Below are positions 1 through 64,000 of a stretch of DNA of 64,000 nucleotides, in pieces. The stretch is from Takakia lepidozioides (taxonomy: Eukaryota; Plantae; Bryophyta). The notes beneath the pieces were generated by a model. The model ran no database searches, was not told the origin of the DNA, and saw only the letters and a list, made by a program, of their open reading frames with translations. How positions within the stretch are numbered: position 1 is the stretch's first letter; each line of letters begins with the position of its first letter. The translations under genes and the position numbers were made by a program. The stretch covers positions 40,920,001 to 40,984,000 of the forward strand of contig CM060734.1 in the NCBI GenBank assembly GCA_030704615.1. Reading direction: 5' to 3'.

Positions 1-123
1 ACTGCTTCTTTGCAGTGGGCGACTCTGGGAGCTTTTTTTGCCCCTGATTTTGTATGTAAAGAATGGGAAATCATTTACGTTGCTGAGCTACATGCCTACA
101 GTCATATTGTCATGTGCATGCAG

Positions 124-471
124 GGAACGCAAGCGGCATTTGCAGCTTTTTCACAAGGCCAGGAAACGCTGGACCTTATAGATAAAGTAGTCATGCTAGC
201 CCCGGTCGCATATACCGCTGGAGTAACATCGGAAATAGCCCGAGTCGCAGCTTCGATCTACTTGGAGCAGGTAGGTTTAAAAATGTGATTGCCTTCCTGC
301 AGGCCGGTACTAGAAGGGAGGTGGGGACAGTCACCACCTATGGAGATATAGCATTAGCTGGTGAAAATAGCTAGCGGCAAATAATGTAGCAGATAAAGGA
401 CAGAAGGAAATTTAACATCGATCAAAAGGAGAGAGGGATTAAAGAAAGAAACACACTTAGCGTAGAACAAG

Positions 472-502
<31 letters not shown>

Positions 503-2273
503 TTAACTTCTCACCAAAGAATGGAAAGTGGTTGTTGGTGCAGTTCTTCGTGCAACTAGGCGTCAATGAGTTCTCTACTAAACTGTGAGCTTCTCATTCC
601 TCTTTCCTCACTACCTTCCTTTCTTTTGAACATGAAATGAATTATAGTTTCTCCGAGACTAGTCTTCGAATACTATGCATTAACGAGTTTGGAGCCCTAG
701 ATACATAAACTCACCAGGACTATATACCAGCGACTGCGATAAAAGAAATGAGATAGTGCACTTTGCACGCCTAGGACGTCTGTCAGGCTTTCAAAACAAA
801 AAACGTAAAGAGCAATCTGACAGACTAGCCTGGAGATATGAGTGATGACACCATAATTTGTAGTCTCTGCCATGATCACTCTAACTCGCTTGATCCTAAT
901 TTTATGCCTCTATTTCATTTCAGTTCATATATAGCGAGCTCAGGACAGAATTGAAACCAGCACATAGGCTGATGAATGAGGGGCATTACAAATGAATAAC
1001 TGGCATATGTGTCCATGGAACATTTGATGTTCAAAGCGAATTGGATGTCGCTCAGGGCTTCAGGCACACAGTTCGTTGATATACTGTGTTCCCGGACAAG
1101 CACGTCCCGAGCTTGCTACAAAGACTACGTCACTGCCTTCGCAGGTTGGTATTCCACCAGTCCTGAAATTTGAGGAGAGGCCTTGCCCTTCAGAACAAGA
1201 AGTAGTGCCCTTCTATAATGGTAAGTTTTACTATGTCAACTGTGAAAGGTAGTGGAAACATTGCACTTCGCTTGAAGGGAAATTGGCCTGTGATGGGCAG
1301 CGAAGGCTTTGAACAATATCATGCGGAAGTTCTAATGGACCAACAGCTTTTGATTGGATTATTCATTTCAAGTGAGACTGAAAACATTTGCATGCATCCG
1401 CTTGCTGAGCAGGACAAAACTGCTGCTTCAATACCAGCCGCAGACTTTACTACGACACATTTGAGACTCAAAGCACTGCCGTCAAGAATTTGGGACACCT
1501 CGCCCAGAGTGAGTTACAGACTTACCTTGAGATTTCCAACTTATTTGGTTATTCCTGAAATCCGCTGTCTCTGAGATTGACCTAAGGGCCATGAACAATC
1601 GACATTGTTCACTGTCGACGGGAGAACTAAATCGACAGACAATCTGCAACTGGTAGCAAGTGGGTGTTGGTGAGTATGATCTGGCAACACTGTTTGACCA
1701 ACATGTGGTGTATTAGAGTTTCAACCCACATCCAGATCTAGTGCTGAGGGTCAGAAAAGTTTGTCAGTTGGAGGTACCAGGAAATTGATCAGTATGTACA
1801 ACCTTTTCTCTCTCCACGATCTCTGTGAGAACGTTGTTGTACCCTTTCAGCAAGCTTACTACTTACTACTTTGAAAACTAGCATTTCAACCATGTGATGA
1901 ATTATGTGTAACTAAGGTCACTAGTTCCCTGGTGATCGGTTTTGACTCTTAATTATGTTTTGTGTGCGCAGTGCTTAGAACGGATCGATTTGCAAAATAC
2001 AACTATGGTCTCTTGGGTAACTTATGGAGATATGCATCTTTCAGCTCCCCTGCATATAACCTGGCATCCATCCCGCCTTCCAAACCGTTATTCCTTATCC
2101 ACGGAGGACAGGATGCCCTTGCAGACCCGCCTGATGTGCAACGCCTTCTTCAAGAGCTTCCAGGAAACCCTCAAGTTCTCTACCTGCCAGATTATGCGCA
2201 TATCGATTTCATACTCGGAGCGACAGCCAACACCGATGTGTACCCAAACATCCTCGCTTTCCTTAGCCCTTAA
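124..2273 (+). CDS. Acid triacylglycerol lipase (LIP1/lipase 2-like alpha/beta hydrolase), 5'-partial; exons 124-270, 544-584, 1056-1144, 1413-1508, 1972-2273
   Basis: GT-AG exons splice in frame: GTQAAFAAFS...LAPVAY (just after the GHSQG nucleophile motif), G.NCCFN...E.QSTAVKNLGHLAQ, LIHGGQDALAD (catalytic Asp), DYAHIDFI (catalytic His), TAA at 2271-2273. Confidence 0.92.
472..498. repeat. (GA)n microsatellite in lipase intron
   Basis: About 13 GA units read directly. Confidence 0.9.
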
Positions 2274-4049
2274 ATCTGATAGAGTTAGTCACTAGATCTT
2301 GAGTAGATTGCACCCATAATGTGGGGGATTAAAATTAGTGTTGGTCCCCCCCTCCCCAAGGATTATCACTTTTTTTATCTATACCAGCCCGAGTTCGGGT
2401 ACCGATCTTTTGGAAGTCTAAGACATACCCATCAAGGTACTAAGTTATCCTCGAAGGTGAGGTAGCCGCCGATCATTAACAGATTAAGGATTTTTGTAAT
2501 TATGCCTGTCATCAATCGATACGTACGGGTCCAAAATGGCATGAACTGCCTTGTATTAACGGGTTGATATGTATATATGACACTTGCATGAAATCAAGCA
2601 ACTATGATGCAACCAGACTACACTGGCGAGATCTCAATTTTTGAGATTCCAGCCACAAGTCAATGGGTGAAGTTTAAGACCGGTGCATGGAAGCAATTGA
2701 CAATTGACCTTGCGCACCATCAACCAACGTGTAGAGCCTGCTTAGATATACTCATATCTATTGTCAAAGATAAGCTTACCCTTTGTTGATTCTGGTTATT
2801 TTGATCAAGCCCAATATGGTCAATCATAAAATTGTCTATCAACTGTACCTGTACAACGTACATGTGATCAGCAAGGACCTCATGAAGCTGGACTGTGAAT
2901 TGGAAAATAGTTGTGCCGTATGGGGCATTCACTGACATCCCTGCAAGCATCCCAGGACATGCCTCCTGTGAACTGGAGCTACATTGTGCAGTACATATGT
3001 TACAATAATATCGTCTTGTCCACCGCAGATCTCCCTGCCTCAAATCTGACTTGTTGGTAATTTAGACCAGCTCTGAAATGCCAAGTTGCCCACGAAGTCC
3101 ATGTTTCTCATTTGGTCACGAGTTGGTCACAAGTCACAACCCCTTCGATGAATCTGAAGAGTTCCAGCACTACTGATCCATTATCATTTTGAACGGGAAA
3201 GCTTAGAACCCTCATAATAAACCAGCCCTAATCACAACCTGAGGTCCCAAAAGAGAACTTCCATGTAACTATGAATTGTACCCGACTTGCTACTCCCATT
3301 CATTGCCCCTCGCCCCTACAAAGTCACCCTACTTCAAAATCCTTCCTTCAGGTCCCTCTTATATCTCAACCTTCCTTCCGAGATATTCCTGCCACGAATT
3401 ACTTGGCGCAGAGAAGCTAGAAATCAAAGACGATCGTGTACGAGATTGCATGCAGGTGAGGGGCAGCACATCCCCTATGTGCCAAATCGTGGTGTCGACG
3501 CATTAACCAACACAGTGGTCGAGTTATGGCTTTCTTCCTCGTCGCTTCCACGTTTGTGGACGTGGACACATTCTCGTCGGCGGAAGGCTGGACGTTTCGT
3601 TCGTTGTAGGACGTGCCCTAGTCTGACATTAATGCTGGCCGTGTGGATGAATGTTCACAACGAACGTGGTCGGAATTGTGCCTAATATTCATGCGACGCG
3701 TTTCTTTCTTATTTTTAATATTTATTTATTTACGTTAATAAAGCGGTTCTGGTCGGAGAACCTCGCTTGGCAGATAACGGACCAACGGATCTGTTAGTTA
3801 CTGGAAACGGAACCGCTAACCGAAACTCGTTAGAGAGTTCTTGGCACGAACCCTAAACGTGGTCCACCGTGGCTCCAGTACCGCCGGAAAGCAACTGTAC
3901 CGGCAGTCCTGTGCAAGATCACGTCGCCGGCTGATTGTTTCACCTACGTTTTCACTTTTACTCGTCTACTTACCCACATTCAAGCATTCCGGGAGTCTAC
4001 ACATACAAATGTTTTTGCTAAAATTATGATATGGGTTTTTCTATTGAAC

Positions 4050-4910
4050 CCTCCCTCCAACTTACTAAGTACTAATTTTTTTTTCTCAAAACAGAGAAAA
4101 CAATAGAAATTCTACAATGGGTTTTTAGACTAGAGCTTTTGGGCCCACAATGGGGCTCAATGAACTGATTAAAATGTAGTTTTCAAGGAATTGGGCCCTC
4201 TTTGTGTAAACCTATTGGGCCCAAGCCTAAAGCCCAACCTACACCGATATCAGCCACTCTCCCATTTCTTCCGTTCTATGTCTTCTATGCTTCAAGTTGT
4301 CTCCCATCGATTCGTGTACTCCTACACTATGGAAGCAAGCAGGCGTAATATTCTTGTGGCCTTGTTTCTCTCGGTGGCCTTCAAGCCCGTGATTTCAACC
4401 ATTTTGGCATTGCAACAACTTATAAACAAGCAATTTGCTGGATTGTTGATGATGTTTGTGTTCATAAGGAAGGAAGAGGTCCAAGAGATAGAGAGGGCTC
4501 ATGACTCTATGGGCAGAACCTGCATTGAGTGCTTGCCGCGAGGTGGCTGTCGAGAGTCTCTAGTCTCTACCTGCATTCAACCCCTGTATGACATGTTTCA
4601 ATCCTACAGCTGTGATAGGCTTAAGCAAATTAATGGTAGGTTTCTTGGGCCCAAGGGAAAGAGTTGGGTCTCATCCCAAGAGCATTCCTTTTGAGGTTGG
4701 CTCCTTAAATCATGCCATGTAGGTAGCCATGTCATTTTCTTGGTCTTGGGCCTAGACCCTCCGTGTAAACCACTTGGGCCCGTTTGAGGCTCGGATTTCT
4801 TGTTTCTTGCTTGGTCTTTGGCCGGGGCCCTCATGTAAGCCGGCCCTAACTCTCCCTCCAACTTACTAAGTACTAAAAATTCTTTCTCAAAACAGAGAAA
4901 ACAATAGAAA
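4050..4910. mobile_element. Truncated MITE-like element bracketed by a ~60-bp direct duplication
   Basis: ctccctccaacttactaagtactaa...tctcaaaacagagaaaacaatagaaa occurs at ~4051-4109 and ~4852-4910. The interior has GGGCCC-rich ends and finishes with GCCGGCCCT at ~4839-4847, a hAT-MITE-like terminus; no matching left terminus is visible. Confidence 0.45.
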
Positions 4911-6858
4911 AAACTTTTAAGAAAAAAGCAAAGACCTGCAAAAGGGATGCAGTCCTGCAACCCCTCCCCACACACACACACACGAGATCATATGCACAGT
5001 GTGGGTAGGTACTTGTGTCCTGTTCTGCTTGAGTCTACTAAACCCATCCTAAGTCATGACATTCTTTTCTTCTGATAACATTCACTTGTAGCAGGCCTCA
5101 GGAGTAGTTAGGAGTTAGGACTGGAGGACTGGACCACTACTGTACAATATATGAGGGCCCAACTTGAAAATAAACAAGAAACACGACCACAGGTCTGATG
5201 CTTCCTGCAGTAAGGGATTTACCCAGTCTTGTTGACCCACCGCCTTTTTTCTCCGGATGTGGTCAAATGATACTCGCAACAGAGACTCGTTTGATACTAA
5301 AATAAAACGGAGGCTATGATTGGCTTTGAGTGGTCCGAATGGTAGTTATGGAGATTCTTTGAAGCAAACAGTGAGAGGGTGGGGGGGTGTTTGGTGAGAA
5401 ACAGGAAAGACGGTAGAAGGGAGGCGGCTAAATATAAACGGGGTCCGAGTATCCCGTGCAACGGCTACTCGTCAGAATTGGTGCTTGTCTCTTTCGATTC
5501 CGTCGACCGACCCCTCCCAAATTCTGAGTGTGGGTGCTAGTTTCTGTGATGGGTTTTTCCTCTTTTCTCTGTGCCTCGTCTTTTGATGTCTGAATGTGAC
5601 TTTGTGGTACAGCCTTTGACCTCTCTTTCTCTTCCCCGCCCCCGCCCAGTTCCTTCCCGGGACTTTTTTGAGTGCTTCGTGAGCTGGAGGGTTTTGTTTG
5701 TTTGTGTGTGTGAGTCTCTCTCTCTTCCGGATGTGATAAGTATCGGTCTTTCTTTCTCGCTTTCTGTTTGAGAGCTCTGTTATTCTCTGTTTATGGGCTA
5801 TGTTAGCGGGATTCTTCTCTATCTTTCATCTTTTCTCCCTCCTCCTACAAACTTAGGCGGCCAGAGGTACACACACTGGTGTGAATGCCACGACACACTA
5901 GCATTCAAGTAATTCAAGTACAGGGGTCCAATGCCAATCTCAACACTGGAGTACAATGCTGGTGGGATCGCTGATTTTCAGCGGCACTGGGGCGAGCAGA
6001 TTTTGAGATAGGCGTGGAGGCGTGAGTGAGAATGCTAGGGTCGTAAAGTGGACGTTAGCCTTTCTCGAAGGTGCATCTCGCCATCCCTTCACGCATGTGT
6101 TTCTGAGGGACTTCCACGGATTTTTCCTACCCATTCGGGCAATTCATTTCAGCTTAGTGCGCATTTTTTTATCACGTTCTTCTTGCAATGGGATCTTACT
6201 ATGGGCCACCGGGCTTCTTTTCAGAATTGAACTTTTTCAGGGCAGATTTTGGGAACACTCCATAGGCGCATGTCATCGTACACAATGCATAATCTTCTGG
6301 CACAGATTTGGATCTTTCTATGCATTCCACATTTTGGTTTCAAGCACGTCCAAACTGGTCGCAGGGTCTATGGCCACAATTCGACGAAGGCGGGAGTTGC
6401 GTGATTAGATGTTTCTTTTTCTCTCCCCATAACGTTTGGGCGCCATGAAGTAACACTCCTACATTTTTTGGTTGAAATCATGTTCAGCATTAGACGAATT
6501 CCATTCTATGAGAACGTTCTCTGTTACTAGAGAGTTTCCGCAGGGCCGGGAGCTCACAGGCTAATTCACTGCACTTCGATATACCACTTAACTCTCACAA
6601 TGTTAGTTGCCCAATTTTGTTTCCCTGTCGATCGCGGCCGAGGGGGAAGAAATTCATTCTCTTGACAGGACTAACCTACAGCGGGGGATTATCCCTTGGA
6701 AGGTGCGTCATAGCCACCAAGAAAGGTCATTGGATCTTTGTCCCTCCCAAGTATGCTGTCCAATTAGTACATCCGGTGTGATGAGGAAATAACAGGCTAT
6801 TTGCTTGATTGCCTGCAGGGGGCTGACTCTCCTGCTTAGGGTGCAGTATTTGAGTGGA

Positions 6859-9800
6859 ATGCATTTTCTTACGTTCACAACATGCTTCAAACAGAAGTTC
6901 AAGGCCGTCGATGACGTGATATGTGAGATTTCATCTCCCTCTCTTATTTCATGCCTAAAAGCGTAGAAGGTGGGTATACAAAGAATCTGACATCACTACC
7001 TTGTTTCCATCTTTTCTGCTTTTCCTGTTCTTGGTTCAGCTCCCATCAAACACAAGGTTTCAGAGAAAATTTATATGGACTGTATTGTTAAGGTTTGAGC
7101 TATTCAGTTTCAAATGTGGGATGTGCATATGAGGTTGGATCCTGTTTTTCACTGCTCGTCTGGGGGTTCTTGTGCTCTGTTGCATCATCTTCAGGGTTAA
7201 ACAAGTCAGCAGAGACATGGCAACTGGGTACTCTCATCCAGGTTCCACTTCCAATGAGACCATTGCCTATGGTGGCTCATGTTTTTACTTTCAAGGAAAT
7301 GCTAGAAGCCACAGGAAATTTCTCCAGTGATAATTTGCTAGGTGAGGGTGGATTTGGCCAGGTCTACCGAGGCATCCTTAGCGGTGGCAAGGTATGTTTG
7401 GTTCCCTTTTCTTCTGCTTGGATAGCTGTGATGTGGGATTCCTTTTTTGTATGCGGAGAGCTTGGACCAATTTTAATTGGCCATTCGCTCTCTGAGTCTG
7501 CCTGAATATGTGCTGATACGGGCTCCTCTTTGTACATGGAGCTTTGACCAAAATTAACTGTCACTTTGGTGGGTAATTTGGCCCAGTTCCTGTTCACATC
7601 CTCAGAACAAATCTCCACAGTGGCTGATGATGCTGTCCGTTTGTCAGTCCCATTGTTTCCTCCTCTTGCTTCCTACTTTTTATTCTTTAGTAATTTTCTG
7701 GAAGATGGAACATACGTTATCTTGCTTCTTATATTTGAGTCCTAGTCACCATCTTTTTGCCTTTTCCTTGATAACAATATCAGCCAATCGTCCATCAAAT
7801 GCTTGAATCCTGCAAAGACAATCATGTTTAAGTGTATTGATCTAGAGGTGTGGATAAGTACAGACGGTGGCAATCAAGCAAATGAACCCAGCTCTCAGCA
7901 TAGGAACACAGGGCGAGCGTGAATTCCGTGTGGAAGTTGACATACTGAGTCGTCTAAGCCACCCAAATCTGGTGCGTCTTATTGGATATTGTGCTGATCG
8001 TACCCATCGAATGCTAGTCTATGAGTTTATGACCAACGGAAATCTGCAAGAACATTTAAATGGTACCTCCCCTCTCCCTTCGTCCTCCACACAATCCCGT
8101 CCTCTTTCTTTACCTATGAGGACCAACAGTGCTTAGTCCCAGACCTGCATGGAGTCACCGCGTCTTCCTGCAATGTTTGGGCATTGATTTGTTCTTGGTT
8201 TCTGTGTTGTGCTCTGTGACCCATTGGTGCCTGTAGCTGTATAGTAAATCCTTTATTTCTTCTCTTTTTTGTCCATTCTTTGCACCTTCGAAGTCCTTTC
8301 TTTGTTTCTCGGTCGTTTTCCTCCTTTCCCAGTCCCATATGCTCGTTCAGCCTCCATGAATATTGTAAAGTTCCTTTCTCTCCTTCCCTTCCCTTTCCTC
8401 CTTAACACATGCAAGTTGGACATTGATTTCGAGTCGAGATAAAAATGAAGAGGCGAACGGTACTGACCCCATGCCCCTGGCAAATGAACTCTGATAAGTA
8501 CACCTCCTGTAAATCCATGACAATTATGGTTGAGTGCAGGTGTTTTAAGGCAAAAGATGGACTGGCAAGTTCGACTGCGGATCGCACTTGGGGCAGCTAA
8601 AGCCCTGGAGTATCTGCATTCAGGGCCAGCCACAGGAAACCCCATTATCCACCGCGACTTCAAGTCCAGCAACATTCTTCTTGATGAGAACTTTAGTCCA
8701 AAGGTACTGCCTGTGTTCATTGACGCCCACGATTTGCTACCCCTAGCTATGTTACCATCTTTCTGCAGTCCTACAGCTCGGTTCTTTGTACATGTGTCCC
8801 TTGGCCTCTTTGGGCCTCCCGTGGAGGTAATAATATTGTTACTTCTCTCTCTTTCTCACACTTGCACAACTACTGGAGTGAGCCAATTTTAGTTTCTGGT
8901 CCTTTTGTTCCGGCCAAACTGGGTGCGTGGCCTATGGCCACAAGGCTACACCAAACACAATCTTCTGAGTACATCTCTCAATTGAACACACTCCCCGCTG
9001 ACGGGTGTGTGCATTCTGAAGGTCCAATGTCTGTCAGGAAGGCCCAAAGTCAGAACATCTATTTCACCTAAATTGCTCCTGGTTGCTACAGCAATCTATG
9101 TCGGCAACGGAGTGTATGGTTGTCCTGTTGTCATCTTATGAAAGCAAACATGGTGCATGTTTTTGTTCACTGTCTTTTTGCATCTATGGCTAAACTCCAT
9201 GGTTGGAATATGGTTTTAGGTTTCAGATTTTGGACTGGCAAAGCTGGTTCCCTTTGGAAACAAGACCTACGTAAGCACAAGGGTGCTGGGCACGTTTGGC
9301 TACTTTGATCCACAATACACAGCAGTAAGTCATTATGCACACTCTTTGAGTCTTACTCTGTATACTTCCCTTCGTAAGGATGATCTGAAGGGCCTATCTA
9401 CCCTTGGGGCCGGACTGGAATTTGAATTCAGGGAGGGGAGTCTCCCTTCGAGCAACAAACAGATTCAGAGGGAAGGGAGATTGTCAATGCCCAATGTGCA
9501 GGTGGCCTGAAGACAAAATCCATTTTCTGATACAACGTCCCATCAGAGAGCAAACCTCTTCAGGACCATGAAGAACATAGTCCCTGCACCTCTGTTCACC
9601 AAATTTCAAAATCTCAAATGCTGAGGCTAAAGCCCGTTGGGGTCTACTTGCTGGGCAGTTCACACACAGCAGATTGATGCTTGTGTGAAGGCTTTCTAGA
9701 GGGAATCTGGAGAGCATGAACTAATTGTTTATAGCAAGGTAGGAGTGAGCCCCTCACAAAGGGAGTGTCTGTTCCCTCTTGTTCTGCCGAAACTGGGCAT

Positions 9801-10700
9801 GGGGTCTATGGTCACAAGGCTAGCGAAAGTCTTAAAAGTACTTTCTGTAAACTTCCCTTCTCATGGTCTATAAGATGTATGTGAGGATGACAGAGGAAAA
9901 AGAAGTGAACCTGGGCTCCATTAACACCCCGTGCATATGTGCCTGATTGGTTTGGGTCTTGTTTGGGGCCACAGACTGGACGGCTGACACTCAAGAGTGA
10001 TGTCTACAGTTTTGGAGTGGTCCTGTTGGAGGTCCTCACTGGCCGTAGAGCCCTCGATGACTCACAGTGCTTAAACAAACAGAATCTTGTGTCCCAAGTA
10101 TGTTTTCGTTAATTGTTTCTGTTTATGCCTAGCCAATTGTCTGTATTCTTCTTCTTCTTCCTCTTCTTCTTCTTCTATCCATGTTGCTCTCTGCCCTTCT
10201 TAATAAGTAGTTGTCATTTGGAGCTATTCAAGTCTGTCAGCAAGATCCTCTCTCCTATTACAGGAGGCTCCCGAGAAACGAAATTAAATGAATTGAAATG
10301 AAAAGTACTACGTCAGTAGGAGGGAGGATGTATCTTGCTCACAGACAAGAAACGTTATTGTGCTCAGGAAAACATACAGCTTTGGGGACACATAACCCAG
10401 CATGGCCCCATATTGTAGAGAAATACAGAGAGAAATAGACAGTCCATAAAATTTATCTAAAACAGTTGTGTATGGTGGCAGGTGAGGGATTCCCTACAGA
10501 GGAGAAACAAGCTGCGCAAAATAGTGGACCTTGAGATTAGCCCTGAGAGCTTCTCCATGCATTCTATCAAAAAGTTTGCCGACTTAGCCTCCCGTTGTGT
10601 TCGAGAAGATGACAGCAGGAGACCTACTATAGCAGAGTGTGTGCGAGAACTAGAGATTCTGTGTCTGCAAGCAATGGAACACCAAAGGACAAAAATATAG
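6859..10700 (+). CDS. PBL28: Receptor-like cytoplasmic Ser/Thr kinase, PBL28-like; exons 6859-6922, 7195-7391, 7864-8062, 8540-8703, 9220-9324, 9975-10097, 10482-10700
   Basis: Spliced ORF MHF...AETWQ...[11 protein letters not shown]...VAIKQM...[20 protein letters not shown]...[11 protein letters not shown]...DFGLAK...[14 protein letters not shown]...[23 protein letters not shown] and GTFGYFDP match Arabidopsis PBL28 as recalled. All junctions are GT-AG and in phase. Confidence 0.88.
8890..8975 (+). mobile_element. Short 3'-end copy of LINE family B (kinase intron)
   Basis: tttgttccggccaaactggg...tatggccacaaggctac...tgagtaca matches the 3' UTR of the LINE at 50388-51737. Confidence 0.8.
9378..9842 (+). 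mobile_element. 5'-truncated, diverged LINE family B copy (kinase intron)
   Basis: Encodes [10 protein letters not shown]...[11 protein letters not shown]...CPMC..PEDKIHF, homologous to DDLKGLPTLGTRLKFKLRAGSLP...CPFCGQSEDSIHF of ORF 50735-51523, followed by the same 3' UTR. Confidence 0.8.
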
Positions 10701-11422
10701 TAACCGTAAAACAACACTGCTCTTTCACCCCTGCCCTTCCTCTAAAAAGGGCCTGGAAATAATCACACTTGGAACTTGGAACCTGACTCCATCATGTGGG
10801 TACTTGGTAATGCCAGCTAAATCTCTTTCGCTCTTTCTCACTCTTTGGGTTTGTGAGGCATATGGAGGCCTAAGGTCACTATGCAAACCAAGAAACTGCA
10901 GGGGAGGGGTTAAATGGTACATCTCTCTTCCATCTCTCCTCCCTCTGTCCACCTACTTCGAATGAAAAAGTCCTTTCCCTAAAACTAGTGAGGCTCTTGA
11001 ATTAATTGCAGTCTAAGTGGACTATCAATCTGTATCCAGAGGTGACTTGTTGAAGGTCTCTCATTGAGACCTGTTTTCTCTTGCCATCATCGTTCACCAG
11101 TCATGTGCTTGTCTTTATTGGGCCTTGCTCAACTGTAGCAGTTTCGGCTTTTCAGAGTATGCTTGTTTCACTATCTTTGAGGTTAACGGTGTTGGATGCA
11201 GGGACACTGCTTGCGCCCTTACCGTTACATAACGATTCCTGTTGTTAGGGAAAATAAATGTGGTTGGGCTTGTAGATTGCCCTTCGAGGAAGATCAGGAG
11301 ATCAGCAGATTAGCTTTGAGAAAGTGGGCGAGCAGATTAGGCAATGAGAGGGAAGGCACATGCAGATTAGCAGGTCTCTCTTGTTGGTTATCTGTCATCA
11401 AGGCAAACCCACCACCTCCTTG

Positions 11423-12047
11423 TGTAACGGCCTCGTGATCACACCACACTCACCCTCACTACACTCATGAGTAGCTAGCTCTTGCCTCTAATCCTGCAAC
11501 ATCTGCCAAGAAATCCATCAACTAACTTTGGCACCTTCCCATCTGACGCTTAGTTATAGATCTCAGTCTGCAATCTTGTGCAGTCCACTTCAAATTGTAG
11601 AGAAGTGGTCGAGAATTCGAGCCTTTATGCTGGTTCTCGATGGGTTTTACTTGCGAAACAGTCTCTTCCCACTGCAATCCGTGGTAGCACTCTTAGATTC
11701 TTCGCTATTAGGAGAGCTGCAAAGGAAGAGCTCCAAAGTAGCTTGGCGTGAGAGATTAGCGGATAACGTGACACTCACCTTCTCTGCCGCCATCTTCTCC
11801 GCCGGTCTCTGCTCGAAGATCCAGATCCCTCTACCCCGCGTGGAGATTGGGGTCTTATTATCCAGGTTGCTTGTACTGTGTATGTACTATGCCGTGGACT
11901 AGGCGCGCCCCTCCTGACACAGTCTTTGAGATGCAATGATGGTCACTCTTCCCTTCTGTCTATTGATATCCATGTGTAGCTGCACAAACTAGAGCCCAAT
12001 GCAATCCGGTCCTGTAGAACTTCGATTCTCGACTGGTCAACGTTACA
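11423..12047. mobile_element. Possible solo LTR / LTR remnant
   Basis: Bounded by inverted TGTAACG...CGTTACA. No TSD (CCTTG vs TCTCC), so the call is weak. Confidence 0.3.
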
Positions 12048-12153
12048 TCTCCAGCTTCTAACCCTGTTCTTCTCAAATTCTCAAAATCAACCATCCCTCT
12101 AAGTTCTTTCTCATACATTGCTAGCTCGGGCCGTAAAGAGATCGTCGGCTGGC

Positions 12154-14023
12154 ATGGGTAGGGTGCAAAGCCTGTTAATCATAAATGTTTTATTACTTCT
12201 TGCAAGTGTGTCAAACGCTAAGCATCATTGGGGGACAGCATCTGAGCTATCAGTGAATTTTTACACGACAACCTGTCCCAACATGGAAAGCATCATTCAG
12301 CATGTTGTAGATTCACAATTCCTGCGAGACCCGAAAAGTGCAGCTGCTGTTGTTCGTCTTTTCTTTCATGACGCCTTTGTGAATGTAAGCCCTGTATTGG
12401 TCAATCTCACCCGTTAGGAAGAGTGTAATCTTCTTCCACACGGTCGCGCCTGTATTGGAAGAACTCTCCCTTGATTTTGCTAACTTCTTCGTAGCTGTCC
12501 ACTGCACTCGATCTTTGGCCGCGCCCCCAAATAACCCCTGGGCAATCCATTATGATTGATCCATAGCTTTGGATTGTCTTCGACCCCAGCGCCATGTGCT
12601 CGATTACATTCAATCTTTGGACCCCCCCTTCCCTGTTTCAGTTTATGGTGAACATATATGTGTGTTTGCATGTTGTCATCTTTGGTTCAGATATACAGTT
12701 CATGGAGGCCCTGTGGCAGGTCGTTTTCAAACTGTATGCAGCTTGTATGTTGATATATACGCATCTGGGTTACTGCAGGGTCCTGATGGCTCCATCTTGA
12801 TTGCTTCGACGCCAGAAAACTCTGCTGAGAAGGATGCAGATCCAAATACATCTCTAGGTGGCGATGGATTTGAGACAGTTGCCAAAGCCAAAGCAGCTCT
12901 CGAGACTGAGTGCCCTGGTGTCATTTCATGTGCTGACATTTTGGCCATTGCTAACAGAGACATGCTTGTTAAGGTCAGTAGTCTAATCGGGGAAGCTGGC
13001 TAGCCCAACTAGTTTCAAGATCAATTCCAGAAGATCCTTACAGTTGATTCTGAAGCTGCTCAAGACTCTAGCTAGTGTCCGTCCAAACGAGCTCCACCTG
13101 CTCAATATAGAACCACTTGAAAGAAGGGTTAAAACTTAAGCCTGCAATTAGAATGGCAATTTGTTGACTGCACGCTTGGCGTCATCTAATCTTGAGCTAA
13201 TCTTGCCTCTGTTGATATGAAAACAGACTGGCGGCCCATTCTTCAATGTGAGCAAAGGCCGTAGAGATGGACGAGTGTCACAGAGTTCACAAACATCAGC
13301 TAATTTGCCAAATTACAAATAATGTCAATCAGCTCATCGCTGTTTTTGCTGCAAAGGGGCTGTCTCAGATAGACATGATTGCTCTCTCTGGTAATGTAAA
13401 ACCTTCTCCTGTCCCATTGGTCTCGTTTACTACAGCAGATACTGATTTTCATTTGCATGCCTCAGATTTGATCTTCTACACATTTAGAACCAGTTGTGGT
13501 TTCTACAGTCTGAAGATTCATTCTAGTATTCACAAATCCCAATTGAAAAGGGAAACACTTCAATCGACATTAAACTGACATGTACACATGAATTGTGGTG
13601 GATATATGCGTCTCGAACATTCAGGTGCACACACCATTGGCTCCTCACATTGTAGATCGTTTGAAAGTCGTCTCTATCCTGAAGTCGATGGCACTGAACG
13701 CTGATCTAGCTCAAAGGCTGAAGCGAGCATGCCCTCAAACAGGGGGGGACCCAAGCACAACGGAGCCTTTTGACTCGCAGACACCCACAAAATTCGACAA
13801 CACATACTATCGAGACCTTGTAAATGGACTGGGACTTTTGTCGTCGGATGAGATCCTCTTTTCTGACAAGCGCACGCGTGGAACGGTCAAAACTTTCGCC
13901 AAACATCAACCAGCCTTCTTCAAAGCTTTTGTCGCTGCAGTCACCAAAATGGGAAGCATCGATGCTCTTACTGGCAGTCACGGGGAGATTCGACTAGCCC
14001 TCGACTGCGCATCAATCAACTGA
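12154..14023 (+). pseudogene. Class III secretory peroxidase with two frameshifts; exons 12154-12384, 12779-12973, 13227-13390, 13625-14023
   Basis: Signal peptide, FY..TCP, RLFFHD, ECPGVISCADILA, GRRDG, ALSGAHTIG, TPTKFDN.YY, GLLSSD, GEIR. Exon 3 is 164 nt and shifts frame near 13315; exon 4 shifts frame near 13693. Confidence 0.85.
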
Positions 14024-15855
14024 AGCAGACTGTACCCAGAGTTAACCCTAAATGTCAAATTCTTGAGCGTGGAAAAGCTTGATGAAAGCCTAGATCTAGT
14101 CCCTTTTATAAAAATTTAAAAACAAATTAAGAAAATGTAAATGAAAATGAAAATTCCATATCAAACTAGGGTTTCCCAAAGAATTCTTATCATCTTCAAT
14201 TCCCACATACATTTTTTAAATTGAATGAAAATTTTCATATCAAACTGGGTTTTTCCAGATTGTCTGAAACAGCTAAGTAACGAGATTGCATAAGAGATAT
14301 CTCCAGTTTTGGACAAAATATGGGAATAGAGGAATGAATGATCTGCTAGTGACAAAACTGCTGGTTGAAATCTGCTCTTGCAGCTAAAGTTTCTAGAGCC
14401 TACATCACTAGTTTTCTTTGATTTTTGACTTAGAAGATGATGAGAAATGAAATGGTGCTTTATAACGTCCGCGGAAAGCTCGTAGAGCTTATGGGACAAA
14501 ATGGAAGAAAACATGAGAGAGGAACAAATCCAGAAACCACAATTAATGTTCTAGCGATTGTCTAAGGGTGAAGGCCTCGTGTAGGTAGGCTGCCAAGCAT
14601 TTTTGATCCTCATAGTGAAAGACATCAGTGAGAGTTTGGGTTCCACTGAATAAACAGTGAAATCTCCCACGGATCTCGTAGTATAGAGGGCAGTAGAAGA
14701 AGAAGTGTTCTTCAATTTCAATTTCCTTGCTGCGCCATATGCAAGCTGGACATAGGCGATCCTCCCGTTGCAGGTTTTCCCATCTGCCAGTCTCTATCCG
14801 TAGGTTGTGGGAACCCACCCTGAACCGCCCCAATGCCCTCAAGAGGGAAGGAGATAAGGGTGCTGAAAGGTAATTTGGTCTCAAGATTCTATCATCGCGG
14901 AGCACCAAGAATGTCTCTCGATAGAAGTGGAGCTTTGTCGTGAGATTGGGTAGCATCCAAGTTCTCTTGACATGTAATTCCATAAGCTCTCTCCGAATGA
15001 GTCTGTTGCGGTCATGTCTGGATGTGATGTCCACCTCATCTGGGTTCATTGGTAATAGGAAAGCAGTAGAAAGTCCGTTACGTTGAAATAAACTGTCCAC
15101 TCGAGCATACCAGGAGTTCCTGAAACCTGCAGCTTTGAGCCTCATAGATGTTGTGAGGGCCCTAGCCACTAGCCCTTTGGGTGGAAGGGCCTGCAATCTG
15201 TGGAGAAAGATTGTAAGCCTGAAGAGGGCCTCGGATTGCAATGGTACACATGCGAACTCTGCACCTAGGATCTGAGATGGAGTTGTGCTCCTGGCGCCAA
15301 GCATTGCTTGGAGAAAAGATGACTGTAATGGTTCCAAATTCTTTTCCCACCAGGAGACAGGGACACCAGGTGCCCAGAACTCACAACCATAGATGGTAGC
15401 AGGGCTGACGACGGTGTCAAACAGCCACTTTTTGGTCGGGGGATGCCGCAAATGTATTTGCTTGCATTTGGCCTGAAGGCGGACGGAGGCCGCCTTACCT
15501 TTAGTCAACCTGTCCAAGGCAGTGGCTGCAAAGTGAAACTTGGGGGAGTGGATAACCAGACCTAGGTACCGGTATGATTTCACAATCTCAATTTCCTGCT
15601 GGTTGAAGATGAATCTACGATCAGCCTGGCCATTGAAGACCATGATCTTGGTCTTGCTAAGATTGATCTGCATCCCATAGTCTTTGCAGAACTGTTCCAA
15701 AATTTTGAGATGGCGTTGCAGAAAGACCGGGGATTGTGCCAAAAGGGCAACATCATCAGCATAGAGGAGATCTGATTGGGTTGGTCCCCCATCCAATGGG
15801 ACCCCAACCCCATGGTTTTTTGATATGTAATTCTCCAAGGCGTCAATGTAGATCC

Positions 15856-16628
15856 TGTTAGGTGCCTTGAACAAAGATCGAGACCTATCAACCAGTTTGG
15901 CGAAGCAAATGACTGCTAGAATATCGCCGAACTGACAATTGCAGGTAAAATGGAGCAGGCTCGCGTGCATGAAGAGATCCACGATTAGGGATTTTGAAGA
16001 AGGCTTGGAGATGGCAAGTGTGGAGAAGATGAGGATGATGGTGTACTGGCGGCTAGAGCAGATCTGCTCTCGACAGGAAATCAGATTTAGCATGGCATGG
16101 TGGTTGGGTGGACCGGATGCTGTAACCGGTGCTGTGCTTACAGAGTTGTAAGTCGATGTTAGAATAGACGTCACAGGCCTTTGTTGGTCTGCAACAGCAG
16201 CAGGGGCTATGATCTCTCTTTTGTACAGAGCGATGGTGTAAATACTATGACTAAAGTCTTATAAGTGCTGATTTGAAAAGGGGCAGTTTAGAGTTGATTC
16301 TAGTCACTGTTTGTGAATACACTTCCGTGAAGAACAGGGCTGAACTATCTTTGGACTGGAGTGATCTCTGTTACGATCTGAACCAAAGAATTGTGACTGG
16401 AATAAGAGAGGCTGGTTACCAGGGATCCATACTGGTTTTGGATTGAATTGAGGCCCTATGATTATGAAGAGAGAAGTGCCTTGGAAATGTTGTTGATTTT
16501 CCTGTTGGATGTAATCAAGCAAGCAGTTTTCTTTGGAGTTTTGGTAAATACCCTGTGAACAGCAAAACAAGCAGAGCGCCTGAAATTGGTCATAGTTGGA
16601 CAGAGGAAAAAGTGTCAGACCCCTTTCA
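15856..16628 (+). repeat. 5' LTR of gypsy element 1
   Basis: TGTTAG...TTTCA followed by the tRNA-iMet PBS. Confidence 0.93.
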
Positions 16629-19600
16629 AGTGGTATCAGAGCCAGGTTTGCGATCGGGGAGAACAGATCGTGAGTTTTGGAATTTCTAGAAATTGGCTAA
16701 TTGTGTGAATGAGCCAGATCTCGTTCGGCTCTGTGAGCACACACCCTGGTGACGACGATCAGGATAGTGAAATGGCTGGAGACCGTGAGTGCTCAGATGC
16801 GGCCAGTCTGCACCGAGCTTCAGATCGCGAACATGGGAGTCAGTTGTTTTCCCAGCAGCAGATGGAGGCCTTAGGTACTTTGATTCGATCTGAGATACAG
16901 AAATTGGCCCCTGCACAAGCTCAAACTAAAAAGCGATCTAGGGATCTGCCTATGAGTGAGCCACTGAATGAGGACGAATCTGAGGCCGATTCCCATGAGG
17001 CCAAGATGAAAAGAAGCAAGGATGTCACTAGGGAGATCAGAATATTGGTGAAGTTGCCAGAATTCTATGGTAAGCCATCTGTCAAGCCCGAGGAAATATT
17101 GTCTTTCCTGGATACATTAGAAGAGTTCTTTGAGGACGATTATTCAGAGGAAGCCAAGATACAGACAGCTGCTCTACAGCTCCGTGATGCCGCCAAGCTG
17201 TGGTGGTCGCGCCAGAAGCAGGAACGTCGTGAACACAAGAAACCACATGTGGATAGTTGGGCTATGTTTAAGACACTGTTCTTAGCCCACTACCTACCTG
17301 GCGACTATGCACACAAGATGAAAGTTGAATTGTTCAGGCTGAAACAGGAGACTATGAGCGTGGGAGAGTTTAAGACGAGATTTGAAACCCATGCCAGTTA
17401 TTTCCCCTCGTTGAGTGAAGAGGACATAGTTGATTTTTTTGTTGATGGCCTCAGTGATTCTCTCAAATTTAAGGTCAAAGCCCACAACCCTCGTACCGAG
17501 GCAGAAGCATATCGTTTGGCTTGTAATTTTGAGAACAAATTGAGGGCACAACGTTCTTCGAATTTTGCTCGTGGCACGGCAGAGTTCAAGCCTAGATCAT
17601 CTGGTCCTTGGCAGTCACCAGCGAAGAGAGGGAATTGGAAGAGGTTTAAACCATTTAAGAAGGTGGGGGATCAAACTATACGGAGACCGCCAATGAGGGC
17701 TTCTCCAAGGCTCAGTTTCAAAGAGCATGAAGAACACAGGCGTAAGGGTTTGTGTTTCTTGTGCCATGAACCCTGACACAGAGCTGCTGAGTGTATGAAG
17801 TACCCGAATAATCGTCAGGCTCGACAAACAGCCGCCTTGACAGTTGAAAGACCTACAGAACCTTGTGCGGTTGTTGAAATTGGGGAGAAGTTAGGACAAG
17901 AAAGAAGGAAAGGTCTTAACGTGCGGATTTCTGCAGCTATCATTGGAGACCAAATAGAGCATGACCCCAGTGTGATACGGGTTCAGGGGAGAGTGGCTGG
18001 AATTCCCACTCAAGTGCTGATTGATACAGGCAGCACTCATAACTTGTTGTCAAAGGATTTTGCTGACAAGTTGGGACTAGTTCAAGAAGACATGCAACCC
18101 TGTCAAATCTTGTTACCAGATGGTGGCGTGGATTCTACGCACAAACACATCCCAAGGGTACCGATGGTCATGCAAGGAGTACAAACTATGGCTGACTTTG
18201 AGGTCTGGGAGGGAGCTCGGTACGACTGCATCCTTGGCATGCGGTGGCTGGATCCGGTTGATGCTGTGGTGGCTTGCAAATCCGGACTGGTTAGTGGTAC
18301 CTTGCCCAACGGGAAGGGATTCAATATCAAAGGTACTAGAGCTCTTCCCAATGTACCTGTCTTGTCAGCTATTCAGATGAAGAGATGTATGCGGAAGGGA
18401 AATGCTCAGCTTTTTACTGTTAGCTTGCATCAGATCTTGGAAACAAATCAGGGAGAAGGGAAGTCACATCCTAGATTTAGCCTGATCCTGAATGAATATA
18501 AAGATATGTTTCCTGATGAGCTCCCTGGGATGCCCCCTGAACGGGAGGTTGATCATGCTATTGAGTTGATGTCAAATGCTGTACCGGTTGCAAGGGCACC
18601 GTACAGGCATTCAATTGCAGAAAGCGAAGAGTTAGAAAAGCAGTTGAATGACCTGTTGGAAAAGGGGTATATACGTCCAAGTAAATTCCCTTGGGGTGCC
18701 CCTGTAATGTTTAAGAAGAAGAAAGATGGGACTTTGAGACTGTGTGTGGACTATAGATGGTTGAATAAGGTCACCATCAAGAATAAGTTTCATTTGCCTC
18801 GTGTGGACGATTTGTTTGACTATCTATATGGGAGTCAGGTTTTTTCAAAACTTGATCTTCGGTCTGGATATCATCAGATACGGATCAAGAATTCTGATAT
18901 ACCAAAGACAGGATTTCGATCTCGTTTTGGTCATTACGAATTCTTGGTGATGTCATTTGGGCTCACGAATGCTCCAGCAACATTTATTCATCTGATGAAC
19001 TCTCTGTTCCAGAAATATTTGGGGAAGATGGTCCTAGTCTACATGGATGATATACTAATATACTCGAAGTCTGAAGAAGAACATGAACTGCATTTACACT
19101 TGGTTTTAGACATACTGAGAGAGAACCATCTGTTTGCTAAGAGGAGCAAGTGTGAATTCTTTGTAGACCACATGGATTACTTGGGATTTTACATTTCCAA
19201 AGATGGAATCTCAATTGATCCTAAGAAAGTCCAGACAGTGGTTGATTGGCCTAAACCAAGTGATAAGACTGAGATCAGAAGCTTTATTGGGTTTGCTAGC
19301 TTCCTACGGAAGTTTGTTAAATCTTTTTCACAGATTGCAACCCCATTAACTGACCTGCTTAAGGACTCGAGTCCTGTAAGCTTGAAGGATGTCTGGACAA
19401 GAGAATGTGACAACAGTTTCGAGAAATTGAAGTTTGCCTTAACACATGCTCCTGTACTAAAATTGCTCGACCCTACGAAGGGAGCAATAGTGTTGTGTAC
19501 TGATGCAAGTGATCTTGCTATTGGAGCTGTGCTGATGCAAGATGGGCAAGTGATTGCCTACGAATCTCGAAAGATCAGTCCAGCAGAGAAGAATTACCCA

Positions 19601-20739
19601 ACTCATGAAAAAGAACTGTTGGCAATAGTTCATGCTCTGAAGATATGGAGACATTACCTACTTCCAGTTGATTTTGTGATAGAAACTGACCATCAAAGTT
19701 TGAAATACTTGACCACACAACCTCATTTGAGTCAGACGCAGATTAGGTGGTCAGAACTGCTTCAGCAGTTCCATTATGACCTAAAGTATGTCAAGGGGAA
19801 AGAGAATGTAGAAAGAGATATTCAGAATCCATGGTCTGCCTCGGGAGATTATTTGTGACAGGGACTCAAAGTTCACAAGTCATTTTTGGATTGACTTGTT
19901 TAAGAAATTGGGAACCAAGGTGAAACTGAGTACGGCCTTTCACCCAGAAACAGATGCCCAAACAGAAAGGACCAACCGTACAATTGAAGATATGTTGAGG
20001 ATGTACGTTGGTGAAAGACAGTCATCTTGGGAACAATATATGTATATGGTGGAATTTGCTTATAACAAGCATTTCCACAGTGCCATTGGCATGAGCCCAT
20101 TTGAAGCTTTATATGGACGAGATTGCTTGGCTCCTGCTTCGCTTATTACACCACCATCAAATGTGCAGAGTGTAAATGACAGAATCAAAGAGATCCACTC
20201 TGTCCTAGATCTGGTGAAGCGTAGTATACAGGCTGCACAAGAAAGGGCAAAGTTCTTTGCTGATAAGCACAGGACTTTTCGTGAATTTGCCATTGGTGAT
20301 ATGGTGTTTTTGAAAGTTACACCTAAAAGAAGCAATCTAACACTTGGCAAGTGTTATAAGTTATCACCAAGATTTTGTGGCCCGTTTAAAATCCTGGAAC
20401 GCCATGGCACAGTGGCCTATGAGTTGGATTTGCCTCCAACATGGAAGATCCATAAAACTTTCCATGTCAGCCTCCTCCAGAGGTATATGTCAGACCCATC
20501 ACACATCTTGCCGATGTTGCCTCAAGCCATGAATGATGGTCAGCTGATGGCTGAACCCGAAAAGATTCTAGAAACGCGAGTGAAGCACCTGTGCAACCGT
20601 TCTTGGAAAGAACATTTGATTAAGTGGTTGCATTACCCAGAGACAGAAGCTACTTGGGAGAAAGAAAATGAATTGACATTGAGTTACCCCTCATTTTTCT
20701 GTCATTGAGGACAATGACCTATCTTTGGGAGGAGGAGTT

Positions 20740-21505
20740 TGTTAGGTGCCTTGAACAAAGATCGAGACCTGTCAACCAGTTTGGCGAAGCAAATGACTGC
20801 TAGAATATCGCCGAACTGACAGTTGCAGGTAAAATGGAGCAGGCTCGCGTGCATGAAGAGATCCACGATTAGGGATTTTGAAGAAGGCTTGGAGATGGCA
20901 AGTGTGGAGAAGATGAGGATGATGGTGTACTGGCGGCTAGAGCAGATCTGCTCTCGACAGGAAATCAGATTTAGCATGGCGTGGTGGTTGGGTGGACCGG
21001 ATGCTGTAACCGGTGCTGTGCTTACAGAGTTGTAAGTCGATGTTAGAATAGACGTCCCAGGCCTTTGTTGGTCTGCAGCAGCAGCAGGGGCTATGATCTC
21101 TCTTTTGTACAGAGCGATGGTGTAAATACTATGACTAAGGTCTTATAAGTGCTGATTTGAAAAGGGGCAGTTTAGAGTTGATTCTAGTCACTGTTTGTGA
21201 ATACACTTCCGTGAAGAACAGGGCTGAACTATCTTTGGACTGGAGTGAACTCTGTTACGATCTGAACCAAAGAATTGTGACTAGAATAAGAGAGGCTGGT
21301 TACCAGGGATCCATACTGGTTTTGGATTGAATTGAGGCCCTATGATTATGAAGAGAGAAGTGCCTTGGAAATGTTGTTGATTTTCCTATTGGATGTAATC
21401 AAGCAAACAATTTTCTTTGGAGTTTTGGTAAATACCATGTGAACAGCAAAACAAGCAGAGCGCCTGAAATTGGTCATAGTTGGACAGAGGAAAGAGTGTC
21501 AGACC
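20740..21505 (+). repeat. 3' LTR of gypsy element 1 (last 7 nt missing)
   Basis: Direct repeat of the 5' LTR after the PPT; ends GTGTCAGACC instead of GTGTCAGACCCCTTTCA. Confidence 0.9.
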
Positions 21506-22042
21506 ATCCCGAACAGGGTAGGTGAAAGGGGATGTGGATCTCGGCTGAGAATTCACCAGCGACGTTGACCATGCCAGTGACAATCTCATACATAGAAGAG
21601 ATGGCACAAAGGATGTCTGGAGGGTGAGCACCACCACTCCAAATCAAGTAAAGGCAACCTCAGCCTCAGATCTGATCCATGAGCAAATCACCAACTCAAC
21701 TTGTTGAAGAATATGGCATATCAATTTCCTAGATGCTGAACGTTAACTTTGAGGGGGATATCACATATCACTGTGTCTGTCTTTGCGAGTGAAAGAGCTA
21801 TTAAAAAGTTCAGGGCAAATCTACACAGTGCAGACTATCCGGCTCTTCGTCTTTCTTCGTTCTTTTTAAAATAGAAAGGGGGGAAAGGCCCTGTAAATCA
21901 TATATTAGGGAAAAACAACCAGGCATACATGGTAAACGATCGGGTAACATCCAGACAAGTTAGGAGCCTCCAAGGGCAAGCTAGTCTATCCTCAGACCAC
22001 GGCTCGCTGTGGGGCAGCAAGCTACTAGCCGTGGCTGTTCTG

Positions 22043-22828
22043 AACAAATACACTACAAGCACTTATCCAGCAGATACCACCTTCATCTGGAGCAAGCCAG
22101 AAGACTGAAGGATGTACCAGAGATGAAGTCATGTCTTAATTAAGCAGCCAGCTATAAGATCGCCTGAGAACAGGCCTGAGTCCAACTAGCTAATCAACAA
22201 ATACACTGCGAGCACTTATCTAGCAGAGACCACCTTCATCTCGAGCAAGCGAGAAAACTGAAGGATGTACCAGAGATGAGGTCACATGTGTCTTAATTAA
22301 GGCAACCAGCTATAAGACCTGAGAACAGGCCTGAGTCCAACTAGCTAATCATCAGTCAGAATGGAACTAATCTAAGCTTGCGGCCTGATCCCAGTACACA
22401 GCCAGAATTGAAACCATCGTGACTGATCCATCGTGAAGGCAGGGGCAGAGATCGCGAAGTCTTCAGCGCTTCTCCCTGAGTGCCTCAAAATTCAGATAGT
22501 GCAAAATTCTGCGAGCACTTATCTAGCAGCGACCGTGCCTTCATCTCGAGCGAGCGAGAAAACTGAAGGATGTACCAGAGATGAAGTCATGTCTTAAGTA
22601 ATATATTAAGCGGCCAGCTATAAGACCTGAGAACAGGGCCTGAGTCCAACTAGCTAATCATCAGTCGGAATGGAAAACAACTAATCTAAGCTTTGCAGCC
22701 TGATCCCAGTACACAGCCAGAATTGAAACCATCGATCGTGACTGATCCATCGTCAAGGCAGGGGCAGAGATCACGAAGTCTTCAGCGCTTCTTCCTGAGT
22801 GCCTCGAAATTCAGAGGTGAAAAATTCA
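22043..22828. repeat. Compound tandem array A-A-B-A-B (~150-165-bp units)
   Basis: A units at ~22043-22195, 22196-22350 and 22509-22659; B units at ~22351-22508 and 22660-22828. Confidence 0.9.
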
Positions 22829-22920
22829 GATGCAGCATGTCAAGCTAAGTGGTGAGGCTGCAGAAAGGGACGTTGATCCAGAATATGAGGTAGCATCTGG
22901 TAGAATGACAATGGTCTGGA

Positions 22921-23351
22921 TTATTGAGCGTTCCACCTTGCGTCCTTAGCCTGCAAGTAGTTGATAGCATTGAAGAAATCGTCTGTGAAGGCGGGCACAT
23001 GCTCAGCGGGCACACGATCGAGTTCGTCTCTTCCGCAATTTTCCTCCCAGTGTGAATTTGAACTTGGTTTTACCATCAGGGCTGTCGCAGAGCCCACTTC
23101 TACATTCATAACGCGGCTGGCCTTTGGTGATGGACCCGTTGTTCCAGCAGAGGAACTTAATCTTGTTAGACAGACAGCGAGGCCGTGTCTTCTGCCTCTC
23201 TTTTCTTGGTTGTTGCTTGCTCAGAACCGGCCGCCATTCGTTCAACTTCCTGCAGAGCAGGGTCTTGCGTTGCCTGAATGTCTCCACTGATTATATCCTC
23301 GAGTAACTGAAACCAATCCGGCTCATTGTGACTTTCTGCAAATTCCGGCAT
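22921..23351 (-). pseudogene. Possible frameshifted ~140-aa ORF of unknown function
   Basis: ORF MPEFAESHNEPDWFQLLEDII... can be joined by one frameshift near 23170 to an open frame LTRLSS...FTDDFFNAINYLQAKDARWNAQ*. No domain recognised. Confidence 0.25.
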
Positions 23352-23638
23352 GAAGCGCACCTCTCACAAACAAACTTGACCTCAAGATACCAGTTAACTG
23401 GGTGCGGATGATACCAGTTAACCCTTAATTGCCCAAGCGACCTGAATCGGGTCACTCTGAATTTTCAGTTCTACCTAATTTTGCAGATGTAATCTGGTGG
23501 GGCCCACTCCTGAAGCTTTAATGACAAGGGATTTGTCTTGAGTGTCATGCAAAAATAAAAAATCAGTACTCCTTTCGGCTCCTCAGTGAGAACAAAGAGT
23601 CACCACGTGGGCCCTCCTGTGCCTCGGCACGGGCAAAC

Positions 23639-23836
23639 TCAGGGCTTTTGACTTAAATAGTGCCAACGTTTGGAGACAGCTCGGAGTAACCCATGGTAGC
23701 TGTGTGAAATTTTGGCTAAGCATTGCAGTGCTAGATCATCAGGAAGCCCAGGGATGAGAGCTTGGACCTCCCTCTCTTTCGTCACTGTCAGGCAACCATA
23801 CTTCCATGTACTTATGAGAGCCTTAGAACCATGCAT
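23639..23836 (-). pseudogene. F-box/kelch protein N-terminal fragment (F-box only)
   Basis: LIPGLPDDLALQCLAKISHSYHGLLRAVSKRW is a typical plant F-box/kelch F-box. A stop follows 7 codons later and no kelch repeats are seen. Confidence 0.75.
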
Positions 23837-24630
23837 GATAGCGATATAAACGCAGCTAAGGCACCAATAGCTAAATCTGCAACATTGCAAGCAGCCACAT
23901 CTAAAGACTATATGTAATCAACCTCATCTTGTGGCACCTGTTCACAAACTGGGAGATCAAACGAGAAGGTAGACCACATTCTGCAAATAGATTTTTCAAC
24001 TTATGTATGCTGTTGCAGGCTTGATGCAGCATTTGTCAGAAAGGTGAAGTATCTGGGGACCTGTGGCGGTCCTAAAGGTAGGTAGGTAGGTAGATAGATA
24101 GGTCCTATTGTATATGGTTTTCTTACTTAATTGACCTACCTGCCTCCTAGATACATATGAAGCTATACAAGTGTGTACAGCTCATCCGCACCGTCTTCCT
24201 AGATACATTTCAAGCTACAACCTGGACTTACTCGTGCATTATAATAATAAGGACCCACTTATTCCATTGCTACCCATCAAGAAGCAATAAGTTACACGTG
24301 TTCCATAAATCTATGTAATTGCATCAAGCACAACATTCAGGTTGTTGAGAGATAGAAGTGTGCGTCAATTAGTGTAAGCCTATTCAGAGGCTTGCTCAGA
24401 ATCTTCACTCCATTTGGACCAAGAATGCCCTTCTGATGACATAGATTTCCTGCCTAATGTTGATTTCATTAAGTACATAGACTATTAGTCAAGTGTACAT
24501 GACGGACAAATGAACCCAATTGAGAGAGAGAGACAAAGAGACATTTGGCTTGGGAGACTTGCACCTAGTAGGATGAATGGATGGTAGCTTGCAGAGTATC
24601 CACTAGCTGCCCTTGGACAAGAGACCAAAT

Positions 24631-27600
24631 TTAACTAGTTTGAGATGGTTGGACAAAACGCTCAGTGCCAGACACCAACTTAGCTGATTTGATGACATCC
24701 CCTGTTTTTAGTTGTGAAAGAAGCTCTTTTCCTTTTGTCACATACCTGCAATATAGTACAGTGTGTGTAAGAGAGAATGAAAGAAGAAGAAAAGAAGGAA
24801 ACTGTATAACGTCTATGGAAAGTTCAAAAGATTATGGGAAAAAAGAAAGCAGAATACAAGAAGGGGGGCTGAATGTGTGGCCCTCAACAAGTGCCCAATA
24901 ACAACTATAAACGTCAAGAGATTTCTCTAAGGTGGAGAGCCTTGTGTAGACATGCTGCCAAAGAGAAATGGAAATGGTGCTTTATAACGTCCGCGGAAAG
25001 CTCGTAGAGCTTATGGGACAAAATGGAAGAAAACATGAGAGAGGAACAAATCCAGAAACCACAATTAATGTTCTAGCGATTGTCTAAGGGTGAAGGCCTC
25101 GTGTAGGTAGGCTGCCAAGCATTTTTGATCCTCATAGTGAAAGACATCAGTGAGAGTTTGGGTTCCACTGAATAAACAGTGGAATCTCCCACGGATCTCG
25201 TAGTATAGAGGGCAGTAGAAGAAGAAGTGTTCTTCAGTTTCAATTTCCTTGCTGCGCCCTATGCAAGCTGGACATAGGCTGCCAAAGAGAGAGAGGGGCA
25301 CATACTGTCTGTAGAACATCCACATAGGTTTCGAGAGAGCAATAAAAATGTCTTACCCGAAAACAGAAAATTGACCTTCCTCAAAGGAAAGCCCCCCCAG
25401 ACCAGCCTGCCACAGAATGCATCCACCACTAACTAACATGAGAAAGCTTTCCAAAGCAGAAAATCGTAGTGACAACACAGTCGCACAGAGCTCGTAGAGC
25501 CCACGAAGTTGTCAGTTTTGAAGTGCCGCAACTTGCTACATTCCTATTATTACACACGAGCTATGCTTGACTATGTAGGAGAAGTGAGAGGCAAGGAAAG
25601 GTAAGGGGGATCTCTTCAGCAAGTAATCCACTAGTCACAATCCATCCCTCTGATGAATAGGTGTATGTATTTTTATAAAGTATCGAGGAGCTATGCTGAG
25701 GGTTTCTCACGATGTGTTCCCTAAGAATCTTAGGGCCAGGTGAGACGTAAAGGATTGGTGAAAGGAGTTCCCCTGAAAATCATGGGAAGTAGAAATGGGG
25801 GTGTACAGGAAAAAATTTGCCACCAAATATTTTCTGTGTTTTATGGCGAGAGATCATACATTGCGTTTATCATAGAGGTAGAAGAAGAACTGTGAGGGAG
25901 CAGAGAAATCCTCTGAGGTCAGGTTGTGTGCCATGGCCACTGCTCCATAGACTGAGAGAGGCAGAACCGGCAGTTCACCATCCTTCACAAGACAAACCAA
26001 TTGAGGGCTAATTCATTAGAAGTAACTTTCAAACAAGATTGAATGAGAATTGAGAAGACATTGGTACCTTAACTGTGATGCATTGCCATTACAGAAGCAG
26101 TTGCATTAGATACAACAGAGAACCTAGGTGGGCTACCATATCAGGATGGAACCACCATAGATCTCCCACAACCAACCTTAAGCCCCTGGTTTGCTAGAGC
26201 TTTTGCTTCATATGACAGTTCGTGGAAACTGTAAACATGAGAGACCCAATCACTGTCACAATCTAGTAAAGACAGATGAAAGGCACCACCTGCACACTGA
26301 GTGTTGTTCTGTACAAAGGTTGGAACTCGCCAGCTGGCAAGATCTCAATGGGCAAGGTTCGTCCAACCCCTTCAAGTGTCTCAGTGTCAGACAAAATTGC
26401 TTGCTCTGTACTCCTTAGCTTTATCCCATCATACGCACCTTTCATAACCTGGGCACAACAGAATATACACGCACCTACAACCACTTTTAGAAAGGTTCTC
26501 ATCCCTCTCTCTCGCACACACACAGAAACACACACAATTCGAAAGCAAACATACATTCAATTATAAGTGCATACATTACCAGTTCTGCAAAGTTCCCTGC
26601 AGTGAGGGGCGCTGAGTAGCCATCCAGCACCACCTGTACCCCTCCACAGAACCCTACTATTGAGTGCACAATCCTCTAGTGCGATGGATGACTCCTGAAA
26701 CCTTGAGATGATGATAACTAACATCGTAGTCACCTCTGCCACTTAGATTGTCGACAGGGGCAGTGGACTCGACACTCAATAAGAAAACATTCTTGTTAGT
26801 TGCCAATGAAAATTGTCCGGCACATGCTGGTGGCTAGGGCCCTTGTCACGCCTCAGATGCGTCCTCATCAGTGAACCAGCAACCATTACTCTTTTATATT
26901 ACAGACTACACTTAATGATGCACACAGCTGTGGGTAGGGTATCCCCTTGCCAAGTGAGGATGTGGTGGCTTCGGATTCTCAAGGGGAGAAATCGGCACAT
27001 GGAGTCCTAGTCACATGCTTACTGGACGTTTAAGAACTGCCAACTTCCAAACAGGGGGAAGTAGCCCTTACAGGTCCACAGACACTGGATGTGCCTGGCT
27101 CATTCTTCTCAGTCACCAACAAGCCAACAAGCACCAAGGACATACCACAGCTTTAGTACAAGTCAGTTTCCTACCTCAAGGATGCCGACTTTTTGAGGGC
27201 CTCCTCCAGTGGCCACAGTGAAAGAAGACCCATCACCCTTTTCCAGAGTGAATTCAGCTGTTGCCCTTCCTGTCAGCCTGTGACAGTAGGATTGCATAAG
27301 GTTGAAACCATAGACTCGTATTCTGTACTATGCACACTGACAGAAACATGTGATGGTTAAATATGGGGGCCACACATAATGTTGATACGGTTTGGCCATT
27401 CAAGGACTTACCTAGGGTATTGCTGATACGGAGTGGGTACAAGAAACGCTAATCCGGGTGCCTGTAGAAGACGCAATTTTTTGTAGATTATTGATTAGAA
27501 AAGCCATGAAATGGTGCAGAAAAGACCAAAACAAATGCAGAATACTTTGACGTTAAGATCCCTGATACCTAGTGACGTCAAAAGTGCAGCTCATGACTTT

Positions 27601-30600
27601 GCCCTCTGTACTATGAGATCCGTGGGAGATTCCATTGTCTATTCCGTGGAACCCAATCTCTCACTGAGGTCTTTCACTATGAGGATCAGAAATGCTTGGC
27701 AGCCTACCTGCACGAGGCATTCACCCTTAGACAATCACTCGAACAATAGTTCTTATCTTTGACTCTGGTTTCCTGTTTTCTCTCATGTTTTTCTTTCCAT
27801 TTTGTCCCATAAGCTCTATGAGCTTCCCGCGGACGTTATAAAGCACCATTTCATTTCATTTCATTTCTCTCTCTTTCTCAAAACCATTTGGCACCCAGCT
27901 GGATTAAAATCAAGAGTAATGAATTTGAAAAAGCCTACTGTTGATGTAACAATATTTCTTCATTTTCTTCCTTTCCCGTCACCCTTCCATCTACCTCCTC
28001 ACCCTTCTCCACTCGTCGTTACGCACCATTTTATGATGAGGAATGCAAGACTGCTAGACGTCGCATCAAATTTTTACTACTTGATACCAATTCTTCTCCA
28101 GGGTCCACTAATCTTGCTCTTAAGCACTATAAGTCCCTCATTAGATCCAAAAAGCAAGCCTACACTATCAAGTTGCAATCTTCTTTCCTTGCTAAAATCA
28201 GATTTTCTCCTCGATCTTTTTGGTCCCTCCTTAAACCTCATAGAGATCCCCCCCCAATCACTGACATTCATGTCTGGCATGAGTATGCACAGTCTTTGTA
28301 CCATTCCCCAACCCAAACTCCTTCTCCTATAACCTCTAAACCCCTTCACTTCTCTCTCTTTACTACAGCCAATGTCAGTAAGGCAATCAAGAAGCTGCAA
28401 AATGGCAGAGCGGTGGACATTTCAGGACTTCAGAGTGAATTCATCAAGCATGCTGCACCTACTTTAGCCCCTTTTATAGCTAACCTCTTCAATGAGGTGG
28501 TGCAACGGGGCTTCCCAACAGAGTGGACAAAGAGCATCATCCACCCACTTTTTAAGAGCGGTGACAGGCTCGCACCGACAAACTATCGTACTATCATGGT
28601 GTCCTCATTACTTGCTAAACTGTTTGGGGCAGTAGTGGCCATGGAACTGGATGATTGGGCTGAGTACTCTCGCATTCGTGCTGAGGGACAGGCTGGTTTC
28701 CGTCGAAACCGATCCACTATTGACCACATCTTCACTCTTCAAGTTATGGTGGAAAGTGCACGCTATGACAAAAGAATGGTCTATGTTTGCTTCGTGGACT
28801 TTCACAAAGCCTTTGATTCAGTTCCTCGGGACCTTCTCTTCCAACGGCTCCATAGAGTGGAAGTCCCTCCAGACATCCTTTGTGCCATCTCTTCTATGTA
28901 TGAGATTGTCACTGGCATGGTCAACGTCGCTGGTGAATTCTCAGCCGAGATCCACAGCAACATTGGAGTCAAACAGGGCTGCCCCCTTTCACCTACCCTG
29001 TTCGGGATCTACATTGACGCCTTGGAGAATTACATATCAAAAAACCATGGGGTTGGGGTCCCATTGGATGGGGGACCAACCCAATCAGATCTCCTCTATG
29101 CTGATGATGTTGCCCTTTTGGCACAATCCCCGGTCTTTCTGCAACGCCATCTCAAAATTTTGGAACAGTTCTGCAAAGACTATGGGATGCAGGTCAATCT
29201 TAGCAAGACCAAGATCATGGTCTTCAATGGCCAGGCTGATCGTAGATTCATCTTCAACCAGCAGGAAATTGAGATTGTGAAATCATACCGGTACCTAGGT
29301 CTGGTTATCCACTCCCCCAAACTGCCTTGGACAGGTTGACTAAAGGTAAGGCGGCCTCCGTCCGCCTTCAGGCCAAATGCAAGCAAATACATCTGCGGCA
29401 TCCCCCGACCAAAAAGTGGCTGTTTGACACCGTCGTCAGCCCTGCTACCATCTATGGTTGTGAGTTCTGGGCACCTGGTGTCCCTGTCTCCTGGTGGGAA
29501 AAGAATTTGGAACCATTACAGTCATCTTTTCTCCAAGCAATGCTTGGCGCCAGGAGCACAACTCCATCTCAGATCCTAGGTGCAGAGTTCGCATGTGTAC
29601 CATTGCAATCCGAGGCCCTCTTCAGGCTTACAATCTTTCTCCATAGATTGCAGGCCCTTCCACCCAAAGGGCTAGTGGCTAGGGCCCTCACAACATCTAT
29701 GAGGCTCAAAGCTGCAGGTTTCAGGAACTCCTGGTATGCTCGAGTGGACAGTTTATTTCAACGTAACGGACTTTCTACTGCTTTCCTATTACCAATGAAC
29801 CCAGATGAGGTGGACATCACATCCAGACATGACCGCAACAGACTCATTCGGAGAGAGCTTATGGAATTACATGTCAAGAGAACTTGGATGCTACCCAATC
29901 TCACGACAAAGCTCCACTTCTATCGAGAGACATTCTTGGTGCTCCGCGATGATAGAATCTTGAGACCAAATTACCTTTCAGCACCCTTATCTCCTTCCCT
30001 CTTTTGGGCATTGGGGCGGTTCAGGGTGGGTTCCCACAACCTACGGATAGAGACTGGCAGATGGGAAAACCTGCAACGGGAGGACCGCCTATGTCCAGCT
30101 TGCATAGGGCGCAGCAAGGAAATTGAAACTGAAGAACACTTCTTCTTCTACTGCCCTCTATACTACGAGATCCGTGGGAGATTCCACTGTTTATTCAGTG
30201 GAACCCAAACTCTCACTGATGTCTTTCACTATGAGGATCAAAAATGCTTGGCAGCCTACCTACACGAGGCCTTCACCCTTAGACAATCGCTAGAACATTA
30301 ATTGTGGTTTCTGGATTTGTTCCTCTCTCATGTTTCCATTTTGTCCCATAAGCTCTACGAGCTTTCCGCGGACGTTATAAAGCACCATTTCATTTCATTT
30401 CTCTCTTCTTAGAACCTTACTCTCACCACCATATAAAGCACCATTTCATTTCATTTCTCACTGGACCATACCAAGGTCTGTTCCAAGGTAAGTCATACTA
30501 CTGGTGGCAGCCCCTGTGACACCTGACAAAGGTAGTTTCTGTCCCTTTGTGTTGCGCTCAAACTGAGCGCAGGATCAATGGCCACAAGGCTACGGCAAAC

Positions 30601-33600
30601 AACGTCTTATGAGTACATTCTCACAGGACTGTCTTTCTGTCTTTCTTATGTGGCTGTCTATGACATCCAATCGATAGCCCAGAGGGTAGGGCTTAATACC
30701 ATTGCATTAGTAGGTGATGCGAGTGGCTGTGGTTCTTTGCTGATCACATGTTGTCAGAAAAGGGTAAAGAAGTTCGCATGACTTAGTTTGCCATAGCCTT
30801 GTGGCCATAGACCCCGCGCCCAGTTCAGGCGGAACAAAAGGAACCAGAAACTACCTTTGGAAGGTAGACGCAAGTGGAAATGTAGGCTGCATGCACACAG
30901 CGCGCCAGAGACATGGGCAGAACAAGAGGGAATCAGAAAAGTGTAAAGAGAACAAAAGAAAGAAAGAAAGAAAGGAAATACCTGTATTGTTTCCAGTTGA
31001 GAAATCGTGTCAAGTGATGAGGCGAGGCGAATGGACACCTTATCAGGATCCTTGGCTGCAATGGCCTCCACCAGTGACTCTAACCCACCCTGTATACCCA
31101 TGGTTAGCTCATCTAGCACATAATCAGAGCAAGATTTTGGGATAGCCTTGGTACATTTCACCGACAAATCTTCAAACAGATGTTGCCTTGCTTATAGAAG
31201 TATTGAAAGTTGCATAGCAGGCAGCAGGAAAAGAAATTGTTGACAAATGTTGTCTTGGCAAGTTAGGTCTGGCTTCTAGAGCTTCTTCATCTGTATGCGT
31301 TCTTGTCCCATAAGCTTCTCGGGCTCCTTTTTACATGGCCACTTTCTGTCTTTCATACTTCATTGGTTGACGGGTATATGGGATAAGACGGTGATGCACC
31401 TTGCCATTAATGAGGTCATTGAAGAGCTGGGTGCCTTTGTCAACTTGATCAGGTGGCAAGGCCGCCAAAATCGAAGATTTTTCATCTGTTGCCAGCTGTC
31501 AAAACAAACACAGTTAGCCCTGCAGCAAACTTCCAGAGTTACTTTCTTAATGCATAAGGACCCGGCCACAATTTCTTAGTTAGAGAGGATGGCACCTTAC
31601 GGGGCGGGATTTTCCCACCAGGTGAGGATGGCACCTTACGGCGCGTAAGGTTCCTGCTCTTGTGAGCCGTCCGATCAAGGAAATTGCAGCCATCAAAATG
31701 CGAAATCCTTGCTGTTTCTTGACTCAGGGTGAGGCCCTCGGACGGGGGGGTTCGGGGCCTAAGGCACTTGGCTACCGCCTTCAGGAAGGCCCCCATCCTC
31801 GGGCCTCACCCTACACATGAACAATCAATGAGCAATGCAGGCCTCTGCTACATCCTCATGAATAAATGACCTAGGAGAAGGTATAAACTATACTCATGTT
31901 ATGTGTTCAAATAAGTACCCATGTAAGTTTAGGTCTGTTGTAATTGGCAAATCCTGACAGAGCCGAGCGGCACCTCGCATAAACGGGCACCTTTAACATG
32001 TTCAGATTATTACCAAGAACCATTCTGATTCCCAAACTCTACTGGTAGAAACAGTTTCCCACAGGTCTCGACACCTGTCAAGCCAGGCTACCAGATGACC
32101 AGTTTACCTGCTGACCAACTTTGCAGCTGGATTGAGTACATAGAGCAGCTGTCTCTTTGGGAAAAATGTCCATATTAGCATATAGAAGCCTTTACCGCAC
32201 GGGATTACTAGGACATGGAACACTTTGCCCTAACATACAACAAAGTTGAACCATCAAATTACTGAAAGACACAGCATAACCCTGCCTATCGGCCATAGTA
32301 TCCAGGTAATATCCAAGCCAAATACGCGGGGAGACTTTCAAGAAGAGGACAGCAGCAGGTAGCCCAGACTTACCTTGATGGCCTTCTTGACATCACTATC
32401 CATAGTACCATATGGTTTACGCTGAGGAATTCGGAGAAGATAGAAAATGTCCTCCAGTGATTCCTGTAAGAGTACATATTACTGGATGTATGTAAGTGAA
32501 AGAGTGAGAGGGAATGAAATGAATGACATGACATGGAACTTTATAACGTCCGCAGAAAGCTCAAAGAGCTTATGGGACCAAAAAAAAACAAGAAACAAGA
32601 AAGAATAAAAGACAGCGAAGCCAGAAGCAGCGCAAAAGCAACTAGGGAGAAAGAAAGACTGGGCTGCCTCTGGACAAAGTAGATCTAACTACAGGAGAAT
32701 TAGTAAGGGGAAAGAAACACATTACATCCTCTGGCAGCAGAGAAAATCGTAGTCATTTACCCAGGGTACGGGCACAGTTTCTTCTGCAACAATCTCTCTC
32801 CCAGAGGCTGTTGTCGGACTTCCAAAGGTAAGGAAACTCAGCATGACAGTGCCTTCACTCAACCACAGCAGAGAGAAAGAGAAGGAGAAATTTGGAGGAA
32901 AGAATGGATAATAACCGTCTAAAAACATATAACTAAAGAATGTAAGGAGAAACAACTGCACCTGCATCTTCTTCATTGCCACATTTACTGCTGGAATAGC
33001 CCTTCGTAGAGCAACTTCAGGAGACCGGGGCACCTTCGTGTCTGGTGAGTAAAGTACTGCCTCTGCTGTGCCCATTGGTGCACCATAGGGGATTGGTGCA
33101 GCAGCTTGGATTATAACCAAGAGGACCGCAACAGCTCGTCTCAGTGCCCAAGTCTTCCATGGTTGCTGAGGGGGATTTGAGGAAGGCTGTCGCCATGCTG
33201 ACTGCTTGCAATTCTGCATTCAATTTTCTTCCAAGATGACCAGCCTGTGTTAACCCTTTAACACTAGGGTACAAGCTTAGTTAGGTCATTAAAAACTCAT
33301 TGTGTTGACACACCAAATCCCACTCACAGCATGTAGTAAACACCACTCTTAATCCTCTTTAAAGAAGAAGCCTTGTGGCCATCGACCCTCTGCCCAGTTT
33401 GGGCGGAATAAGACACTACCTTTGTGAGGGGCTCACTCCAGAAGTGGGACTTACCTTGATATAAAAAATTAGTTCGGGCTTTCCAGGTTACCTCTAGAAA
33501 TCTTCACACAAGCATCAATCTGCTGTGTGTGAGCTGCCCAATAACAGGGCCAGGGCTTGAGGCTCAGCCTTTGTGAAAAGAGGTGCAGGGACTATGTACT

Positions 33601-34896
33601 TGATGGTCCTGACGAGGCTTGCTCTCTGATAGGAATTCCCCGGATATTGTATCAGAAAATGGAGAGAGAGAATGTACTCATAAGACTTTGTTTGCCGTAG
33701 CCTTGTGGCCATAGACCCCAAAACTGGGAGAAGAGAGAGAGAGAGAAGAGGGCCACCCAAAAGGGAGAGAGATGGCACACATTCATCAAACATACAAAAA
33801 GTTTGGATGTAACATCAATAACACCTGTACTATCTGGAGCAGGCATATGGCTGGATGTTTCTCAACAAGACCAGGGAAGAAGTGACATTTGTGAGAAGAT
33901 TTATGAATTGCCTTAGACAGGTGCAGTAGCTTTGAGGATGTGGACCCTGCCGGGAAAAACACCTCTCTGGCAATGCCAGTGTAGAACTAACATGAATATT
34001 GAACCAGCCAGAAATAACCATTGAAAGATTGAGCTGCACAGTAGAAGCAAATTTCTACTGAAAATGTGCTATTGACAGTAAACACCATGAGGCCCCGAAA
34101 TTCCCATGGCATGTGCACACGGCCAACGACAATGCGAATTGGGTGTTTATTGAATTGAAGGGCTGGCACAGTAGTAAGTGCGATGCTGATGCGAGCAAGG
34201 CTACTCCAGGCCCCTAATTTACAGAAATATGCCATATTGGACACGATTACACGTGCTGGTCGAGACAGAGACAGAGAGAATTTACTCATAAGCTTCCCGT
34301 AGCCCTGTGGCCATAGACCCCGTGCCCAGTTTGGGCGGAACGAAAGGGGTGACTTACCTTGATAGAGACAGTTAGTTCGGGTTTTCCAGATGTCCTCTAG
34401 AAAGCCCTTCACACAAGCATCAACTTGCTGTGTGTGAGCTGCCCAGCAACTAGACCCCAAAAGGACCAGTGCTTTAGGCTCAGCCTCAAGTTTTTGAAAG
34501 TTGGTGAACATAGGTGCAGGGACAACGTTCTTGATTGTCTGGACTAGGATCAATCTCTGGTGAGAATATCCCGGACTATGTATCAGAAATGGTCTAGCGA
34601 GAGAGCGAGAGAGAGCGAAGGAGAGAGAGAGAGACCTCAGATTCAACTGGTGTGTCACATTCGGTGATGAATTCCACCAGCGCGGTCTGAGTAGCCGCAT
34701 CCCCTTGCCAGTCTTCCTCCTTGCTAGGAATCCATGCCGCTGCCCTAGTACCTAGACTACAGGGGGTAGTTTTCAAAGGAAGTTGGCAGGTGAAGCGCGA
34801 GAGACTTCGCCTCAATTTGTTGGCATTGTATGGTTCCTTCCAATAATTAGGACAGTGTGGGAAAGATGGGGTTGCTGCTGACAACAGCATTGCCAT
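24631..34896 (-). CDS. CYP37: Chloroplast cyclophilin CYP37; exons 33213-32962, 32463-32374, 31495-31400, 31089-30982, 27461-27412, 27277-27175, 26633-26580, 26448-26290, 25982-25860, 25406-25357, 24745-24631; probable first exon 34896-34636 (N-terminal exons uncertain)
   Basis: Spliced protein VLYSPDTKVPRS.EVALRRAIP...ESLEDIFYLLRIPQRKPYGTM...DPDKVS...DGYSAPLTAGNF...DGELPVLPLSVYGAVAMAH...GLGGLSFEEGQFSVFGY...KTGDVIKSAKL matches Arabidopsis CYP37 as recalled. GT-AG junctions are in phase; 34896-34636 is a transit-peptide-like exon ending at GT. Confidence 0.92.
24967..25277 (-). mobile_element. 5'-truncated LINE family A copy with 13-bp TSD (last CYP37 intron)
   Basis: Identical C-terminus (CPAC...RQSLEH) and 3' UTR; TSD GCTGCCAAAGAGA at 24954-24966 and 25278-25290. 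Confidence 0.93.
27600..27866 (+). mobile_element. Older 3' fragment of LINE family A
   Basis: Diverged match to the ORF end and 3' UTR with a (CATTT)4 tail followed by CTCTCTCT. Confidence 0.85.
27960..30402 (+). mobile_element. LINE family A (RTEX-like), 5'-truncated, RT ORF broken by a small deletion near 29320
   Basis: FYDEECK upstream, then NYRTI, QAGFR, FVDFHKAFDSV, GVKQGCPLSP, YADD, YRYLG and a C-terminal CCHC; ORFs 28173-29339 and 29327-30301; (CATTT)n tail. Confidence 0.93.
30432..30459 (+). mobile_element. Tail-only fragment of LINE family A
   Basis: tataaagcaccatttcatttcatttctc repeats the extreme 3' end just downstream of the large copy. Confidence 0.7.
30531..30860. mobile_element. 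Two short LINE family B 3'-end copies in inverted orientation (30531-30620 +, ~30780-30860 -)
   Basis: Both match ggtagtttctg...aactg.gcgc.gg.tc.atggccacaaggcta.ggcaaac. Confidence 0.8.
31585..31800. mobile_element. Possible MITE (GAGGATGG...CCATCCTC)
   Basis: Imperfect ~25-bp inverted ends, with the left end repeated internally at 31624. No TSD seen. Confidence 0.35.
32512..32580 (-). mobile_element. Diverged 3'-UTR fragment of LINE family A
   Basis: ttataacgtccgcagaaagctc..agagcttatgggac plus a degenerate (AAATG) tail. Confidence 0.7.
33365..33730 (-). mobile_element. Tandem LINE family B fragments (33365-33661 and 33670-33730)
   Basis: Match the C-terminal and 3' UTR sequence of the 50388-51737 LINE; separated by (GA)n. 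Confidence 0.8.
34280..34592 (-). mobile_element. LINE family B 3' fragment
   Basis: Encodes ...EAEPKAL.LLG...HTQQVDACVKGFLEDIWKTR, as in ORF 50394-50675, plus the 3' UTR; flanked by GA-rich tracts. Confidence 0.85.
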
Positions 34897-35862
34897 CAAC
34901 AACTCACAGATGTGGAGACCAGACAGGAGGCAGCTGGAACATCAAACTCTGGGTCTTTTTAGAGGCTGTAATATGGCCTACCAACCTGATCTCCCCTGCT
35001 GCTTGGAAAGCTTCAGCTGCGATTATCGGTGTGTCTCCTTGGAGAGAACATGGCAGATTTCGCAGATTTTAATGCTAGCCGGTGTGAGCAGGGAAGAAAC
35101 TGGAGAGAGGATAAGATGGGCAATGGGGAGAGACTGGAAATCGAGTATAACACCCCCTTCTCTCACAGAAAAATTCTCTTTACTCTCTAAGTGTAAAGAG
35201 TATCAGTTTCACCTCACATCTTCTCAACCTTGATAAAAAATTACTTATCAGGAATCCTGATAGTTCTTCCTTGTTCATCTGGAGGGAGATTTGAGCTCTG
35301 GACCTCATGGAGGATGTCCTATCCTCATCTAGGGGTCCTTCTCTTAAACGCTCAACTAATTTAGGAAAGTTGGTGTTCAGAGGGAGAGTTTGTGGAGGGA
35401 GAGTTGTACAGGGAGAGTTTGTTGTAAACTTGTAACTACCCACCTCTTTATGTTGTCCAGCCATCTCTTCAAATCCAAGATTCTCTCATCCCCATTTCAA
35501 CGCTTAGTCTACCTTCCCCAATAAAGCATTCCAAAGAGGAAGTGCCAACCCTAACAAGTCCACAATCGAGCAGCCCTTACTCTTGGTGAATACTGAAGCT
35601 GTTTCTTCAACACCCACTAGTCTGGTGAAGATGGCACACGAGTGTGATTTGTGCTGTCACCAGTCCAAACTATGATGTCGCTTATATAGTTCTTCCGCAT
35701 GTTCACCTTTGGTTAATGCAATCTGTGAGTATGATGTGATTTAAGAGTTCCAACAAGTCAACATGTCGGATTTCCAGACGATCCAGGATTGAGAATGTTT
35801 TATAACAACCCATCCATCGTACATACCCTTAGGTGGAAGAGAAAGATATAAGATATAGAACG

Positions 35863-36462
35863 ATGATGACGTCGAGCAAGATTCAGGAGCGAGAGGCCAG
35901 GCAGAATTTGCCGAATGTATGGCACTCTTCACTCTCGGCAACCATTGTGAACGACCCTCTCTTCTGCTGTTTCACACTTCTTTGCCCACCATGTGCTTCA
36001 TATTTCTTGCGGGGAAGGGTTCTGTACAACGATTGGTCACGATACGTATGTTGTGGAGGGGGCATGCCTTGTAGTGGCAATTGCGGGGAGAGAAATTGCC
36101 CACAAGCTTGTGCTATGCTTGAGGCTTGCTGTTGCTTCGGAATGTCAGTGTCTTCCACGAGATTCATGATCCAAGATGCTCACCAAATCCAGAACACCCC
36201 GTGCGACAACTGCATCATTGCCACTATGTATGTTGCTCAGTGTTGCAATTGTATCTGTCAGCTACTTGCTTGCCTAACTGACGTGCCCTTTTTCCAAGAA
36301 GCTGCAGACGTCACCGGCTGCGTTGCCGATGTCTCATACTGTACAGTGTGTTCCTGCATTCAGACCCAGCACAAAGTGGAGCTTGACAAAAGAGATGGCA
36401 AGCTCTCCAGCCCCCGTGGTGCCAATGTACCTCCGCAGATGCAAGAGATGTCCAGATACTAA
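35863..36462 (+). CDS. PLAC8-family Cys-rich protein, single coding exon
   Basis: DPLFCC...CPPCASY.LR.RVLYNDWSRYVCCGG.MPCSG.CGE..CP...STRF.IQD...NTPCDNCII...QTQHKVELDKRDG is characteristic of a plant PLAC8 subfamily. Confidence 0.88.
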   Translation: MMTSSKIQEREARQNLPNVWHSSLSATIVNDPLFCCFTLLCPPCASYFLRGRVLYNDWSRYVCCGGGMPCSGNCGERNCPQACAMLEACCCFGMSVSSTRFMIQDAHQIQNTPCDNCIIATMYVAQCCNCICQLLACLTDVPFFQEAADVTGCVADVSYCTVCSCIQTQHKVELDKRDGKLSSPRGANVPPQMQEMSRY

Positions 36463-38406
36463 ATTTTCAGATTTCAATCAGACTGAAGCTTGTTCTCTAC
36501 TGTTTCACATCTGATGTGTAAGCAGTACAACTTGAAAACCAGAAAGCATGGCAGTGATGAGTTTATACGAAACTCGTGAGAAGGGAGAGAGATGAGTCTC
36601 ACACATTGAACTCCATGGAATTGAAATTGATAGGGGAAAAGTTGATGATGATCGATCCGTGAATGTAATTTTAATTACGATTTATAGAAAATGGGGAACT
36701 AATTAACATTCATTAATTCTATATAGTTGTGCATGGGCCTGTGGGTCTGGGGTTCAATCCGCTGTGGTTTCGTCTTGGGGGCTTGCCTGCTCAGAAAGAG
36801 GGTCTTCTGAGATGTGTGATTAGCTACTTGCCCCTGTCTATGAGAAGCCATGGTTTCTGTGTGACTCTAAGATTCTGGTAGCTGTGTGTGTACAAGGGTT
36901 TGATAGAGAGCAGCTTTAGTACACACCAATCACACCCTCGTTTGTTGAGGTGAGTTTGCCTCGCAGTAAGCAAATCTTCGGAAGTGTGTGGGGTTTTTTA
37001 TGTCAAATTTGTGCCGACCTATGAAATGTTGCATCAGGCATACCAAACCGTCGGAGATCCGATGGTGGGACTTGTAATGTGTATGATGACATTTGTTTTT
37101 TTGAGAAATCCTACGATGTAAGCTTTATATAAGACCCAAATGAGACGATTTAACAAGAACCTCCAAGTTCGTGGAGAAATCGAACCCCATTAAGAGAAGG
37201 AAATGTAAGGACAACAAAGGAAATCAAACCGATCTAGCATAACCTACTGCCTAAAATAAATCAGACAACAAGAACGAAGGTGGGTCAGAAAGAGCCGGGA
37301 GGTCAGATGAAGGTGCTATGACACTTCTAGCCAATAAGGGCCCAGGTTTGGTTTGTTGGTGTGAAGATTAGAGGGTGGTCCAGGAATTAACTAGGGTCCA
37401 GGAATCAACTAGGGAACAAGGGAAAGTCTTTATTAACCCCTAATGGACGAGGCTGTTTTTGGTGGGCCCACTCCAAAACAGCACATACCCTCACGGATGA
37501 GGATATATCTCCCAGCTAAGAAACATCCACAGGGATGAACCGTATGAAAAGGACGCTACCTACCTCATGCACCTGCTGTAAGACTTTCAGCCCATTTCAC
37601 CATGTCATTACGAAGATTATAACAAAATGGTAAGCTCTAAATCTGTAGTGTATTCCAATTTTAGAGGGAAAAATTGGTTTGACCAGGCAGTTGGACCGAA
37701 AAAATATTTTTTCCTTGCAAGACCCCAACCACATTCCAATTCTCAGGCACCTAAAGCAACTTGCCCCAAATTTGCAAAGCAGAATTCCAAAATCTACATA
37801 GGGTTCCTTTGTATGGGAAAACAGGGGGGTCAAAAAGCACTATTTGCTTCAATTGACCTGTAATTCAGCCATAGGGGTCGAAATTTTCATTGGAACCAGA
37901 ATTCCAACGGTGGAATTGTTCCTCCTATGATTTCCTACTACCTCCAAAAAGAATTTCTGAATTCTAATCAAAATGCAGGCAGAGATTTCTAAGTAGGTGT
38001 ATTTCTACTTGAATCCCAGCTCAGGCCATGTATTGCCTGAGCCGGTAGACAATTCCGGCTACAGAAAGGGGGCTACGTCACCGATTGACACAGAGAAAAC
38101 TCGGGGGACCCAAAATCGACACCCAAAAAAAAGCTCGGGAACGCCCGACGTTTCGGCGTTCCACCCGAAAGGCAACTGCAAAATACTAACCCCAACTAAC
38201 ACCTCGTTTCACACGGCGTCACGCAATCCTGTGCTCCCTAAAAGACTCCCACAACTCCCCACAACAACCCCTGTTTCAACTCCCCAATCGAGTGGCCATC
38301 CAAGCTCCCGTGACTCCTGGTTTTCTCCCCTTTGAATGTAGTCAAAAACCCACCACACACCACCACGAAGACATGATCCACGAACTGGGGGGAGTTGAAC
38401 CCCCAT

Positions 38407-38409
<3 letters not shown>

Positions 38410-38440
<31 letters not shown>
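38410..38440. repeat. Poly-C tract (~31 nt) inside the piggyBac
   Basis: Read directly. Confidence 0.9.
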
Positions 38441-38442
<2 letters not shown>

Positions 38443-39539
38443 GCAGCATCAGCACCCCCCAAAACCACAACCAGCAAGCATGACTGTTTTGCCCCCCGCG
38501 CCCCCCAAAACTGTGAAACCACCCAAACCACGCACCATGCCCAACACTGAAGGACCCCCATCACCTCCACATCCCCTCAACCAGCAGCAGCAGATCCCCA
38601 TCACCCCACAGCCTGTGAACCATCACCAGCCCTTCCCCATCCCCAAAAAGATCAAATGAGAAAGAAGAGAACACATGAAAAGAAGCCTGAGGGCAGACTC
38701 TCATCGCAAAGCGGGATAGATGAAGAGGTCCACCCCCCTACTCCCAAAACTGTCCATCAAAAAGAGCAAAGCATGACCCCCATAAAAAATGGAATGCTCG
38801 ACATTGGAAAAGGCCAAATGTAAATCTAGATCATTCAGGAACCCATGACCCCACACTCTCGATCCCATACAAGGTAGGGAAACCTCAGTGGACGTCACAC
38901 AAACAAAAAACATGAGAAGAACCCATAAACACCAAAAGATCAAAGAGAACAAAAACCCCACGCCCCACGAACCACAGGCCATCCACAAGCCTAGAAAGAT
39001 ACTGTAGAGAAAAACAAAGAGAAAGACAAAAAAGGCAAAAGAGCGCAAAGACCAAAGCAGCAATCAGCTTCTGGGTAAAAGAAGAGAAAGGGAAACACAA
39101 AGACAAGGAAGAAAAGAGTCAGAAAGGCAGAATAAGGGTGTGAGGTAAAAAACAGCATGTGGGAAGGCACAAGAAGCAGGGGGGCAAGCAAGCCAGGGAA
39201 GAATGGTGAGAACGAACTGAAGAAAAGACAAAAAGAGCTCGCCGTGGTGGTGTGAGGCATTGATGCACAAAAGGTAACTCTCTCTTCTCAATAAAGTGTG
39301 GTGGTCAATGTTGTCAGTGCAGAAACCCTGTCAAACCCAATAGGAACAGCCAGATTTAATTGTAGATGGGTCATGGACCCGACGTCCCCTTTGATCTCCA
39401 TTGCAGAATGAAAGATATACGCATTAACTAGCGTGGGTATCAATAAGGAAAAAAAAAAGATGAGGAAAAACTTCTTTGTGCGCAGCTGCAAGCTGTACGC
39501 ACCCCTAACTGGTCCTGCACATCCACCCCTTCGCATATA

Positions 39540-40720
39540 CGTTTGATATTGCACATGTGCAGGTACGATGGCACAGGCACCTTTGGTTTCCCACAAACGG
39601 CGTACAGTCACATGGAGAGGAAGGCTGCAAGCTGGCCTAGCTGCAGTGATCGCAAGTAAGAATACACCCTTCTTGTCCCCCAACAGACACAGCAGCCACA
39701 CTCTGTCCTGGACTCGTGCATCCTGTACCAGGGATGTGCCGGCCCGAAGCTTGGGCAGCGTGGATTTTTTCATTTTCAGCAAAGAGGGAGGGAGGTTGGC
39801 TTGCTGTTCACTCTTAGCCGTGTCAGGGTCTAAGTGCCCAAGGCCGAGTTTGGCCATGTCATATGAAGCTGGAACCCTGTTAAAGTAAATATCGGTCACA
39901 ATGGTCATGGCCCAAACCATGCAGCCCGTCGCCCGACCGGGTGACCACATCATAACCTTCTCCCTTCCCACTTTTCTGGCCTCTCGCCCTGCTGGCCCCC
40001 TACATTCTTACTACATACACCTGAAAAGTCGTAGACATATGAAGTTCTCCGAGTCAGCCAAGGCCCACGCCGGGATGGCCCCATTTGCAGGGGTGCGTTC
40101 TTAGGCATGGGTTTTTTTCCTAATGGGGAGTACTTCCCCTTGTAACGGAGATCATCACCTCGTCGACAGTCACCATTTTGTTCAGATTCTAGAAACTTTT
40201 ACACACCTTCCACAATCTCCTCACACACCCACCTAAGCTTTCCGAGCTTATCATAATCCGACTCTTCGATCTGCCACCACGTGGTGTTGTCAACAGATGC
40301 AAACAACGGAGTATGGCCTCATACCTAGGACAAGCGAAGAATGTCTCCGAGTGTTTACCAGTAAAATCGTGTTTTGGGGCAACTTCTTCTTTCATGCCCA
40401 TGACATTACCCGACTCCAATCCAAGCCCTGAGCTAACAGGAACAGTGAGCTCTTTCCACCGAGGCCCCCCACAGTGCCCGTACCGAAAGGTTCAGCAGCA
40501 TAACGATTGGACTCCCTACATATTCGCCCAAGCACCTGTCGCCTCCAAAACAAACCAAAAACCAAATAGGATGTGATAGCCTTCATTTCAGGCAAAGGTG
40601 CAGGGACCGAGGTTTGAGGGCCAAAAAATGCAGCTCTATCACTCACAAAGTCAGGAGCCTGCGTTGGTTTCCCACGTCTTCGCCTTGAACATCTCCACAA
40701 AATCGGCCGAGATTTCCTCA
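39540..40720 (-). pseudogene. Degenerate piggyBac (PGBD/DDE_Tnp_1_7-like) transposase
   Basis: Read across many frameshifts: FGLFW...RICRESNRYA, LRAWIG...MGMK, RYEAILRCLHL, DYDKLGKLRW, VTVDEVMI-RYKGKYSPIR, WALADS...YVYDF, TIVTDIYF (second catalytic Asp region), then a Cys-rich tail (CCVC...CDHC). The third-Asp region appears deleted. Confidence 0.85.
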
Positions 40721-42768
40721 TCCATCACTCCATATCAACCACCCACCTCGTTTTCCATTCTGCTTCGTCAGCAGAGGCGTCGCCCATGTACCCATCGTCA
40801 CCCTCAAATCCCTCGTCCATGTCGGAGGAGGCCTCATCATGGCCCAAAACAGATTAGAAGACCCCTCACCAAAGGAACCATGCACCAATGTTGGGATGCA
40901 TGTCCCCCAAAGCGCCCTAAAAACAATACCGACGGCAAGCATGCTCCCAGCACCCAGAGGCCCGCCAACACATCCCACAACAAGACCCGAATTCACACTC
41001 CCTTATTTTTTTTCTCCTCACACACAGAGCCTTGGGAGGTGCTGTCACACTTGCATGAACCAACCTCTTTGCACGAGCCAACTCCTTCAACGCCTGACTG
41101 TGGCGCATCGGGCCAAACATCATCTCTCACAACAGAATTCACAACACATCACTGAACCCCTCCTTATCACCTCCTCTCTTCTCTCTCTCCAACCAGAACT
41201 AGAGCCACCTGACGTCTAAACAGAAAGCGAAAATTGTGAGGACGGGGGGCGAGGCCAACGATTGCGAACGGCGGTGGAGGCAAACTACGAGGAAGGCAGG
41301 AGACAATACACCCAAAATATTACCTTGCACTGCTCGGGAGTGCAGTGCTGCTCCTCAAGCGCCCACTTCTTTTAATAACCTCCACGACAGCTGCAAGCTC
41401 GGGTGGGGGGCACGGTGGCTCAGCACAAGCAGGATCGTCTTCCTCTTTGTGCCATACGAATCCCTGATACCGACAGAGATCACAGGAAATGAATGCAAGC
41501 CCTCACGGTGAATCAATGCAGATGGCATATCTTCCCCACTCACAGGATGATGGATGTACCTCGGCGAATTTCGTAACTCCTCCAAAACCAGCTGCAAATG
41601 AAACCCAACACACCACCACGCTCCCCTGCAACCATCCCCTAACACACAAAACACAGAGCCCAAATGCATAAAAGCATTTCACAAAACGACATGCAAGAAA
41701 AAATGACAACTTGCATTACAATGAAAATTCGGCAGGGCGACAAGAATCTAAACGCCAAACACTCAGCCCTAACAGCTGCGTAATGCAATCACACCCCGAG
41801 CTCTAATGTCTAGAACACACAGCAGGCGAACGGAATAGCTCCCCGACCGCCGCTTCGAGCCTGGGAGAGGTAAGTCACCATGACCCGAAAATGAGCCCAG
41901 AAATACAACACTCCCCTACGAAACGAATGCGGGCGATCCATGGAAGATCAAGCAAAACATGCACACAAAAGCGCCAAGGAAATGCGAGAGGGGCCACGAT
42001 TTGCAAGCTCCAGGAACCCAGACTCTGTGCGCTTAGGGTGCAATAAATTCTGTCCGGCGCAAAATCTCAAGGGCTACAACTTTTGTTCAGGGCCCATCTT
42101 CATCCAGAGTCATCCAAGGGGCCCACTGACGGTCGAAATATCCAATCGACCCGAATCAGGTCGACTCGTCCATTAGGGGTTAAGGCTAATATGTAGCCCC
42201 AAGAAGGTACGGAAAACTGCAGTCCCCATTCATGGGGACTTTAATAGGATGGTTGTAGTGGGACCAGCAGCAGCCGTCACCAGCAGGCTTGGTGTCTCCT
42301 TGGGAAACAGAGCTACGGCCGTCATTTCTTTCAAAAATAGTAGCATGGATTTCCATCGTTCGCAGTCAATTTGGAAAATCAATGGTTTCGCCACATGACC
42401 TTGAGATCTATAGCACGCATTTCTACAAGGCATCTTCCCTTATTTCAAGGCTTCAAGATTTGGAACGTGCGGATGTGATCGGTGGACTGGCAGAAGCTTC
42501 TTTACATTCAAAACCTTATGAAGCTTCGCATGAAGAACAATAAGATACATCACCAATAAGGGCCCCGGGTTTGTGTGAGGTGGGAAGAGTGGACGAATCT
42601 CAAGTTCCGCATGCAGGGAACGGTCAACAACCCGAGTACATTCCAGTTTGTGTGCAACGTTCCCTTACTGATCATGTGTTCTGATCTGTATAGTTTAGCT
42701 TTCATGGCATTCGGTTTGCAACGTAGCACGTTCACTGGGCAGGCAGATGATCAGAGTTCACACGTTTG

Positions 42769-44810
42769 GAGTGAAGACCACCCTATGACACTTTTTTAAC
42801 TTTTTGGATACGTTTAATCAAGTTACATCATTTAATATACAAATGTGCGTTACACCATGACATAGTTAATTAATACCAGCAGACCATTAAATGATGAGAG
42901 AGAAGACACCAAAACTAAGAGTCGCTTCACCATTCAACTATTGCCTCATTTTGGCATTGGGCCATATAAAACCGAGATAAACCTATATGTCTAGGGTATG
43001 GGTTGGTGGTTTTCGAATTTGTGGTTTCAAAATATTGTCACAGTAACTCTTTTATGTGGTGGTGCATTTCTCCCACTAAATCATATGTATATACATAGAT
43101 TTATTTATTTATCCGTCAATACCAACTATTGATAACTCATATGGATTTGCTAGATATTTTGTTTATTGCCTGAAAATATGATTTTATTATGAGAAATACT
43201 AAAAAATATACATACTATACAATATTCTCATAATTTGAAAATAACATGTGTATCTTATTGCAATGTATCTTATTGACTCAAGTAGCTTATTGACGGCCGT
43301 AGTAATAAGATACACTTATTTCAAAAATGTAACAAATCATATTTATTAAGATTAAATTGTGATTTGGTCATAAAATGAATTACGTTTTAAATTCAATCAT
43401 ATATGAAGTAAGGTATAGTAAATCGTGCACTACGGTTATTGATATGTACACAATATGAACATCCTACATCCCAACATATGTTGAAATGTTATTTTTATCT
43501 TTTTATAAATAACAAAACTCGAGAATTATAATTACTGAACTGAAAGTTGCATGAATTTAATATCCGTAAATAACTTGTTACTATGAAAAGATACTAATAA
43601 ATAAGTCAATGTTTTGTACAGATCGCGGGTCAAGCTTGTTGAATTGATAAGTACCGATGACGTTATTGTTGCAAAAAGATTATTGGTTTGTGGAGGACAG
43701 TCATTCTTTGAAATCTATCCCACATGCACGGTCAGAACCAGGTTTTGCGGAAGTCTATTTGGCAGATCCTAAAGAGATTGTTGCTTTGCACGAATTCATC
43801 TCATGGAAAGAACGTCAAGTAGCAAGACTCCAACACATTACATCAAACTTAGATGTCATCTAAGAAACAATGAAATTTGTCAAATATTTGGGTCAAAGCA
43901 CACTAATAGGACCCATAAAGGATATCACAATTGTTTTCCAGCATATATGGCGTAATCGATCCAAATTTAGGATATCGAGTTCAGTATGAAACCACATATA
44001 CATTATATCATTGGAAAGTCTTTGAAGTACTTGTCATGCCCATATAAAGTTTCTTGTAATTTGACAATTTTAAGGGGTCATAAAGGAGTCTTGAATAGCA
44101 CAAGGTTCAAATGTCCCAAAATGTTGTAGTCCTTTAGGACTCATTTTCACAACATAACATGTGAAGGTCCTATCAGGGATTTTCATGTGCTTATGTAAAG
44201 TATGGAAGAATGCAAAAAAGACAGTAGACCTGCAAAACCAGAAACACCCATTCACATAGGAATTTTCTACCACGCGGTATTCATAATTTAGGAGCACCAA
44301 ACTTTGATACTACTAAACCTCAAAATTTAAACATAGTTCTTTCACCAAAAGTGTTTAGTTGTTGAAAAAGAAGAAGGTCATGTCCCTGAAATGGCTACAA
44401 GGTCCTCCAATTTTGAATTTGAGGCCAAAAATAGTTCTTACAAATAATATATCATTCATTGCAAATTATTTTAAAATTAAAAATATATCAAATAAACTCC
44501 TAAAAATTATACGAGCATCTGCAGCACTGAAGTAGGCATCAAACACATCAAACCCGGCCTGGATGCAATGCGGGGAAAGCAAATGGTGATAAACGGAAGT
44601 CGAGTTAGTATCGTAAACTCAAAATTAGCGGTGTACGAGCAAAATTGGAGGTGTACAAGAGGGTGTACGAGTATCTGATGGATGGGGTCAAGGTGCCCAC
44701 TACCATTTGTCAATTTCATCACGTTTTCATCGCAACATGTCATGTCTACGCGCCGCGGTGTAATGCGCCATCAGTCAAAATTTAGTCATTTTCAGGAGTG
44801 TCAGTGGTAC
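42769..44810. mobile_element. Possible AT-rich non-autonomous DNA element
   Basis: Sharp shift to AT-rich sequence starting GAGTGAAGACCACCCTATGACAC, with a partial inverse match GTGTCA-GTGGT at ~44798-44808. Confidence 0.25.
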
Positions 44811-46077
44811 ACATTATGATGCTTTCACCCATGTAGAGGATTTTCCAGAACAAGATCGTTCGAATGTGGTGTCTTCAATGATGTTTTGGCCAGACAATGA
44901 TAATATTGATCAACCCTCAGTGGAGATAAATACGGACAATGTTGAAGAATAATCATGAACATGACTTATTCTATTGATGCCTGAGGTGCAAACTCAATAC
45001 TTCGGACTTGAGAGATGACAGCCAAAACATCCAATCGAAAGACACATACATCCACATTGCAACAACCACTTGAAGATGATGTCAATTGACTACTAATTTT
45101 GGAATATCCGAAGAATTTGATCCATGGACATCGGAAAGACATCGAAGCATGACATTTTGTGGGTGTGCATGTTGAGAACGAATTCGTACTGGCTGAAAAC
45201 ATTCAAAAACATCCCGAAAAACACAAATGTAGTGTCACTATAATGCAACAACTGTTTGTACAAAAATTAGGTACCAAATGATGATGGTGAAGACGACATT
45301 TTAATGGACTCTGTATTTATTTCGTGGAGAAATACAGTCGGGACCAGTGTTGGGCGGTTCTTGCCTTTGTGAAGGAACCTTCGGTTCCGGTTCCACAAAT
45401 TTTTGAAGAGACGGTTCCGGATCCGGATCCGGTTATTTTTTATTAAGGCGGTTCCGGTCCGGTTCAGGTTCTGACTTTTTAACATGGGGGCGGTTCCGGT
45501 TACCGGTTAGTTGCTGGAAAAAAAACGCCGGTTCCCGGTTAGGTTCCGGTTCTTTTTTAAAAATATATTAAATTTTTTAAATTTTTTATTCTTCTAGAAA
45601 ATTAGATGAACTAATCTGATTGGTCATACTGAGAATTTTCAACTAAAACCAGGGAATTTATTAGTAAAACAGAAGTAAATAAACTTATATGTTTTTTGTG
45701 ATTGTCTTTTATGGTATATATAACTAGTTATATACGCATGGTCTCCATTAAAAACGGAAAACCAGAGATTTTATAAGTTGTTGTACGGTGTAGCAAAGAA
45801 CAACTAAAACAGACTAACTACATAAGGATCTTAATTCAAAATACAAAACAAATTAAACATGTGTAATTCTATGGTTACCTTTTATGGTGCAGCAAAAGCA
45901 CAACTAAAAAAAACTACATAAATTTGTGTTTTATGGATGATGCTTTGTCAATATAGCATACAACAAACAAAGTACACGGGATGTCACTGAAATTTTCAAT
46001 AAAAATGACAAATAAACAAACTCCAATCAAAGGAGTATAGTGTAATATGTTGAACAATTATTTGTCTCTAAGACAAA

Positions 46078-48450
46078 TCAGTCTACCTCAAAGAGGTTTG
46101 CCTCTGCAATCAAGTCCTCATTCTCATCTAAGATGACTTCTTCCCTATCCAAAAACTCTTTCATGGAAGTACTAAAGCAACCAACTCTAGCATCATTTGG
46201 CCAATTCTTGACTACACTCACAAGCATATCAAGGTTTTCAATATTTAACCTGCACCGTCTCAAGTTTGTTATGACACCTGCAATACTAAAAACCCTCTCA
46301 GCTTCAATCTGAGATCCAACTATGCCCAAAATTAGCCGTGCCAAAAATTCCACATACGGAAAGAGAGACTCGTGTTCTTTCCACCATTTCAAAAGAGCCA
46401 CGCACTCACCTTCATTTATCTTCGTCCTTCTGAAATGTGATAGTTGTTCTCTCACCACTGTCAATGTCATGTCTTCATTGTGGTCATGCACACCAAATAA
46501 GGACATCTCGTCCATTGTGGCAGTGGGCTGTGATTGGGCCGAAGTATCCGGATGTAAGACCTTGAAACACTTTACCAAAAGAGGCTCTAACACCATACTA
46601 TCATATTGGGACACAATATGCAAAGCACGCTCTTTGCCCACATATTGTGATACCAATGACAACCCCTTGTAACGTGGGTCAAGCATAAGCGCGAGCATAT
46701 TGTGAGCTTTGCGCGATTGAAACCCTTCCAAAAAAGAAAGAAATGGTTCCAAGACATATACCACCTCTCGAGCCATCCGCCATTCCAACAATGTCAACTC
46801 TGTTGAGAAATCCCCCATGCAATGATCCACAGTTGCAGCCCCCCAGCACTACTTCCTCGCATGCGAATTGTTGTGGCAATGGCTGCATTAAGAGCATCGG
46901 ACAACAACCAAAATCCCCCAGATTGATTCATAATGCACTCATGAACCACAGGCCCTAGAACTGTAGAAATTGATTGGGCAATGGCCCACACTTGTGGACT
47001 TGGTATGCGAGATTGCAGTGCCAATGAGGTTTGCCTAGAGTAACAAGTGATTATGGCTTGCCTAAACTCCAAAGTCTCTTGGAAGAGGATCACCTTGGAA
47101 GCAAACCGTGTCTTCACCGGAGTCTTCAGTTTGCGGGGATGAATGCCGCTGTCCACACATGCCTTTGCCCATTCTTGTCTCCCTTTGCCACTTTTTTTTG
47201 TCCAAGTAATGGTTTTTTGCAACTCTGATTGGGCATTTTTTATAGAAACCGATCTCATATCTGCGCATACTTTTGCATCATTTGTTGCATACTGGCAACA
47301 CTTGGACATTGCATGCCCAAAAAGCTACCCACAAATGGAGAATCCAACCCCAAACACGCACATGAGACCACCGAATTCAAAGCATTGGTCAAAGTGGCCA
47401 AGTTACCTCCCTCATCTTTGACGTAAGCAATAATGCGAGTATTGAGGCCATACTTCACAAGAAGATTGTTGACTTGATGTGCCATGGCAGCCCCAGATGT
47501 GTCAGGTGTCTCAAACATGCCAAGAGTCACATGACATTGCTCCCACTGTTCATTAATAAAGTGCGCTATGATGACAAAAGTGTCAGTTCCCCCTCTTGAC
47601 ATCCACAAATCAAAACTCACGGAGCAAGTAGCACAACTTTGAAGAGATGGGGACATGTAGCGCTCTTTCGTCTTCTCTGCCAAGATTGGAATGACCTCAT
47701 TCACAAATGTCCGTCGAGAAGGGAAAACAATCCGAGGATTTTGCCTCAACACCATCCTTCTTAGCCAAGGGGATTCTACCAAAGACAGTGGAACCAACTC
47801 CTTTGCAATGAATAAGACTAAATCCTCATTGAACTGCTTCTGTTGATCATCATTTTGGTTGTATGGAGTGGAGCTCCTAAAAAAAGAAGCTATGTTTCCA
47901 GGAGTGGGGCCGGGCCTCTTTTTGGCTGGCCTACGGGCCTTCTCAGGTCCAAGATTTTCCCTCTCAATCCACCTACGCAAAACAATGTCATGTTCTTGAT
48001 CCACATGCTTTCGAAGGGCAGAGATACCATTGGTTTTATATAGGTCACAATGCCCTTCTTGCTTTCAGGAGTGACACCAACAGGATGACATAGAACACAC
48101 CTCATTTGTTGTGGATTTGTTATGTCCACTGGAGCAGAGTCTTTTGTTGCATAGAATGCCCATGTCGAAGCAGTGCGATTGTGGGGCTTCCAAAAATCCC
48201 GTTGTTTGTCAAGTACTGGGAGCTGCGCCTCCACATCCAACACCGTGTGTGATGGCGAAACTGTGGAAGATGACATTGCAGCCGAGGCTTGATGAGCTGA
48301 TGTAAATGAGGCTTCATGATGAGCATCCTCCGCAACATGGCACTCCACCAAAGCTCTCTCATTATCAACATTCATGTCAAGAACAACTTCCCTTTCTAGT
48401 TCATCGAAAATATTGGGCTCCATGACATAAAAAGCTTGTGGAACAACTCC
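46078..48450 (-). pseudogene. hAT transposase with three frameshifts
   Basis: BED finger (WAFY...RCVLC...RKHVDQEH), SFDLW, KDEGGN, TPVKTRF, LDPRYK and hATC domain (WWK...ERVFSIAG), split across ORFs 47890-48555, 47255-48004, 46794-47309 and 46078-46830. Confidence 0.92.
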
Positions 48451-50387
48451 TGTGTAAAAACAATGCAAACAAAGAATCCAAAAGGCATTTAATAATTGTG
48501 CACAACTCATATATTTACAACTAAAAATGTAAACAACTAAAAAAATAAAGCTCAATGAAAGGGAGTTACAGGCGGGTAATGGTGGCTGGTTGGCAGGTCC
48601 CTCCCTACTTTGGGCTCCCTCCCTCTCATGCAGAATCTGCTATAACAGAAGCCAAAGGGGCTATCTCATCAACCCCCAATTGTATCAAGAATTAAAAAAA
48701 TTTAAAGAAAGGGAAGATACTTACCAGTGATGATCAATGTGGGCTGGTTGGCGGGCCCCTCTTTGCTTGTGCTCCCTCCAATATAAAATCTACCATAGTG
48801 GAGCAAGGGCTATCAGCCCCTTGGTATATCATCAAAGAAAACAGGAAAAAAAAAAGAAAAAAAAAGAATGATGATCAATGATTACCATGGACCAAGGGGC
48901 CTAGGTTGCAGGTGGGCCCTCCTTGCTCGTCCTCCTAAACTTGTGCACCACATGCCATAGCAGAAAAGGAGGAAGCTGATTAGCTTCATGGTGAACTAAA
49001 GCTAAAACAGTAAAAAAACCAAAAGTGGTGGATGCTTACCAACGTCACTAACTCTACTTGCTACAGCATTGACATCCACTCGATTGCTTAGATCATTCTC
49101 TTTTGAAAAGCCCTCTTCAATAGCTGAACAGCACTTGGAGACGACTGGAAGACTAAATCACTGACAACCAAGACCAGGTTGACTTTCAAGTGAAGACAGC
49201 CAGAATGCAGTGCCACGTGGAGTAGCCAGAAACTATGAACGAGAGAGCCCCTGAAGGAGAGGATGGAAGAGACGGGGGATGGCTGCTCACATACCTCCTC
49301 TCGCCAGTCAACATTGTTCAAGATTCCCTGACACACAGCGAAAAGAGAACACCCTCGTACAAACCTGCATAAGCACCTTATTCAGCTCCACCTGTAGCTA
49401 TCCTACCATCCCACAATACAACTTCTTGGAAATGAACAGTGCGGAGACCCCTCACACAGGGTGAAAATCAATTCTGCCAATACAATAACCCACAGAATGG
49501 TGAACAAAAGAAAAGGGGGTTACCTCACTCGCTGCAAAACCTGGGTAAATCTGGAAGGAGCTCACTGAGTGCCCGTGGTTCAAACACATTTCCCGAAAGT
49601 ATGTGTTGCACCTGCCACATATACAGGAACAGTCAGGCGCCAAGGTTCTGTATAAATCTCTGTTGCACGATGAACAACATTGATCATGGCAATAGACACT
49701 GAGGCAAGGAAGCAACCTACTGTCATTACGCCCCAACCAACTTGCTATCCATTATGTGCTGCAAAAGTACAGATTGGTCATACAAAGCTAGCCTGGCTGT
49801 CATCCAGATTGTACAACTAAGCACCGTACAAGAGAGGGGCAGAAGCTGACCTCTTTCTGGGTTAATTCTTCTCGGTTGGTCTGAATTCATCTAGATTATG
49901 TAGCTAGCATTTGTTGACCAACTACAGCGCGAGGTGCAAACCTGCAGAATCTATCTCACTGTACAACCGATTTGATCTTCGGGGAGCAGCAGCAGTTGTG
50001 GTCTATTTCTTCGCTGCTCCAATATATTGTCCAGGTGACTTGATGTGGGCCATTCTGCACTTGCGCTGTCTGAGTCAATACACTTGTCTTGCTGCTCACT
50101 CTAGATAAGCAAATTACTCATAGGGCCCTCGTTCTGAACAGCACATGGGTAAGCGCATTGATCTTTCGTGTTATGGTGCAGGGGCATGCTCTCCGAGGTG
50201 GGATTAATCAGAACAGGAAGGTGAAGAGGGACGGGGAGGGGGTTCTGGAAGGCTAAGCTGCAGCATCAACTTGCACTGGCCTATTAACCAGGATTAGCCA
50301 TGCCAGACACAGACCCTGCCTGCAGGGGGGCCTTTCCCTCAGAGAGGGCGTACCTCACGCTGGTGAAGCCACGAGAGAAACAAGAGA

Positions 50388-51737
50388 TTGTACTCATAAG
50401 ACGTTGTTTGCCGTAGCCTTGTGGCCATTGACCCCGCGCCCAGTTTGAGCGGGAACAAAAGGAACAGAACCTACCTCCGTCAGGGGCTGACGTTGGTAGT
50501 AAGACTTACCATCGTATAAGGAATTAATCCGGGTTTTCCATATATCCTCTAGAAAACCCTTCACACAAGCATCAATCTGCTGTGTGTGATTTGCCCAAAA
50601 ACTAGGCCTCAAGAGGGCCTGGGCTTTTGGCTCAGCCTCGAAACTTTCAAAGTTGGTAAACAGGGGTACAGGCACAATTCCCTTGATAAAATTGAAGAGA
50701 GCCTCTCTTTGGTGAGAGAAACCCGGACAGCGTATCAGAAATGAATACTGTCTTCAGATTGCCCACAGAACGGACAATTGCACTCTCCCTTTCCTCTCTG
50801 CTTCTGTTTGCTGTTCAAAGGTAGGCTTCCTGCCCTGAGTTTAAATTTCAGTCTAGTGCCGAGAGTGGGTAGACCCTTGAGGTCATCCAAGATGTCCACC
50901 CCCATGTCACTGACTGGAAACAAGTTCAGGGAAGTTCTCTGCCTAACTTCATTTTCATCAGACAATCTCATGGCAACAGACATGGCCTCAGACACTATAG
51001 CCTCTAAGGCAGATTTATCCAACAGGGTCAAGACTTGCGGATCCAGATCCAGGTCCTTGAGAATCTTTTCTACTCTCTTCTGCCAGGACTTAGCCTGTTT
51101 GACAGGGCGGTCCTGTTTCCAAGATATAGAGTCGATCAACTTAGGATATCTGGTGTTGGGCATATGTTGCAGCTGACCCCACCATCTGACCTTGAATTCA
51201 TCTCGTCGGGAGCTTAAGGATGGAATGCCAAACTCACCCCGAACAGCCACATTGGCTGTTTTGGAGCATGCTGACATACACTCCTTAAGCACCCCCACTT
51301 GAATGGATTCTAGAGACTTAGCCTGGTTGGAGTTATCAACCCATATAGCAGATCCGTACTCCAAGGCAGGTCTAATAACGCGACAAAGCATGGTTTTCTT
51401 AACCTCAGAGATGACCCCTCTGCAGTGGAAAAAATTTAGTGAGCCCCAGAGCTTTGCCCTTGCCAGTTTGAACAACTTTCCGGATATGTGCATCCTAACT
51501 ACAAACGGAGGAAAACTCAACACCCAGGTAAGTGTAGGAAGGGAGGACCGGGATCTCTTGGCTACCCCACTGCCACAAGATCACTTCCTCCCTCTCCTCT
51601 GTCGTTGAATGCTACCACTGCACATTTGCTGACATCCAGGAAAAAAACATAAGTGGGTTTCCCTTCTTTTTTCCTTCCCTGAATAATCTGGCTTAGAGTG
51701 AAGATATGATCCACACAGCCCCTGTTTCGCCGAAAGC
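50388..51737 (-). mobile_element. LINE family B (RTEX-like) nested in hAT; 5'-truncated and internally deleted; 16-bp TSD
   Basis: GFRRNRGCVDHIF...FFLDVSK fused to a later RT segment, IRPALEYG, AVRGEFG, C-terminal CPFC...EDSIHF. TSD CGAGAGAAACAAGAGA at 50372-50387 and 51752-51767. Confidence 0.9.
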
Positions 51738-52813
51738 CGAGAGAAACAAGCCGAGAGAAACAAGAGAAAAGAGAAGAGAGAGAAGGTAAGCTGCGAGAGA
51801 GGAGGGAGAAACTAAGGAGGCCAACCACCAGAGGGCCTGTAGGATACGGTAGAACTTGAACCAAAACCAGCATTGTTTTAGGGGGTGTGGGAGCCAAGGA
51901 GCTCACGAGAGAGAGGAAAGAGACTGGTGTGTGCATTTGTGTCTTAGGGTGCGGAAAACCTCATGTAAAGAATCCGTTTATCCTCATAAGAAATTGCCCT
52001 TGCATTCACTCCATACATATATGCATCGTGAAAATGGAGGAGAGAGACTGAATGACAAGTTATATACGCTTCGAGACAGTCTGAGCAGAAGTATTACCCG
52101 GCGCTATTCTGGCACTCTCCCCGCCATGCCTTCGTTCCGTTTTCCTTTGCTTCTTCCTGAATCCGGTCGAGTTGAATCACGACCCCACCAATGTATTGCA
52201 CAACACAAGCGTCCGACACGGATTCTCTCCTAAGCTGCTTCTACCAGAATCCACATTACTGTAATCAGGCATACAGCGTGAAACATATCATACTCCCGCT
52301 CTCCCCTTCCCTGCCTTGTTTCTCCCGAAACAAAGTAGAAACGTTGTGACCCAAACAAATCACACGCCCCTCCCACACTTCCATCTCTCCCCTGTCCGAT
52401 CCTTCAACGCAGACGCATGCTACAAAGCCCGAATTCACAGTGAGATGGAGATGGCAAGCCAATGATGTGGCCTTCTGGGACTATTGCAGCACTACGGCGT
52501 GGCCGATTACCTTCCACTTCGCCGCATCATGAACCGCGCACGTAGAGACACTTAGGGCTACAGCCCAGGGGTGGAACCGGAACCGGAACCGGAACCCTAA
52601 ACCCCAAACCCCAAACCCGGTTCCCACACATGTGGTCGTAGCTGGAACCGCCGGTTCCGGTTCCCACACAATCCTGGATTTCCGGTTCCGGTTCCGGTTC
52701 CGGTTCCGGTTCTGCGCAGGCGGGTCCGGTTCCGGTCCGGTTCCACATAACCGGAACCGGAACCGGCGGTTACCCGGGGCCCAGGCGGGTAACCGCCCAA
52801 CACTGGTCGGGAC

Positions 52814-53506
52814 AAACAAAACCAAAGTATGGTCGTCCTAACCAAAGAGGGAAAAAATATATAAAAATTGCATGGCAATTGTCGTCGTTACCAGATGGTT
52901 GCCTAGTTAATACTAAACTACCACTGTCGCTAAAAGGTTGCCCGAACCCTAATTAATTAATTAATTGATTGGTAAAAATTGCATAACCACCGTCGTCCAG
53001 TTGTCAACAGTCCTGAGAGGTCAAAAGAAAAACACAATAATGTTTTTTTAAAAATCTAAAAAAAACCACTAGTCACCGCTGTCCGACGGTCGCTCGGCCA
53101 TCGCCATCGGAAGCGGTTGCCTTAACCCAAAAAATTAACAAAAACAAAAAAAAAAAAATCACATAGCCATCGTCGATCGTCTGGCCATCATCATTGTCTA
53201 ACGGTCATCAAACCAAAATAAAAAACAAAACAAAAACAAAAACCGCATACTTATCATCGTCCGGCTGTCGCTGTCGCCCAACGGTCGTCCAGACCCAAAT
53301 AATAAATAACAATAAATAATATTGTGCAGCCGCCGTCATACATCGTCGGACGTCGGCGTTCACATCTCAGCAGAGAATCCCTGTTCAGGACCTTATACAT
53401 ATCATGCTGTGTTTCATGAATACTGGTCGGTGACGACTAATAATCGGTTGGGGGGGGGGGATGTGACGAGCCTTTTTTACGCACGGCCAGAGTGACGACA
53501 TACTAG
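52814..53506 (+). repeat. Degenerate A-rich/CGTCG minisatellite, possibly a Helitron 3' region
   Basis: About 6-7 loose units of AAAA..GCATA.CC..CGTCGTCC, ending ACGCACGG...ATACTAG with only a weak hairpin. Confidence 0.3.
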
Positions 53507-56500
53507 CCTAGAGGGTTGTGGCAAGTTGCGGTGTAGGTTGGGCTCAACGAACCGCCTACCCGGCTACGGTAAATGGATGGATCTAAACAGTCTAACTTCC
53601 TACTGGCAAAGCAAAGCTTAACAACTCCACTTCACAGGGCGATTTGCGTTTCCTAGTCCTACATTTTGTTTATGGGTTTTCTACGTCTTTAATCGTAATT
53701 GTCTTCCAAGTCTTTGTTTATTACTACTTCATACATGTCTGGACTCCCAACACGCTTATAGCCGGGACGAACCTTCAAATCCCTTTACGAAACGAATCCT
53801 GAGCCCAGGGAGACGGAGATCATCTATCTCCCGCCCATTGCCCCCCCCTAAATCCCGAGGCGGATTAATTTCATACATCCTAGGAATGGACCAGATCCGC
53901 TTTCCCAAGTCAGTCTTCCCTGCTTAGAGCGATCCAAGTTCCAACCTCAATAGTCAGTCCATCGGGTGAATGATAACAATTCAAACCTCTAGATAATTCT
54001 CGAGATCTAATAAAACAATGGCCGTTCATTGGCCCAAGGCCCCCCCAACGGTCGGGTACTTGACTCCAAATATTTTCGACGAAAATAGACGATACCTCCC
54101 TTAAAACTTTTGTTTTTAAGTTAAGGGGTACGGATAAGATCCCTTATTAAAGACGAATTACCCTGCTGAATAAGAAAGAACAAATAATTAAAATCTTCTT
54201 ACAAATGCATGAAATTCGTAGAAATAGAGAATCATCGTAGGATTCTGGAGAAAACTAAATTGCCCTCAAGGTACCAAGGGAACGCCCTGGGAATGTCCTT
54301 TATGCCGGGAGCATTGGGGAACTGCTCTCCATTTGGGAGCGCCCCTAAATTCTTATACCAAACCAATCAATAACGCATTAGCAACTTAAACAATCACCAG
54401 GTCAGGATGAATGAAATCTGCCGCCCTTCAGTTTTTCATCTGATCGCCCTTTGATGTGTAAACAATGAATAAAACATTCAGTGGGTCCCAGGGTCCATTT
54501 CCTGCGCCTCTTCCACCTACTTCCATTATAATCTAATTAATTTATGCAAGCAACCAGCCTACAACGAAGTTGAAATATGTCATCTTCTACTTTGTGAAAC
54601 CTCTACCAGGGACTCTCTAATCCCTGTCTCTGGGCTTTCTCTCTCTACCTGTGGCATCTACCCGTGAGCCGTGCTTTCACAAGCCCCGGGATACATATCA
54701 AACTGATGGCCTCAATAGAGCCTATCCAATGGTTCCAACCATTTCTTATCATTTGCTAAAACACGCATTCATTCCCATACAAGAAGAACACCATGAATAG
54801 TGCACAAGAAATCAAAGGCATAGAGAGAAAATCCCCCTTAAAATATCAGTATCAGGGACCAACAGTCCCTAGAGGGGTCCGTCGTAATATCCAGCGATTA
54901 AAACCGATATCCCGCGGTCAGCGCTATGTGGCACGGTGTGACTGGCCCGCCGCCGGCGCAGGTCTAGCGGGTAATAGCAGGCTCCATCGTCTCTGCTGCT
55001 CGTGTCGTACCTGCATGGGCCCAGCTATGGTATCTGGTGCTGCCACACAGTGTACCAGCAACCTGTACCTTGCTCCAAGGGTCAACTCCCCCCACAGGGG
55101 AAGGCCGCGCCATCCGTGTTAGATGCGCATTTCCATGGCGACTCTAGGCAACCTCATTGGTTGATCGCCTAAGGCGCCGGCACTTTAGTGCTGGGCTCCG
55201 CCTTTTTTAGCAGCTCTCTACAAAATAGCTTAACCACTTATAAAGCTAGTTAGCACTGCCTCCCATGGTCCTCTATGGCCAGGGGGCTTATGAACATAGA
55301 TATGAACTCAATAATATGGAAATTTTGGCAATAGCTTCGCTGTATCATGCAATATGGCCGTTGCCACTAAGCTAGAAAGAGAAATTTGACAAGAGCTTCG
55401 CCACTTCATGCAAGCTCGCCTTCTCCTTAAACATAATAATGAACATCTACCCTCATTTTCATGACGTAATTGGGTTAGATTCCTAAGGCCCTGTCTCCTA
55501 GGGCTTCACACATGTGCTCTTCACACATGCACATAGAGATGCACACACATCCTCTTTGAAAGAGGTTAGTTTTTATAGATTTCTAGCAAGCAATGTTATA
55601 AGGTCCCTTCTTGGAACAAGCTTGAACAACAAATGAAACAAACGAATTCAAAGGTTTAGATAATATGGTAAGTCACCCTATGAAACAAGTGGTGCTTGGG
55701 ATGCACTAAATCGCTCGGTAGAATGGTACTCAAATCTGATCCTCCTCCGGCACTCATACTTGTCCTCAACTCTCCCACTTCATGAAGCGTTTCCTCTACT
55801 TCTTGCCTCAAATGGCTACAAGGCCTTGAGCTAGGACTATCTTGCTCTCACTATTCTACTACTAGAGAGCCACAAGCTCAACTCTCTAGGATCTAGCTCC
55901 CTCAAGCTCAAAACAAACTACACAAGCAAGAGGCCAAAACAAATAAGACTAGATGAAGAACAAGAGGAGTCTGTTCTTCTTTTATTGTGTTTTTGGGGTC
56001 TCTTAAACTAGTGAAATGATAGTCTTAAACTATTATTTCCTACATGAGTTTATGATTTGAAAACGATAGAACACCATAAAATAATAATCATGGATGGAAA
56101 ACTTTGGTGTTAATGATAAATCTGGTTTTTCATCCATCCAATGGATGACCAGTTAGCGCTAGGTTATCTTCTCATCCCTCCAGCTTGCAGGTCGAATTTC
56201 CAGTTTTTATCCATTGGATGAACTAGAACTACATTTAATCGCCTTTCGCAACTGCCTCCGGCTTGATAATTTGATGTCGTCTGTCAGCACCTCCAAAAAT
56301 CCCCAAACTTGGTAACAAATTATAATTAGATGCCTCGTAGCTGCCCGTAAACTCTCAAGGGAATCGGGGAAGAAAAACCACACCTCTGATTGGTTTCCAT
56401 GGTTTCGCCATATAGGCAGTCTGCCGCTTCCTGGCATTAAAAATACTGGTGGTGCCCCCAGAGAGTCTTTGGCCCTGCCACTGGGTCACAGATCATTTGG

Positions 56501-56847
56501 AGTTCCCTCCTACACTCTTTGCATCACTGAGGAGTTCAAAATTTCGTCGGGAAGCTCCTTCACCCGTCGTTTGTTTCGATGCAGCACTTGCTTTGTCGCG
56601 ATATTTCACCGTTGTACATATTATTTCCTCCAATTGCCAAGACCCCGCGCCGCGTGCTTCTACTGGACTTGAAAGGCGGGAGAATAGAGAGATCGCAATC
56701 CGGGACTGGAACAGTCGTCATGTATTGTTTCGAACAGGTGCATGTTGTCGTTACTGGTACCGAATTGACAACCTAACTTGCTGTCGATGCAGCTCCCTAC
56801 AGTCATTTTGACTCCAGAGCTCTTCCATGGTTGTCTCAGACATAATC

Positions 56848-57571
56848 TGTCGCACACCTCAGTTCGGTAAACTCCCCTTCAAGTCATAGTTACTCGCTTT
56901 GATGCGCGCGCCTGACTCCCAACCTGGCCGCCGGGCCAACTTGGAGTTTCGGCTACTCACCGGGACATAACGGTCCCCTTCCGCTTCCCTCTAAACCCTC
57001 CACCTATTTGGGACTAGGAGAATTCCCTTTGGTAGATGGCAGTCCGGAACAGCTCCCCACTCTTTGGTCGCTTTCCGGCTCGCTCGCTTACTCACTAGTT
57101 TTTGGTCGCCAACGGGCTTGCACCGTTCTCGGGGTTACTACTCCCTATATATACTTCTGTAGCTGTCCGCGGGGGTTTCATAACCAGCCATGCCATTTTA
57201 TGGCGAACCACCACGAAAACCCTCGACTCCCGGTGGTGAGTCGCGGTGAGTCTTGGCCCACTCACCGCGGCCCCAATGGACCGTGATGAGTCCCAAGACT
57301 CCCCACGACTCCCACCTCGAGGTCTCCACCCCATGGTGAGTCCTATGCCACCCCCACTAAGTCCCACTAAGCTACCACCACCCCTTGTGGAGCCACCTCC
57401 ACCGCAACCCGGTGTGCGGGGCTCCACCTAGTGAGCGCCTCCGCCTCCTTGAGTGCCTTGGGCACACAAGGGTGCTTCAGCCCCCCCTACCTATCGCCGC
57501 CGCTGCCCCCACCACAGGGGCAGCCCCTCATGTGTCCCGACCCCCTGCCCTCAAGGCAAAGGGCCGCGACA
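56848..57571 (-). repeat. 3' LTR of gypsy element 2
   Basis: Direct repeat of 63096-63819. Confidence 0.96.
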
Positions 57572-58477
57572 CACACCCCTACCAACAGGGAGTCGATGTC
57601 CTCATCGACTTGTCCATTTTGTAGAAACGAACATCCAAGTTGTGGCGTCCCACATCAAGGAGTTTGTTTCCGTACCATGGCGTCCCATGGCAAAGAACCA
57701 AACCCCACACTTGACTCCACTCTCCACTAGCTAGTTCGGCCGACTTCCTCCAAGTCCCGGCCAAGGGTGGAGCCTCTCCAGCTTCTCCCAGTGCACTCTT
57801 CTTGGCCTACTTCAAGGCCAAGGAACGATCCTCCCCGAGGATCGAATCGCCTTACTGCAACAACATTGCTTGCGATCGCTCATGATGCCGCTTTTGGCAT
57901 CACCTTGAGCAAGGGTTCACCTGGAACCCTCTTTGACTAGGAAGATAACCTTGAACCAACCGTGCGCCCCAATCACTACAATTGGGTCCGCCTTGGAATG
58001 CTGGCCTGAGGTACGGGAACACGCCGAAGCCGCACTACGACTTCGTCCCGAGGCTACACGATTATAGTACGTGAACGGAAGCACGTAGCTTCCGCGTTAG
58101 CCCGCACTACAAGGCAACCCCCTCGGTAGCGCAGTTATAGTACGCGCACGCGCCAGGTGCGCACTAGCACTTGAACTCCCAAATAAGGCGCAAGTTTCCT
58201 TGCCCCTTGGATGGGAGTCACCCGATTTCGGCACTGCGCAAACACACGATTAACCCAATTTACCTCTCCCACTTTTGTAAGCTAGCATGCATTCTACACA
58301 CCAGCCAACCACACCATGCATCACCATTCCAAACACAATAGGACGCACAATATTTGGAACCCATTTCCTTTATCACAAATTTTTGTACAATACAAGTTTT
58401 TGCAATCGGATTCCTGAGCTAGCTAAACCGGGCTAAGCATGCATTTCCTCCCCCACGCTCCAAGGTTGATGTCCCCA

Positions 58478-61400
58478 TCAACGCTTCTTCCGCTTTTGAG
58501 GTCGCCCTTCGAACGCTGCAACTGCCTCGGATGCGTTTCCCATTTCTGAGGCACGCACCCAAGATGCCTCCACAAGATGATAGCCCTTCCATTTGACGAG
58601 ATACTCTGTTTCTCGGTTCTTGAACCTCCTCGACTTAAGTATTGCCTCCACCTCGTACTCAGGTTCATTTTCATGATCCAACAGCATAGGTGGCGGACGC
58701 AACACTTGCTGCCGATTCGGACGTGCTTCATCTTTGAAGTAAGGCTTCAAAAGGGAGACATGGAATACTGGGTGCACCTTGCTGTTTGCTGGCAGCTCCA
58801 ATTCATACACATCCTCATTCATAACCCTCCGAATGCGAAAGGGACCCGCATACGGAGGTACGAACTTCGGACTCATTTCCGGAGGTAGTCGAAAATTCTT
58901 GATGTTCAACCAGACCTCTGTGCCTGCCTCAAACTTCACTTCCCTCCGCTTCCGATTCGCCTGCCTTTCATACCGTTTCCTAGCTTTGGCAATGTTGTAC
59001 TTTGCGAGCTTCAACAAACGCTCGCGTTCTTCCAGTACCGCCGCTACTGCCGGTTCCTCAACGTCCTGGGCGGCCCAACTTGTCGGCACCAGAGGTGCTT
59101 TTCCATAGACCAACACAAAAGGGGAAACTCCCGTCGCGGAGTGTTCTGTGTTATTATAACAGAACTCTGCCGCGTCTAAGTGTTCCATCCAGTCTGATTG
59201 GTCTGCCGACACGTAATTCCGCAAGAATTGCTTCACTACGGAATTCACTCTTTCCGTTTGGCCGTCCGTCGTAGGTCGGAAGGCGGTGCTCATCTTCAGC
59301 CTCGTCCCCATCTTCTTCCAAAGTGCTCTCCAGAATTTACTCGTAAACTTTGGGTCGCGGTCCGAGACAATATCCTTCGGGACTCCATGATGCTTTAAGA
59401 CGTGGGCGAAGTAAAGTCGCCCTGTCTCCTGCGCAGTTGCCGTCTCCTTGGTGGGGATGAAATGGGCCATTTTACTGAACCTATCTACCACCACCATGAT
59501 TGCATCGAATCCTTTTGACAGCGGCATAGCAGTCATGAAATCCATCGAGACGCTTTCCCAAGTCCCCTCTGGAATCGGTAAGGGTTGTAACAGCCCCGCT
59601 TGCTTTTTATACTCGCTCCGGTTTTGTTGGCATGTGGTGCATGTCTTTACATACTCCTCTGCCTCCTCCCTCAGTTTGGGCCAGAAATACTCTTTCTTCA
59701 AGAGTGCCGCAGTGCGCTTGGCTCCACCGTGGCCCGCAAGCGGGCTATCATGGCATTCTCTCAAGAGACTATCCCTGATCCCTCCCTTTGGCACATAGAG
59801 ACGTTTTTGCTTATACCGGAGCAGTCCGTTTTGCAAGTGGAACTGCGATTTAACCCCCATTCTCAAGTTCTGCATCACGCACTTTGCCAGCTCATCCTTC
59901 CGGCAAGCCTTCCGGATCTTCCTTTGGAGCGCCGTCTCGCCCTTGTACACCAACCAGAGCTGCTGCTTTCTACTTAAAGCATCGGCCACCACATTGTCCC
60001 GTCCCGGTTTGTACTGGATATCCACGTCGAACACTGCCAAAGTATCTTGCCACCTAAGTTGTTTTGGGGACAACTTGGGCTGCGTGGCAAAATACTTCAC
60101 CGTGACATTGTCCGTGAACACCTTCACTGGGTTGGAACCAACATAGTGGCGCCAGAGTTCAAGGCAATGTACCACCGCCTTCATCTCTTTTTCGTGCGTC
60201 GGCCACCGTCGCTCCACTTCATTCAGTTTCTTACTTTCGTAAGCCACTGGACGTCCATCTTGCATAAGTACACCCCCAATTGCGAAGTCCGATGCATCTG
60301 TATGAATCTCAAACGGACGATCGAACTCCGGGATTTTTAAGACTGGAGCTTCCGTCATCCGCTGCTTCAATTCAGCAAAAGCTTGGCCACAAAATGTGTT
60401 CCATACCCAGACTTTGGATTTACACAGAAGGTCCGACAGTGGCCCCGCGATCTTGGCGAAATTTCTCACATACTTCCGGTAATAGGAGGCGAGTCCTAGG
60501 AAGGATCGCACTCCCGGGACCGAAGTCGGAGGCTCCCAGTCCAAGATCGCCCTCACCTTTCTGTCATCCATTTTGATCCCATCCTGTGTAATCACGTGCC
60601 CCAAGAACTCCACTTTTGTGACCCCGAATTCGCACTTTGAAGCTTTGGCATACAGCTTCCCTTCTCGCAATTTTTGGAACACCCTTTTGAGGTGCTCCAG
60701 GTGCTCCTCCTTTGTTTTCGAGTACACCAAGATGTCGTCGATGTACACGATCACAAAGTCATCCAACCACTCCTGGAAAAGGCTGTTCATCAGCGTGCTA
60801 AATGTCGCTGGTGCATTGGTGAGCCCAAAAGGCATCACCAAGAACTCATATGAACCATACCTTGTCCTGCACGCGGTCTTCTCCTCATCTCCTTCCGCCA
60901 CCCGAATTTGGTGATAGCCGGAGCGCAAGTCGATCCGGCTGAAATACTTCGCTCCTGCCAACCGATCGAAGAGGTCGTCGATCCTTGGCAAAGGGTACCG
61001 GTTTTTGATAGTCACCTTATTCAGAGCCCTGTAATCGACACACATCCGCAGCGTCCCATCCTTCTTGTCTGCAAATAGCACCGGGGCTCCGTAAGGTGAC
61101 TTACTCGGCCGGATGTACCCCTTTGACATTAGATCTTTGAGCTGAGTCTTCAGCTCGACCAACTCTTTGTGGCTCAACCGGTAGGGCGCCTTGGCAGGCG
61201 GTTCCGATCCCGGTATCACCTCAATTTTGTGGTCAACTCCTCTTCGCGGTGGCAAGCCGCTTGGTAAATCCTCCGGCATCACATCCTGGTATTTCTCCAA
61301 AATCCCCTTGATCCAATCTGGGCTCGGCTCCCCATCGCCTTCTCCTTTCACTTCTCTAATGTAAAGCAAAAACTGGGACTCGTGTGTCTCCTCCACGGCC

Positions 61401-63040
61401 CACTCCTTTGCTGATAGAAGGTTTATTCGCCCTCCCACGGATTTGGGCGTTTCCGACACTCGTAAAACCTCGCCACCATTCCCACATGGCAGCGTGACTA
61501 CTCTCTTGCGGCCATCTATGACCGCTCCGGATTTGCTCAAAAAGGTCATTCCCAAAATGAGATCCACTCCATCGATCTCGCAGATAGTGAAGTTCTCACG
61601 TCCCTCCCAACTCCCCAGTTGAAGAGGAACATCAAACGCCAACCTTGTCGCCAACTGAGGTTCTCCTTTGGCAGAGCGCACCTCAATAGAGGCCCCCACG
61701 TCACTTGTCGGGAGTCCCAACTTTCGCGCCGCTGCCGGCGTCATGAAGGAGTGCGACGCTCCTGTGTCCACCAACAACGACACATTAGTTCCGGATATTA
61801 TCCCATCCACGAACAATAACTGACTCCCTTTTCGTAAGGCGCCAGTTTCCTGATACAACTCACAAGAAAATTTGCCTACCTTGCAAGTCCTGGCGACCAC
61901 CGCTTCCACCAAGCGACTGATGGTATCTTCCGACAGCTCCGTGGTCGCCCGAGTCATGTTCAATTGCCGGGGCTTCGTGCACTTCTTGGCCATGTGCCCG
62001 GGCTCCCCGCAATTGAAACACACTCCATCAAAGGTCGCCTTCTGTCCGCCATAAGTCGCTCCACCCGCTTTTCCTTTCGAAGCACCGGGTGCCGCCTTGA
62101 CGTGTGAGGGACCTCCCTTCGATTTCCACGTGCCATTTTCGCCGCGTGGCCTATCCCACTTCTTTTCCGGTCGGGAGGAGTCACCTTCCCGCCGGGTCTT
62201 CTTGTGGTTCAGCTCCGTACGGCCTTGTTTCTCACCCCTAGGGACATCCGAGAAACATTCAGCTCTCTCAATTGCCTCGTTCAAAGTCTTGGGTGGCTTC
62301 TCCTCCAACTTCCGCCTAGCCCATGGGGCCAGTCCCGCCACAAAGTTGAAGACCATTTCTGGTTCTGCCATGTCCGCGACTTCGAGCAACAGCACATTGA
62401 AAGCCTGGACATACCCCCGAATGTCATCTGTTTGCTTCAAATTCCTCATCTTGTCCCGGGCAAGCCAGGATGCGTTGAGGGGCACAAACTGTCTCTTCAT
62501 CAATTCCTTGAACTCACTCCAGTTCAAGGTTTCCGGGCTTGGGCCTCGGTCGTGAAGGCGTTTCTGCCACCATTGTTGAGCATAGCCCCTCAAATAGGTG
62601 GGAGCCACTTCCACCCGATCCTCGTCACTCAACTTGGCCGCCCGGAAGTACTGCTCTAGCTCCAGGAGCCAGGTGTTGAGTGCCTTCCGGTTTCGAACGC
62701 CCTCGAAGGTGCCGGGTTCCTTAGGCTTCACCTTAAACTTTGCCTTGGTGGAAGTGGCATTAGCCGCCTTCAACACGTCTTTCAACGTCCCGCCAAACTG
62801 CGCCAACAACCCTTCCCAAAAGGCTGCCGGCATGGGAGGCATCTCTTGGTTTGTCGGAGCTCTCAAAGATTCCTCGGGCTCCGACTCCTCGGATTCCTCC
62901 CGCTCCTGAGCGGCCTCGTTTTCGGAAACATTAATCGCTTCCTCAAACGGCCGCCTCGGTGACACGTCGCCCCCATCGGGCTCACCGGGGTCATCATCTT
63001 TTGGGCCGTTCCGCTTTCGCTTCGGCTTGCCCGACCCCAT
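58478..63040 (-). CDS. Gag-Pol polyprotein (gag, CCHC, PR, RT, RNase H, IN, chromodomain), uninterrupted
   Basis: [48 protein letters not shown]...YLVKWKGY...SW. Confidence 0.96.
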
Positions 63041-63095
63041 GATGAGGCCAATCCCAAGGACGATCGTGTACTGAACTCTAAGCTCTGATACCAAA

Positions 63096-63819
63096 TGTCG
63101 CACACCTCAGTTCGGTAAACTCCCCTTCAAGTCATAGTTACTCGCTTTGATGCGCGCGCCTGACTCCCAACCTGGCCGCCGGGCCAACTTGGAGTTTCGG
63201 CTACTCACCGGGACATAACGGTCCCCTTCCGCTTCCCTCTAAACCCTCCACCTATTTGGGACTAGGAGAATTCCCTTTGGTAGATGGCAGTCCGGAACAG
63301 CTCCCCACTCTTTGGTCGCTTTCCGGCTCGCTCGCTTACTCACTAGTTTTTGGTCACCAACGGGCTTGCACCGTTCTCGGGGTTACTACTCCCTATATAT
63401 ACTTCTGTAGCTGTCCGCGGGGGTTTCATAACCAGCCATGCCATTTTATGGCGAACCACCACGAAAACCCTCGACTCCCGGTGGTGAGTCGCGGTGAGTC
63501 TTGGCCCACTCACCGCGGCCCCAATGGACCGTGATGAGTCCCAAGACTCCCCACGACTCCCACCTCGAGGTCTCCACCCCATGGTGAGTCCTATGCCACC
63601 CCCACTAAGTCCCACTAAGCTACCACCACCCCTTGTGGAGCCACCTCCACCGCAACCCGGTGTGCGGGGCTCCACCTAGTGAGCGCCTCCGCCTCCTTGA
63701 GTGCCTTGGGCACACAAGGGTGCTTCAGCCCCCCCTACCTATCGCCGCCGCTGCCCCCACCACAGGGGCAGCCCCTCATGTGTCCCGACCCCCTGCCCTC
63801 AAGGCAAAGGGCCGCGACA
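63096..63819 (-). repeat. 5' LTR of gypsy element 2
   Basis: Followed on the minus strand by TGGTATCAGAGC. Confidence 0.96.
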
Positions 63820-64000
63820 TAATCTAAATTCCTACGTGTTTTACCATCGATTCCCAGATAACTCGCAAACAGCCCTGCTTTTGCAGTACAATGCCTAAAT
63901 TATCTGCCTTAAGATTAAAAAATGATCTGAAAAGACATTTGTACCAATATATGCATCTACAGGATGTCACGTCGTCCTCCTGTGGCCCTTCGTGCCACTG

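Follow-up and report, generated by a model that had tools for sequence, protein, structure and literature searches.

The locus raises the question of whether a chromosome of the land plant Takakia lepidozioides carries a piggyBac transposon and, if so, whether this copy could still move and how it came to reside in a plant. The window, that is, the whole 64-kb stretch of DNA that was analysed, contains a 4,743-bp element at positions 37437–42179 (4,751 bp counting both TTAA copies). The element is very probably a cut-and-paste DNA transposon of the piggyBac superfamily, inserted at TTAA in a land-plant chromosome, with perfect ends, a transposase pseudogene and membership of a plant-resident clade. 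Three features identify it as piggyBac, in agreement with the first-pass annotation: a TTAA duplication, terminal repeats starting with CCC, and a remnant homologous to PF13843.

Element ends and host context

TTAA followed by CCCCTAATGGACGAG occupies positions 37433–37451, and its exact reverse complement lies at 42165–42183. The perfect 15-bp terminal inverted repeats with TTAA on both sides, listed in the first-pass annotation, are thereby confirmed: the two copies of CCCCTAATGGACGAG are identical at 15 of 15 positions and both start with CCC. They form the sole 100% inverted pair of such length in the region, where we calculate that about 6e-5 perfect 19-nt inverted pairs would be expected in 5.6 kb. 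The 15-mer does not recur in the 64-kb window, in which matches with three mismatches are at chance level, and the 19-mer of repeat plus TTAA has 0 matches in JGI metagenome contigs. Comparison of the element flanks with the rest of the window yielded no paralogous empty site. The features of the element are listed in Table 1.

Table 1. Features of the element, in order of position in the window
Feature	Position	Strand	Basis
TTAA target-site duplication, left copy	37433..37436		directly outside terminal repeat
Terminal inverted repeat CCCCTAATGGACGAG, 3' end relative to transposase	37437..37451	+	perfect inverted pair
3' internal region, ~1.7 kb, no recognisable gene	37452..39136	-	no Pfam or Rfam match
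Sub-terminal palindrome GTGGGCCCAC	37462..37471		has GGGCCCAY, as do two sites near the other end
Possible C-terminal Cys-rich domain remnant	39137..39341	-	alignments reach ~39140; most cysteines replaced
piggyBac (PF13843-type) transposase pseudogene	39342..40954	-	colinear with full-length relatives, three frames
Third catalytic Asp codon, in EGVDVQDQ	39521..39523	-	in a short segment whose frame differs from that of both adjacent blocks
VTDIYF	39882-39899	-	motif in remnant
Second catalytic Asp codon, in IVTDIYF	39891..39893	-	matches relatives
WALADS	40050-40067	-	motif in remnant
YKGKY	40130-40144	-	motif in remnant
VDEVMI	40150-40167	-	motif in remnant
First catalytic Asp codon, in VTVDEVMI	40162..40164	-	matches relatives
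DKLGKLR	40232-40252	-	motif in remnant
RYEAILRCLHL	40294-40326	-	motif in remnant
ESNRYA	40497-40514	-	motif in remnant
5' internal region, ~1.2 kb, 5' UTR and/or poorly conserved N-terminal part	40955..42164	-	no recognisable domain
Two sub-terminal GGGCCCAY motifs	42090-42097 and 42119-42126	+	motif match
Terminal inverted repeat, 5' end relative to transposase	42165..42179	-	exact reverse complement of left repeat
TTAA target-site duplication, right copy	42180..42183		directly outside terminal repeat

A piggyBac transposase binds both ends of its element, cuts the TTAA/CCC junctions via hairpin intermediates and joins the freed element to another TTAA, which is duplicated so that one copy flanks each end. 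After excision, one TTAA is left.

Outside transposable elements, open frames of at least 75 aa in the window include matches to protein kinase, peroxidase, Dof, F-box and alpha/beta-hydrolase families. The peroxidase fragment carries a GAHTIG motif, which we take to be typical of class III plant peroxidases. The window also contains chromoviruses and a hAT element, and the stretch that received the insertion is transposon-rich. The Dof domain, the GAHTIG motif and the chromoviruses support a plant-like origin of the flanking host sequence. The PLAC8 and CYP neighbours of the first-pass annotation were not found among these open frames, a search that short exons may escape.

The open frames immediately beside the element have no recognisable family, as might be seen if an assembly chimera or a contaminant had been joined to plant sequence. 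However, the insertion is exact, and the same TTAA flanking perfect ends is the signature of transposition rather than of a mis-join. The plant-type genes and an intact chromovirus ORF of 1541 aa in the window indicate good assembly quality, and relatives of the element contain a plant B3 gene. A chimeric or contaminant origin is very improbable.

A decayed transposase gene

In a frameshift-aware alignment, the transposase remnant occupies the minus strand between about 40954 and 39137. Its longest open piece on that strand is 239 aa. All of the 30 nearest ESM Atlas clusters of this piece are PF13843, with a best score of 0.95. A phmmer search with the piece against 1.84e9 proteins gives eight matches (best E 1.7e-7), six of which contain PF13843; one of these six is a full-length protein of 720 aa (P0006). 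P0006 matches piggyBat at E 6e-36 and Trichoplusia ni piggyBac at E 7e-25, and its ESM Atlas neighbours are generic arthropod and chordate PF13843 clusters only. No confirmed relative of the 239-aa piece was found in JGI metagenomes, and no exact match to a 227-aa ORF is on record in public assemblies.

Ten single-frame minus-strand pieces gave no PF13843 match in Pfam even at E ≤ 1, and two single-frame pieces matched no PDB chain by phmmer. The assignment to the family is accordingly based on transitive and frameshift-aware evidence. By tblastn, 25 relatives align colinearly with minus-strand positions 40838–39345. A family HMM built from 29 relatives matches three minus-strand frames at E 3.8e-26, 1.6e-7, and 3.5e-4 and nothing on the plus strand. 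The frameshift-aware alignment spans residues 107–717 of the 720 in P0006, with 225 identities in 554 positions (~41%). Raising the frameshift penalty from 12 to 20 and then to 30 lowers the score from 560 to 458 and 394, whereas shuffled or reversed queries reach about 100–127. Read through the breaks, the remnant shares ~41–43% identity with P0006, P0009, and P0030. As judged by these comparisons, the transposase is homologous to PF13843 (DDE_Tnp_1_7).

All the minus-strand motifs listed in the first-pass annotation, except the Cys-rich tail, are present at their claimed places, distributed over three frames. The VDE, VTD, and GVD contexts of the catalytic Asp codons match all relatives covering these positions, and all relatives that span the DDD triad retain it. 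Each of the three Asp codons is in a frame of its own, and the full triad is therefore absent from any single product. The Cys-rich tail is recognised tentatively. The frameshift-aware alignment extends to ~39137 and alignments to three relatives reach ~39140, but most cysteines of the relatives' pattern, R..C..C...C..CG...C[FY]...H, are replaced and the family HMM has no match in this region.

Between 40954 and 39137, the gene contains at least 4 frameshifts, a number that rises to 10 at a moderate penalty and to 18 (17–19) at a light penalty, and 5–6 in-frame stops are present over ~1.8 kb. Examples of the frameshifts lie near 40256, 40077 and 39906. No single open frame encodes the whole transposase. 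The frame changes are too closely spaced to represent introns. The transposase gene is a pseudogene and the element is complete at its ends only; the description "full-length" holds for the ends and for the transposase coverage, but not in the sense of intact. With a broken gene, the copy cannot make its own transposase or move by itself.

Transposases of piggyBac are frequently domesticated in animals and ciliates (PMC5381638), and the remnant might accordingly be viewed as a host gene similar to the animal PGBD genes. This reading was rejected for the broken reading frame: the many frameshifts and stops leave no open reading frame. Domesticated transposase genes also normally lose terminal repeats and target duplication, both of which are kept here. 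The probability of domestication is practically negligible.

Internal regions and intact relatives

About 2.9 kb of the element is internal sequence with no assigned gene. The 3' internal region contains a 31-nt poly-C run at 38410–38440 and a 39-nt tandem repeat at 38556–38641, and the plus strand of 38400–39340 is strongly A+C-rich, with 12% T. Searches of Pfam with the 5' and 3' internal open frames of both strands, and of Rfam with 36500–43500, returned nothing meaningful. Four of the nine GGGCCCAY matches in the window sit within 90 bp of the element ends, and the GTGGGCCCAC palindrome may be a candidate transposase-binding site. Sub-terminal hairpins by both ends were dropped as a feature because they fold no better than shuffles (z −1.07 and +0.13).

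Intact relatives, whose existence the first-pass annotation had envisaged, were found in public data, from samples ERZ24794443, ERZ24794497 and SRR18067278. Two of them, L005 and L006, are loci on contigs of an ENA metagenome assembly (sample ERZ24794443) that encode the proteins P0013 and P0017. For these proteins the comparison with the remnant was limited to tblastn, which shows colinearity. In L006, TTAA/CCCTTAAAAGAGGTTGC ends delimit a complete element of 9.2 kb, within which lie an open transposase frame of 899 aa and an ORF with a B3 domain. The same B3 ORF occurs in L005, which has a terminus of ...AAGGG/TTAA; its end CCCTTAATGCAGG and the window end CCCCTAATGGACG have 10 of the 13 first bases in common. 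The open transposases of the relatives, 899–939 aa long, keep the DDD triad. Both loci also contain a small upstream helper-like ORF, with 65% identity between the two.

The window element resembles L005 and L006 in its TTAA/CCC ends and its long non-transposase internal regions, and theirs is the nearest transposase clade found. The relatives, however, are at least 9 kb long with an open transposase, whereas the window copy is 4.7 kb and dead. The intact members of the clade carry the helper-like ORF and the B3 DNA-binding gene as accessory genes, and the window copy appears to have neither. A tblastn search with the relatives' B3 ORFs found no trace in the window element, and alignments of the helper ORF to the window score 80 and 58 versus up to 69 and 75 for shuffles, which is no significant trace. 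A plant-type B3 gene inside the ends of the relatives indicates a plant-resident clade, not contamination.

Mobility, origin and comparison with known systems

The combination of flawless ends and target duplication with a badly decayed gene suggests that the window copy was probably mobilised in trans. It would have been brought to its present site by a transposase supplied from an intact relative, and it could still move if the Takakia lepidozioides genome produces an enzyme of this kind. Alternatively, an old, once-autonomous copy may have decayed in place, with perfect ends that survived by chance and no movement since the gene broke. Merely 38 terminal bases would have to stay unchanged, which is plausible at the lower bound of 4–10 frameshifts; at ~5% divergence since insertion, we calculate that 38 bases would be untouched about 14% of the time. 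Moreover, no further copy with the same lesions is present in the window or in JGI metagenomes. The 17–19 frameshifts of the light penalty, together with the 5–6 stops, nevertheless imply heavy neutral decay that would usually reach the 38 terminal bases. Decay in place is possible but somewhat unlikely.

Mobilisation in trans bears on a further proposition, that this plant has, or had until recently, a functioning piggyBac transposase for CCCCTAATGGACGAG-type ends, within a plant-native, TTAA-specific, footprint-free system with its own accessory proteins. This is doubtful. If true, it would add a plant-native piggyBac system with a DDD transposase, a helper-like ORF and a B3 gene, of a kind functionally undescribed in plants. 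piggyBac is valued as a gene-transfer tool owing to its scar-free excision, and to our knowledge the insect enzyme alone has been used in plants so far. The window copy, a pseudogene broken by numerous frameshifts and stops, is no source of a usable plant-native transposase. Its value is that of a family marker and a possible cross-mobilisation substrate, and its relatives point to intact plant-type elements.

The plant lineage could have acquired the element horizontally, from a fungal, algal, protist, or animal source, instead of keeping it by vertical descent over a long time. A 2017 survey found no piggyBac in plants (PMC5381638), and a 2025 survey of 1007 plant genomes, with the piggyBac domain among those screened, detected recently active autonomous elements from just seven superfamilies, none of them piggyBac (PMC12973397). 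A further paper reports over 200 piggyBac clusters common to broad taxonomic groups, as well as one group that spans fungi, land plants, and algae (PMC13461360). Against such a transfer, the sole significant matches among the 1.84e9 proteins belong to one clade, and animal piggyBacs are absent from the phmmer matches at E ≤ 1e-3. In addition, the complete members of the clade hold a plant-type B3 DNA-binding gene between their ends, which implies that the clade has resided in plants for a time sufficient to capture and retain a plant gene. This gene favours long residence in plants, and the heavy decay of the window copy suggests that any transfer was not recent. Horizontal transfer is unlikely.

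A piggyBac lineage in land plants was reported in 2025, in one sentence of a mining paper (PMC13461360); no other published description of the plant piggyBac group was found. The window copy is therefore not a first, and its novelty is limited. The copy resembles the reported land-plant group in being a piggyBac in a land plant, and it may belong to that group. It is a further, dead member of a little-studied plant piggyBac lineage. Endogenous plant piggyBacs are barely documented, and this copy is a well-delimited example with exact ends and a target duplication.

Structures have been determined for Trichoplusia ni piggyBac (PDB 6X67 and 6X68) and Myotis lucifugus piggyBat (PDB 9C0F). The window element shares with both systems the TTAA duplication, the short terminal inverted repeats starting with CCC, and a PF13843-homologous transposase in which the DDD motifs VDE, V[TV]D, and GVD occur in the same order. 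It differs from them in its land-plant host, its dead gene and its ~2.9 kb of unassigned internal sequence, and its remnant is too decayed and too distant to match the solved structures or Pfam frame by frame.

Element ends and the coding remnant

The element is bounded by a 19-nt exact inverted pair, each copy made up of TTAA and a terminal 15-mer, bearing out the perfect terminal inverted repeats and flanking TTAA claimed in the first-pass annotation. It is the sole long pair with 100% complementarity that the repeat finder returned in the region. By our own arithmetic, the chance expectation for a perfect 19-nt inverted pair inside 5.6 kb is ~6e-5. The 15-mer has no further occurrence in the 64-kb window, where matches with three mismatches are as numerous as in shuffles.

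Searched singly, none of ten minus-strand pieces reaches Pfam PF13843 (DDE_Tnp_1_7, the piggyBac transposase family), even at E<=1, and neither of two pieces matches a PDB chain. Despite these negatives, four independent routes identify the coding part as a PF13843/piggyBac transposase remnant. All 30 ESM Atlas clusters nearest to a 239-aa open piece (39291-40007, minus strand) belong to PF13843; the highest score among them is 0.95. With phmmer, the same piece finds eight matches at E<=1e-3 (best 1.7e-7) among 1.84 billion representative proteins, and six of these matches bear PF13843. Among the six is P0006, a full-length relative of 720 aa that matches the solved transposases piggyBat (E 6e-36) and Trichoplusia ni piggyBac (E 7e-25). 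A profile search yielded 55 relatives, nearly all annotated with PF13843, and tblastn places them in colinear order along the minus strand, between about 40838 and 39345. An HMM trained on 29 of these relatives matches the three minus-strand frames (E 3.8e-26, 1.6e-7, and 3.5e-4) and has no match on the plus strand.

A frameshift-aware protein-to-DNA aligner was written for this analysis and run with the frameshift penalty set to 12, 20, or 30, using reversed or shuffled queries as controls. Window 40954-39137 aligns with residues 107-717 of P0006 at 225/554 identities. The scores are 560, 458, and 394 at the three penalties, compared with 100-127 for the controls. The piggyBac peptide motifs listed in the first-pass annotation all lie on the minus strand in the right order and place, spanning three frames.

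Coordinates of the element, its neighbours, and features of related loci
Feature	Position	Strand	Remarks
Left end	37433-37451		TTAA then CCCCTAATGGACGAG
Right end	42165-42183		exact reverse complement of CCCCTAATGGACGAG, then TTAA
GGGCCCAY sites	37462-37471 (palindrome), 42090, 42119		every site <=90 bp from element ends
Region downstream of remnant	37452-39136		about 1.7 kb
Region upstream of remnant	40955-42164		about 1.2 kb
First catalytic Asp codon	40162-40164	-	in VTVDEVMI
Second catalytic Asp codon	39891-39893	-	in IVTDIYF
Third catalytic Asp codon	39521-39523	-	in EGVDVQDQ
Protein kinase fragment	about 9226-9240	+	DFG motif
Peroxidase fragment	about 13624-13641	+	GAHTIG motif
Chromodomain Ty3/gypsy retrotransposon	16709-20708	+	split: gag, protease-RT-RNase H, SH3-chromo pieces
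hAT-type transposase remnant	46078-48555	-	Dimer_Tnp_hAT E 8e-12; run of overlapping ORFs
Chromodomain Ty3/gypsy retrotransposon	58478-63103	-	single uninterrupted 1541-aa gag-pol-chromodomain ORF
Upstream conserved ORF	L005 554-1102; L006 1251-1706	+	upstream of transposase
B3 DNA-binding-domain ORF	L005 8779-9690	+	within element, downstream of transposase
B3 DNA-binding-domain ORF	L006 7970-8566	+	inside TTAA/CCC ends, downstream of transposase
Decayed piggyBac of same clade	L004 5004-6519		ENA ERZ25073694, 579-kb long eukaryotic contig

State of the gene and probable mobilisation

How many frameshifts the best alignment path contains depends on the penalty, from 4 under the harshest setting through 10 under the intermediate one to 17-19 under the lightest; 5-6 in-frame stops lie on the path as well. 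Introns were rejected as the cause of the frame changes, because a spacing of only tens of bases is too short. Each catalytic Asp codon lies in a motif that the relatives share without variation and that aligns with a DDD motif of piggyBat. The three codons occupy three different frames, and therefore no product could hold them all. The reported Cys-rich tail is plausible as a domain remnant at about 39137-39340, a stretch reached by the frameshift-aware alignment, but most of the cysteines are lost and the family HMM has no match there. The element, whose ends are complete and whose transposase remnant spans almost the full protein, is not autonomous. Its description as full-length holds in these two respects but not for the gene, which is broken by frameshifts and stops.

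The piggyBac transposase pairs both ends, cuts the TTAA/CCC junctions, and reinserts at TTAA with duplication; excision restores a single TTAA. The window copy would be unable to supply its own enzyme. An enzyme made elsewhere probably brought it to its present site, because the 38 terminal bases are flawless yet the gene carries many indels. That the copy decayed in place, rather than being moved by such an enzyme, seems less likely. The window copy is a genuine, well-delimited, dead piggyBac in a plant chromosome.

Non-transposase sequence and genomic setting

Four of the nine GGGCCCAY matches in the window fall near the element ends, and these sub-terminal sites may be candidate transposase-binding sites. 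Hairpins beside both ends fold no better than chance. Neither the region upstream nor the one downstream of the remnant matches Pfam or Rfam on either strand, and neither is similar to any other part of the window. The downstream region contains a 31-nt poly-C run (38410-38440) and a 39-nt tandem repeat, and its plus strand is strongly A+C-rich. A strong strand asymmetry covers window 38000-42000, with a plus strand rich in A and C (AT skew about +0.2 to +0.3, GC skew about -0.17 to -0.2). Within 38400-39340, only 12% of bases are T and the CpG observed/expected ratio is as low as 0.25.

Transposable elements are abundant in the window: two chromoviruses, fragments of reverse transcriptase lacking any other retroelement domain, and one hAT element, which sits 4 kb right of the piggyBac. 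The minus-strand chromovirus looks young because its ORF is intact. Open frames outside these elements match protein kinase, peroxidase, Dof zinc finger, F-box, and alpha/beta-hydrolase. The GAHTIG motif is typical of class III plant peroxidases. Based on these matches and the transposable elements, the window DNA is plant-like. The PLAC8 and CYP37 neighbours noted in the first-pass annotation were not found among window open frames of at least 75 aa, and the frames adjoining the element show no recognisable family.

Relatives and probable residence in plants

The nearest relative proteins were drawn from ENA, JGI, and Logan assemblies. Two ENA metagenome-assembly loci (sample ERZ24794443), L005 and L006, bear relatives of the window element. 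L006 holds a complete 9.2-kb element (631-9809) whose two ends both read TTAA/CCCTTAAAAGAGGTTGC and whose transposase is open over 899 aa. L005 is a relative with 75% identity in the transposase region, and its element terminates in ...AAGGG/TTAA at about 10906. The ends of the window element and L005 share 10 of the first 13 bases. Intact relatives of the window element, likewise piggyBacs, measure at least 9 kb. In L004, a locus with a decayed member of the clade, the transposase is broken into several short called genes, one piece of which matches PF13843 (E 1.1e-6). Metagenome searches with the end 19-mer (in JGI contigs) and the 239-aa piece returned no copy or confirmed relative.

L005 and L006 each possess an ORF upstream of the transposase and a B3 ORF, whereas the window copy contains no significant trace of either. 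The upstream ORFs are 65% identical (E 3e-66) and include the stretch RYLWYR.AARILGWCDRRRFPD. They seem to resemble the P2X7-receptor C-terminal domain; no Pfam match was obtained at E<=0.01. The B3 ORFs match Pfam B3 at E 2.6e-7 and 4.2e-7 and are 50% identical to each other (blastp 4e-46). They may derive from a host gene captured by the element or encode an accessory factor. B3 is known as a domain of the plant lineage, and the clade would therefore have been in plants for enough time to come to carry a plant-type gene. Such residence speaks against a contaminant origin, as well as against recent entry from animals.

A screen of 1007 plant genomes for 17 superfamilies, including piggyBac, found recently active autonomous elements in seven other superfamilies only, not in piggyBac (PMC12973397, 2025). 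In RepeatMasker tables, a fern has a few fragments labelled piggyBac and a liverwort has none. The window copy adds a member to an already known kind of element, and the family it points to holds more interest than the dead copy itself.
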